A DNA stretch of 44,623 nt from Candidatus Micrarchaeota archaeon (GCA_964634375.1 CAZWIQ010000001.1:1200-45822), one strand, 5' to 3'. Positions 1 to 44,623 are shown, counted from the stretch's first letter. Numbers and translations: made by a program. The notes: a model not told the origin generated them from the letters alone.

Positions 1-129
1 CACGAGGGCCCGCGCCTCGAAAAAACGCTTTTACGCAAAGGAATGGTTTTCACCGTCGAGCCGGGAATTTACGAAAAGCGCGGAAGCGCTTCGTTCGGCT
101 GCCGTTTCGAGGACTTGGTCTTCCTCTGA
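1..129 (+). CDS. C-terminal fragment of an M24-family metallopeptidase (Xaa-Pro dipeptidase / aminopeptidase-like); 5' end lies outside the window
   Basis: Frame 1 reads HEGPRLEKTLLRKGMVFTVEPGIYEKRGSASFGCRFEDLVFL-stop. The GMVFTVEPGIY...RFED.V pattern is the conserved C-terminal pita-bread motif of M24 peptidases. Confidence 0.6.
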   Translation, partial: HEGPRLEKTLLRKGMVFTVEPGIYEKRGSASFGCRFEDLVFL

Positions 130-143
130 TTGCGTGGTTTTTC

Positions 144-752
144 TTGAAGAAGAAAAAAGGTTGGGTAGTCAAGCGCGAGCGCCCCGAGGAAAAAATCGGT
201 GACGCCCGCATTTTCTATGACGAGCAAGGCGAGGCGGAGCGTTACTCGCAAAGCGGCGCGTTGCAGCGAATTCAAAAACGACTCACTTTGAAGGCGTTGT
301 TGTACGCGGAATTTCCCGAGGGCGCGCGGTTGCTCGACGCGGGTTGCGGAAACGGTTACAGCGCGCTCATAGCCAAAGAAGCTGGTTATGCCGTAAAGGG
401 TTTCGACATTTCTCCGACTATGGTGGAAATCGCTCGGCGCGGCGGAGTCGACGCGCGCGTGGGCGACTTGCGCAAGATTCCTTTTCGGGCGAAAGAGTTC
501 GACGGAGTTTTCTCGGTCAGCGCGCTGCAGTGGCTGAAGAAGACAGACGATCTAGCCAAAGCCGCAGGGGAGTTCTACCGAGTCTTGAAGCGCGGGGGCG
601 GCGCGGTCGTCCAGTGGTACCCTAAAAGCGAAGAAGAAATGCTTGCCGCGGCGGACGAATTCAAGCGAGCGGGTTTCGAAGTAACTCTGCGCGTCGAGAA
701 TCCGGACAACGCGCGCAAGCGCCGCGTTTTCATGTTGTGCGACAAGCGTTAG
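144..752 (+). CDS. Class I SAM-dependent methyltransferase, Bud23/WBSCR22-like N-terminal pattern
   Basis: SAM motif I is LLDAGCGNGYS, with later FDGVFSVSALQWL. The N-terminus FYDEQGEAERYSQSGALQRIQKRLTLKALLYAEFPEG resembles the Bud23/WBSCR22 lead-in as I remember it. Exact start is uncertain. Confidence 0.75.
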   Translation: MKKKKGWVVKRERPEEKIGDARIFYDEQGEAERYSQSGALQRIQKRLTLKALLYAEFPEGARLLDAGCGNGYSALIAKEAGYAVKGFDISPTMVEIARRGGVDARVGDLRKIPFRAKEFDGVFSVSALQWLKKTDDLAKAAGEFYRVLKRGGGAVVQWYPKSEEEMLAAADEFKRAGFEVTLRVENPDNARKRRVFMLCDKR

Positions 753-758
753 ATTCGT

Positions 759-1199
759 TTACCACAGCGTTCCTCTTTCAAAGAGCGCAATTATTTCGTT
801 TACCGCTTCGTGAACTGGCTGGTGGTAAGCCATGTCGTCTTTCGCTAGTCCGGTTCTGCTCACAACCAAAAATTTTTTGTATTCAATTTCGTCGACGCGG
901 AGCGTTACACCCTTATTTCGCGCCAGCGCGGCTATTAACGGTTTTTTAATCAGAATTTCGAGTGTGCGCGCTTTGTTCGTCGGCACCGCGGTCTTCGGTC
1001 CGCCCATTCCATAACCTCCTACATCAATAACACCATAATTCACTCCGAGTTCGTGAGACGCGATTCTCACCCCGTACGCGACGCTTCGCCCGCTGTCATC
1101 GGCATTGTGGTAAATCCGATTGGCGCGCACTCCCAATTCTCCTTGAATTTTCTCTGGCAACAACTCAGCGTATATTTTTGGCTTCAGCATCAAAATCAC
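759..1199 (-). CDS. Hypothetical protein (146 aa), no family recognised
   Basis: Clean ORF with GC3-rich codon usage that fills the gap between neighbouring genes. It is divergent from the histone-fold gene. No motif I can name. Confidence 0.5.
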   Translation of the reverse strand: MILMLKPKIYAELLPEKIQGELGVRANRIYHNADDSGRSVAYGVRIASHELGVNYGVIDVGGYGMGGPKTAVPTNKARTLEILIKKPLIAALARNKGVTLRVDEIEYKKFLVVSRTGLAKDDMAYHQPVHEAVNEIIALFERGTLW

Positions 1200-1411
1200 C
1201 CTGCGCCAATAAACTTTGGACTATTGGCGATATAATCTTGTTTGGGCCCTTTTTTCAATGTTTCCAGGACGTTTTTAGGGCAGCGTTTTTCTCCTCAAAA
1301 ACAGGTTTTAAAAGCGTTGCGCACCCAATAATAGCGTCGAAAGACAGCGACAAAATAAACTAATTTTAGCGTTGAAAACGACTTTGTTTTAGAGTGAAGG
1401 GTGGTTGCGCG

Positions 1412-1852
1412 ATGAAAGAAGATCCAGAAGAAAAAATGGCTGCCGACATAGCGAAAGGCGGAGCGGCGGACGCCGCCGAAGGCGGCGAAGCGGAAGTAAG
1501 CGAAAGCGAAGAAGAAGCCATGAAGCTGCCTTTCCCGACCGCGCGCGTCGTAAAGATTATACGCGAAAACTTGAAGCGCGAACACCAGATTAAGAGGGAC
1601 GTCAAAATCGAGGCGAACACGCTGCTCGGCGAAATCCTCGCGGACATCGCGCAAAGCATGGACAATGAAGAGTATTTCACGCTCAGCGGAGAACACTTCC
1701 ACAAAGCGTCGCGCAAATACCGCGAAATCGCGCTCAACCAGAAGCGCATCCGCCGAATTCAGAAGATTCTTGAGAAGCAACGCGCGGAACTCGACGAAAT
1801 CGTCACGGAAATCGAGCTCGAGAACCCGGCTCCAAGCGTTGCACAACAGTAA
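1412..1852 (+). CDS. Histone-fold DNA-binding protein with acidic N-terminal tail and C-terminal coiled-coil extension
   Basis: The core LPFPTARVVKIIRENL-KREHQIKRD-VKIEANTLLGEILADIAQSMDNE-EYFTLSGEH-FHKASRKY matches the alpha1-L1-alpha2-L2-alpha3 pattern of archaeal HMf and NC2/NF-Y histone folds. ATG 1412 is preceded by GGGTGG about 8 nt upstream. The ORF opens at 1394, and an internal ATG at 1520 would remove the tail. Confidence 0.6.
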   Translation: MKEDPEEKMAADIAKGGAADAAEGGEAEVSESEEEAMKLPFPTARVVKIIRENLKREHQIKRDVKIEANTLLGEILADIAQSMDNEEYFTLSGEHFHKASRKYREIALNQKRIRRIQKILEKQRAELDEIVTEIELENPAPSVAQQ

Positions 1853-1880
1853 CCGCAGCAACCAGCAATCGCGTGATTCA

Positions 1881-2789
1881 GTGGCCCACCAGGAAAAAGA
1901 CAAAGAAAAAACGTTTCGCAAGAAAACGCCGCGCAGAGAAGGCTTGAAAGAAGAGTCCGACGAAGAACTGGAAGCGATGCGGCTCCAGCGCGACGCGTTG
2001 AACAAGGACGCGCGTTCGCTCGCGCAAATAAACAAGGAGCAGATAGCGAAATACCGCGAGTGCGCGGCGGAAGCGGCGGAGGCGCGCAAGAAGCGCGACG
2101 CGGAAAACGCGGTCGTCAAGCAGCTCGTCGAAGAAAAGAAGAAGATTGAAGCGGAAATCGGGGGCGCAAAGCAAGCGCTCGCCGTAGCGCGCCATAACCT
2201 TGCGGGCATGGAGGGCTTCGTCGAGAATCCGGAGCGCATTCAAGAGCAAATCGAGAAGCTCGAATGGCTGCAGCAGACCGAGGCGTGCAGCGCCCGCGAG
2301 GAACGCGAGTTCGGCAGGCGCATCGCCGAATTGAAAGCGCGTCTCCCGCGCAACGCCACCGCCGTCGCGGCGCTCAAGGAGTTGCGCGAAACGCGAGCGA
2401 AACTCGGCGTTTTAATCGAAAAGGCGCGCGCTTTGGGCGCGAAGATCCGCGAGCACGCGGACAAGAGCGACGAGTTGCACGCCGGCGTGGTGAACGCTAG
2501 CGCGCGCGCGGACCGTTTGAGCGAAAAAATCTCGCAGCAGTTCGCGGCGCTCGACGAAAAGCGCGCGAAAGCCAGCGAGAGCCACCACCAACTCGTCGAA
2601 GCGCGGCGCAGCACGCGCACGCAGGAAGAAAACGAGGCGGCGCGCGAGCTGGCGGCGCGGAGGGCGCGCGAACGAAAGGCAAAGAGCGCGCTCGGCGAGA
2701 AGGCGCGCAAGCTTTTCGACGAGTTCAAGAAAGGCAAAAAGCTTTCAATGGACGAGTTGCTGGTTCTCCAGGAAGCGGGAGTTGTTTGA
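1881..2789 (+). CDS. Long coiled-coil protein (archaeal COG1340-like)
   Basis: About 300 aa of heptad-like E/K/R/A-rich sequence, ending in KKGKKLSMDELLVLQEAGVV. The start is ambiguous: GTG 1881 or ATG 1977. The ORF-track start at 1665 overlaps the upstream gene. Confidence 0.55.
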   Translation: MAHQEKDKEKTFRKKTPRREGLKEESDEELEAMRLQRDALNKDARSLAQINKEQIAKYRECAAEAAEARKKRDAENAVVKQLVEEKKKIEAEIGGAKQALAVARHNLAGMEGFVENPERIQEQIEKLEWLQQTEACSAREEREFGRRIAELKARLPRNATAVAALKELRETRAKLGVLIEKARALGAKIREHADKSDELHAGVVNASARADRLSEKISQQFAALDEKRAKASESHHQLVEARRSTRTQEENEAARELAARRARERKAKSALGEKARKLFDEFKKGKKLSMDELLVLQEAGVV

Positions 2790-2822
2790 GGAGTCGTTTT
2801 GAAGAAGGGAGAAGTGGTTTGA

Positions 2823-3347
2823 ATGGATTTGAAGTCGTTGTCTTGGTTCAAGATTTTCGCGGTCGTCCTGCTTTTGCTCGCGGTTTGGTTCGCTTGGGAC
2901 GCAAAGAACGCGGCGGGAGGCGTTGCGGCGCAGGGAAGCGTTTTCGCTTTCGTTGACCCGTCGAGCGCCGCGGGAAAACCCGTTTTCGGAACGCCGATTC
3001 AGGCGAGCGTTTTCGTTTTCAACAACGGCGGCATCCCCGTTTTCCTGAACGGAGTGGGGAACGCGTCGGTCGAATGCGGAGGCAAAGCCGTGACGCCTCC
3101 GGTTTCGGCGTCGCGCGGCGAGAAATCGCTTTACTTGAAGGACGTTGCGACCGCGCTCGGCAGCGGAGCGGTTCTCGTTCCCGGCGATTACACGGTTTAT
3201 TCGTTCAACCTGCCGGCGGTTGACGCGGCGAACGCGAAGGCGTCGGAGTGCGAAGTGGTTTTCAAGGTGTTCGAGGACAAAGCGGACGGCGAGGGTTTCG
3301 AGAAAGACTTCGTTCTAGGCGTTTTTCCAAAGCAGAAAACCGGTTGA
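2823..3347 (+). CDS. Hypothetical membrane-anchored/secreted protein
   Basis: N-terminal hydrophobic helix FKIFAVVLLLLAVWFAW followed by a soluble beta-rich region. No known domain recognised. Confidence 0.5.
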   Translation: MDLKSLSWFKIFAVVLLLLAVWFAWDAKNAAGGVAAQGSVFAFVDPSSAAGKPVFGTPIQASVFVFNNGGIPVFLNGVGNASVECGGKAVTPPVSASRGEKSLYLKDVATALGSGAVLVPGDYTVYSFNLPAVDAANAKASECEVVFKVFEDKADGEGFEKDFVLGVFPKQKTG

Positions 3348-3397
3348 AAAACCGGCTGAGTTACGTGAGACCGCTTCCTTCAAGCGCCGCCCGTCCT

Positions 3398-4660
3398 TCA
3401 AGTGCCTTCTTCCCAGCTCGCGAGATATTTTTCCTGTTCCGGCGTGAGCTTGTCGATGCGCAGCCCGTAGCTCGACAGTTTGAGCCGCGCGACTTCGTAA
3501 TCGATTTCCTTCGGCACTTCGTGGACTTTCACAGCCAGCTTTCCTTTGTTGCGCACGAGCCATTCCGCGACGAGCGCTTGGTCGGCGAAACTAGTGTCCA
3601 TCACCGCGGGCGGGTGGCCTTCCGCGCAAGCGAGATTCACGAGGCGTCCTTGCGCGAGGAGAACGATGCGGCGTCCGTTCGCAAGCGTGTATTCCTCGAC
3701 TTCCGGCAGAACCGTGCGCTTGCGCTTCGCGGCCGCGTCGAGTTGCTTGACGTTGATTTCGCAGTCGAAGTGCCCCGTGTTCGCTATAATCGCGCCGTCC
3801 TTTAACAAAGCAAAATGGCGTTTGTCGATTACGTTGATGTCGCCGGTTGCCGTAACGAAAATGTCTCCTATGCGGGCGGCGTCCGCCATCGGCATCACGC
3901 GGAAGCCCGCCATGCTCGCTTCCAGCGCCTTCATCGCGTCGACTTCCGTGACGACGACGTTCGCGCCCATTCCGCGTGCGCGGTCGGCGAGCCCGCGGCC
4001 GCAGTGCCCGTATCCCGCGACTACGAACGTTTTTCCCGCGAGCAGCACGTTCGTGGCGCGTACGATTCCGTCGATGGTTGACTGGCCCGTGCCACGCAAA
4101 TTATCGAGCAAGCGCTTAGTCGGCGTGTCGTTTACGGCGACGACGGGATAGCGCAGCGCGCGGTCCTTGTGCATCGCGCGAAGGCGGATTACGCCCGTAG
4201 TCGTTTCTTCTTGCCCGCCGATGATGCCTGGAATCAGGTTCGGGCGTTTCGAGTGCACGGTGGAAATCGCGTCGGCTCCGTCGTCGAGCGTGATGTGCGG
4301 CTTGATGTCGAGCGTTTTGTTGAGGCACCAATAGTAATCGCGTTGGTTGACTCCGCGCCAAGCGTAAACCAAAATTCCTTCCGCCGCCAGCGCTGCGACG
4401 ACGTCGTCTTGAGTGCTCAACGGATTGGAGCCGCAGAGCGCAACGTCCGCCCCGCCAGCCGCCAGCGTTTCCACGAGCACGGCAGTCTCTTTCGTGTTGT
4501 GCAGGCACGCGGCGATGCGGATGCCGCGCAAGGGCTTTTCGCGGGCGAAGCGCTTCTTGATTTCCGCGAGAACCGGCATGTGCTGCCGGGCCCACTCGAT
4601 TTTTTTCATTCCTTGCGGAGCGAGCTTGATGTCCTTAATCTTGAACTTTAACGACTTCAA
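3398..4660 (-). CDS. ahcY: S-adenosyl-L-homocysteine hydrolase
   Basis: 420 aa with KDIKLAPQGMKKIEWARQHMPVL, HNTKETAVLVETLAAGGADV and the NAD-binding VVAGYGHCGRG motif. TTG start is preceded by GGTGG. Confidence 0.95.
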   Translation of the reverse strand: MKSLKFKIKDIKLAPQGMKKIEWARQHMPVLAEIKKRFAREKPLRGIRIAACLHNTKETAVLVETLAAGGADVALCGSNPLSTQDDVVAALAAEGILVYAWRGVNQRDYYWCLNKTLDIKPHITLDDGADAISTVHSKRPNLIPGIIGGQEETTTGVIRLRAMHKDRALRYPVVAVNDTPTKRLLDNLRGTGQSTIDGIVRATNVLLAGKTFVVAGYGHCGRGLADRARGMGANVVVTEVDAMKALEASMAGFRVMPMADAARIGDIFVTATGDINVIDKRHFALLKDGAIIANTGHFDCEINVKQLDAAAKRKRTVLPEVEEYTLANGRRIVLLAQGRLVNLACAEGHPPAVMDTSFADQALVAEWLVRNKGKLAVKVHEVPKEIDYEVARLKLSSYGLRIDKLTPEQEKYLASWEEGT

Positions 4661-4701
4661 AGCAAACCACCTTTTCAGGTTAGAATTTACGCTGTCAGCG
4701 T

Positions 4702-4709
4702 CTTTAAAG
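4702..4709 (-). promoter_or_regulatory. Candidate TATA box (palindromic CTTTAAAG) for ahcY, in the 325-bp divergent ahcY/atpH intergenic region
   Basis: A/T-rich octamer 42-49 bp upstream of the ahcY start, leaving room for a short leader carrying GGTGG. Position-based inference only. Confidence 0.3.
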
Positions 4710-4985
4710 CGTTTTCCTCGTTAGCCACCGTTTTTCGTTTTTACCGGTTTCCCGGTTTTCCCCGTTTTTCTCAAGGTTTAAAAACCAGTTTCTGCTATAA
4801 ACGGCTTGCTTTTCAGCGAAACGCGTTAGAAAACCGATTTTTTCGACGCAGCGAAAACGCGTTTTTTTTCGCTTTCAGCGTGGGTGTAAAAACGCGAGGA
4901 TTCAGCACCGGCGGGCGGCAACCAGCCGACGGCGGCCGACTGATTGCAGCCGAGCGGCGGCGGCAGTGAAAAAAAGGCGGTTTTC

Positions 4986-5300
4986 ATGAGTCACGAGTTG
5001 ATTGAGCGAGTCAAGCGCGCCGAAGAGAAGGCGGACGCGGTACTCGCGGCGGCGAGCGAAAAAGCGGCGAAAATAGTTGAAGACGCCGAAGCGGATTCGC
5101 GGGCGTCGTTCGACAAGCGAGTCAAGGCGTTGAGCGCGAAGAAAGAAAAGGCGTTCGCCGACGCCGAAGGCGAGGGAAAGCGCGAGGCGGACGCGTTGTT
5201 GGAGGCGGCGGCTGGAGAGCGGAAGGCGGCGGAAGCGAAGTGGCGAAAGAACTCACCGCGCGCCGCTGATTTCGTCAAGGATTTCGTTTTGAAACATTGA
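4986..5300 (+). CDS. atpH: A-type ATP synthase subunit H
   Basis: Small A/E/K-rich helical protein (MSHELIERVKRAEEKADAVLAAASEKAAKIVEDAE...) in first position of an atpHIKECFABD operon. Confidence 0.7.
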   Translation: MSHELIERVKRAEEKADAVLAAASEKAAKIVEDAEADSRASFDKRVKALSAKKEKAFADAEGEGKREADALLEAAAGERKAAEAKWRKNSPRAADFVKDFVLKH

Positions 5301-5316
5301 ATTAACGGGTTGTTTT

Positions 5317-7281
5317 GTGGGCCGAGTTAAATTCGAGAAAATCGTTGTAACGTCGGTCGAGGGGAACCGAGAAGCGTTGATGCGCGCCTTGCAGGAAACG
5401 GGCGTCGTGCACATCCAGCCGAGCGCGGAACCAAAGAGTTTGAGCGAGGAACGCGAGGCGCACTTGCGCCAACTGCTTTCGCACTTGAAGCACTGCATTT
5501 CTTTTTACCGCCGTTTTTCGCCGGTGAAGCGCGACCCTATCGAAATGTTCGCGGAACTCGACCACCGCGACGAAGTCAGCGAGGAAGACAAACGCGTTTT
5601 CCGCGAAGAAATTCTCTCTCGTCTTCCTGAAATTTATGCGGATTGCCAAGCCGGTGAAGCGAAGCTCGCCGAGTTTTCGAGCCGGGCGCAAGTGCTCGCG
5701 GATTTGAAGGAGAAACTCAAGCCGTTCGCGCAGTGGGAAATCGATTTTTCGAGCACGAAGGGAACGCGAGATACGAGCGCGGCGTTGTTCGAGTTCAAGA
5801 AAAAAAATTTCGATTCCTTCGCTAAGCTCGCGAAGAATTCGGCGGCGAGCGTCGTGTGGGAGAAGAAGGCGAGCGTTATCGCGCTCGTCGTTTCTTTGAA
5901 GGGTTTTGAAGGCGAGGCAAGCGAGTTCGGCGGCGCGGCTGCCGCCGTGCCGGAAGCGCCTGGTTTCGACGGTTCGCCCGGCGAGGTTCTGCAGCGAATC
6001 GGCGAAGCGGCGGCTTCGCTTGCGGTGGCGCGCAAGGAGTTCGAGGAAAGCGAGCGGAAGAAAGCGCTCGGGCTTTTGCCGGAGTTGGGCGCTACTTTCG
6101 ATTCCGTTCTTTCGGACGAGCGTCAGTTGCACGTTTCGCGCAACTTGTTCGTTTCCCGCCACGCGTTCGCGCTTACGGGTTGGATTCCTGTTTCCACTCA
6201 TGAGCGGGTCGAACGCGTCGTGCGCGGCGTGTGCGGGGAAACGTGCGCAATCGTCTTCGAGGAGCCGGACGCGTCGAAGGGAGACAACCCGCCGTTGCTT
6301 CTCAAGAACCACTCGTTGTTCAAGCCGTTCGAAGGCATTACGACGGGATTCGGAACCCCGTCGTACTACGAAAGCGATCCCACGCCGTTTCTCGCGCCTT
6401 TCTTTTTCTTGTTCACCGGTTTGTGTTTGACGGATGCGGGTTACGGCGTCGTTCTCGTGCTCGTCTCGGCTTTTCTTTGGGCGCGTTACAAGCAGTTGCG
6501 CGGATTTTTCATGCTGCTCATGCTGATCGGCGTTTCAACCGTCATTTGCGGGGCGTTGATTGGAGGTTGGTTCGGCGGGCTTGTTCCGATTAAAATATTG
6601 TGGTTCGATTCGATGAAGGACCCCGTTTCGTTCCTCGTGCTTGCGTTCGTTTTGGGCTTCGTGCACTTGGTTTGGGGCCTCGTAGCCGAGTTTTACGACG
6701 CGTTGCGTTCGCGCGATTTCGTTCATGCGTTCGCCGACGTGTTTCTCTGGATGAGCCTGCTTTTGAGCGTCGGCGCCTTCGCGGCGCTCGCCGCCGGCGC
6801 GGCGCCGAAAACGTTTGAACAATCCATCACGGTTTGGTTGTGCGCGAGCGCAATCGGACTCGTTTTGACGCAGGGGAGGCACGAACGGAATCCCGTGATG
6901 AAGGTTTTCTCGGGCGTAATCAGCTTGTACGCTCTCGTGGGTTACTTCAGCGACGTAATGAGTTACTCGCGTTTGCTCGCGCTAGGCTTGTCGACGGGAG
7001 TCGTCGCGATGATTGTAAACGAGCTCGCAAAAATCGGTTTGAACATGGGGCTAGGCCCGCTCGGAATCGTAATCGCTGCCGGTATCTTAATCGGCGGGCA
7101 CGCGTTCAACTTGATCTTGAATCTTCTCGGCGCTTACATTCACTCGATGCGCTTGCAGTACGTCGAGTTTTTTTCGAAATTCCTCACTGGCGGTGGAGTG
7201 CGTTACGAACCATTGCGTTTGGGAAACGTTTACACCAAGCCGCTTCCGAGCGGGGTTTTCGCTAAAAAGGACGGCGAGTAA
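5317..7281 (+). CDS. atpI: A-type ATP synthase subunit I (116-kDa a-subunit homologue)
   Basis: 654 aa with a soluble coiled N-terminal half plus a polytopic C-terminal half. The C-terminal half contains SYSRLLALGLSTGVVA and the HSMRLQYVEFFSKF motif typical of V/A-type a/I subunits. Confidence 0.9.
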   Translation: MGRVKFEKIVVTSVEGNREALMRALQETGVVHIQPSAEPKSLSEEREAHLRQLLSHLKHCISFYRRFSPVKRDPIEMFAELDHRDEVSEEDKRVFREEILSRLPEIYADCQAGEAKLAEFSSRAQVLADLKEKLKPFAQWEIDFSSTKGTRDTSAALFEFKKKNFDSFAKLAKNSAASVVWEKKASVIALVVSLKGFEGEASEFGGAAAAVPEAPGFDGSPGEVLQRIGEAAASLAVARKEFEESERKKALGLLPELGATFDSVLSDERQLHVSRNLFVSRHAFALTGWIPVSTHERVERVVRGVCGETCAIVFEEPDASKGDNPPLLLKNHSLFKPFEGITTGFGTPSYYESDPTPFLAPFFFLFTGLCLTDAGYGVVLVLVSAFLWARYKQLRGFFMLLMLIGVSTVICGALIGGWFGGLVPIKILWFDSMKDPVSFLVLAFVLGFVHLVWGLVAEFYDALRSRDFVHAFADVFLWMSLLLSVGAFAALAAGAAPKTFEQSITVWLCASAIGLVLTQGRHERNPVMKVFSGVISLYALVGYFSDVMSYSRLLALGLSTGVVAMIVNELAKIGLNMGLGPLGIVIAAGILIGGHAFNLILNLLGAYIHSMRLQYVEFFSKFLTGGGVRYEPLRLGNVYTKPLPSGVFAKKDGE

Positions 7282-7337
7282 AAAAGTTTTCGTTTTCGCG
7301 TTCCTCTAGAAAAGGAAAAAGTAAAATTGGGGGGTAG

Positions 7338-7823
<486 letters not shown>

Positions 7824-7842
7824 GCGTCGCGTGAGAAGAAAA

Positions 7843-7900
7843 GGCGGCGTTTTGAAGCGCCGCCCGCTTACCTCCCCCTTTTCCCTTTTACGTTTTTTTC
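7843..7900 (+). terminator. GC hairpin followed by T-rich tract between atpK and atpE (possible intra-operon attenuator or terminator)
   Basis: GGCGGCG (7843-7849) pairs perfectly with CGCCGCC (7858-7864). It is followed by CCCCCTTTTCCCTTTTACGTTTTTTTCC. Confidence 0.35.
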
Positions 7901-7924
7901 CGGTCGGAGGAACTTCAAGAAAAA

Positions 7925-7954
7925 TCGAGAAACGTCGAGAACCGTCGAGAAAGG
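7925..7954 (+). repeat. Three tandem 10-bp direct repeats, TCGAGAA(A/C)(C/G)G
   Basis: tcgagaaacg / tcgagaaccg / tcgagaaagg, contiguous, 34-63 bp upstream of the atpE start. Confidence 0.6.
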
Positions 7955-7987
7955 CCGGGAAAAGGTCAAGGAAAGAGTTGGTGCCTG

Positions 7988-8608
7988 TTGCACGGAATAG
8001 ACCGCGTGGAAAAAGCGATTATTGAAAACGCCGAACGCAAGGCGGACGAAACCGTCAGCGAAGCGAAGCGCCGCGCTGCCGAAATCGCCGCCAAAAGCGA
8101 CGCCGAGGCGGGCGCGCTTGAACGCAAAGTGCTCGGCGACGCGGAAAAGCAGGCGTCGCTCGCGCGGGAACGCGTCGTAGCGGACGCGCGCATGCACGTC
8201 GCGAACGAAGTCGTGGAAGCGAAGAACCGCGTTCTCGACTCGGTTTTCGTCGACGCGCTTGACGCGCTCGTCAAGTGGAAGAAGCGGAACGCGAGCGATT
8301 ACAAGAAGTGGGTTTCGCGCCTTGTCGCGGGAGCGACGCGCGGTAAAACCGGCGCGAGCGGCGCGAGCGGTGCGAGCGGCGTGCAACTCGTTTTCGCTAG
8401 CGACGACGCGAAGTTGTTCAAAAACGATTACTCCGGAAAATTCGCCGTCAGTTTTTCTGACGAGTTGAGCGGCGGCGTCATCGTGCGCTTGCCGAGCGAG
8501 AACATAGAAATCGACGAATCTTTCGAGCAAAAGATTCGCGGCGCGCGCGGCGTTTGCGCCGTCGATGTCGCGAAAATGCTTTTCGGGGGAAAGAAAAACA
8601 AGGATTGA
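7988..8608 (+). CDS. atpE: A-type ATP synthase subunit E
   Basis: VEKAIIENAERKADETVSEAKRRAAEIAAKSDAEA... forms a long N-terminal helix followed by a globular C-terminal domain, in operon position. Start is TTG 7988 or GTG 8006. Confidence 0.85.
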   Translation: MHGIDRVEKAIIENAERKADETVSEAKRRAAEIAAKSDAEAGALERKVLGDAEKQASLARERVVADARMHVANEVVEAKNRVLDSVFVDALDALVKWKKRNASDYKKWVSRLVAGATRGKTGASGASGASGVQLVFASDDAKLFKNDYSGKFAVSFSDELSGGVIVRLPSENIEIDESFEQKIRGARGVCAVDVAKMLFGGKKNKD

Positions 8609-8617
8609 ACGGCGTGA

Positions 8618-9718
8618 TTGGATTTGTTCGTTGAAATCGTTTGCGTCGGGGCGGGCGCCGCGCTTGCAGCGAAAGCAGCGCGAGTCGTGCACGACACGTG
8701 GCGCGACGCGTCGAACTACGCGCGCGCGACGGGAATCGTTTACGGCGCTTGGAGCAAGCTCATTCCGCGCGAGAAAATAAACGACTTGAAGAGCGCGCGC
8801 ACCGTCGAAGAAGTGGCCCGCGTGTGCTTCGAGGCGGGTTACGCGGAGCTTCCCCAAGGAACCGCGTTGATCGCGGAATACGAGGCCGGCGTGCAAAAAC
8901 ACTTGCGCAACCACTTCGCGCCTCTTTTCGCGGCAATCGAGGACAAGCGGTTCGTGGCGATCGTCAAAGCGCGTCACGATTACGCGAACGCGGGGTTGTT
9001 TTTCCAGGCGCGCGCCGCTGGCGCGGCCGGCGCGACCAGCGGGCGCAAGCCGGCGTTCTCGATTCTCGGAAACATAGATTTTGATTCACTGTGGAGCAAA
9101 CCGCTCGACGCTTGTTACGCTGCGCTTCCCCCGCGTTTGGCGGCGGCGGCTCGCGCGGGAGTAAAGCGCGCGGGCGAAAATCCTCGAACGGACTCGAATT
9201 CGGTTACGCTGGAAATCCAGAAAGCGTTGTACGCGGAATTGTTCGATTCGACTCGCGGAAACCCGTTTTTTGAACGCGTTTTGTCGCACCAAGTAGACCT
9301 AGTCAACCTCAAGTTGTTGTTCAAAAGCAATTTGTTGGGCGAGCGTTTGCTGCTCGAACGCGGTTACGTCGTGGGCGGAACGGTTTCGCTGGCCGCGTTT
9401 CGCAAGTCGTTCGGCAAGACGAACCGCGAAATTCTCGCGGCGTTGAGGGGCGAGGTGGTCGAGCGCGCGGCGAAGCGCGGGCTCGGCGAGTTCGAGCGCA
9501 CCGGGTTTTGGGCGTCGTTCGACAAGGCGTGCGACGAAGAGTTCTTCGACTTCCTGAGCCATTTTGCGCGTTTTTGCGGCGCGGGCCCGGAAATCGTTTA
9601 CTATTATTATGCGATGAAGTCGAACGAGGCGGCGAACGTTCTCAAAATCCTCAAAGCGAAGAAAGTCGGCGCAGGGCGCGAGGTAATGGATTTGGTTTTG
9701 GTTTCGTCGCTCGCTTGA
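8618..9718 (+). CDS. atpC: A-type ATP synthase subunit C (V-type d/AC39 family)
   Basis: 366 aa all-helical protein in the expected operon position between E and F. Contains YYYYAMKSNEAANVLKILKAK-type C-terminal repeats. Confidence 0.8.
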   Translation: MDLFVEIVCVGAGAALAAKAARVVHDTWRDASNYARATGIVYGAWSKLIPREKINDLKSARTVEEVARVCFEAGYAELPQGTALIAEYEAGVQKHLRNHFAPLFAAIEDKRFVAIVKARHDYANAGLFFQARAAGAAGATSGRKPAFSILGNIDFDSLWSKPLDACYAALPPRLAAAARAGVKRAGENPRTDSNSVTLEIQKALYAELFDSTRGNPFFERVLSHQVDLVNLKLLFKSNLLGERLLLERGYVVGGTVSLAAFRKSFGKTNREILAALRGEVVERAAKRGLGEFERTGFWASFDKACDEEFFDFLSHFARFCGAGPEIVYYYYAMKSNEAANVLKILKAKKVGAGREVMDLVLVSSLA

Positions 9719-9739
9719 AAAAATAATTGAAAAATTAGG

Positions 9740-10081
9740 GTGAATCGTTTTTTGGAGTATGAAATCGCGGTCGTGGGCCCGAAAGAAATTTGCGTTGGCT
9801 TCAAGGCTGCGGGGGCGGGGCGAATCGTCGAAGTCAGCGACGCGGCGCAGGCCCGCAAGGCGATCGAGTCGCTCGCGAACGACGCGGGCGTCGGGCTCGT
9901 AATAGTCGGGGAGAGCGTGGCGGGCGAGTCTCTCGACTTGATTGCGGACGTTTCGCAGAACCGTTTCCTGCCGGCCATCGCCGTCGTGCAGGATTCGGCC
10001 CAGGCGCAAAACCTGAGTTCGCGCGTGGTGAGCGCGACGATCGAACGGGCGACCGGAATCAGTTTCCTTAGCGAAAAATGA
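9740..10081 (+). CDS. atpF: A-type ATP synthase subunit F
   Basis: EIAVVGPKEICVGFKAAGAG...GLVIVGESVAG...LPAIAVV is the classic AtpF pattern. Start is GTG 9740 or TTG 9752. Confidence 0.85.
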   Translation: MNRFLEYEIAVVGPKEICVGFKAAGAGRIVEVSDAAQARKAIESLANDAGVGLVIVGESVAGESLDLIADVSQNRFLPAIAVVQDSAQAQNLSSRVVSATIERATGISFLSEK

Positions 10082-10162
10082 TTTTCGCGTTAATCGATTG
10101 TTGAATTTCGATTTTTGAATTGATTTGTTTCGAAAAAGTTTGAAGAATTGTTTTTCAGGAGC

Positions 10163-11968
10163 GTGGTGGATTTGGGCAAGATCACGAAGATTTCGGGTCC
10201 CGTCGTCACCGCTGACGGAATGAAGGGCGCGACGATGTACGAACTCGTTCGCGTTGGAAGCGAGCAGCTGCTCGGAGAAATAATCGGGCTCGAAGGCGAT
10301 ACCGCGACTATTCAAGTTTACGAGGAAACAGGCGGAATAGCGGTCGGCGAACCCGTGAAAGGCACGGGGCGCGCCCTCTCCGTGCTGCTCGGGCCCGGGC
10401 TGCTGACGAGCATTTACGACGGAATCCAGCGCCCGCTTCCGGCACTGAAGCGCAAGCAAGGAGACTGGATAAAGCGCGGGCTTTCGGCTGATGCGTTCGA
10501 CTTGAAGAAAAAATGGGATTTCAAGGCAACGCGCAAGAAAGGCGACAAGGTGAGCGGGGGCGACGTGCTCGGCACGGTGCAGGAGACGAGCGCCATCGAA
10601 CACCGCGTACTCGTTCCGCCCAACGTGAGCGGGGTAATCGAATCGATTTCGTCGGGTTCGCGAGCCGCGCTCGATGTCGTGGCAGTAGTCAAAGACGGCT
10701 GCAAAAAGCAGGAAGTGACGCTCGCGCACTGGTGGCCTGTTCGCACGCCGCGCCCCGTCAGGAACAAGCTTTTGCCCGACATCCCGCTCGTTACGGGGCA
10801 GCGCGTCGTCGACTTTCTTTTCCCGTTGGCGAAAGGCGGGACTGCAAGCGTTCCAGGACCGTTCGGAAGCGGGAAAACGGTCGTCCAACACCAACTCGCG
10901 AAGTGGAGCGACACGCAAATCGTGTTGTTCATCGGTTGCGGGGAACGCGGAAACGAGATGACCGATGTGTTAAGCGAGTTTCCGAAGCTGCAAGACCCGC
11001 ACACGGGAAAGCCGTTGATGGAGCGAACGGTTTTAATCGCGAACACGAGCGACATGCCCGTCGCGGCGCGCGAAGCAAGCATTTACACGGGCATCACGAT
11101 CGCGGAATACTACCGCGACATGGGTTACGACGTGGCGCTCATGGCCGATTCGACGAGCCGTTGGGCCGAGGCGCTTCGCGAAATTTCGGGCCGCTTGCAG
11201 GAAATGCCGAGCGAGGAAGGTTATCCCGCGTACCTCGCTTCGAGCCTAGCCGCGTTTTACGAGCGCGCGGGGCGCGCGGAAGTGCTTGGGAGCGGAGCGA
11301 AGCGCACGGGAAGCGTGAGCGTAATCGGCGCGGTTTCCCCGCCCGGCGGAGACTTTTCGGAACCAGTCACGCAGAACACGCTGCGCATCACGAAAGTTTT
11401 TTGGGGCCTCAGCGCGCGCCTCGCTTACGCGCGCCACTTTCCCGCCATCGACTGGCTGCAGAGTTATTCGCTTTACGCCGACTCGCTCGCGGGGTGGCTG
11501 AAGGCGAACGCGGGCGAGGATTTCCTGGATTTGCGCGCGAAATCCCTTTCACTGCTGCAGAAAGAGGCGGAGCTCGAAGAAATCGTGCGCCTCGTCGGAG
11601 CGGAAGCGTTGCCGGCGCGCGACAAGCTCGTGCTCGACGTGGCGCGCATGGTGCGCGAAGACTTTCTCCAGCAAAACGCGTTCGACGAAACGGATTCGTA
11701 CACGTCGCTGCGGAAACAATACGCCATGTTGAAGGCGATTATTTCGTTTCACGATTCGGCGCTCGAGCTGCTCAACGCGGGCGCGTCGTTCGAGAAAGTG
11801 CGCGGGCTCGGCGTCTGCAAGTTCATTCCGAAGTCGAAGTTCGTGAGCGAGAAGCAGCTCGCGAAGTTTGACGACGAGCTTGCGGGGCTCGCGCGGGAGG
11901 CGAAGGCGTTGCGCACCGAAACGGAGGCGGCGCGCGCAGCCGCGGAGAAAGCTCTCGAGAAAAAGTGA
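10163..11968 (+). CDS. atpA: A-type ATP synthase catalytic subunit A
   Basis: [16 protein letters not shown], Walker [10 protein letters not shown] and non-homologous-region features. No intein-sized insertion. AGGAG lies just upstream of GTG 10163/10166; the ORF opens at TTG 10148. Confidence 0.97.
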
Positions 11969-12014
11969 TGTTGAGCGTTCGGTTTTGGCGCTTGGATTTA
12001 AAGGTGGTTTTCAA

Positions 12015-13592
12015 ATGGGCGGCGTTGTTTACAAAACGGTTTCGGAAGTTGCGGGGGCGCTGATTCTCCTCGACAACGTTCAAGGCGTGAAGTACGGGGA
12101 ACTAGTTGAAATAACCCTGGCGAACGGAGAGCGGCGCAGGGGGCGCGTTCTCGAAGCGACGACGAAGACGGCTCTCGTTCAAGTGTTCGAGGGAACGCGC
12201 GGAATCGACGTGGGCGGCACGGCGGTGAAATTCACGGGCAGCGAAGTCGAACTCGGCGTTTCAACCGACATGCTCGGGCGAGTGTTCGACGGGCTGGGCG
12301 CTCCAATCGACAAAGGCCCGAAAATCGTTCCCGCCGAAAAGCGGAACGTCAACGGCAACCCCATCAACCCGTTCGCGCGCGACGAGCCGAGCGACTTCAT
12401 CGAGACGGGCGTTAGCGCGATCGATTTGATGAACACGCTCGTGCGCGGACAAAAGCTCCCGATTTTCTCGGGTTCGGGTTTGCCTCACAACGAGCTCGCC
12501 GCGCAAATCGCGAGGCAGGCGTGCGTCAAAGGAAAAAGCGAGAAGTTCGCCGTAGTTTTCGGCGGAATAGGCATTACGTTCGAGGAAGCGCAGTTCTTCA
12601 TCAACGATTTGAAGCGAACTGGCGCAATCGAACGCGCCATAATATTTCTCAACCTCGCCGACGACCCGGCCGTCGAACGAATCACGACGCCTCGCCTCGC
12701 GCTTACGGCGGCTGAATATTTAGCGTTCGAGGAAGACATGCACGTCCTCGTTTTGCTCACGGACATGAACAATTACTGCGAGTCGTTGAAGGAAATCAGC
12801 GCGGCGCGGAAAGAGGTTCCGAGCAGGCGCGGGTACCCGGGTTACATGTACACTGATCTCGCAAGCATTTACGAGCGGGCGGGGCGCATCAAGGGACGCA
12901 AAGGCTCGATCACGCAGTTCCCGATTTTGACGATGCCTGAAGACGACATCACGCACCCGATTCCCGACTTGACGGGTTACATCACGGAAGGGCAAATCGT
13001 GCTGAGCAGGGAAATGCACATGAAAGGCGTTTACCCGCCCATCAACGTGCTGCCGTGCCTCTCGCGTTTGATGAGCCACGGAATCGGAGTCGGAAAAACG
13101 CGGGAAGACCACGGCGGCGTGAGCAACCAGTTGTACGCAGCGTACGCGCGAGGCACGGAGTTGCGCGAGCTCGTTGCCGTCATCGGCGAAGCCGCGTTGA
13201 CGGAAGCGGACCGGAAATACCTCAAGTTCGCGGAAGCGTTCGAGCGCCGCTTCGTGGCGCAATCGCGCGACGAGCACCGGACCGTCGAAGATTCGCTTGG
13301 AATCGCTTGGGACTTGCTTTCGACGATTCCGTTTGAAGATTTGAAGCGTATCAAGCCTCAATTCGTGGAAAAATATTATCCGGGGCGTTCCCAGGTTTCG
13401 ATTGCCGTGCGCGAGGGGACGAAGGCGGAGAGCGAAGCGGAGACTCTCGCGGCTGAAGCGGCAGAAGCTGAAGAAGTCGAGGCTGCGTCGGAGAAAAAAA
13501 CTCGCGTTGCTGCAAAAGCTAAACCGTCGAAGGCGAAGAAGGGAAAGGCGGCGGGAGCGGCGGCAGGAAAGGCGAAGCGCGGTAAAAAGTGA
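12015..13592 (+). CDS. atpB: A-type ATP synthase subunit B, with about 68-aa Lys/Ala/Glu-rich C-terminal tail
   Basis: [17 protein letters not shown]..., [18 protein letters not shown] and [15 protein letters not shown] motifs. ATG 12015 is preceded by AAGGTGG. The ORF-track start at 11868 overlaps atpA. Confidence 0.97.
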
Positions 13593-13601
13593 TTAGCGAA
13601 A

Positions 13602-14222
13602 ATGGCGGTCAGGCGCGTTAACACGACGAGGAGCGAATTGCTCAAGCTCAAGCGGCGCACGAAGCTCGCGGGCAGAGGGCACGATTTGCTTAAGGAAAAA
13701 CGCGACGGAATAATGCGGAAGTTCATGGAACTCGTGCGCTTTTACCGTGACGAAGACGCGCGCGTGTCAAAAACGCTCGCGCTTTCGCTGAAGCGGCTCG
13801 TGCTAGCGCGCGTCACGCTTTCCGACGACGAACTGGATTCGCTCGTCGCGCTCTCGCGCCGGCGCGTCGTGCTCGAAGTCGGCGAGTCGTTTTTGATGAA
13901 CGTTAAGACGCCTACGCTGCGCGCCGTAGTGAAAGAGGAGGGCGAATGCGTTGGGCATCAAGGCACGCCGCTGGATGCGGACGTTGCGCTCGCCGAGTTC
14001 AAGCCCCTGCTGAACGAAGTCGTTCGCCTCGCGGAAACGCAGAAGAAGATTCAGTTGCTCGCGCCGGAGGCGGAGCGCACCAGGCGGCGGGTGAACGCGC
14101 TGAAGTACGTTATCCTGCCGCAGCTCAACGCCTTGATTCGGGGAATCGAGATGAAGCTCGGCGAGATGGAGCGGAGCAGTTTCGCGACGCTGTTGCGTTT
14201 GCAGGAAACAGTGTTGAAGTAA
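13602..14222 (+). CDS. atpD: A-type ATP synthase subunit D
   Basis: VNTTRSELLKLKRRTKLAGRGHDLLKEKRDGIMRKF is the canonical AtpD N-terminus. Last gene of the operon. Confidence 0.93.
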   Translation: MAVRRVNTTRSELLKLKRRTKLAGRGHDLLKEKRDGIMRKFMELVRFYRDEDARVSKTLALSLKRLVLARVTLSDDELDSLVALSRRRVVLEVGESFLMNVKTPTLRAVVKEEGECVGHQGTPLDADVALAEFKPLLNEVVRLAETQKKIQLLAPEAERTRRRVNALKYVILPQLNALIRGIEMKLGEMERSSFATLLRLQETVLK

Positions 14223-14333
14223 AGTGAGAGTCGAGAATTAGTTTCTTGTTTTTCAGTTGACTCTCTTGCAATCACCGCGACGCAGCGCTTGCGCACCGCG
14301 AGGCTCAGCAATACCTCTTTTTCATCAATTGAG

Positions 14334-14406
14334 TAGCCCCGAGCGGATTCGAACCGCCGTTCACAGGTTCAGAGCCTGTTGTCCTTGGCCGCTAGACGAC
14401 GGGGCT
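14334..14406 (-). tRNA. tRNA-Gln (anticodon CUG)
   Basis: The reverse complement folds by hand into a cloverleaf. Acceptor AGCCCCG/CGGGGCT has the A1-U72 pair typical of archaeal tRNA-Gln. D stem is GTCT/GGAC, anticodon stem ACAGG/CCTGT, loop CTCTGAA, T arm GGCGG-TTCGAAT-CCGCT. No CCA is encoded. Confidence 0.9.
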
Positions 14407-14435
14407 GCGCCCACCACAATTTTTCGCTTGCCGCG

Positions 14436-14456
14436 CTTATTAAAGTTTTATTAACG
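14436..14456. promoter_or_regulatory. AT-rich quasi-palindromic element, candidate bidirectional TATA region for tRNA-Gln (-) and the UbiA-family gene (+)
   Basis: cttattaaagttttattaacg lies 30-50 bp from the tRNA 5' end and 22-42 bp upstream of ATG 14478, consistent with a leaderless mRNA. It is the only A/T-rich stretch in the 71-bp spacer. Confidence 0.3.
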
Positions 14457-14477
14457 CGCCCGCGCTTTATTCTCGTC

Positions 14478-15329
14478 ATGGCTTTGAATATCCGCGCTTG
14501 GTTGCGGCTCGCGCGCATCGAGCACGCCTTCATCGCGGCTTTCGCCGTCGTTGCGGCGCAAGCGCTAGTCGCGCGCCGCTTCGACACGGCTTTTCTTTTT
14601 CCCGCGCTAGCGCCTTTCCTCGTCACGGCGGCGTCTTTCGCCATCAACGATTTCTACGACTACGCATCCGACAAGGCGTTGAAGCGCCGCGACAGGCCGC
14701 TCGTCGCGGGCAAAATCAAGCGCGTGCACGCGTTTTACGCGGCTCTCGCGCTCTACTTTCTCGCGCTCGCTTCCGCTGCGCCGCTCAGCGCGACGGCTTT
14801 CCTCATCGTGCTTTTTTACGCTTTGCTGAGCTTCGCGTACAGCGCGCGGCTAAAACGCCTCCCGCTCGTCGGCAACGTCTTCATCGCGTCGTCCATGGCT
14901 ATTTCCTTCCTTTACGGGAACGTCCTCGTTTCGCCTGCGGGCGCGTTGAATTACTACGTCGTGCTTTTCTGCGTCGTGTCGTTCGCCGCGGGACTAGGGC
15001 GCGAATTCCTTTTGACGCTGCGCGACGTGGCTGGCGACAAGAAAATCGGTGCGCGCACGCTTCCAATGCTCGTCGGCGCGAAGCGCACGGTCGTGGCGGC
15101 GAACGCGCTCATTTACGTCGGCGTCATTCTGAGCTTGTTTCCGTTGATGGAGAAAACGCTTTTCCTTCCTTACGCGGCGCTGATTCTCGCTGCCGACGCG
15201 TTGTTCGTAGCAGTCGTCCTCAAAACTTCGTTGTCGCAGAACGCCGCCACGTTAGAGTTCGCGCGAAACGCTTCGCTTTGGGGGTTGCTCGCGGGAACGC
15301 TCGCGTTCGCGTCGCTCGCCTTCGCCTGA
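14478..15329 (+). CDS. UbiA-family prenyltransferase, probable digeranylgeranylglyceryl phosphate synthase
   Basis: Polytopic membrane protein with Asp-rich motif NDFYDYASD plus RRDRPLVAG, and a second motif region LRDVAGDKKIG. About 283 aa, as for archaeal DGGGP synthases. The ORF-track start at 14379 overlaps the tRNA. Confidence 0.8.
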   Translation: MALNIRAWLRLARIEHAFIAAFAVVAAQALVARRFDTAFLFPALAPFLVTAASFAINDFYDYASDKALKRRDRPLVAGKIKRVHAFYAALALYFLALASAAPLSATAFLIVLFYALLSFAYSARLKRLPLVGNVFIASSMAISFLYGNVLVSPAGALNYYVVLFCVVSFAAGLGREFLLTLRDVAGDKKIGARTLPMLVGAKRTVVAANALIYVGVILSLFPLMEKTLFLPYAALILAADALFVAVVLKTSLSQNAATLEFARNASLWGLLAGTLAFASLAFA

Positions 15330-15361
15330 ATCGGCGATATCGGCGTTGAATCAATAGTTTT

Positions 15362-16327
15362 TCAGTAGTTTTTCTTTTCGTCGAGCCCGAACTCTTTCCA
15401 CACGGTCGCGAGCAAGCTTTGAGGCGGGATTACGCCGAGTTCCGTGACGTACGCCGTAACGAATTTCGCGTCGACGAGGTCGAACGCGGGATTCAGCACC
15501 CCGACTTTCCGCGGGTTAATTCCGATTTTCGCTGCTTCGCGCGCGCTCAAGACTTCGCTCGCGGCGCGCTGCTCGATGGGTTCCGTCGCGCCCCAAAGCG
15601 TGAGCGGGTCGAACTTGTGGGTTCCCGTCGCGCTGTAAAATTTCTTTTCGTACTCCGCTGCGGCGAGCGCGAGCGGCGCCGTGCCTATTTTGTTGACGAG
15701 GTCGCCTTCCGCCGTAATCGCGTCGCAACCGACGAGAACGCAGTCGTCGTCCTTCATTTCCTTCAGGACGGAAACCATTGCGCTGTCGACGGCGAGGCGC
15801 ACTTTGAGTCCGTGAGCGCTTAGCTCGGCCGCGCTCTTGCGGCCTTGAAATAGCGGGCGCGTCTCGAGGCACGTTACGACGGGTCGTTTCCCGCCGTCGA
15901 ACGCGCGCTTGAGGATGCGCATGACGGTGCTCGAGTGGCAGTGAAGCAACACGTTGCCTCGGCGCGGCACGAGCCGCGCGCCGTACTCGGCGATCTTGAG
16001 TTTCGTCGCGAGCGAGCGGCTGTGGTAATCGCGCGCCTCTTGCGCCACGAGGAGCTTTAACTCACCGACGTCGCGCGCCTTGCTTTTGACTGCCTGCAGC
16101 GCGATGAAGCGCAAAGCGTTTCGCAGCGCCGGCTCGGTGGGGCGCGCGCTTTTGAGGAAATCGATTGTTTCAAGGAGGTGTTTCGGGAACTCGCGGGTCG
16201 CGCCCCGGAACGCCTGCATTTCCGCGGAGAGCGCGTCTACTGCGGCGATAGCGACGGCTTCCGCTCCCTGGACTTCGAGGTTTTTGACGTCGCGCCAAAC
16301 GCGTTTGGTGTTCGGAGTGAAGCTCAT
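15362..16327 (-). CDS. eIF-2B alpha/beta/delta family protein (aIF-2BII / ribose-1,5-bisphosphate isomerase-like)
   Basis: VQGAEAVAIAA, LLHCHSSTV, VTCLETRPLFQGR and VGCDAITAEGDLVNKIGT motifs. The ORF extends to 16393, adding MLAENRGRGGKKKKTGKTGNGK. ATG 16327 (MSFTP...) is preferred. Confidence 0.85.
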   Translation of the reverse strand: MSFTPNTKRVWRDVKNLEVQGAEAVAIAAVDALSAEMQAFRGATREFPKHLLETIDFLKSARPTEPALRNALRFIALQAVKSKARDVGELKLLVAQEARDYHSRSLATKLKIAEYGARLVPRRGNVLLHCHSSTVMRILKRAFDGGKRPVVTCLETRPLFQGRKSAAELSAHGLKVRLAVDSAMVSVLKEMKDDDCVLVGCDAITAEGDLVNKIGTAPLALAAAEYEKKFYSATGTHKFDPLTLWGATEPIEQRAASEVLSAREAAKIGINPRKVGVLNPAFDLVDAKFVTAYVTELGVIPPQSLLATVWKEFGLDEKKNY

Positions 16328-16551
16328 TTTTCCGTTCCCCGTTTTCCCGGTTTTCTTCTTTTTCCCGCCGCGTCCGCGGTTTTCCGCAAGCATTATTAAG
16401 GGTGTTCGTTCATTAAGTAACCCAGAGTTTTAAACCACTATTGTTGGGCGGGCTAATTAAAAAAGAATTAAAGCGTAATTTAAGAAGACAAGCGGAATTC
16501 GACAGAACTCAAGAATAATTCGGGAAAAGGCGAGTTGAAGAGTGGGTTGAA

Positions 16552-17643
16552 ATGAGTTTGCCGAACGGGGAATTGCGCAGGGATTACGCGGTAATCGAGC
16601 GCGGCGGCAAAGCCGCGAGCAAGGAAGACGAGGAAATACTCGAAATCTTGAAGCAAAGCGTGCCGAAAGTGGTGGTAATCGGCGCTGGCGGAAGCGGAAG
16701 CAACACGGTCAACCGCATGGCCGAAGTCGGCATCGTCGGCGCGCGCCTCGTTGCGGCGAACACGGACGCGCAGCACCTTCTCACGATAAAGTGCGACAAG
16801 AAGCTGCTTCTCGGCAGGAAAAAAACGCGCGGCTTGGGCGCGGGAAGCAACCCGGAAGTCGGCGAAGCCGCCGCCGAAGAAGCGGCCGAGGAAATGACGC
16901 AGTTGTTTGCGGGCGTAGACCTGGTTTTCGTGACTTGCGGGATGGGCGGCGGAACGGGCACGGGAAGCGCCCACATTTTCGCGCGCGAAGCCAAGAAAGC
17001 GGGCGCGCTTTGCGTTGGAGTCGTCACGCTTCCTTTCACGAGCGAAGGCACGAAGCGCATGCGCAACGCGCTTGAAGGGCTCGAGAAGCTCCGGAAGGAG
17101 TCGGACACGACGATAGTCATTCCAAACGACAAACTGCTTTTCTTCGTGCCGGACTTGCCGTTGAACGCGGCGTTCAAAGTCGCGGACAGCGTGCTCACGA
17201 ATTCCGTTAAAGGAATAACGGAGTTGATAACGAAGCCGGGGCTCGTCAACCTCGACTTCGCGGACGTGCGGACGATTCTCGGGGGAAGCGGCACCGCCGT
17301 CATCGGTTTGGGCGAGGCGGGGAACGCCGAACAACGGGACCGCGTGGTTCAAGCGGCTGAGAAAGCGCTCGCGTCGCCGCTGCTGGACCTAGACATAAAG
17401 ACGGCGGGCAAGGCGCTGATAAACATTACGGGCGGCAGCGACATGACGCTCGGCGAAGCTGAAGCGGCCGTGCAAGCGATTAGCGGCAGGATGTCGAAGG
17501 ACGCGCACGTGATTTGGGGGGCTTCAATTGACGACGGCGAAAACGCGGGAATACGCGTTTTGGCGGTTCTCGCCGGAATAACGCCTCACGCGGATTCCGG
17601 CGCGCCCGAGTCCGTGGAAGACTTGAGTTTGGAATTCGTTTGA
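16552..17643 (+). CDS. ftsZ: Cell division GTPase FtsZ
   Basis: VIGAGGSGSNTVNRM, tubulin signature GMGGGTGTGSAHI, NTDAQHL and VTLPFTSEG. Confidence 0.96.
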   Translation: MSLPNGELRRDYAVIERGGKAASKEDEEILEILKQSVPKVVVIGAGGSGSNTVNRMAEVGIVGARLVAANTDAQHLLTIKCDKKLLLGRKKTRGLGAGSNPEVGEAAAEEAAEEMTQLFAGVDLVFVTCGMGGGTGTGSAHIFAREAKKAGALCVGVVTLPFTSEGTKRMRNALEGLEKLRKESDTTIVIPNDKLLFFVPDLPLNAAFKVADSVLTNSVKGITELITKPGLVNLDFADVRTILGGSGTAVIGLGEAGNAEQRDRVVQAAEKALASPLLDLDIKTAGKALINITGGSDMTLGEAEAAVQAISGRMSKDAHVIWGASIDDGENAGIRVLAVLAGITPHADSGAPESVEDLSLEFV

Positions 17644-17711
17644 ACGTTTTGAGTGCGTTTGAGTTCAAGCAAAATTTCGCAAAATTTTTTGGTAATCCCG
17701 GGGGATTTGGA

Positions 17712-17897
17712 ATGAACGTCAAGGAATCAATCGATTCTTTCGTCACGCAGAGCAAGCGGGTTATCGCGATCACGCACAAGCCGGGGCAAGCAGAATACCG
17801 CCAAATGAGCTTGACGACCGCAATCGGCGTGGCGCTCATCGGGCTGGCGGGCTTCGCAATCGCGATGCTCGCGCTAGTCCTCAAAGGAAAATTCTAA
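17712..17897 (+). CDS. secE: Protein translocase subunit SecE / Sec61-gamma
   Basis: 61 aa: MNVKESIDSFVTQSKRVIAITHKPGQAEYRQMSLTTAIGVALIGLAGFAIAMLALVL. Single C-terminal TM helix, in the conserved position before spt5. Confidence 0.8.
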   Translation: MNVKESIDSFVTQSKRVIAITHKPGQAEYRQMSLTTAIGVALIGLAGFAIAMLALVLKGKF

Positions 17898-17935
17898 CGT
17901 TGACGACGTTGACGTTTAAGGGAGGGGTTTCAACA

Positions 17936-18370
17936 GTGTTGTTCGCTTACCGCGTGACCGCCGGGCAGGAAAGCATCGTCGCCGACTTGCTGCAGGAAAA
18001 AATCAAGAAGACGCGCGCGCCCATCGCCGCGCTCATCGTTTCCCCGCGCCTGAAAGGCTATTTGATCGTCGAGGCGAGCAACGAAGTCGAAGTGAAGCGG
18101 CTCACCGCCGGCGTCCCGCACGTGAAAGGCGTTTTGCAGAAAACGATTTCGCTCGACGAAATAAAGGAACTCCTCGAAAGCAAGCCGCAGGAACTCGCGC
18201 TCGTCAAAGGAGACTTCATCGAAATCACGAGCGGCCCCTTCAAAGGCGAAAAAGCCAAGGTCGTGCGCATCGACAAGGAAAAAGAGGAAGTGACGATCGA
18301 ACTCGTCGAGGTCGCGGTCCCGATTCCCGTCACGATAAAGATGGGCACGATAAAGGCGTTGCCGCAGTAA
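17936..18370 (+). CDS. spt5: Transcription elongation factor Spt5 (NusG)
   Basis: VLFAYRVTAGQESIVADLL forms the NGN domain; the KOW motif is KGDFIEITSGPFKGEKAKVVRID. GTG 17936 is preceded by GGGAGGGG; the ORF opens at 17900. Confidence 0.9.
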   Translation: MLFAYRVTAGQESIVADLLQEKIKKTRAPIAALIVSPRLKGYLIVEASNEVEVKRLTAGVPHVKGVLQKTISLDEIKELLESKPQELALVKGDFIEITSGPFKGEKAKVVRIDKEKEEVTIELVEVAVPIPVTIKMGTIKALPQ

Positions 18371-18426
18371 ACTTCGTTTCCTTTTTCCCGCTTTCTTTTT
18401 TCTTTATTTTTCTTTTAGGTTTCCGT
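18371..18426 (+). terminator. T-rich tract downstream of spt5 (archaeal oligo-T terminator candidate)
   Basis: cctttttcccgctttcttttttctttatttttctttt sits in the 56-bp convergent spacer. Confidence 0.4.
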
Positions 18427-19329
18427 TCAGCCGATGCTGCAGCCGCTCCTCGCGTCGCTCGCCATCTCGCCGAAAGAATAAGCTCCTTTGTAGCGCCCGT
18501 TTCTTCCAGTCCAGTACGGGGTTCCGAAGCCGCGCGGCATCAAATCGAAGTGCGCGGCGGTGCTGCACGGGTAAACGCCGGCGCGCGTGAACAAGCCGTT
18601 CGCCGCTTCAACCCACTTGAGCTGCTCGCTCACGCTTCCCACGTAAACGTCGACGGCCATCGCGTACATGTGCGGGCTGTTGCTCACGCCTCCGCTCGTT
18701 TGCTTCGTGCGGTAGCCGCTCGTAATCCTTCCCGGGCCGCTTCGCGGGTAAGGCGTCACACCCATCTTCGTGCAAAGATTTTCGTAGGCTTTAAGCACTT
18801 CCGGATGGTATTTCCGAATCGTCGCAATGTCCAGCGAGCCTTGCTTCGCCACTGTGCCCGAAAGTTTTTCCGGGACCGCCGCGCTCAACGCGTTCCTATA
18901 GTTTTGAAACGCGTTCGCGGAGAAAGTCGCCGAATCCGAGTATTTAGCGGGAAGCGTCGTTTTTTCTACGTACTGCGTCGCTTCTTCTTCGACGGGCGGT
19001 TCCTCGCCCGGGCTTTCAATGAGGATTTCGGGTTCGCCTTCCGACACTGGCAGAGCGGGCGCGGCCGCGCCGGCGATGAGGCAAACCGAACTGGAATCGC
19101 AAGCCTCGTCGTCGCCGCCTCCGCCGTAGTTGCCGCTGCCGCCGCTCGGCGCGGCGGAATCCGCCGCGGCAGCCGGCGCGGCGAACGCTATCAGGACTGC
19201 GAGCAAGAGCGAGAATGCGAGCGAGAACGCAACGCAGGTGATTAAGGCGGTGCGCCGAACGCTGTTAGCCATGAAGAATCCTGAGGCGGCGCGGCTAAAT
19301 AATGCTTTGCTTTTTATTTTCGCTTTCAA
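18427..19329 (-). CDS. Secreted/membrane-anchored Zn-dependent peptidoglycan peptidase, M15 (VanY/YcbK-like) fold
   Basis: N-terminal TM/signal is TALITCVAFSLAFSLLLAVLIAFAAPAAA. The C-terminal domain has SGYRTKQTSGGVSNSPHMYAMAVD (H-x6-D) and AAHFDL, the H..D...H zinc triad arrangement of M15 peptidases. Alternative start is ATG 19272. Confidence 0.65.
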   Translation of the reverse strand: MKAKIKSKALFSRAASGFFMANSVRRTALITCVAFSLAFSLLLAVLIAFAAPAAAADSAAPSGGSGNYGGGGDDEACDSSSVCLIAGAAAPALPVSEGEPEILIESPGEEPPVEEEATQYVEKTTLPAKYSDSATFSANAFQNYRNALSAAVPEKLSGTVAKQGSLDIATIRKYHPEVLKAYENLCTKMGVTPYPRSGPGRITSGYRTKQTSGGVSNSPHMYAMAVDVYVGSVSEQLKWVEAANGLFTRAGVYPCSTAAHFDLMPRGFGTPYWTGRNGRYKGAYSFGEMASDARSGCSIG

Positions 19330-19347
19330 CCGCGTTTCGACCGCGTT

Positions 19348-21330
19348 TCACCCGCGGTTTTCAAAGTAATTTTTTATCCCGCTGAAAATCGCTTGCGCTG
19401 CTTGCGACTGGAACCCGGGTTTGAACGCGTTCGCGTTGCCCATTCCCGTCACTTCAACGATGACTGCGGGCGCGTAAGTCTTGTGCAGCAAGCCGAGGCG
19501 GAAGCCGCGCTTGTAATCGGGCGTGGGCCCCCTGCTTTCGCCCGCAGTCTTTATCTTGCTTATTTCGCCGTCGATTGCGAAGGCGAGTTTCTTGCTTTCA
19601 ACGCACGTTTCACTGCAGTAAGCCGCCGGCCCGTTTCCAGCCAAAACCTCGGGGTAATACTCGAGGGGTTGAGTCGCGCCGGAGTGGTCGTGGTGCACGC
19701 TTACGACGACGTCCGCGTTCCAAGCGTTCGCGATTACCGCGCGGGCAGTCAAGTTGAGGAAGCCGTCAATGTTTGCGCTTCTGCTCAATGCGACTATCGC
19801 GCCATTCGCCTCCAAAACTTCCTTGAGTTTCAGCGCGACTGCGAGGTTCAAGTCGCACTCCCAAACGCGTTTGCCTTTAACGAACGCGCCTGCGCCGTAA
19901 CCGTAATCGTCAGGCGAGTCGCCGTACTTTGCGTTCGGCGCTGCAGCGCTTCCGTGCCCCGCGTCGATGAACACACGCTTGCCTTTCAGCCCGCTCGTCT
20001 TGCTCCAAGCGTCGGGTTCGCCGAACGATTGCGGGTAAACGGTTTTCCTTGCTTCAGCCGCGGCGAGTTCGCGCCACGGGTCGGCGGGGTCGCGCAGCTT
20101 CTCGTGCAGCACCTCGACTTTCAACTCGACGGATTCGTATTCCAGCGTTTTCGGGAACCAGAGCTTGAGCGTGACGGAGTCTTGCGCGAACGGGAAGAAC
20201 GCGCCAGAGAGTTTAACGCGCGAGTAATCCGCTTTAACGAGCAAAAGCGTTTCGCTCGTCGAACTGATTTTTTCGGCGGAGAACGCGGCCGCGTTTCCTC
20301 CTTCGAACGAGTACAAGAATTCGGCGGGCTGCCCGTCTCGAGCGACGGCGAGCATTCGCTGGTCTCTCGGAGTTGCTTCCGTCACCGTGAATTCTGTCGA
20401 GCCGGAAACCGCGATTCCGCCGCCGCTCGCGGTTTTGTAGTCGCCGGCGTTCAGCGGAGGTTCGGCGGGCGCCGTTTGCTTCATCGTTGCGGCAGTCATC
20501 GCTTGCTCGAAGCCGTTTCTCGCGATTGATTCGGCGAGCTCGTCGGCGTAAGCGAACCACTCGTCAAGCGTTTTTCCGGTGTTTCTCGCTTCAACGAACG
20601 CGTCGTTCAAGTTTTTCTCGAGCGCGGCGCTTTGCTTCGCGTTTAACTCGAGCGCGTTCAGTTTGGCCGCGAGCCGCGCGAACGCGGTTTTTTGTTTGCC
20701 GCTCAAGCCGGGCTTCGTAAGCAAGCGAATAGGTTTTACGTCCAGTTTCTCCGCGTTCACTTCGGCTTGAGCGTAAGTGCGCAGAATGCCTCCGCCCGCG
20801 ATCCGCAATTCGGTGACGTAAACGTTTGGCGCGATTTCCTCGCTTAAAACGATTCTTTCGCCCGCTTCGTCTTGAAAACGCAGTTCGCCCGCCTTCGCTT
20901 GGCCGGCTTTCCGCGTTTCCCCGTTTTCGGGCGCGAGCCCGCGTTGCGCGCCCGCGTAACGGTAATAGCGTTCAAGCAACGGCGGAGTTACTTCGACTAG
21001 TACCGCGCCGAACTCGTCGTCTCCCGCGTTCGCGAAATCCACTTCGTCTTCGTAACGCCCGCCGCCGAAACGGATTTTCTCCTTCATGGCGATGCTGTTT
21101 TTCTCGAAGACGTATTCGTTCGCGGTTTCAAGCACTTCAATCATGTTTTCAACCGGGCCGCTCCCTGTCGGAGTCGGCGCGGCGTCAAGGGAGCCGGCGT
21201 CGCCCGCTTGGCCGGTGCGAGTCTTGCTTTCGCTGATTTTGCCGTAAGCGTAGTAACCGAAGCCTGCGAGCAAGAGCACGGCGATTAAGGCGAGCGCGAG
21301 CGAGGCTGCTTGGGCTTTGGATCCGTTCAT
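19348..21330 (-). CDS. Membrane-anchored N-acetylmuramoyl-L-alanine amidase (Amidase_3 domain) with a large unknown ectodomain
   Basis: N-terminal TM is AASLALALIAVLLLAGFGYYAY. The C-terminal roughly 200 aa carry VFIDAGHGS, WECDLNLAVALKLKEVLEANGAIVALSR, ADVVVSVHHDH and PAVIVEVTGMGN. These match the Amidase_3 Zn-ligand and catalytic-Glu blocks. Confidence 0.8.
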   Translation of the reverse strand: MNGSKAQAASLALALIAVLLLAGFGYYAYGKISESKTRTGQAGDAGSLDAAPTPTGSGPVENMIEVLETANEYVFEKNSIAMKEKIRFGGGRYEDEVDFANAGDDEFGAVLVEVTPPLLERYYRYAGAQRGLAPENGETRKAGQAKAGELRFQDEAGERIVLSEEIAPNVYVTELRIAGGGILRTYAQAEVNAEKLDVKPIRLLTKPGLSGKQKTAFARLAAKLNALELNAKQSAALEKNLNDAFVEARNTGKTLDEWFAYADELAESIARNGFEQAMTAATMKQTAPAEPPLNAGDYKTASGGGIAVSGSTEFTVTEATPRDQRMLAVARDGQPAEFLYSFEGGNAAAFSAEKISSTSETLLLVKADYSRVKLSGAFFPFAQDSVTLKLWFPKTLEYESVELKVEVLHEKLRDPADPWRELAAAEARKTVYPQSFGEPDAWSKTSGLKGKRVFIDAGHGSAAAPNAKYGDSPDDYGYGAGAFVKGKRVWECDLNLAVALKLKEVLEANGAIVALSRSANIDGFLNLTARAVIANAWNADVVVSVHHDHSGATQPLEYYPEVLAGNGPAAYCSETCVESKKLAFAIDGEISKIKTAGESRGPTPDYKRGFRLGLLHKTYAPAVIVEVTGMGNANAFKPGFQSQAAQAIFSGIKNYFENRG

Positions 21331-21363
21331 GCCTCAATCACGCCTCAATCGCGCCTCAAACCG
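21331..21363 (-). repeat. Three tandem 11-bp repeats directly upstream of the amidase start codon, each carrying a GAGG Shine-Dalgarno-like core
   Basis: Plus strand reads gcctcaatcac / gcctcaatcgc / gcctcaaaccg. In mRNA sense this is CGGUUUGAGGC-GCGAUUGAGGC-GUGAUUGAGGC-AUG. Confidence 0.6.
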
Positions 21364-21548
21364 TTTATTGCGAGTTTGCGAGTTCGTCCATTATTTTTGG
21401 GTTTGGGAAGTAATTTAAACCTCCTTGCAGCCAAATAAGTGTTCTTCTGTTCCTATTTTAAGCGGTTGGCGGCAACTATGAGGTTACTCCGCGGGATTTG
21501 AGTTTGGAGTTTGCGGAAAAAAACCCGCGTAAAAATTTGCGTAATAAG

Positions 21549-22055
21549 GTGGTGTTGTTTTTGGCGAAAATAACGGTTCAAGCACTCGTCGAAGGAGGCA
21601 AGGCGACTCCGGCTCCGCCGTTGGGGCCGAGCCTCGCGCCGACCGGCGTGAACATAGGGCAAGTGATTGCGGCGATAAACGAGAAAACGCGCGACTTCGC
21701 GGGAATGAACGTGCCCGTGAAAGTCGTCGTCGACAAAGCGTCGCGTTCGTTCGAAATCGAAGTCGGCACGCCGCCGACGAGCGCGCTCATAAAGAAGGAA
21801 CTCGGGCTCAAGGAGCCGGTGAAGGAGGAAGCGGGCGTGAAGGGAAAGAAGACTATCGGCGACCTGTCGATCGCGCAGTGCGTCAAGATCGCGAGCGCGA
21901 AAGCCAGCGCGTCGATGGCTCGCTCGCTGAAGGCGGGAGTAAAGGAAGTAATCGGCACGTGCTTGAGCCTCGGCGTCACGATTGAAGGAAAGAACGCGAA
22001 AATCGCGAGCAAGGAAATTGATGACGGCGCATACGATTCGCAACTCAAAAACTAA
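21549..22055 (+). CDS. rpl11: 50S ribosomal protein L11 (uL11)
   Basis: VQALVEGGKATPAPPLGPSLAPTGVNIGQVIAAINEKT and EIEVGTPPTSALIKKELG. GTG/TTG starts at 21549-21555 give the normal length; the ORF opens at 21498. Confidence 0.92.
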   Translation: MVLFLAKITVQALVEGGKATPAPPLGPSLAPTGVNIGQVIAAINEKTRDFAGMNVPVKVVVDKASRSFEIEVGTPPTSALIKKELGLKEPVKEEAGVKGKKTIGDLSIAQCVKIASAKASASMARSLKAGVKEVIGTCLSLGVTIEGKNAKIASKEIDDGAYDSQLKN

Positions 22056-22099
22056 AAAGCTAGAACGTAAGTTCAAGGCGTTTGTGAGGCGTTGTTTTT

Positions 22100-22759
22100 T
22101 TGAAGGTGACTCGGAAAGACTTGATGTACTGGGGAACGCTGGCAATCATCGTTTTCTTTTTCCTCGAGTTCTTTTGGCCCTTGTTGTACTCGCAAGAGGA
22201 GGCGGCCGCCACGCCCACGCCTGAAGCGCTCAAGCAGTTCACGGGCCGCGCGATGGCGAACGCGCGAGTGCTTTACTTCGCCGGCGAAGGCTTCGTTTCC
22301 TGCAATTCGTCGAAAAACCGCAGCGGTTTCATCGACGAACTGCGTTCTTCGCCTGAAGTGCAAAACGTTTTCGCCGTCAGCGAAAGCGGTTTCATGCTGA
22401 AAGTGAACGCCAGCAACGAGACGCGCGCAAGCGAGGCGTTCGCGCGGCTCGCTTCGCTCGTTTCTTTCGGCTGCGGCGAGGGCTCCAGCGTTTTGCGCAA
22501 CGCAGGGCTGGAACTCGAGTCGCGGAACTTCTCGTTCAGCAGCCTCGAGTCGTTGAACGACTCGCGCACGCTTTACCCGAAGGACGTGCTCGACGCTTTT
22601 CGCGCCTCCGGCATCCGCGACGTGCAAGGATTCGTCGACGCGGAAGTGCCGCTCAACGAGTCGGTGACTATTTCGATTACGGTGCAAATGCTCGGCGACC
22701 GGCTCGTCGACAAGCCTCAAATCGAGCAACTGCGTTTCACGAAGCCTTTCGCGCAATGA
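22100..22759 (+). CDS. Hypothetical membrane-anchored extracellular protein
   Basis: N-terminal TM is WGTLAIIVFFFLEFFWPLLY. There are six N-x-S/T sequons (NSS, NAS, NET, NFS, NDS, NES). No domain recognised. Confidence 0.5.
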   Translation: MKVTRKDLMYWGTLAIIVFFFLEFFWPLLYSQEEAAATPTPEALKQFTGRAMANARVLYFAGEGFVSCNSSKNRSGFIDELRSSPEVQNVFAVSESGFMLKVNASNETRASEAFARLASLVSFGCGEGSSVLRNAGLELESRNFSFSSLESLNDSRTLYPKDVLDAFRASGIRDVQGFVDAEVPLNESVTISITVQMLGDRLVDKPQIEQLRFTKPFAQ

Positions 22760-22792
22760 AGCGGTGCAATGAAAAAGTGGTGAAAACAACCG

Positions 22793-23521
22793 ATGGCCAA
22801 GACTGAGAAGACCGCCGAGAAGGCGGCTGAAAAAACTGCCGGAAAAACCGCTGAAAAAGCATTTGAAAAAAACACTGAAAAAACCGCCGCGGTGGCGGCA
22901 GGCGACTTGGTCGAGCTGGAGTTCGCCGGCAAGGCGGACGGCAAAGTGTTCGAGTCGTCGCAAGCCGGCAAGCCGGTTCTCGTCGCCGCTGGGAAAGGGC
23001 AGGTCGTGCGCGGGCTCGACGAAGCGCTCGTCGGCGCGCGCGCCGGCGAAAAACGCGTCGCGCGCATTCCGAAGGAAAAAGCGTTCGGCGAACGCAACCC
23101 CGAACTCGTTCGCTTGGTTTCGCTGCAGAAGTTCGCGGAGCAAGGCATAAAGCCGCAGCCGGGGCTCGTCCTCGAAATCGACGGCGCGCGAGCGCGAGTG
23201 CAAAGCGCGAGCGGCGGGCGCGTTCGAGTCGACTTCAACCACGATTTGGCGGGTCTCGACGTCGAGTACGATTTCGAAGTCAAACGCGTTTTCCGCGCCG
23301 CGCCAGAAAAAATCGAGGCGCTGGCTGAAGACTTGTTGAAGCCGTTTGAAGCGAAAGCGGTTTTCGACGCGGCAGGCGGCGCCGTAAGAATCTCGGTTCC
23401 GGTGAAGGCGCGGAAGGACGCGGACTTCATCATGCGGAAACTTCGTTTCATAGCTCAGGCGCTGCAGTTCGTGCCGGAAGCGAAGAAAGTCGTTTTCGAG
23501 GAAGAATACGCGCTGCAGTGA
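22793..23521 (+). CDS. FKBP-type peptidyl-prolyl cis-trans isomerase (long archaeal type with IF insert)
   Basis: DLVELEFAGKADGKVFESS...GKGQVVRGLDEALVGARAGEKR...RVDFNHDLAGLDVEYDFEV. An N-terminal low-complexity KTAEK-type repeat precedes it. Confidence 0.85.
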   Translation: MAKTEKTAEKAAEKTAGKTAEKAFEKNTEKTAAVAAGDLVELEFAGKADGKVFESSQAGKPVLVAAGKGQVVRGLDEALVGARAGEKRVARIPKEKAFGERNPELVRLVSLQKFAEQGIKPQPGLVLEIDGARARVQSASGGRVRVDFNHDLAGLDVEYDFEVKRVFRAAPEKIEALAEDLLKPFEAKAVFDAAGGAVRISVPVKARKDADFIMRKLRFIAQALQFVPEAKKVVFEEEYALQ

Positions 23522-23585
23522 CGCTGCGGCAACGCGCGCGGCGCCGCAGTAAAATCTTTTATTCCCCGCTTTCTTTCCCTTATTC

Positions 23586-24737
23586 ATGGCTTTGTTTAAA
23601 ACGCGCGCCGCCAACGCGGACGCAGACGGCGTTGCGGGCGCTACAGGCGCCGCAAGCGACCGCGGAGTCTTCAAGAGCGAGGACGCGCTGCGCCCAGAAT
23701 TCGTGCCCGATTCGTTGCCCGGGCGCGAAAGCGAGCTCAAGGAAATCGCGGGCGCGCTAGAACCGCTCGCAGACGGCGCGGCTGGCGAAAGCGTTTTCCT
23801 GCGCGGCCCGCCTGGCACGGGAAAAACCGCTAGCGCGCGCTTCGTCGCCCGCTCTCTCACCGACTACTCCCAAAAAGTCGTCAGCGCCTACGTTAATTGC
23901 TGGCACGAAGCGACGAGGCAAGCCGTCCTCTCGTCGGCCGCGCGCGAGTTCGGCGAGTCGTTGCCCCGGCGGGGGCTCGCGAGCGACGAATTCTTTTCCC
24001 GCATAATCCAGAACGCGCGGAATACGCATCGTGCGCCGCTCGTGATTCTCGACGAGTTCGACCGGTTGGCGCACGCGGGGCAAGACTCCGTCTTGTACGA
24101 GTTCGCGCGGGCAAGTGAAACCAAGGGCGTCGCTTTTACCTTGATTCTGATTTCAAATGACGCGAACGCGCTGGCGCGTTTGGACGAGCGGGCGTTGAGT
24201 TCTTTGCGTTGCAAGGAAATCGTTTTCAAGCGTTACTCGCCGATGGAAATAAAGACGATTCTGGAGGAGCGCGCGAGAACAGCGTTTCACGAGGGAACGT
24301 TTTCGAAGAACGTTCTCGCTCTTTGCACTGCTTTCGCCGCGAAGCGCGGCGGCGACGCGCGCATCGCGCTCAAGGCGTTGTACGACGCTGGCAAGCGCGC
24401 GGAGCGACGCGGAGCGCTTGAAATCGCGGAGGGCGACGTGCGCAGCGCGTTCGGCGAACAGGAGCAACGAACCGCGTCGCAAGCAAAGCGCTTAATCGGC
24501 TTGACTGAGGTTGAAGAAGAAATTCTCGGCGTGCTCCGCAAAGCCAAAGCCCCGCTTTCTTCCGGAGAGCTTTACGAGAAACTCGCGGCGGGCTTGACTG
24601 GACGTGAAGGAATCGGCGTGAGCGAGCGTTCGCTTCGCGATTACTTGAATCTGCTCGTGACGAAGCGCTTGATAATCGCGGAGGACGCGCACGGCGAAAC
24701 TGGGCGGGGGAAAACGCGTTTGTTCCGACTAGTTTGA
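23586..24737 (+). CDS. cdc6: Orc1/Cdc6 replication initiator
   Basis: LRPEFVPDSLPGRESELKEIAGAL, Walker A GPPGTGKT, Walker B VILDEFD and a C-terminal winged helix (GRGKTRLFRL). Confidence 0.93.
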   Translation: MALFKTRAANADADGVAGATGAASDRGVFKSEDALRPEFVPDSLPGRESELKEIAGALEPLADGAAGESVFLRGPPGTGKTASARFVARSLTDYSQKVVSAYVNCWHEATRQAVLSSAAREFGESLPRRGLASDEFFSRIIQNARNTHRAPLVILDEFDRLAHAGQDSVLYEFARASETKGVAFTLILISNDANALARLDERALSSLRCKEIVFKRYSPMEIKTILEERARTAFHEGTFSKNVLALCTAFAAKRGGDARIALKALYDAGKRAERRGALEIAEGDVRSAFGEQEQRTASQAKRLIGLTEVEEEILGVLRKAKAPLSSGELYEKLAAGLTGREGIGVSERSLRDYLNLLVTKRLIIAEDAHGETGRGKTRLFRLV

Positions 24738-24738
24738 C

Positions 24739-25272
24739 TTATCGCCGCGCGTAAATCAGCTGGTGCAGCGAGCCGATGGGTATTCGCGTGAGCAGTTTCT
24801 TGTTCTTCAGCAGTTCCGAGCCGTGAATTGTTCGGTTCCGATAGCCCGATCTTTCCGCCGTGAACATAGCAGTTTCTCCAGCTAAAACCGGCGACGCTAG
24901 GTGCGTATACCGCTTGGCGTCCGCCTCGCTCAGCGCGCTTTGAAGGAGCGTTTTTCCTTTTGGGGTGAAGACCCGCCCTTCGCGAGCCAGCCTCTTTAGT
25001 TCCCTCACGCGTGCGATTAAAAAGCGCGTCGAACCTCGGCGCCCTACTTCCGCCAGTCCAGTGAAAACGCCTGCCCCCGCTCTGGGTACGACGTGCGGAA
25101 CGCCCACCGCAAGTCCCGCGAGCATCGCTTCCATGCTCGTTACCGCGGCTCGTCCACCGCGTTCTGTTCGATAGCCGCCGAACGCTTCCCTGAATTCGGG
25201 AGTAAAAAGGTCGTAAGAAAGCGAAACCTTCACTTGTCCTGGTTTGACTGACAGTTTCAAAAGAACCACCAA
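24739..25272 (-). CDS. Hypothetical protein (177 aa)
   Basis: ORF lies 42 bp downstream of elp3 on the same strand. No family recognised. Confidence 0.45.
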   Translation of the reverse strand: MVVLLKLSVKPGQVKVSLSYDLFTPEFREAFGGYRTERGGRAAVTSMEAMLAGLAVGVPHVVPRAGAGVFTGLAEVGRRGSTRFLIARVRELKRLAREGRVFTPKGKTLLQSALSEADAKRYTHLASPVLAGETAMFTAERSGYRNRTIHGSELLKNKKLLTRIPIGSLHQLIYARR

Positions 25273-25314
25273 TAATTTCTTGTACCGAACTTATTAAAAA
25301 GGGCGTTTAAGCCG

Positions 25315-26805
25315 TCACGGCAGTTTCTTAGCCATGTAGTAATCGCGCAGCGCGTAGCCCCGCTTGCGATAGTAAGGCCGCGCGCCCATTCCGCTCAAGA
25401 CGAATAACTGCTTGGCATCGAATTCGTTTGCCGCGATGTTTTCCGCTTCCCCCAAGAGTTTCGTTCCCAGGCTTTCGTGCTGCAAAGCGCCCTTGCGTCG
25501 CGTCCCCACAGGAATCTGCTCGCCGCAAACGCGCAACTCGCGCACTCCACAACGCTCGTCGGAATCTTCGTTGAAGCGAAAACGAAGGAAAGCGAGGAGC
25601 GAATCACCGGCTTCATCATCGAACGACAAAAAGATTTCGCGTCCCCCGCTCGCGCGGTAATCCAGGCGATTCAACGTAGCGTTATCGAAGCAAACTTTTT
25701 TTCCGTGAATCTCGCGGAAACCCGCTTCGCGGCAGCGAATGCACTCGCATTTCCCGCCCATTTCCGCAAGCGTTCGTTGAGCGATCTCGCGCAAATTGCT
25801 TTTGTCCACGCCTGCCGCGATTCGCCGCACGGGAATGTCCCTATCCACGCGCATTATTCTGCAGTAGCGGGGCACGAAACGCTTGCATAACGCGATGGCT
25901 TTGGCTGCGGTAGCAGTATCGTAAGGAACGAATTTTCCTTTTTTCCATTCGTCGTACAACGGCGTATTCGGAATTACGAGGCAGGGATAGATTTTTAGTC
26001 CGTCGGGCTTGAAGCGCTCGTCGGAAAACAACGCCTCGAATTGTTCCGCGTCTTTTTCAGGGGTTGAATAAAGACCAGGCATCAAGTGCATCGTGATTTT
26101 CAGGAAAGCGTCCTTGCAATTCTTCGTCGCGTCAGCAACTTCGGCGAGCGTGTGCCCGCGCTTCACCTTTCGCAAAACGTTTTCGTCAAGGCTTTGGACT
26201 CCGATTTCGATTCTTGTGCCGCCGTATTCGATGAAGCGACGCACTTGTTTTTTGTCGCAATAATCCGGCCGCGTTTCGAAAACGAGTCCGGTAACTCGGT
26301 GCTTTGCTTTCTCATTCAGTTTTTGGGCGGCAGCTAGCGTGCGGCTTGGCTTTCCGTTGAACGCGTCGAACGCGCTTTTCACGAACGAACGCTGGTATTG
26401 CGGCGCGAGGGAGGCGAACGTGCCTCCCATGACGATGAGTTCGCACTTGCTGGGCTCGTGTCCGATTGCTTCGAGTTGCGAAACTCGCGCCGCGACTTGA
26501 CGTCCCGCGTCGAAATCGTTTTGCGCCGCGCGCAACGCCGCCGGTTCTTCGCCAGTATAGCTTTTCGGCGCGTTCGGCGCAGTTGGGCAGTAAGTGCATC
26601 GCCCGGGGCAAGGAGCGGGCTTCGTCATCACCGCTATCGCGCAAATGCCGCTCGCGCTGCGCATGGGCCTCGTCCTGAGCGCCCGCCTGTCGCGCTTGGA
26701 TAATGAGGAAAGAAACTCGCTGGTTTTCGGTACGCTTGCGAGCCCGCGGGCTTTCGCGACGCGGCGCTTGTGCGCTTCGAATTCTTTCTTGTTCGGCGCG
26801 CGCAT
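25315..26805 (-). CDS. elp3: Elp3-type radical SAM / GNAT tRNA uridine(34) modification enzyme
   Basis: Radical SAM cluster motif is CPGRCTYCP, with VMGGTF. The C-terminal GNAT region is LQHESLGTKLLGEAENIA. Confidence 0.92.
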   Translation of the reverse strand: MRAPNKKEFEAHKRRVAKARGLASVPKTSEFLSSLSKRDRRALRTRPMRSASGICAIAVMTKPAPCPGRCTYCPTAPNAPKSYTGEEPAALRAAQNDFDAGRQVAARVSQLEAIGHEPSKCELIVMGGTFASLAPQYQRSFVKSAFDAFNGKPSRTLAAAQKLNEKAKHRVTGLVFETRPDYCDKKQVRRFIEYGGTRIEIGVQSLDENVLRKVKRGHTLAEVADATKNCKDAFLKITMHLMPGLYSTPEKDAEQFEALFSDERFKPDGLKIYPCLVIPNTPLYDEWKKGKFVPYDTATAAKAIALCKRFVPRYCRIMRVDRDIPVRRIAAGVDKSNLREIAQRTLAEMGGKCECIRCREAGFREIHGKKVCFDNATLNRLDYRASGGREIFLSFDDEAGDSLLAFLRFRFNEDSDERCGVRELRVCGEQIPVGTRRKGALQHESLGTKLLGEAENIAANEFDAKQLFVLSGMGARPYYRKRGYALRDYYMAKKLP

Positions 26806-26885
26806 GCTTTTAGTTAAGCCTTCGGCTGTTTAAGTGGTTTTTTCTGGCGGGCGGGAGGCGGCGTTGCTTTGCCTTCAAACTTTTT

Positions 26886-27734
26886 TCAGCCGAACAAGCG
26901 CGCGATTAACCCGAGCCCCGCGTGAATCGGTTGTTCCGCGCTTGGAAAGAGAAGAATTCCGTTGGCTACGGCGAACATGTCGTTCCACAAGGACGAGAGC
27001 ACGACGAGCGTTCCCTTGTCTTCCTTGTAGATGAGGGGGGACGAAAGCGATTCCGCCTTGAAGGCGAGGGCGTACTCGCCTCGCTCGGTTTCGCTCAGCT
27101 CGAGGGGGAGAACGGTTTCCGAGTTGTGCCTCAGGAAAGTCTTCTGCGTAAAACTGGGCGTCGACGGCAAGCCGCGCACGCTGACGGCGAGCGCGTCGCT
27201 CGCGCTGCTTTTGCTGCCCAAGTGAAGGTAGTAAAGCGCGGGCTGGCCGACTCCCACGCTGAGCGTTTTCTGTTCGAGGTAAGCGTCGAGGAGTTCGCGC
27301 GAAACGCGGACTTTCGCGGCGACTTCGATTGCGGGCGTTCCTTCGTACTCGTCGAGCGTGCGCAGCTTGAAATAGTAAACGCCGTCATCAGCGTCGTTCG
27401 CGACCGTCACGAAAGCGTGCATGGGTTGCTCGTAAAATTTCGCGTCTTCCGCGCTCCACCCGAGCGGAAGCGTTTCGCGCGCGACGAAAACCTTGTCCCA
27501 CAACGCTTCCTGCGCGTACGTTATCCTTTTCGCGTCTTCGCCGGTTTCGCGCATCATCACGATTTCGAGCTTTTGCCCGGGCCCGACGACGCCCAAGTCG
27601 ACTTCGCTGTCCGCAACAGCCGTGATCTTGACGGGGTCAACGACGAGCAAGTGGCTCGCGCGAGCCACTCCGCAAAAGCCGGTTGCAACGAAAGCGACAA
27701 CGAGAAAGAACAACAGTTTCCTCACGGTTACCAC
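26886..27734 (-). CDS. Hypothetical secreted protein with C-terminal hydrophobic anchor
   Basis: Signal-like N-terminus is KLLFFLVVAFVATGFCGVARA, followed by beta-rich repeats. The C-terminal hydrophobic segment is MFAVANGILLFP. Confidence 0.5.
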   Translation of the reverse strand: MVTVRKLLFFLVVAFVATGFCGVARASHLLVVDPVKITAVADSEVDLGVVGPGQKLEIVMMRETGEDAKRITYAQEALWDKVFVARETLPLGWSAEDAKFYEQPMHAFVTVANDADDGVYYFKLRTLDEYEGTPAIEVAAKVRVSRELLDAYLEQKTLSVGVGQPALYYLHLGSKSSASDALAVSVRGLPSTPSFTQKTFLRHNSETVLPLELSETERGEYALAFKAESLSSPLIYKEDKGTLVVLSSLWNDMFAVANGILLFPSAEQPIHAGLGLIARLFG

Positions 27735-27821
27735 CCTCTGAAAAACTGGGAAATCCTCAACACTTTCTTACTGTGCGGCGATTAAAAACGCTTGCTTTCT
27801 AAACTTTCGTGGTGCTCCGCA

Positions 27822-28403
27822 GTGCGTTGTTTTCTCGCGCTCGACTTGCCTGACGGCGTCAAGGAAAGCGTCGAGCGCGCGGCGGTGCGCGCGAAGCGCC
27901 TCGGCGTTCGCGCCTCGTTCGTTGCGAGCGAGCAAGTCCACGTCACGCTCGCGTTCTTCGGGGAAATCAACGAGGCGGAAGCCGAGCGAATAAAGGAAAC
28001 CGTCGAGCGCGAGTGCGCGGCGGTTTCGCCGTTCAAAGTGAAAGTCAGGGGAACCCGTTTCTTGCCTGACGAGCGCCGCCCCCGCGTTTTTTACGCCGCA
28101 ATCGATTCGCCGGAACTCGTTGCCCTCCAGAAAAAGCTTGCTTTGGCGTTGCGCTACGACGAGGGCAGGCCGTTTCACTGCCACGCGACCGTCGCGCGCT
28201 TCAAGCAAGGCGTTTACCGCGAATCGTTGAAGCAGCTCGCCGAAGAATTCGGGCGCGCCGAGTTCGGCGAGTTCGAGGCAAGCGAAATCGTTCTCAAAAA
28301 GAGCGTGCTGGGCGCCGAAGGAGCGCAGCACAGCGTAATCGCGCGTTTCCCGTTTAAAGCAGGCGCAAGCGCTTCTTCGCTTACGTCGGCTTCTTCCACT
28401 TGA
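27822..28403 (+). CDS. RNA 2',3'-cyclic phosphodiesterase / 2'-5' RNA ligase (LigT/ThpR, 2H family)
   Basis: Two H-x-T/S-x motifs: HVTLAF and HATVAR. The N-terminus VRCFLALDLP is typical. The ORF opens at 27792. The 3' end overlaps the convergent gene by 23 nt. Confidence 0.8.
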   Translation: MRCFLALDLPDGVKESVERAAVRAKRLGVRASFVASEQVHVTLAFFGEINEAEAERIKETVERECAAVSPFKVKVRGTRFLPDERRPRVFYAAIDSPELVALQKKLALALRYDEGRPFHCHATVARFKQGVYRESLKQLAEEFGRAEFGEFEASEIVLKKSVLGAEGAQHSVIARFPFKAGASASSLTSASST

Positions 28404-28929
28404 AGCGCGCGAGCATCAACGCGCCGAGCGCGAACAACGCGGTCCAAGCGTTCGCGCCGAGAATCCAGGCTCCGAGCACGGCGAAAACCGCTGCGACGGG
28501 CACGATCAAGCCGTAGTAATGCGTCCTGTCCTCTTGAACGTTGAACCAAGCGAGGCGCACGAGCGCGGCGAGCCCGTAGAAGAAAAGCGAAGCGAAGCCC
28601 AAGCCGTAAGCGGCGTAAACGATTTGCGGCGCGTACCACGCCACGTACGCGATAGGCGCGACTCCGAACGCTACGGCGTCGCACAACGAGTCGAGTTCTC
28701 GCCCGAACGGGTTCGCTTCGTGTTCCGCGCGAGCGATTTTTCCGTCGAGCCAGTCGAACGCGGCGGCGGCGAGAATCGCGGCGGCAGCCAAGTCGGCGGG
28801 CAGCCATGCAGTTTTGGGGTAAACGAGTCCGAGCGTCACGCAGATCGCAAGCAGGCCGAGGCCAGCGCTGGCGAGCGAGAAAAAGTCTTTGTCGCGCAAG
28901 CGCGCGGCTTGCTCGGTTTTTGCGTTCAC
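28381..28929 (-). CDS. CDP-alcohol phosphatidyltransferase (archaetidylserine synthase-like)
   Basis: A perfect D-x2-DG-x2-AR-x8-G-x3-D-x3-D motif: DWLDGKIARAEHEANPFGRELDSLCD. Multi-TM protein. Confidence 0.85.
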   Translation of the reverse strand: MNAKTEQAARLRDKDFFSLASAGLGLLAICVTLGLVYPKTAWLPADLAAAAILAAAAFDWLDGKIARAEHEANPFGRELDSLCDAVAFGVAPIAYVAWYAPQIVYAAYGLGFASLFFYGLAALVRLAWFNVQEDRTHYYGLIVPVAAVFAVLGAWILGANAWTALFALGALMLARFKWKKPT

Positions 28930-28982
28930 TAGCGCGTTTACGGGCTTTGATTATAAAACGGTTTCTAGAACTCGTGAATGCG

Positions 28983-29678
28983 TCACGCAGCTCTTCCGGC
29001 GCTTTTTTGCACAGGTCTAGTTGCCTGCAAGTGTTTTATCAGTTGGTCAAGCAAGCCTTTTTGCATTTTGGTTAAACTTTCTATTTCCGCCGTGCCTGGA
29101 TACCTTTTGCGGAGCGCCCCCTCTTCGACAGGGTGTTTGTAATAACCGTGCCTTTCAAGCTCTATTCGCATGGCTGTTGTGTCCGCGTTTTCCCTCTCGT
29201 GAATCAAGTAAACTCCGCGTCTTCGTTTCAAGTGGGTTGCCAGGGCGGCTTTGACTTTTTCCAAGTATCCGAAAAGCGCTTGAGCCGCTTCCGTTTCGTT
29301 TTGGTTCGCGCGATTGAATTCCCGCCTTGTTCCCGTAGCAAATACGACGCTTCTCCCGTCGGGCCGCCACTCCGGCAGCTTGAGTTTGAGCGTTACTATC
29401 TTGTCTTCTTCGCTTCTTTTTCCGGATTGCAGTTCTTCGATCATTTTTTCGAATTCCTGTTGTTCTTCTTCAGGTCTTTTTCCGGATTCCCGCCCTGACA
29501 ACAAGCCGCACTCATACTTCCATCCTTCGCCTTCTAACTCCTCCTCGTCCTCCTCGTTGCGGACTGCCGTTTCAACTTTTCTTGGTTTCGGCACGGCTAA
29601 CGCCAACTCTAAGTAGCCGTTGCGTATCTCGCACCCGATATGGCGTTCAATTTCGAGCGGTCTCAAAAGCGCGTTCAC
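28983..29678 (-). CDS. Hypothetical protein (231 aa), orphan-like, in a lower-GC stretch
   Basis: Clean ORF with a charged E/K-rich centre. No motif recognised. Composition is visibly less GC-biased than the flanking genes. Confidence 0.45.
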   Translation of the reverse strand: MNALLRPLEIERHIGCEIRNGYLELALAVPKPRKVETAVRNEEDEEELEGEGWKYECGLLSGRESGKRPEEEQQEFEKMIEELQSGKRSEEDKIVTLKLKLPEWRPDGRSVVFATGTRREFNRANQNETEAAQALFGYLEKVKAALATHLKRRRGVYLIHERENADTTAMRIELERHGYYKHPVEEGALRKRYPGTAEIESLTKMQKGLLDQLIKHLQATRPVQKSAGRAA

Positions 29679-29804
29679 CGAAGATTTTGTGGCGGCGCGT
29701 CGTTTTAAACACCGCGTATTCCGCCGATCCCGTTTTGTTTTTGTTTTTTGCGAACGCTTTAAAACAATCGGGGGGCATTAACTTAAGTTCGTTGAGTCCG
29801 AAAA

Positions 29805-29929
29805 GGGCCTGTAACTCAGCCTGGTCTAGAGTGCCAGTCTTATACGAAGCCCGCGCCGGAACTTTTTGGTTTTTCGACGCGTGCGGCTGGGTGAACTGGA
29901 AGGCCGGGGTTCAAATCCCCGCAGGCCCA
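29805..29929 (+). tRNA. tRNA-Ile (anticodon UAU) interrupted by a 49-nt intron at the canonical 37/38 position
   Basis: Acceptor GGGCCTG/CAGGCCC, D arm ACTC-AGCCTGGTCTA-GAGT, anticodon stem CCAGT (29834-29838)/ACTGG (29895-29899), T arm CGGGG-TTCAAAT-CCCCG, discriminator A. Exon junction gives the loop C-U-UAU-A-A. The overall sequence resembles archaeal tRNA-Ile. Confidence 0.8.
29845..29893 (+). other. tRNA intron (49 nt) with bulge-helix-bulge-like context
   Basis: A hand fold gives a 4-bp central helix: C32-G, U33-G, U34-G and A35-U with intron nt 44-47. It also gives a 3-nt 3' bulge (UG|A) and an inner helix (intron 5-12 with 37-43). The 5' bulge appears enlarged (relaxed BHB). Confidence 0.6.
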
Positions 29930-29934
29930 CTAAC

Positions 29935-29945
29935 GATTTTTTTTG
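29935..29945 (+). terminator. Oligo-T tract after tRNA-Ile
   Basis: gattttttttg follows immediately 3' of the tRNA discriminator region. Confidence 0.5.
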
Positions 29946-30009
29946 CTTGCGAAAAGTTGAAATACGCGCGTTAGTACAAGCTTCTTAGAGCGCGCAATCG
30001 GTTGATTTA

Positions 30010-30558
30010 ATGGCTGTCAAACGCAACGCAGTGTCCGCCGGAGAGTTTTTGGTTCACGGCGCCCCGTTCGGTTCAGCCAAAGAAAAACTGGTTCCAAACC
30101 GAGAGTTTCACGGCGGTTGGACTAGAATGCCTTTTGGAGCGAATAAGCGGGAGTTGCTGCGGATGATTAAAAGGCTTTTGCCGGAGAACACGGGACCGAT
30201 GTTAGCAGACGAACTTAATTTGAATAGGCTTGATTCTTACCCCGCGCTGGTTTTGGTTTCAAACGAGCGGTTGCAGCGCGGCATGGATTTGTCGCGGCAA
30301 GACTGGTTTCCGCAAGAGCACGTGGCTGCCTTGGTTCGTTTGACTAAACCCGAACTGCAAAGAATTTTGCGTCAGGAACCTTGGCGAAACCGAAAAAATC
30401 TTACGCTGGAGCAATTGAGGATGGAGTTCGGCAATCGCCTCGGAGCAGCGCTTTACGCCAAAACGCTTTTTTTGTTGTCGCGAGGCATGCGGCACGACCC
30501 GCGCAACGGCGTGTATTTGAATTCACGCCACTGGAAGTTTAGCGCTCCTGCAAGGTAA
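30010..30558 (+). CDS. Hypothetical protein (182 aa), orphan-like
   Basis: ATG-initiated ORF directly downstream of the tRNA. No motif recognised. Lower GC than the core genes. Confidence 0.45.
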   Translation: MAVKRNAVSAGEFLVHGAPFGSAKEKLVPNREFHGGWTRMPFGANKRELLRMIKRLLPENTGPMLADELNLNRLDSYPALVLVSNERLQRGMDLSRQDWFPQEHVAALVRLTKPELQRILRQEPWRNRKNLTLEQLRMEFGNRLGAALYAKTLFLLSRGMRHDPRNGVYLNSRHWKFSAPAR

Positions 30559-30569
30559 ACGGCGATTTT

Positions 30570-31241
30570 TTGTTCAAAATCGTTTCCTTCGACCTCGACG
30601 GCACTCTCGTAAACCGCGACTTCGACGACGCGTTGTGGTTCCGCGAAATTCCTCGCGCTTACGCCAAAAAACGCGGGATTCCGCTCAAAAAAGCCGTGCG
30701 GGAGTGCCTCGCGGCTTACAATTCGGTCGGAAACAAGCGGTTGAAGTGGTACTTGCTTGACTACTGGCTGAAGCGGTTCGGCCTCGAAAAAGAAAAAAAG
30801 CGTTTGTTGAACGACTTCAAGCGCGAAATCAGGCTTTTCAAGGAAGCGCCTTCAGTGATTCGCTCGTTCAAGCGCCGCGGTTTGCGCGTAGTCATCGTTT
30901 CGAACACGAGTTTCCTCGAACTCAAGTTGAAGGCGACTGGCCTCGACGAACTCGTCGACGCCGCTTTTTCTTCCACAACGCACTTCCGCACGGTGCGCAA
31001 ATCAAAACGCGTTTTCCAGCGCGTCTGCAAAAAACTTCGAGCGAAACCCGTGGGCGTCGTTCATGTTGGCGACTACCGCGATTTCGACTTCGACCAGCCG
31101 CGCGCCGCTGGCGCAACGGCGTTCCTCCTCAACCGCCACGGCGAGCACAAGCCGCGCAGCGCGAAGGAAAAGTTTTTCATCGTGCGGGACTTGAAGGAAT
31201 TCGAAAAGCGAGTTTTTGAGTTGAGCGCTTCAACCGCTTAA
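30570..31241 (+). CDS. HAD-superfamily hydrolase
   Basis: Motif I is FDLDGTLV, motif II VIVSNTS, and the motif III/IV region is VHVGDYRDFD. TTG start. Confidence 0.8.
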   Translation: MFKIVSFDLDGTLVNRDFDDALWFREIPRAYAKKRGIPLKKAVRECLAAYNSVGNKRLKWYLLDYWLKRFGLEKEKKRLLNDFKREIRLFKEAPSVIRSFKRRGLRVVIVSNTSFLELKLKATGLDELVDAAFSSTTHFRTVRKSKRVFQRVCKKLRAKPVGVVHVGDYRDFDFDQPRAAGATAFLLNRHGEHKPRSAKEKFFIVRDLKEFEKRVFELSASTA

Positions 31242-31394
31242 TTGTTTTTTAGTTTTTGTTTTACCGGCAGCCAACCTGCGAAAAACGTATAACGTCCGCC
31301 AGCGTAGCTTCAATCGGTTGACGAGTCGGTGCAAGCACGCTAATACGAATGCACTCCCGCGAGCGCCCCCAAACAACGCCTTAATATATTGGCT

Positions 31395-31411
31395 GATAAT
31401 AATTATTTATC
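31395..31411. promoter_or_regulatory. Imperfect palindrome GATAATAATTATTTATC in the AT-rich leader of the two-gene module (candidate operator/TATA)
   Basis: Near-perfect inverted repeat centred on TAATTA, 25-41 bp upstream of ATG 31436. Confidence 0.35.
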
Positions 31412-31435
31412 AACTAGTATCTTTTGGTGATTTGA

Positions 31436-31732
31436 ATGTCGAGAAAGTCGGGGGTTTCGCGTGAGGGGTTGCGTGCCGAGTTTCCGCACTCGCCGACGTT
31501 GAATACAGTGATGATGGTTGAGGACGCGATTAAGAAGTCGAAAGAGAGCGCGGTTACGATTGCGGAGCTCAAACGGCGTTTGCCGAAGCAAGTGAATCAT
31601 TACACGTTGAAAGCGGTTTTGACTTACCTCGAGGCGAGTAACAAGATTGCGGTGAGCTTGAAGGGAATCACTTGGATTTTCAACGACAACGCGAGGCTGC
31701 GCAACGCGGTCGCCAGGGGTTTTGAATTGTGA
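31436..31732 (+). CDS. Small winged-helix-like protein, candidate antitoxin/regulator
   Basis: 98 aa. The pattern AVTIAELKRRLPKQVNHYTLKAVLTYLEASNKIAV is wHTH-like. Its stop overlaps the next gene's start (GTGA). Confidence 0.45.
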   Translation: MSRKSGVSREGLRAEFPHSPTLNTVMMVEDAIKKSKESAVTIAELKRRLPKQVNHYTLKAVLTYLEASNKIAVSLKGITWIFNDNARLRNAVARGFEL

Positions 31733-32085
31733 GCAAGAAAGTCAGAGTAATTTTGTCGCCTGAAGCCGAAGCGGTTTACAAATGTTTGAACGAGGAAGCC
31801 GAGCACTCAAAGACGGACAAGGCGATTCTGAACGCGATTAATCGGAAAGTCGAGTTGATTAAAACCAACGTTCACTACGGCGTTCCGATTGCCAAAAACT
31901 TGATTCCGCTTGAGTACAAGGCGAAGTACGGCGTAAACAACTTGTTTCGCGTTGAACTCCCGAATTACTGGCGAATGCTTTACACTTTGACGAACGGCGG
32001 CTCTGAAGTCGAAATCGTCGCTTTCGTGTTGGATTTGTTGAGTCATCCGGAGTACGACGAGAAATTCGGTTACAAGAAAAAATGA
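31729..32085 (+). CDS. RelE/ParE-superfamily-like toxin candidate
   Basis: 118 aa. The C-terminal pattern LFRVELPNYWRMLYTL...VEIVAFVLDLLSHPEYDEKF resembles the RelE/ParE signature (L-x-R-x-R-x-G-x-Y-R-x-I-Y ... V-x-I-x-x-V-x-H-x-x-x-Y). There is a 4-nt start/stop overlap with the upstream gene. Confidence 0.5.
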   Translation: MSKKVRVILSPEAEAVYKCLNEEAEHSKTDKAILNAINRKVELIKTNVHYGVPIAKNLIPLEYKAKYGVNNLFRVELPNYWRMLYTLTNGGSEVEIVAFVLDLLSHPEYDEKFGYKKK

Positions 32086-32104
32086 TTCTGTTCTGGGTGT
32101 TTGT

Positions 32105-32788
32105 ATGATTAACGTCGTATTCGCTGAAACCGCGCTCGAACTCGTGCCGAGCGAAATCCAAGGCAGCGCGCAAGTTGCGGCTGAAGCCAAGAAACGCAAG
32201 AAAGCGCCTGGCGCGATTCTGCTCGACGCGAACAAGCATTACGCGGCGATGCAGAAACTCGAAAAAAAAGAAAAGCGCGGGCGCCCCGACATCGCGCACG
32301 ACTTGCTGAAGTACGCGCTCGATTCGCCGTTGAACAAGAGCGGCGCGCTTCGCGTGTTCATGCACGCTTACGGGGATTTTGTCCTGAACGTGAATTCGGA
32401 AACGCGGCTCCCGCGTTCGTTCAACCAGTTTTGCGGTTTGATGGAAGACGTTTGGATGAAGAAAACGATTTCCGCGGGCGGCAAGACGCTGCTTGAAGTT
32501 AAGAAGCAGTCGCTTGACGCGCTTCTAAAGGAAATCGGCGTTGCCACCATCGTTTTCGACCCGAAAGGCGAAGCAATAGGCTTGCGAGAATTAGTAACGA
32601 AATTCGAGGCTTTGGCTGGGAAAGAAAAAGGTTTTTGCTTGGTAATCGGCGGTTTCCCGCACGGCGACTTCGATAACGCGGACGCGCTGGCGGATTACAA
32701 ACACGTGGCTTTGGCTGGCGGCGAATTAACCGCGCCCGCCGTGCTCGCGCAAGCGCTCACCTGCGTTCAATTAGCGCTGGAAAAATAA
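32105..32788 (+). CDS. nep1: Ribosomal RNA small subunit methyltransferase Nep1 (EMG1)
   Basis: VFAETALELVP, RGRPDIAHDLL, ETRLPRSFNQFCGLME and VIGGFPHGDF are SPOUT-class Nep1 hallmarks. Confidence 0.88.
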   Translation: MINVVFAETALELVPSEIQGSAQVAAEAKKRKKAPGAILLDANKHYAAMQKLEKKEKRGRPDIAHDLLKYALDSPLNKSGALRVFMHAYGDFVLNVNSETRLPRSFNQFCGLMEDVWMKKTISAGGKTLLEVKKQSLDALLKEIGVATIVFDPKGEAIGLRELVTKFEALAGKEKGFCLVIGGFPHGDFDNADALADYKHVALAGGELTAPAVLAQALTCVQLALEK

Positions 32789-32820
32789 GAATTGGCTGCG
32801 TTTGCGCTGGCGGCGCGTTT

Positions 32821-33237
32821 TCAGGCGATTTTGTCGAAGACGCGCTCGTCATGCCACTCCGCTTCCCGCGAGTCCACGAGCTTCTTGATTTCCGCCTTCG
32901 AAAACCACTTGGTTTTCACGCCCTCCATCGGCGAACCCTTCTTCTCCGAGTCCAAGCGCACCTTGAAAATGATGTGCAACTGAGAATATTTTGAATCGCG
33001 CTTTTTGCCGTGAGCGAACTCGATGACGCCTTCCGGGTAAGCTTCGAACCCGGTTGCGTCCCGCGCGTGCCTGCGCACCGCGTCGAGCACGCTTTCTCCT
33101 TCGCGCACGCGGCCGCCAGGCGTTTCCCACGCCTTCTCCCAATCCTGGTGAGCGAGAAGCACCTTGCCGCCTTTCTCGTCCTGAATCAGCGCGCGAACGC
33201 TTAACTTGTAGAGCTCGTCTTCCACCGTGTTACCCAC
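32821..33237 (-). CDS. NUDIX-fold protein with degenerate Nudix box
   Basis: PGGRVREGESVLDAVRRHARDATGF aligns to G-x5-E-x7-R-E-U-x-E-E-x-G-U. The REUxEE core reads RHARDA. Confidence 0.7.
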   Translation of the reverse strand: MGNTVEDELYKLSVRALIQDEKGGKVLLAHQDWEKAWETPGGRVREGESVLDAVRRHARDATGFEAYPEGVIEFAHGKKRDSKYSQLHIIFKVRLDSEKKGSPMEGVKTKWFSKAEIKKLVDSREAEWHDERVFDKIA

Positions 33238-33282
33238 CGTTTTTCAACCAACCGTTTTTATTAGTCGCGAACGTCGTATTTA

Positions 33283-33591
33283 TTGTTTGCTGTGAATATA
33301 AACGAAATCGCGGCCGGCAGGTGCCGAAAACTGCTCGGGCTTGCTGCGGACGCGCTTGATTCCGACGAAAAGCTCGCGAAACGCTACGTTTCGCTGGCGC
33401 GGAAAATCGCGGCGCGGCACCGCCTGCCGCTCGGCAACAAGGCGTTCTGCAAGAAGTGCGGGTTGCCGTGGGTGCCGGGAAAAACAGTTAGGGTGCGCTT
33501 GCAGGGGCGGGGAAAAACAGTTTTATATACTTGCGTTTGCAAGAATAGTCGACGGTTTCCTTATTCTCAGAAAACCAGGAAAAAAGCTTAA
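33283..33591 (+). CDS. rnp4: RNase P protein component 4 (Rpp21/Rpr2)
   Basis: LAKRYVSLARKIAARHRLPLGNKAFCKKCGLPWVPGKTVRVRL...YTCVCK combines helical and zinc-ribbon architecture. Confidence 0.8.
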   Translation: MFAVNINEIAAGRCRKLLGLAADALDSDEKLAKRYVSLARKIAARHRLPLGNKAFCKKCGLPWVPGKTVRVRLQGRGKTVLYTCVCKNSRRFPYSQKTRKKA

Positions 33592-33610
33592 ACGCTTTTA
33601 GCTTACAGAA

Positions 33611-34036
33611 TTGAGAGGTGTTGTTGGTTTGCCTTCGGCTCTAGACGTTTCGCCCGACGCGTTGATAGCGCGGGCTGCGGCTGAACTCAAGAAAATCGAT
33701 TCCGTTAAAACGCCGGACTGGGTTCTCGGCGTGAAAAGCGGTTCTCACAACGAGCGCCCCGTCGCCGACGAAGACTTCTGGTTCAAGAGATGCGCCTCGC
33801 TCCTGCGGACGCTCTACGTTCACGGCAACAAAGGCGTGCGCAGGCTGCGCCACAAGTACGGCGGCAGGCAGCGGCACATCGTCCGCTCGCCTCACCACAA
33901 GCCGGGCGGAGGCAAAATCATCCGCCTCGCGCTCCAGCAGCTCGAAAAGGCGGGGCTCGTCAAGAAAGAGAAGGCGGGCCGCGTTATTTCGCCGCAAGGC
34001 GTGGCGTTGCTCGACAAGGCGGCTGCAAACAAGTAG
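33611..34036 (+). CDS. rps19e: 30S ribosomal protein S19e (eS19)
   Basis: PDWVLGVKSGSHNERPVADEDFWFKRCASLLRTLY...GVRRLRHKYGG...GGGKIIRLALQQLEKAGLV. Confidence 0.92.
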   Translation: MRGVVGLPSALDVSPDALIARAAAELKKIDSVKTPDWVLGVKSGSHNERPVADEDFWFKRCASLLRTLYVHGNKGVRRLRHKYGGRQRHIVRSPHHKPGGGKIIRLALQQLEKAGLVKKEKAGRVISPQGVALLDKAAANK

Positions 34037-34094
34037 CTTTTAATTTTTTTTAAAGGATTTTTCAGGGAAAGGTGCGTGAGGCGCGTGAGCGCTT

Positions 34095-34433
34095 ATGGAG
34101 GATGACGGTTCGCAAGGCGAGGAAGCGCGTTCGCGGCAAGCAGCCGCGCAGGCGCAAGCCGCGCAAACGGAAGAGTTGCGGAAGGCGCGGCAGGCGGAGT
34201 TGCAAGCGCGTTCGATCGCGAAGCAAGTTCTCGAGCCCGCGGCGTACGAGCGTCTAGCGAACATTCGCGCCGCGAACGCGGAACTTTACGCGCAACTCGT
34301 GTCGCTTTTCGCGTACCTCGCGCAAAACGGGCAGCTCAAGTCGCGGGTAACGGAGGAGCAACTCAAGGAATTCGTTTCGCGCCTCTTGGCGAAGCAGCGC
34401 AAGGAAACGAAGATAACGATTAACCGGAAATGA
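34095..34433 (+). CDS. PDCD5/TFAR19-like double-stranded DNA-binding protein
   Basis: AKQVLEPAAYERLANIRAANAELYAQLVSLFAYLAQNGQLKSRVTEEQLKEFVSRL. Confidence 0.8.
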   Translation: MEDDGSQGEEARSRQAAAQAQAAQTEELRKARQAELQARSIAKQVLEPAAYERLANIRAANAELYAQLVSLFAYLAQNGQLKSRVTEEQLKEFVSRLLAKQRKETKITINRK

Positions 34434-34510
34434 CGGTTGGAAATACGCTTGGAAATAAATTAAGCGATTGAACGAAACGAACGAACGAAACGAACGGAGT
34501 GGATTTCGCA

Positions 34511-34675
34511 ATGTCGAAGAACAAGAGTTTCGAACGCAAGCGTTTTCTAGGCAAGAAGGCGAGGCAGAACAGGCGCATCCCCATTTTCGTGATCGCGCGC
34601 ACGATGCGTCGCGTGGTCCGCAACGCCCGCAGCCGCAACTGGCGGCGCAGCAAGCTCGGAGTAAAAATAAAGTGA
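34511..34675 (+). CDS. rpl39e: 50S ribosomal protein L39e (eL39); too short for the supplied ORF track
   Basis: My own translation is MSKNKSFERKRFLGKKARQNRRIPIFVIARTMRRVVRNARSRNWRRSKLGVKIK-stop. It matches the eL39 pattern (KQNRR.P.WV...T.R.V..N.KRR.WRR.KL). Confidence 0.9.
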   Translation: MSKNKSFERKRFLGKKARQNRRIPIFVIARTMRRVVRNARSRNWRRSKLGVKIK

Positions 34676-34736
34676 TGAATTAAACTGGCGGGTTTCCGCG
34701 AATCGCGTTATAACGCCAACGGAGTAATCGGCGGTT

Positions 34737-35285
34737 TTGGTTTGGTGGTTTGCTTTGACTGAAGAAGACAAGTTGTTCAAGTCCCCCGAGGAAAAAAAGC
34801 GGGAGGAAAAACTCGTTGAAGAAAAGCCCGCGGGCGGGGAGAAAGCCGAGGCTAAGGAAGCTGCGGAGGAAGGCAAGGCCAAGACGGCGGTCGCTGCCGT
34901 GGCGAAGAAGGAAGCCGCAGCGAAGGAGGAAGCGAAGGCAGAAAAGAAAGCGGAAGAGAAAAAGAAGGAGACGGGCGAAAAAAAGGAAAAAGGCGAGAAG
35001 GGGAAGGAAAAGGAGAAGAAGCGGGAAATCGTTCTCCAGCGCGTGTTCGTCGTTCCTCTCGACGAGGCGTACTTCAAGCCGCGCAGTCACCGCGCTCGCG
35101 TTGCCACGCGCCTATTGCAAGCGTTTATCGCGAAGCACATGAAGGCGCCGCTCGAGAAAGTCCGCATCGCTCCGGCGTTGAATTCGTTGCTGCGCGTCAA
35201 AGGCGACCGCAAGCCGCCGAAGAAAATCCGCGTTTCCGCAAGCAAGGACAAGGACGGAGTCGCTCTCGCGGAACCCGCAAAGTGA
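34737..35285 (+). CDS. rpl31e: 50S ribosomal protein L31e (eL31) with about 95-aa Lys/Glu/Ala-rich N-terminal extension
   Basis: Core is QRVFVVPLDEAYFKPRSHRARVATRLLQAFIAKHMKA...PPKKIRVSASKDKDG. I could find no in-frame ATG/GTG/TTG in the stretch just upstream of the core that I read codon by codon (34983-35040), so the extension is probably translated. The precise start (TTG 34737/34755) is uncertain. Confidence 0.85.
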   Translation: MVWWFALTEEDKLFKSPEEKKREEKLVEEKPAGGEKAEAKEAAEEGKAKTAVAAVAKKEAAAKEEAKAEKKAEEKKKETGEKKEKGEKGKEKEKKREIVLQRVFVVPLDEAYFKPRSHRARVATRLLQAFIAKHMKAPLEKVRIAPALNSLLRVKGDRKPPKKIRVSASKDKDGVALAEPAK

Positions 35286-35369
35286 AAACGCAAAGTAAAA
35301 AAAGCTCGCGCGGCGTTGTAGTCAAATGCGGGCGCGGGCAAACGGCGGGGCAAACGGCGGTAATGCTTT

Positions 35370-36038
35370 TTGGAACTCAAAATAGCGAAAACCAGTGTTT
35401 ACAAGAACCCTTTCATAGGGCTGTTCATGAAAACGAACAACGAAGTCACGCTCGCGCCGCACGGAATCCCTAAAAAAAACGCCGAGCAAGCGAGGGAAGT
35501 CCTCGGAACGCGCGTCGTCCACGTCTTGATCGACCAGTCGCCGCTCGTCGGGTTACTCGCCGCGATGAATTCAAGCGGAGCGGTCCTCCCGTGTTTCGCC
35601 GAAAAGCACGCGGTCGCCTTGCTCAAAAAAGAGGGTTTGAACCCCCTCGTTTTCAAGGGTTCCTTGACGCCCGGAAACCTGATCGCGTGCAACGACCGCG
35701 CCGCCCTCGTCAGCCCGCTCGTGCCGCGAGACGAAGCGAAGCGCGTCGCGGACGCGTTGGGAGTCGAAGTTTTTCAGCAGGCGCTTGCGGGGAGCGCCGT
35801 CGTCGGCGCGGTTTGCGTTGCGACTAACAACGGCGTGCTCGCGTTCAACGAGGCGAGCGAACTCGAGTTGAAGTTCCTCGCCAAAATATTCGGGTGCAAG
35901 GCAATCGGGGGAACGAGCAATTTCGGGACGGTCTACAACTCGCTAGGCGTAGTCGCGAACGACAAGGGCGCGCTCGTGGGCGAAGCGACGACGGGATTCG
36001 AAATACAACGCGTATTCGAAGCCTTAAACAAGGATTAA
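35370..36038 (+). CDS. eif6: Translation initiation factor 6 (aIF6)
   Basis: VYKNPFIGLFMKTNNEVTLAP..., pentein-like repeats, NSSGAVLP and ATNNGVLA. TTG start. Confidence 0.9.
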   Translation: MELKIAKTSVYKNPFIGLFMKTNNEVTLAPHGIPKKNAEQAREVLGTRVVHVLIDQSPLVGLLAAMNSSGAVLPCFAEKHAVALLKKEGLNPLVFKGSLTPGNLIACNDRAALVSPLVPRDEAKRVADALGVEVFQQALAGSAVVGAVCVATNNGVLAFNEASELELKFLAKIFGCKAIGGTSNFGTVYNSLGVVANDKGALVGEATTGFEIQRVFEALNKD

Positions 36039-36066
36039 ACGCAAAAAAGCAAGGGGGCGTTCGTTC

Positions 36067-36483
36067 ATGGCTGAAATCTTCGATTCAAGCAAGGCGCCGG
36101 ACAGGCAGCGCTTCGCGCTGGAAGCCGCGTACTTGCGGCAGCAAGCTGAAGAACTCAACGCGCAAGTCCAGCAGCTCGCCGCGTTGTTTGCGGAAAACCA
36201 GGCGGCGCAAGCCGCCCTCGGCGCGCTCGCGAAGGCAAGCGCCGCGAAAGAACCGTCGCTCTCCCCGCTTGGAGCGGGAGTCTACGCGAAAACAAAGCCC
36301 GCCGGCGAAAGCGTCGTCATCGAAGTCGGCGCGCGCGTCGCGCGCGAGGCGAGCCAGAGCGAGGCGAACGCCGTTCTCGCGGAGCGCGCGAAAGCCATCG
36401 AGAAAGCGCTGGGGGAAGCGCGCGCCGCGTTGAGCGCGGCGTTGCGAAGAATGGACGAGTTAGGCGCGCTGGCTCAAGCATAG
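36067..36483 (+). CDS. pfdA: Prefoldin alpha subunit
   Basis: Coiled coil, then beta hairpins (LSPLGAGVYAKTKPAGESVVIEVGARVAREAS), then coiled coil. Conserved position between aIF6 and ftsY. Confidence 0.75.
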   Translation: MAEIFDSSKAPDRQRFALEAAYLRQQAEELNAQVQQLAALFAENQAAQAALGALAKASAAKEPSLSPLGAGVYAKTKPAGESVVIEVGARVAREASQSEANAVLAERAKAIEKALGEARAALSAALRRMDELGALAQA

Positions 36484-36535
36484 TTTTGCATGGTTTTTTC
36501 CTAAAGCGCGTTTTTACGGTCGACGGGCTGTTTGA

Positions 36536-37810
36536 ATGTTCGGTTTGCTGAAGAACAAGTTGAAGGCGTTCGTCGACGGAATAGTCAAGCGAGAGGAAAC
36601 GAAGGAAGCGAAGCCTGCGGAAGCGAAACCCGCCGAAGCAGTCAAGCCGAGCGAACCCAAGCCGGCGGAAGCCAAGCCTTTGCCGAAAAGAGTTGAACGC
36701 GTCGAAGACGAGATTTACGCCGAAGCAGCGCGCGAAATCGAGAAAACGGCGCCGAAACGCGAAGAACCGAAACCAAAGCAAGAATTCAAGCTGGAACCGC
36801 AAACTAAAACCGGGCCGAAGCGCGAACCGAAACCGGTTGAAACCGCAGCTACAGCCGCAAAACCGTATTTCGAAGTCAAGAAGCCCGCAGAAGAACCGAA
36901 AAAGGAACTCGCGCCGAAACTCGGGCTGCTGACAAAAATAAAAAGCGTTTTTTCCGGCGGCGTGGAAATCGGAGAAGGCGAAATCGCGCCCATGCTCGCG
37001 GAACTCGAGCTCGCGCTGCTCGAAAGCGACGTTTCCTACGACACGACGCAGTTCCTCGTCGCGGATTTGCGCCGCAGGCTCGCCGGAAAACGCATGGCGA
37101 AAGCCGCTCTCGGCGAAGCCGTCAACAGCGAAGTGCGGGCGGCGCTCCTCGACTTGTTCCCGATTCCGAAGAGCACCTTCGAAGACGTTGTGCGGCGCAA
37201 GAAAGCAAGCGGCGAACCGCTGGTGGTGCTTTTCCTCGGCCCCAACGGAATGGGGAAAACTACTACGATAGCGAAAATCGCGCGGTGGCTCGGCGAACGC
37301 GGTTACTCGTGCGTTCTCGCCGCGGGCGACTCGTTCAGGGCGGCGGCGATCGAGCAACTCGAACACCACGGCCGCGCGCTCGGCCGCGACGTCATCAAGC
37401 ACAAGTACGGTGCGGACCCGACGGCGGTCGCGTTCGACGCCGTGGCGCACGCGCGTGCCAAGCGCATCGACGTCGTTCTAGTCGACACTGCCGGACGTCA
37501 AGAGACGAACGTGAACCTCGTTAAGGAAATGGATAAAATGAGCCGCGTGCTCAAACCCGACCTCCGCGTTTTCGTCGGCGAAGCCGTCGCAGGGCACGCG
37601 CTCGTCGAGCAATTGAAGCGTTTCAAGGAAACCGCGGGAGTTGACGCGCTCGTTCTCACTAAACTCGATTGCGACGCGAAAGGCGGCAGCGCGTTCAGCG
37701 CCGCTTTCGAAGCGAAGCTCCCGATTCTTTTCATCGGCGTCGGGCAGGAGTACGGCGACTTGCGCGAATTCGACGCGTCGTGGCTCGTCAACAACGTAAT
37801 CGCTTCTTGA
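36536..37810 (+). CDS. ftsY: Signal recognition particle receptor FtsY
   Basis: Charged K/P/E/A-rich A-domain followed by the NG domain, with GPNGMGKTTTIAK, DTAGRQ and TKLDCDAKGG. Confidence 0.95.
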   Translation: MFGLLKNKLKAFVDGIVKREETKEAKPAEAKPAEAVKPSEPKPAEAKPLPKRVERVEDEIYAEAAREIEKTAPKREEPKPKQEFKLEPQTKTGPKREPKPVETAATAAKPYFEVKKPAEEPKKELAPKLGLLTKIKSVFSGGVEIGEGEIAPMLAELELALLESDVSYDTTQFLVADLRRRLAGKRMAKAALGEAVNSEVRAALLDLFPIPKSTFEDVVRRKKASGEPLVVLFLGPNGMGKTTTIAKIARWLGERGYSCVLAAGDSFRAAAIEQLEHHGRALGRDVIKHKYGADPTAVAFDAVAHARAKRIDVVLVDTAGRQETNVNLVKEMDKMSRVLKPDLRVFVGEAVAGHALVEQLKRFKETAGVDALVLTKLDCDAKGGSAFSAAFEAKLPILFIGVGQEYGDLREFDASWLVNNVIAS

Positions 37811-37919
37811 ATTGTGCGGCGCTGCGTCGTGCTGCGTGATTCTTCGCGCCGCCCCGCTTTTTGTTTTGGGAAACGGGTTTTTTAAGCGCGCTTGCGTTAG
37901 TTGTTTTCGTGAGCTGCTA

Positions 37920-38918
37920 GTGGCTGAATCGATTATCGAGCCGGTAAAGGATTTCGTCGGCCAAGTTGGCGCGGTCAAGATAGCCCTCGCGCTCTTGATA
38001 ATCCTGGTAGTCGCCGGCTACGTTTTGTTTTTCCCGAAGAACGCGGTTTTGACGGTCAACGTGCGCGCGCTCGACGGGGACGCGCTGCCGGGCGCCGAAG
38101 TCGTGCTTTCGAACGCGGACGGCGAAGTCGCCGCGACCGAGTACGCCGACGACGGCGGCGTCGCGCGGTTCGCGAGCGTCGCGCCGGGCGACTACACTGC
38201 GGCGGTCGACGCCGGCGGCGGGTTCAAGCCCGCGACGAAGTCGGTTTCCGTCGCGTCCGGCGCCGAGGAAAGCGTCGCAGTCGAAGTCGAACGCATTTCC
38301 TCCGTCACGGTGACCGCCGGCGAGAATCCGTCTTTCGTGCCGTTGTCGTGCGAGAAAAAGATTTTGTTCGAGCTCAAGAACGCCGGCGCGAGCGACGAGC
38401 AAGTCCAGCTCGTCGCGGACGGCGGGCTCAAGGACTTCTTTTCCGCGCCAGTTGTCTTCGTTCCCGCGGGCGGTTCGAATTACGCCGACGGGACGTTCCT
38501 GGTTTCGCGCGGCAAGCAAGGGGACGAGTTGAAAGGCCGCGTGCGCGTGAAAGGAACGCGCAACGGAGTGGATTTCTCGTTCGCGCTCGGAAACGCTCCG
38601 AGAATATCCGTGTCGCCGCAAACGATTTCCGGCAACGCCGCGCCAGGCGGGCTGATCCAGCAAAAAATCATGGTTACTAACGAGGGAAGCGAGCCCGTCG
38701 AGATAACGAAGGACCGCATCGTCGTGGAAGGGCATTACGCGGGGAGCTACGACTGGACTTACTTCGAGCCGCGTATCGAGCCCGGCGCAAAAGCGTCGTG
38801 GTGGATTGCGCTGCGCGTTCCGGAAAACGCGGTCGGCAAACTCGTCGGCGTGGTAAAGATTCCGTTGCCTTGCCGCACCGTCACAATCGACATAGACACG
38901 AACGCGAAAGAAGACTAA
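37920..38918 (+). CDS. Membrane-anchored beta-sandwich protein (CarboxypepD_reg/CARDB-like repeats), first gene of the pilus locus
   Basis: TM is AVKIALALLIILVVAGYVLFF. Next comes VNVRALDGDALPGAEVVLSNADGEVAATEYADDGGVARFASVAPGDYTAAV (carboxypeptidase-regulatory-like). Further beta-rich modules follow. GTG 37920 is preferred over the ORF-track start at 37812. Confidence 0.5.
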   Translation: MAESIIEPVKDFVGQVGAVKIALALLIILVVAGYVLFFPKNAVLTVNVRALDGDALPGAEVVLSNADGEVAATEYADDGGVARFASVAPGDYTAAVDAGGGFKPATKSVSVASGAEESVAVEVERISSVTVTAGENPSFVPLSCEKKILFELKNAGASDEQVQLVADGGLKDFFSAPVVFVPAGGSNYADGTFLVSRGKQGDELKGRVRVKGTRNGVDFSFALGNAPRISVSPQTISGNAAPGGLIQQKIMVTNEGSEPVEITKDRIVVEGHYAGSYDWTYFEPRIEPGAKASWWIALRVPENAVGKLVGVVKIPLPCRTVTIDIDTNAKED

Positions 38919-38951
38919 CTTTCCTAATTTTAGCGTTTTCTCCGAGCGGTT

Positions 38952-40556
38952 TTGAAACGTTTTATTAATGCGCGGAGCGTAAGCGGGTTCATGCCTTACT
39001 TGGAAGAATTGATGCGCGAGTCCAAGGAAAAAAAAGGCGGGGTCGCCGCCTCCGCTGCAGCGCCGGCCGCCGCTTTCGCGGCGCGCGCGGGCGAAGCGCG
39101 CGAAGCGCAAAAGAAGATGCTCGTCGAGTCGTACGGCGAAGTGCGCGTTTGGAAGACTGCCGGCGACCCGCTCCTGCTTTACGAGGTTCCGTCGCCGCAC
39201 TACAAGGGAGAGGAAAAAAAGCTCATCACGGACTTGATGGACATCGCGATTCGCGTGATGCCCGCGGAATTCTCGGCGGAATACTCGCAGGAGGAAATCA
39301 GGCGCCAGTACGTGAAACGCGTTCTCGACATAATAGAGTCCGCGCCGGAACTCCGCATTCCGCCGTCGCTCAAAAACTTTTACGCCAACGCCGTAGTCCG
39401 CGAAATGGTTGGGTACGGGCTCATAGACCAACTCATGCAGGACGACTTGCTTGAAGAGATAATGGTCATCGGGCAAAACAAGCCCGTCTACGTCTTCCAC
39501 CGCAAGTACGACATGATGAAGACGAACATCGTGTTTTACGACGAGAAGGACATTCTGGATTTGATAGACCGGCTGGCGCGCACGGTAGGGCGGCGAGTCG
39601 ACACGCAAATGCCGTTGCTCGACGCGCGCTTGAAGGACGGCACGCGCGTCAACGCGAGCCTGCCGCCCGCCACCATCGACGGCCCGACGGTAACGCTGCG
39701 CAAATTCAGGTGCGACCCGTTCAGCGTCGTCGACTTGATAAAGTTCGGGACCATCAGCCTAGACGTCGCCGCCTTCCTGTGGCTCGCGGTGGACGGGAGC
39801 GGAGTGCTGCCGGCGAACATTCTCGTGAGCGGCGGGACGGCGAGCGGAAAAACGACGACGCTGAACGTGCTTTGCTCATTCATTCCCAACGTGGAACGCA
39901 TAATCACGATCGAAGACACCGCGGAGCTTTCGCTGCCGTTGACGCACCTCGTGCGGTGCGAAACGCGCCCCCCGGGAATCGAGGGGACCGGCGAGATAAC
40001 GATGAACTCGCTGCTCAAGAACGCGTTGCGCATGCGCCCCGACCGCATAATCGTCGGCGAAATCCGCGGCGAGGAAGGATACACGATGTTCAGCGCGATG
40101 AACGTCGGCCACCGCGGTTCTCTCGGCACAGTCCACGCGAACTCGGCGCACGAGACGCTGATCCGTTTGACGAACCCGCCGATCAGCGTTCCCCTCGTGA
40201 TGCTGACGCCTTTGAACTTCATCATAATGCAGAACCGGGTGCACGACTTGCGGAAAGGCACGATTCGCCGCATCACGGAAGTCGCGGAACTCACGGAAGT
40301 CGACGCGGACGGGCCCAAGATGCAAGTGTTGTGGTCGTGGGACGCCGCGAAAGACGAGATTTACAGGACCGGCGCGAAAAGCGTTTACTTCCAGATGCTG
40401 AGCCGCTTCAGCGGCTTGAGCGAGCAGCAAATCAACGTCGAAATCGAGGAGCGCAAGAAAATCTTGCAGGACCTCGCGTCCCGCGGAGTGCGTTCGCTTG
40501 AGGAAGTCGGGGCGGTTACCCAGAACTACATAAACTCGAGGATAGGCGGCGCTTAA
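38952..40556 (+). CDS. Type IV filament assembly ATPase (archaeal FlaI/PilB/TadA-CpaF-like, GspE family)
   Basis: Walker A is SGGTASGKTTTLN. Asp box and Walker B are ERIITIEDTAEL / PDRIIVGEIRGEE. His box is GHRGSLGTVHANSA. The start may be ATG 38991. Confidence 0.92.
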   Translation: MKRFINARSVSGFMPYLEELMRESKEKKGGVAASAAAPAAAFAARAGEAREAQKKMLVESYGEVRVWKTAGDPLLLYEVPSPHYKGEEKKLITDLMDIAIRVMPAEFSAEYSQEEIRRQYVKRVLDIIESAPELRIPPSLKNFYANAVVREMVGYGLIDQLMQDDLLEEIMVIGQNKPVYVFHRKYDMMKTNIVFYDEKDILDLIDRLARTVGRRVDTQMPLLDARLKDGTRVNASLPPATIDGPTVTLRKFRCDPFSVVDLIKFGTISLDVAAFLWLAVDGSGVLPANILVSGGTASGKTTTLNVLCSFIPNVERIITIEDTAELSLPLTHLVRCETRPPGIEGTGEITMNSLLKNALRMRPDRIIVGEIRGEEGYTMFSAMNVGHRGSLGTVHANSAHETLIRLTNPPISVPLVMLTPLNFIIMQNRVHDLRKGTIRRITEVAELTEVDADGPKMQVLWSWDAAKDEIYRTGAKSVYFQMLSRFSGLSEQQINVEIEERKKILQDLASRGVRSLEEVGAVTQNYINSRIGGA

Positions 40557-40602
40557 AACCGCTTGCCGCGTAACATTAAAGCGAAAGACGGAATAAAAAC
40601 GC

Positions 40603-41778
40603 ATGACGGCGCGCGACGGCGCGCGGAAACGCGGTAAGCGAAAAACGCGGCGCGCGGAAACGCGGCGAGCGTTGCGAGCGGTGATTAAGGTTTTGGTTGA
40701 CTCCGAACGCCTGCGCAAAATGCGCGAGTTGATTGAAACTCCAGTCGAAGGCGCGAAGACCGCGCGAGAGGAATTCGACGTGGATTCCACCGTGCGCCGG
40801 CTCAGGGCGCGCGAGAAAAAAGGTTCGCCGGCGTTGTTCCTCGCTTCCCAGAAAAAAATCGGCGAAACGCAGCGCAAACTCGATTTTTCGAAGTCCCTAG
40901 TGGAATTGACGGGTTTCTTCAAGAGCGCTTACTCCTCGTTCAAAAAACCGTTGTCGGGCGTGGCTTCCTTCTTGTCGCGCACGCCTTTCGCCGCCAACCT
41001 GGCGCTGATGCTCGAGTGCGCGGGCTACGCGATGAGCGTCGAAACGTTCCTGGTAATCGCCAGCGTCCTCGTCGCGCTCGCCGCGGTTTGCACGCTCGCG
41101 CTGTTCCTCGCTTTGTCCGTCGCATTCAACGACGTGCTCGTCGCCGCGATAGCGCCGCTCGCCGCGTTGTGCGCCGCCATTTTCTTCACGGTCATCCCGT
41201 TTCTCTACCTTTCCGTGCGCGCGTCCTCGCGCGCCCGCGCGATAGACCGCGTTCTTCCTTTCGCGCTCATGCAAATCGCGACGCAGGTGCGCGCGGGCGT
41301 GTCGTTCCACCGCTCGCTCGAGTCGGTCGCGAACGCGGACTACGGCGTGCTGAGCGCCGAGTTCAAGAAGCTGACGCGCGATTTGCAGCAGGGGTTGAGC
41401 ACCGAGGACGCGCTCACCCGCTTCTACAACCGGACGAAGTCGCAGTCGCTGCGCAAAGCGCTGCTTCAAGTCATCCGTTCGTTCAAGACGGGCGGGAACC
41501 TCTCGAAGATAATAAACGACATCGCGCAGGACGTGGCGTTCGAGACGCAGATGAGCATCCGCGACTTCACTGAGAAGCTAAATTTCATCAACGTAATCTT
41601 CATCATGGTCGCCGTCGTCGCGCCCGTCAGCGCGACGGTGCTTTCCGCGATCCTGCAGATTCCCTTGTTCTCGTCGGGGCTTCCTTCGTATTTCATTTAT
41701 TTGTCTTTCGGCGGAATCACTGCGGCGATGATAGGCGTGCTTTACGTCACGAAGCAGATAGAACCCGCCGCGTGGTGA
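40603..41778 (+). CDS. Type IV filament platform protein, single T2SSF domain (TadB-like half)
   Basis: Basic N-terminus and TM helices. The T2SSF-type cytoplasmic domain is RVLPFALMQIATQVRAGVSFHRSLESVA...LSTEDALTRFYNRTKSQSLRKALLQVIRSFKTGGNLSKIINDIA. Confidence 0.8.
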   Translation: MTARDGARKRGKRKTRRAETRRALRAVIKVLVDSERLRKMRELIETPVEGAKTAREEFDVDSTVRRLRAREKKGSPALFLASQKKIGETQRKLDFSKSLVELTGFFKSAYSSFKKPLSGVASFLSRTPFAANLALMLECAGYAMSVETFLVIASVLVALAAVCTLALFLALSVAFNDVLVAAIAPLAALCAAIFFTVIPFLYLSVRASSRARAIDRVLPFALMQIATQVRAGVSFHRSLESVANADYGVLSAEFKKLTRDLQQGLSTEDALTRFYNRTKSQSLRKALLQVIRSFKTGGNLSKIINDIAQDVAFETQMSIRDFTEKLNFINVIFIMVAVVAPVSATVLSAILQIPLFSSGLPSYFIYLSFGGITAAMIGVLYVTKQIEPAAW

Positions 41779-41811
41779 ACGCTGCACGAAAAATCCGAAA
41801 CACTATTTGCG

Positions 41812-42732
41812 GTGAATCGAAAAATGGCTTCGGAGAAAAAAACGGGCTGGTTTTCGCAGTTGCGCGAGTACTACGACGGCACGGGCATAATGCTTTCCTT
41901 TGCCGTGTTCGTCGCCTCGTTCCTCGTGCTGGCCTTGCTAGTATTCTTCATTCTGGCCTCGCTGCGCCTGAGCTTATTGACGTCCGCGATTTCGTTCCTT
42001 GCGGTAATGAGCCTGGTCGTCGCGATTCCGATTAACATGCGGGACGCGCGCATCGCGGCAATCGAGGAAGCGCTGCCCGACGCGCTGAAGCACATGGCGC
42101 TCGTGCTCCGCGCCGGCGGGACGACGGAATCGGCCGTCAACGAAGTCGCGAGCGCGAATTACGGGCTTCTCAGCAAGGACTTCCAGTCTTCGCTGCGCGC
42201 GATTCGCGAAGGAAAGCCTTTCGACGAAGTGCTCGCCGACCAGGCGAAGCGCTCGGGTTCGCTGTTGTTCAAGCGCACGGCGCTGATCATAATCGACGCG
42301 CGCCGCGCGGGCGCGGGAATCGCGGACGTGATGTTCCAGATCGCGGACGACGCGCGCGAGGTGTCGCGCATCAAGCGTGAGCGTTACTCGCGGACGACGA
42401 TGCACGTGATTTTTCTCGTTTCCGCGGCGCTGCTCCTCGCGCCCTTCATTTTCGGGTTCACGATAAGCATTGTCAACTACATCAACGTGGGCATTACCGG
42501 TGCGCTGCCAAGCGCGCCGAGAAGCAGCATGTGCGAGTTGAACACGCTTTTGCTTTTGTTCATCGCCGCGCAGACGATAATAACGTCGATATCGCTCGGA
42601 ATAATCCGCGAGGGGAAGACAGTCAAGTATATATTGTACGCGCCCCTCATGGTTTTGATGAGCCTCCTCGTTTTCGAGGCGGGCAAGTGGTTTTCGTTGT
42701 CCATAATCGGCGGGGCTGGTATGGTTTGTTGA
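41812..42732 (+). CDS. Type IV filament platform protein, single T2SSF domain (TadC-like half)
   Basis: The T2SSF domain is LPDALKHMALVLRAGGTTESAVNEVA...GKPFDEVLADQAKRSGSLLFKRTALIIIDARRAGAGIADVMFQIADD, flanked by TM helices. Confidence 0.8.
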   Translation: MNRKMASEKKTGWFSQLREYYDGTGIMLSFAVFVASFLVLALLVFFILASLRLSLLTSAISFLAVMSLVVAIPINMRDARIAAIEEALPDALKHMALVLRAGGTTESAVNEVASANYGLLSKDFQSSLRAIREGKPFDEVLADQAKRSGSLLFKRTALIIIDARRAGAGIADVMFQIADDAREVSRIKRERYSRTTMHVIFLVSAALLLAPFIFGFTISIVNYINVGITGALPSAPRSSMCELNTLLLLFIAAQTIITSISLGIIREGKTVKYILYAPLMVLMSLLVFEAGKWFSLSIIGGAGMVC

Positions 42733-42863
42733 AAAAAACTTTGAAAGAACGCGGGTGGAAGGCGAAGGCGCAGACGGCGCTCGAGTACCTGATGCTGGTG
42801 GCCGCGATAATCGGGCTCATCACGCTGCTGGCTTACGTCTTCAAGACGAGAATATTCGAGTGA
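42729..42863 (+). CDS. Minimal pilin-like protein with class III (DUF361/Gln+1) signal peptide, about 44 aa
   Basis: My own translation is LKKTLKERGWKAKA|QTALEYLMLVAAIIGLITLLAYVFKTRIFE-stop. The K-A-Q-T-A-L-E-Y-L motif is followed by a single hydrophobic helix. The TTG start overlaps the stop of the previous gene. Confidence 0.6.
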   Translation: MKKTLKERGWKAKAQTALEYLMLVAAIIGLITLLAYVFKTRIFE

Positions 42864-42871
42864 CGCCGGAC

Positions 42872-43141
42872 ATGCTTTTGCTCAAGCCCAGGAAAAGCCA
42901 GGTTTCGCTCGAGTACCTTCTGCTTATAGCGGGCGCGCTCGTGCTCATCGTCATACTCCTGTTTTTGTTCAAAGGCAACTTGTTTGGGCCGGCCGAATCC
43001 GACATCGCGAACCGCAGCGGCGAAATCAAGGGCGTGATTTCAAGCCTGCAGCCAACGGAAGGCGGCGCGGGCGCGGACGGAGAAGCGGACGCGGACAAAG
43101 GAACGGACGGGCTCCCGACGCCCAAGCAGCCGTTCACTTGA
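42872..43141 (+). CDS. Pilin-like protein with class III (DUF361/Gln+1) signal peptide, 89 aa
   Basis: MLLLKPRKS|QVSLEYLLLIAGALVLIVILLF... matches the archaeal QxSxEYL prepilin motif. The C-terminus is G/A/D-rich. GTG 42860 is an alternative start. Confidence 0.7.
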   Translation: MLLLKPRKSQVSLEYLLLIAGALVLIVILLFLFKGNLFGPAESDIANRSGEIKGVISSLQPTEGGAGADGEADADKGTDGLPTPKQPFT

Positions 43142-43206
43142 AAGCGGCTCGTGCGGGTGCTTGCGTCGCGCGCGGGGCTGCGCTCGCGTTTTGCGCGCGG
43201 CGCGCC

Positions 43207-44250
43207 TTACTCGTAAACGCCGAGCAGCGCCCTCTTTTTCTCGAAGTGCTTGCGCACTGGCGCGATTACCTCGTCGAGCTCGCGCGCGATCGCGCGCTTG
43301 AGGTCCGCGGGGTGCAGCTCCCCGTTTTCGAACGCCTTCTCGAGCGCCGCGTACGACGCAAATTCAGCGTCGCCTCCGAACTTCGCGTCGCGCTCGATTT
43401 TAATATTTGTTTTCTCGTGGAACACGATGTTTTCAGCTATCGCGAGAACAGGGTTTCCCGCCGCGGTTTTCGGGGGGCAGTACGCTTTCGCGATTTTGCG
43501 CTCGATTTCCTCGGCCGAGTCGTGCACGAAAACGCAAGTCCACGGCTTGCTCTTGCTCATCTTCGCCGCCACGACTCCGTCTTCGCCTTCGCCCGCCGCC
43601 GTTTTCTCGGGTTCCGCCAAGCCGGGAAGCAAGGCGTGGTGGAGCGCGACCGGCGGCTTCCAACCCATTTTCGGGAACGTTTCGCGCGCCAGCATGTGGA
43701 TTTTTCGCTGCTCTAAGCCGGCGTGCGCGATATCGACGTTAAGCCACTTCATGTCCACCGCCTGCATGGGCGGGTAAAAGTATTGCGCGAGACTCAGCGA
43801 GTCTTTCTCGCTGCGGCCCATGATCGTGAGGCAGCGCACGTCGCGCGCGAGCGTGAGCTCGCGCGAAAAACGCACGACGTCTTCCCAGTACTCGCGCGAG
43901 TACAATTCGCTTCCCAGAACCGTTTTCACGCCGGGACAAAAGAATTGAAACGCTTCCTTGTAGTAAGCGCAAGCGCCTTGAATCTTTTCCCAGTTTCCGC
44001 CGAACTTCTTGTTTATGAGCGAGTGCCAGTCCGCCAAAAACACGACGCACTCGCACCCGGCGGCCTGCAAATCGCGTATCTTGAAGCCGCTCACAATGAG
44101 CGAGCCGAGGTGCAGGAGCCCGCTTGCCTCGAACCCGATGTAGTGGCGCGGCTTCGGCTTCGCCTCGAACAACGCGCGCAACTCGTCGCGAGTAACGACT
44201 TCCTCCGTGGGCGGGCGCAACGCCAAATCGAGCTTCGTTTCAACGTCCAT
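43207..44250 (-). CDS. tyrS: Tyrosyl-tRNA synthetase (class I)
   Basis: HYIGFEASGLLHLGS is the HIGH-region equivalent, with ADWHSLINKKFGG and KMSKSKP. About 347 aa, as in the longer archaeal TyrRS type. TrpRS is not fully excluded. Confidence 0.85.
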   Translation of the reverse strand: MDVETKLDLALRPPTEEVVTRDELRALFEAKPKPRHYIGFEASGLLHLGSLIVSGFKIRDLQAAGCECVVFLADWHSLINKKFGGNWEKIQGACAYYKEAFQFFCPGVKTVLGSELYSREYWEDVVRFSRELTLARDVRCLTIMGRSEKDSLSLAQYFYPPMQAVDMKWLNVDIAHAGLEQRKIHMLARETFPKMGWKPPVALHHALLPGLAEPEKTAAGEGEDGVVAAKMSKSKPWTCVFVHDSAEEIERKIAKAYCPPKTAAGNPVLAIAENIVFHEKTNIKIERDAKFGGDAEFASYAALEKAFENGELHPADLKRAIARELDEVIAPVRKHFEKKRALLGVYE

Positions 44251-44291
44251 GAAAACCGCAGTAATTAAAGTTCGGCGCGTTTAAAACGCTT

Positions 44292-44623
44292 GTGAAAAAA
44301 GACGCCGTCAAACTCGTGATTACCAAGCGCGCTTTCGAGAGCGCGCTCGAGTCGTCGCGCGCGACGTTTCCGAACGAGTTCATAGGCTTGTTCCGCGGCA
44401 AAGAAAAAACGGTTAAAGGCTTGAAAACCGTCCGGCTCTCCGAACTCATCATCGCGCCCTTCAGCGATTACGGCGACGGTTACTCGACGTTCAGCGACAT
44501 CTTCCTCCCGCTGCACATCGACGCGCTCGCGTCGTTCCACTCGCACCCGCGCCCTCCCGCGGCTCCGTCGCGCGGCGACCTCCACTTTTTTTCGAGGAAA
44601 GGCAAGTACCACTTCATCGCTTG
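44292..44623 (+). CDS. JAMM/MPN+ metalloprotease domain protein; 3' end lies outside the window
   Basis: My own translation from GTG 44292 is VKKDAVKLVITKRAFESALESSRATFPNEFIGLFRG...ASFHSHPRPPAAPSRGDLHFF. It carries the E...H-S-H-x7-S-x2-D JAMM signature. This is preferred over the antisense track ORF 44265..44612. Confidence 0.75.
   Translation, partial: MKKDAVKLVITKRAFESALESSRATFPNEFIGLFRGKEKTVKGLKTVRLSELIIAPFSDYGDGYSTFSDIFLPLHIDALASFHSHPRPPAAPSRGDLHFFSRKGKYHFIA

What the first reader, a model, noticed from the sequence alone, without database searches (positions are those of the whole stretch)
18427..21330. Two secreted bacterial-type murein hydrolases inserted antisense between spt5 and rpl11
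**Synteny break.** ftsZ-secE-spt5 (16552-18370, + strand) and rpl11 (21549-22055, + strand) belong to one of the most conserved archaeal gene strings. Here they are separated by a 2.9-kb two-gene unit on the opposite strand, with an 18-bp spacer between the two genes.

**Upstream gene.** Its C-terminal half carries every Amidase_3 (N-acetylmuramoyl-L-alanine amidase) block I know: DAGHG, the Glu in WECDLNL, SVHHDH and the PAVIVEVTGMGN catalytic-Glu block.

**Downstream gene.** It has an M15-type SGYR...SPH-x6-D...H-x-D zinc triad.

**Export and composition.** Both proteins begin with a TM/signal segment, so they are predicted to be exported. Archaea do not make murein, so the substrate would have to be bacterial cell wall. 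This suggests antagonism, feeding on or attachment to bacteria rather than self cell-wall turnover. Codon composition looks native, which argues against a recent transfer.
Basis: partly seen in the sequence, partly recalled or inferred. Interest (0 to 1): 0.8.

Follow-up and report, generated by a model that had tools for sequence, protein, structure and literature searches.

The report
Swappable wall-cutting enzymes in tiny archaea
A small DPANN archaeon (Micrarchaeota) carries two exported enzymes of the kinds that cut bacterial cell wall, at a chromosomal site where its relatives keep the same anchoring module but swap between five different wall-cutting enzyme heads, which suggests this lineage routinely attacks or feeds on bacteria.

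Summary
Two antisense genes lie between spt5 and rpl11. One is a 660-aa protein ending in an Amidase_3 domain (80 bits; His/Glu/His/Glu intact). The other is a 300-aa protein ending in an M15A/M15_3-type zinc peptidase (R207, H220-x6-D227, H260-x-D262). The M15 call is borderline on Pfam but supported by 34 of 68 homologues, a PHROG endolysin match and the fold. Each protein has one N-terminal hydrophobic segment. Codon usage is native, and a separate metagenome contig reproduces the spt5|M15|amidase junctions.

The organism is a Norongarragalinales-like Micrarchaeota. Comparison of 36 related loci adds the new part. Twelve have spt5 directly abutting rpl11. Sixteen genomes, including this one, carry antisense membrane-anchored proteins there. 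These share a ~270-aa N-terminal module with no Pfam match, while their C-terminal heads vary among NlpC/P60, M15_3, Amidase_3, M23 and SLT. Near-identical N-termini are joined to unrelated heads.

Peptidoglycan is the only substrate common to all five head types, so bacterial murein is the likely target. Antagonism, predation or attachment, and scavenging cannot be told apart here.

Archaeal peptidoglycan hydrolases are already published. This module and the fixed polymorphic locus appear not to be. I rate it a new variant of a known kind, interest about 0.55.

The parts
19348..21330 (-). Gene for a 660-aa exported or anchored N-acetylmuramoyl-L-alanine amidase (anchor + variable region + shared module + Amidase_3)
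   Evidence: ORF. Pfam Amidase_3 at 80 bits. PHROG endolysin phrog_435 at E 1.6e-17. 62% identical orthologue P0002 in a Norongarragalinales MAG.
21241..21309 (-). N-terminal hydrophobic helix of the amidase (about aa 8-30), a signal anchor or signal peptide
   Evidence: Kyte-Doolittle 19-residue maximum of 2.22 at aa 8, with no later TM segment. The cleavage type was not determined.
20065..20886 (-). Shared ~270-aa N-terminal module (amidase aa 149-422): beta-hairpins, three-helix bundle, Pro-rich linker, Ig-like beta-sandwich. Proposed stalk or adhesion module.
   Evidence: Iterated HMM finds it in 19 island proteins from 16 genomes. First-pass BLAST links are, and the alignment is A3. No Pfam match. 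AF2 model has mean pLDDT 63. Foldseek gives only generic Ig-like adhesin and chaperone folds.
19369..19974 (-). Amidase_3 catalytic domain (aa 453-654). Zn ligands H459, E491, H546 and catalytic E626.
   Evidence: CwlV 1jwq, E 1e-10; residues conserved across island and bacterial homologues.
19330..19347 (.). 18-bp spacer between the amidase stop codon and the TTG start of the M15 gene. It lies inside an 11-bp x3 tandem array (19324-19356).
18427..19329 (-). Gene for a 300-aa exported M15A/M15_3-type zinc peptidase (signal segment + Gly/Pro/Glu-rich linker + catalytic domain). It lacks the shared module.
   Evidence: ORF. Family evidence. The module HMM does not hit it.
19165..19251 (-). Hydrophobic signal segment of the M15 protein (about aa 27-55), followed by AAPAAAAD, an AxA-like site
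   Evidence: Kyte-Doolittle maximum of 2.71 at aa 29. An alternative ATG at codon 20, with an AGGA 6 nt upstream, would give a classical signal peptide.
18430..18915 (-). M15 catalytic domain (aa 139-300): R207, H220, D227, H260, D262
   Evidence: AF2 model has mean pLDDT 90.2. The residues are invariant or nearly invariant in the 68-sequence alignment. Best PDB match is 1lbu. Best viral matches are 'Peptidase M15A, C-terminal' proteins.
18371..18426 (.). Convergent intergenic region between spt5 and the M15 gene, T-rich on the + strand
   Evidence: Reproduced in separate contig L042.
21331..21548 (.). Divergent intergenic region between the amidase gene and rpl11. It contains an 11-bp x3 tandem array abutting the amidase ATG (21327-21359) and A/T-rich TATA-like elements.
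   Evidence: Promoter assignment is inference only.
17900..18370 (+). spt5 (NGN + KOW), the left boundary of the island
   Evidence: TIGR00405, 150 bits.
21549..22055 (+). rpl11, the right boundary of the island (the ORF opens at 21498)
   Evidence: PRK01143, 200 bits.

Best explanation
**What it is.** The two genes are this genome's version of a lineage-wide, chromosomally fixed locus in Norongarragalinales-type Micrarchaeota. The locus encodes exported peptidoglycan hydrolases, probably tethered to the cell surface, that act on bacterial murein.

**How it likely works.** The amidase is anchored by one N-terminal helix. A ~270-aa module (helical bundle plus Ig-like sandwich) holds the enzyme away from the membrane. 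Its zinc Amidase_3 head cuts the MurNAc-L-Ala bond. The small partner is exported by its own signal segment. Its M15A/M15_3-type zinc peptidase cuts within the stem peptide or its cross-links. Together they would strip and un-crosslink the wall of a bacterium touching the archaeon. An archaeon without murein needs no immunity protein.

**Evolution.** Recombination keeps the N-terminal part and replaces the C-terminal head (NlpC/P60, M15_3, Amidase_3, M23, SLT). This is as expected if the target walls differ or evolve.

**Biological role.** The most likely role is contact-dependent attack on bacteria, as competitors, prey or hosts.

**Shown versus inferred.**
- Shown: homology, intact catalytic residues, export segments, native composition, conserved position, head swapping.
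- Inferred: the substrate, the tethering, co-transcription and the ecological role.
For: - **Amidase family.** Amidase_3 at 80 bits. E491, H546 and E626 align to CwlV, and all four catalytic residues are conserved among homologues.
- **M15 family.** 34 of 68 homologues hit M15_3, the motif columns are invariant, phrog_894 matches at E 1.2e-8, the AF2 model has pLDDT 90, and the best structural matches are 1lbu and phage M15A proteins.
- **Export.** Every full-length island protein has a single N-terminal hydrophobic helix. L003 and L004 have a lipobox (AFAGC).
- **Conserved position.** 16 genomes carry such genes antisense right after spt5. 12 related loci have spt5 abutting rpl11. The island clusters in one clade on an FtsZ+Spt5 tree.
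- **Five head types.** Five peptidoglycan-specific catalytic families occur at this one site.
- **Head replacement.** L003 and L004 are 80-95% identical over aa 1-240 and unrelated after about aa 400 (M15 versus P60). L011 equals L010 plus an added Amidase_3 domain.
- **Fast evolution.** The amidase is 62% identical to its orthologue, against 90% for Spt5 and 84% for FtsZ in the same genome pair.
- **Native and archaeal.** Codon usage is native and the surrounding chromosome is typical archaeal.
- **Not phage.** No phage or viral relatives by tblastn or the IMG/VR scan.
- **Not a misassembly.** The spt5, M15 and amidase junctions are reproduced in L042.
- **Precedent.** Archaeal PGHs from Halogranum kill bacteria (PMC12352652). 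An extracellular M23B was noted in Ca. Norongarragalina (PMC8561730).
Against: - No enzymatic, expression or localisation data exist.
- Neither protein has a recognised peptidoglycan-binding domain.
- The M15 Pfam score is below the cutoff for the full protein, and its PDB fold match is weak (E 0.034, TM 0.37).
- The model of the shared module is low-confidence (pLDDT 63), so 'stalk or adhesin' is conjecture.
- Known Micrarchaeota hosts are wall-less or S-layer archaea, and Norongarragalinales were recently argued to be possibly free-living, with no mention of bacteria (PMC12892359).
- I could not check the whole genome for murein or pseudomurein synthesis genes.
- M15, M23 and NlpC/P60 peptidases can in principle cut non-murein peptides.
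Confidence: 0.62

Rival explanations
1. Nutrient scavenging. The surface-bound hydrolases digest free murein fragments and bacterial necromass in groundwater or sediment, releasing amino sugars and D/L-amino-acid peptides that the archaeon imports. There is no live target.
For: The domain evidence is the same as for the main explanation. Surface tethering would keep the products near the cell. Norongarragalinales have broad metabolism and may be free-living (PMC12892359). D-amino-acid and necromass recycling by archaea was discussed for the same site where the order was described (PMC8561730).
Against: No muropeptide or amino-sugar transporter or catabolic genes sit next to the island. Rapid divergence and wholesale head replacement between near-identical genomes fit an arms race better than bulk polymer digestion. 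This rival cannot be excluded computationally.
Confidence: 0.2
2. Self-wall remodelling. This Micrarchaeota lineage builds a murein-like or pseudomurein-like sacculus, and these are its autolysins. That would fit their position next to ftsZ.
For: The island lies two genes from ftsZ in a conserved string. The proteins are membrane-anchored, as many bacterial autolysins are. The locus is conserved across a clade.
Against: No Mur-ligase, MraY/MurG or penicillin-binding genes occur in the 44.6-kb window. Murein is not known in archaea, and pseudomurein is confined to Methanobacteria and Methanopyri (established knowledge, restated in PMC12352652). Essential autolysins would not swap between five enzyme classes that cut different bonds, or be lost in nested relatives such as L005 and L013. 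The sister clade has the same ftsZ-secE-spt5 string without any hydrolase.
Confidence: 0.06
3. The domains have been repurposed for a non-murein substrate. They might process the archaeon's own surface proteins, or cut the envelope (S-layer or glycoprotein) of an archaeal host during episymbiosis.
For: All experimentally known Micrarchaeota hosts are archaea (PMC12892359). There is no recognised peptidoglycan-binding domain, and an unknown Ig-like module could bind something else. Peptidase folds such as M23 and NlpC/P60 are versatile.
Against: Amidase_3 and SLT act on MurNAc-containing glycan, which archaeal envelopes lack. Independent recruitment of five murein-specific families to one site is hard to explain with another substrate. 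Murein-type catalytic residues are fully retained.
Confidence: 0.08
4. A remnant of an integrated virus or other mobile element that carries endolysin genes, or a chimeric assembly with bacterial or phage DNA.
For: Both catalytic domains match PHROG endolysin families, and the best structural matches for M15 are phage proteins. The pair interrupts a conserved gene string.
Against: There are no integrase, capsid, terminase or holin genes and no att-like tRNA at the site. There are no hits in 50,697 phage genomes or in IMG/VR. Codon usage is native. The same position is occupied in 15 other genomes from different studies. The junctions are reproduced in L042. The closest M15 relatives are on large archaeal contigs.
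Confidence: 0.02

Closest known systems
Modular archaeal peptidoglycan hydrolases (Strock et al. 2025, PLoS Biol, PMC12352652), e.g. Woldo and Danwoldo of Halogranum salarium
   Same: These are archaeal genes with bacterial-type murein-cleaving catalytic domains. They are exported and show domain shuffling and patchy distribution. They are interpreted, and for two enzymes demonstrated, as antibacterial weapons. Nanoarchaeota (DPANN) are enriched for them.
   Different: That survey required a Pfam cell-wall-binding domain such as LysM or PG_binding_1. The proteins here have none and carry an undescribed ~270-aa module instead. In the held, partly truncated supplement the survey lists three Micrarchaeota PGHs (LysM+SLT twice, PG_binding_3+GH108), none from Norongarragalinales. 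Its PGHs are biased to plasmids and small contigs, whereas these sit at a fixed site in the core chromosome across a clade.
Large extracellular lytic murein transglycosylase proteins of Woesearchaeota and Pacearchaeota (Rinke 2013 and Castelle 2015 as cited in Castelle 2021, PMC8204110; Vigneron 2022, PMC9723730)
   Same: These are DPANN archaea encoding exported murein-degrading enzymes. The published hypothesis is that they are episymbionts or predators of bacteria.
   Different: They belong to a different phylum and a different catalytic family (GH23/SLT only), in very large proteins of up to 3,000 aa. No conserved locus or head swapping has been described for them.
Bacterial Amidase_3 autolysins (CwlV, CwlD, AmiA/B/C) and phage Amidase_3 endolysins
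   Same: The catalytic domain covers the full Pfam model, and the His/Glu/His zinc site and catalytic Glu are intact.
   Different: Identity to the closest bacterial domains is only about 30%. There is no AMIN, SPOR, LysM or SH3 targeting domain. The host is an archaeon with no known murein.
M15A / Peptidase_M15_3 and M15_2 (MepK) LAS-type zinc peptidases; Streptomyces albus Zn DD-peptidase (1lbu)
   Same: They share the SGYR...SxH-x6-D...H-x-D motif (zinc ligands are assigned by analogy with this family) and a LAS-like fold.
   Different: The match is sub-threshold on the Pfam M15_3 model for the whole protein. The closest relatives are themselves multi-domain archaeal proteins (P0006 with the same module; P0007-type with pilin-like N-termini) rather than small phage endolysins. 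Bond specificity is unknown.
Polymorphic toxin systems (Rhs, CDI, MafB type) of bacteria
   Same: They work in a similar way at the genetic level. A conserved N-terminal delivery or presentation part is joined to C-terminal effector domains that are replaced by recombination between close relatives.
   Different: There are no immunity genes, no Rhs, filamentous-haemagglutinin or PT-specific pre-toxin domains, and no dedicated secretion system next to the locus. The effectors are wall hydrolases rather than nucleases or pore formers. This is an analogy only, not membership.

Membership tests
Amidase_3 (PF01520) N-acetylmuramoyl-L-alanine amidase | Score above the Pfam gathering threshold over the full-length model | tested here: met
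   80 bits against a cutoff of 27. Model positions 1-174 of 174 align to aa 453-654.
Amidase_3 (PF01520) N-acetylmuramoyl-L-alanine amidase | Zn ligands His/Glu/His plus the catalytic Glu | tested here: met
   H459, E491, H546 and E626 are present. E491, H546 and E626 align to CwlV 1jwq. All four are conserved in 4 island and 2 bacterial homologues.
Amidase_3 (PF01520) N-acetylmuramoyl-L-alanine amidase | Hydrolysis of the MurNAc-L-Ala bond of murein | not testable with these tools
   Needs recombinant protein on sacculi and muropeptide LC-MS.
Peptidase M15 (M15_3 / M15A, LAS superfamily) | Score above the Pfam gathering threshold | tested here: inconclusive
   The whole protein scores 21.9 bits against a cutoff of 23.2. 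The domain alone scores 23.2, equal to the cutoff. Only model positions 44-84 align.
Peptidase M15 (M15_3 / M15A, LAS superfamily) | Homologues belong to the family (transitive homology) | tested here: met
   The exhaustive HMMER search gave 71 hits. Of 68 scanned, 34 hit M15_3 (best E 1.4e-15) and 13 hit M15_2. PHROG endolysin phrog_894 matches at E 1.2e-8.
Peptidase M15 (M15_3 / M15A, LAS superfamily) | SxH-x6-D ... H(-x-D) zinc and catalytic motif | tested here: met
   H220, D227, H260 and D262 are present. They are invariant or nearly invariant in the 68-sequence alignment. The profile aligns SGYR..SxH..D to 1lbu.
Peptidase M15 (M15_3 / M15A, LAS superfamily) | LAS-type fold | tested here: inconclusive
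   The AF2 model has pLDDT 90. The top PDB hit is 1lbu at probability 0.93, but with E 0.034 and TM 0.37, followed by MepA. BFVD top hits are all 'Peptidase M15A C-terminal' at E about 1e-4 and TM 0.4-0.5. The direction is consistent but the scores are modest. Zinc-site geometry was not inspected.
Modular archaeal PGH as defined by Strock et al. 2025 | At least one Pfam peptidoglycan-cleaving catalytic domain | tested here: met
   Amidase_3 qualifies. M15_3 is on their list but is borderline here.
Modular archaeal PGH as defined by Strock et al. 2025 | [quoted passage not shown] | tested here: not met
   No such domain at E <= 0.01 in either window protein, or at E <= 0.05 in the 17 island proteins scanned (L007's pair). 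These proteins therefore fall outside that operational definition, though they probably work the same way.
Phage or prophage endolysin cassette | Viral genomic context (holin, structural or integration genes) or close viral homologues | tested here: not met
   The neighbours are housekeeping genes. No hits in phage genomes or IMG/VR.
Pseudomurein endoisopeptidase (PeiW/PeiP type) | Pei-type cysteine peptidase domain with pseudomurein-binding repeats (features from general knowledge) | tested here: not met
   The Pfam and NCBIfam scans returned only Amidase_3 and M15 or MepK-type matches.
Polymorphic-toxin-like locus (analogy) | Conserved N-terminal region with recombinational replacement of the C-terminal effector | tested here: met
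   The L003/L004 and L010/L011 identity profiles, and five head families on one module.
Polymorphic-toxin-like locus (analogy) | Cognate immunity gene downstream of each effector | tested here: not met
   No conserved small downstream gene. The island ends at spt5. An immunity gene is arguably unnecessary in a murein-free producer.

The most novel reading that the evidence does not exclude
Norongarragalinales-type Micrarchaeota, whose partners are unknown and which were recently proposed to be free-living, are in fact bacterivores or episymbionts of bacteria. On this reading they present a polymorphic set of surface-tethered murein hydrolases from a dedicated recombination hot spot next to spt5. 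A lineage-specific stalk or adhesion module carries interchangeable heads (amidase, M15, NlpC/P60, M23, SLT) that track the wall chemotype of the local prey or host. This would be an archaeal counterpart of bacterial polymorphic toxin loci, and a genomic marker for predicting archaeon-bacterium interactions.
Probability: 0.3. Interest if true: 0.8.

Novelty: new variant of a known kind. Interest (0 to 1): 0.55.

Why it matters
Interactions between archaea and bacteria are poorly documented. All cultured DPANN archaea have archaeal hosts, and the partners of Micrarchaeota outside acid mine drainage are unknown.

A murein-hydrolase locus that is conserved in position but variable in enzyme type, in a whole Micrarchaeota clade, gives three things:
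- A concrete, testable handle on whether these organisms attack, attach to or feed on bacteria.
- A set of divergent, naturally recombined muralytic enzymes and a new presentation module, none of which would be found by surveys that require known wall-binding domains.
- A simple synteny marker (the spt5|rpl11 gap) for finding more such genes in MAGs.

If the substrate is confirmed, the set of head types could be used to predict target wall chemotypes.

Tried and rejected
- **Word-indexed homology searches.** Searches with the whole amidase, its catalytic domain and the module alignment returned only 3, 1 and 1 hits. They were too insensitive for phylogeny. The one exhaustive HMMER job went to the M15 domain.
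- **M15 against PDB sequences.** phmmer with the M15 protein found nothing meaningful. Only the family profile reached 1lbu.
- **Partner protein in the closest relative.** Direct comparison of the window's M15 protein with the 617-aa partner in L001 showed no homology. That partner turned out to carry a different head (NlpC/P60).
- **Module structure.** A 5-sequence alignment gave only pLDDT 63, and the fold search gave generic Ig-like hits. The module's function therefore stays open.
- **Viral origin.** tblastn against phages and an IMG/VR scan were negative. A viral scan with the module alignment was not possible because it has no conserved stretch.
- **Other metagenome amidases.** L043 and L044 from the metagenome scan lack both the module and spt5, so they are unrelated to the island.
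- **Type IV pilin-like signal.** The amidase N-terminus (KAQAAS) fits my recalled FlaFind-like regular expression, as does L006 (RAQSTS). Most island proteins do not, so I dropped this as a general feature.
- **11-bp tandem arrays.** I checked whether the arrays at both start codons are conserved in relatives. They are not, so their meaning is unknown.
- **dN/dS.** Not attempted, because at 62% protein identity synonymous sites would be saturated.

Full report
**1. What is in the sequence**

The window is a typical archaeal chromosome segment. It carries an A-type ATPase operon (5317-14222), tRNA-Gln, UbiA, IF-2B, FtsZ, SecE and Spt5. After the feature it carries L11, a conserved unknown membrane protein, FKBP, Cdc6/Orc1, an intron-containing tRNA, Nep1, L31e, eIF6, FtsY and a type IV pilus-type ATPase with two platform proteins.

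Two ORFs lie on the minus strand between spt5 (ending at 18370) and rpl11 (starting at 21549, ORF from 21498). They are 19348-21330 (660 aa) and 18427-19329 (300 aa), separated by 18 bp. Their GC, GC3 and relative codon usage cannot be told apart from 19 neighbouring genes.

**2. The two proteins**

*Amidase.* The 660-aa protein has a full-length Amidase_3 domain at aa 453-654, scoring 80 bits against a cutoff of 27. The catalytic residues are H459, E491, H546 and E626. E491, H546 and E626 align to the solved amidase CwlV (1jwq, E 1e-10). All four are conserved in the amidases of relatives and in bacterial homologues.

*M15 peptidase.* The 300-aa protein falls just below the Pfam Peptidase_M15_3 threshold: 21.9 bits for the whole protein and 23.2 for the domain alone, against a cutoff of 23.2. 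Other evidence supports the assignment:
- An exhaustive HMMER search of 1.84 billion representatives found 71 relatives.
- Of 68 aligned, 34 hit M15_3 and 13 hit M15_2/MepK.
- R207, H220, D227, Y253 and H260 are invariant and D262 is nearly so.
- The family profile aligns the SGYR...SxH...D block to the Zn DD-peptidase 1lbu.
- A confident AF2 model (pLDDT 90) finds 1lbu and MepA as its best PDB matches, though weakly.
- The same model finds phage 'Peptidase M15A C-terminal' proteins as its best viral matches.
- The PHROG endolysin family phrog_894 matches at E 1.2e-8.

*Export.* Each protein has exactly one N-terminal hydrophobic segment. I could not run a signal-peptide predictor, so whether that segment is cleaved or acts as an anchor is open.

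**3. Whose genome, and is it an assembly artefact?**

The best homologue of the amidase (62% identity) is from a Candidatus Norongarragalinales MAG (Micrarchaeia, DPANN). That contig has the same order: UbiA, IF-2B, FtsZ, SecE, Spt5, then two antisense genes.

A JGI metagenome contig (L042) is 99.93% identical to window 18032-19486. It covers the spt5|M15 and M15|amidase junctions. It may derive from the same sample.

There are no phage-type neighbours and no hits in phage genomes or IMG/VR. Chimerism and prophage origin are therefore very unlikely.

**4. The comparative result**

A scan of one genome per GTDB species with Spt5 returned 36 loci: 35 from Micrarchaeota and one from Thermoplasmatota.

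- In 12 loci, spt5 is followed within about 65 bp by rpl11. One more has only a small DUF4389 gene in the gap.
- In 16 genomes, including this one, spt5 is followed by one or two antisense genes of 430-860 aa, each with a single N-terminal hydrophobic helix.

Pfam assigns their C-terminal parts to five families:

| Head | Loci |
|---|---|
| NlpC/P60 | L004, L006, L009, L010, L015, L028, L031; weakly L007 |
| Peptidase_M15_3 | L003, window |
| Amidase_3 | window, L007, L021 |
| NlpC/P60 + Amidase_3 | L011 |
| M23 | L030, L033 |
| M23 + SLT | L018 |
| Metallophos + M23 | L019 |

All of these proteins share a ~270-aa N-terminal module (amidase aa 149-422) with no Pfam match. The window's short M15 protein and a 429-aa partner in L010 and L011 lack it.

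Head replacement is directly visible. L003 and L004 are 80-95% identical over their first 240 residues, including a lipobox signal. They are about 50% identical up to residue 400 and unrelated beyond it (M15 versus NlpC/P60). L011 equals L010 plus an extra Amidase_3 domain.

On a rough FtsZ+Spt5 neighbour-joining tree, the island occupies one large clade containing the window. A few nested genomes lack it, and the sister clade mostly has spt5 adjacent to rpl11.

The island proteins evolve much faster than their neighbours: 62% identity against 90% for Spt5 in the same genome pair.

Module-bearing hydrolases also exist at other loci. P0006 (module + M15) sits on a 282-452-kb archaeal contig away from spt5.

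**5. Mechanism**

Amidase_3 cuts the MurNAc-L-Ala bond. SLT cuts the glycan. NlpC/P60, M15 and M23 cut different stem or cross-bridge peptide bonds (established knowledge of these families). The only substrate common to all five is bacterial peptidoglycan.

The window contains no murein-synthesis genes, and murein is not known in archaea. The most economical reading is that exported, probably surface-tethered enzymes act on bacterial walls.

The module is modelled at low confidence as beta-hairpins, a three-helix bundle, a Pro-rich linker and an Ig-like sandwich. Only generic Ig-like adhesin and chaperone matches were found. It plausibly serves as a stalk or adhesion part. That is conjecture.

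Rapid divergence and head swapping fit an arms race or changing targets. I cannot separate antagonism, predation, attachment to a bacterial host and necromass scavenging with these tools.

**6. Relation to what is known**

- Archaeal peptidoglycan hydrolases are established. Strock et al. 2025 found modular PGHs in about 5% of archaeal genomes, enriched in Nanoarchaeota, and showed killing of a bacterium by two Halogranum enzymes.
- That survey required a Pfam wall-binding domain. In the held supplement it lists only three Micrarchaeota PGHs of other architectures, none from Norongarragalinales.
- Lytic transglycosylases in Woesearchaeota and Pacearchaeota have been linked to possible bacterial hosts or predation.
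- The paper describing Norongarragalinales noted one extracellular M23B peptidase and the same possible roles.
- A 2025 study of 163 Micrarchaeota genomes argues that Norongarragalinales may be free-living and does not mention peptidoglycan.

I found no description of the shared module, of the fixed spt5-adjacent locus or of its head polymorphism. The literature held here is incomplete.

**7. Verdict**

The two genes themselves are new members of a known kind.

The locus they belong to is a new variant of that kind. It is a conserved site in the core chromosome, with a novel presentation module and five interchangeable muralytic heads.

I rate interest as moderate (0.55). It is not surprising in principle after 2025, but it is a concrete lead to the unknown ecology of a DPANN lineage and a source of unusual muralytic enzymes.

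Noticed in passing
window 21327-21359 and 19324-19356: An 11-bp x3 tandem array overlaps each gene's start codon. On the gene strand the units are TTGAGGCG(C/T)GA for the amidase and CGCGGTTGAAA for M15. After rotation the two units are identical at 7 of 11 positions. The amidase-type pattern occurs nowhere else in the window (0.01 expected by chance).
   Followed up: partly
window 37812-42732: A type IV pilus-like assembly cluster lies about 17 kb downstream. It comprises a CarboxypepD_reg/SdrD-like surface protein, a T2SSE-family ATPase and two T2SSF platform proteins. It could be relevant to cell-cell contact. No link to the hydrolases was tested.
   Followed up: no
window 22100-22759: A 219-aa ORF with an N-terminal hydrophobic segment and no Pfam or PHROG match lies between rpl11 and the FKBP gene. 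It is conserved in the same position in L003, L004 and L006 (35-64% identity). Here rpl11 is not followed by the usual rpl1-rpl10-rpl12 genes.
   Followed up: partly
window 29805-29929: Rfam finds a 125-nt tRNA (55.6 bits) that ARAGORN missed. It is presumably an intron-containing archaeal tRNA.
   Followed up: no
L010 5056-6345 and L011 5088-6377: A second island gene in these two relatives encodes a conserved 429-aa protein with an N-terminal anchor. It lacks the shared module and has no significant Pfam domain (only a faint M23 signal, E 0.035, in L010). Its role is unknown.
   Followed up: no
P0007, P0009, P0010, P0012, P0014, P0022, P0023, P0030, P0039 (locus L041 and an ENA contig): The next-closest M15 homologues are 325-390-aa proteins with KKG-type, pilin-like N-termini and a shared 'IDQSAKYS' region. 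P0007 lies on an archaeal-looking contig (RadA and RPA neighbours) in a run of small unannotated genes. This suggests a wider DPANN family of M15 proteins with other presentation modules.
   Followed up: partly
L019 492-3062 and L018 1819-4047: These relatives have unusual head combinations on the same module: calcineurin-like phosphoesterase (Metallophos) + M23 in L019, and M23 + SLT in L018. L021 has about 220 unassigned residues after its Amidase_3 domain.
   Followed up: no
L039/L040 6001-8349 (P0006): A module + M15 protein of 782 aa has an extra ~190-aa C-terminal extension. It is encoded away from spt5, next to NifS/NifU genes and just upstream of a 2,817-aa surface protein with Big_1/CarboxypepD_reg-like repeats.
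   Followed up: no
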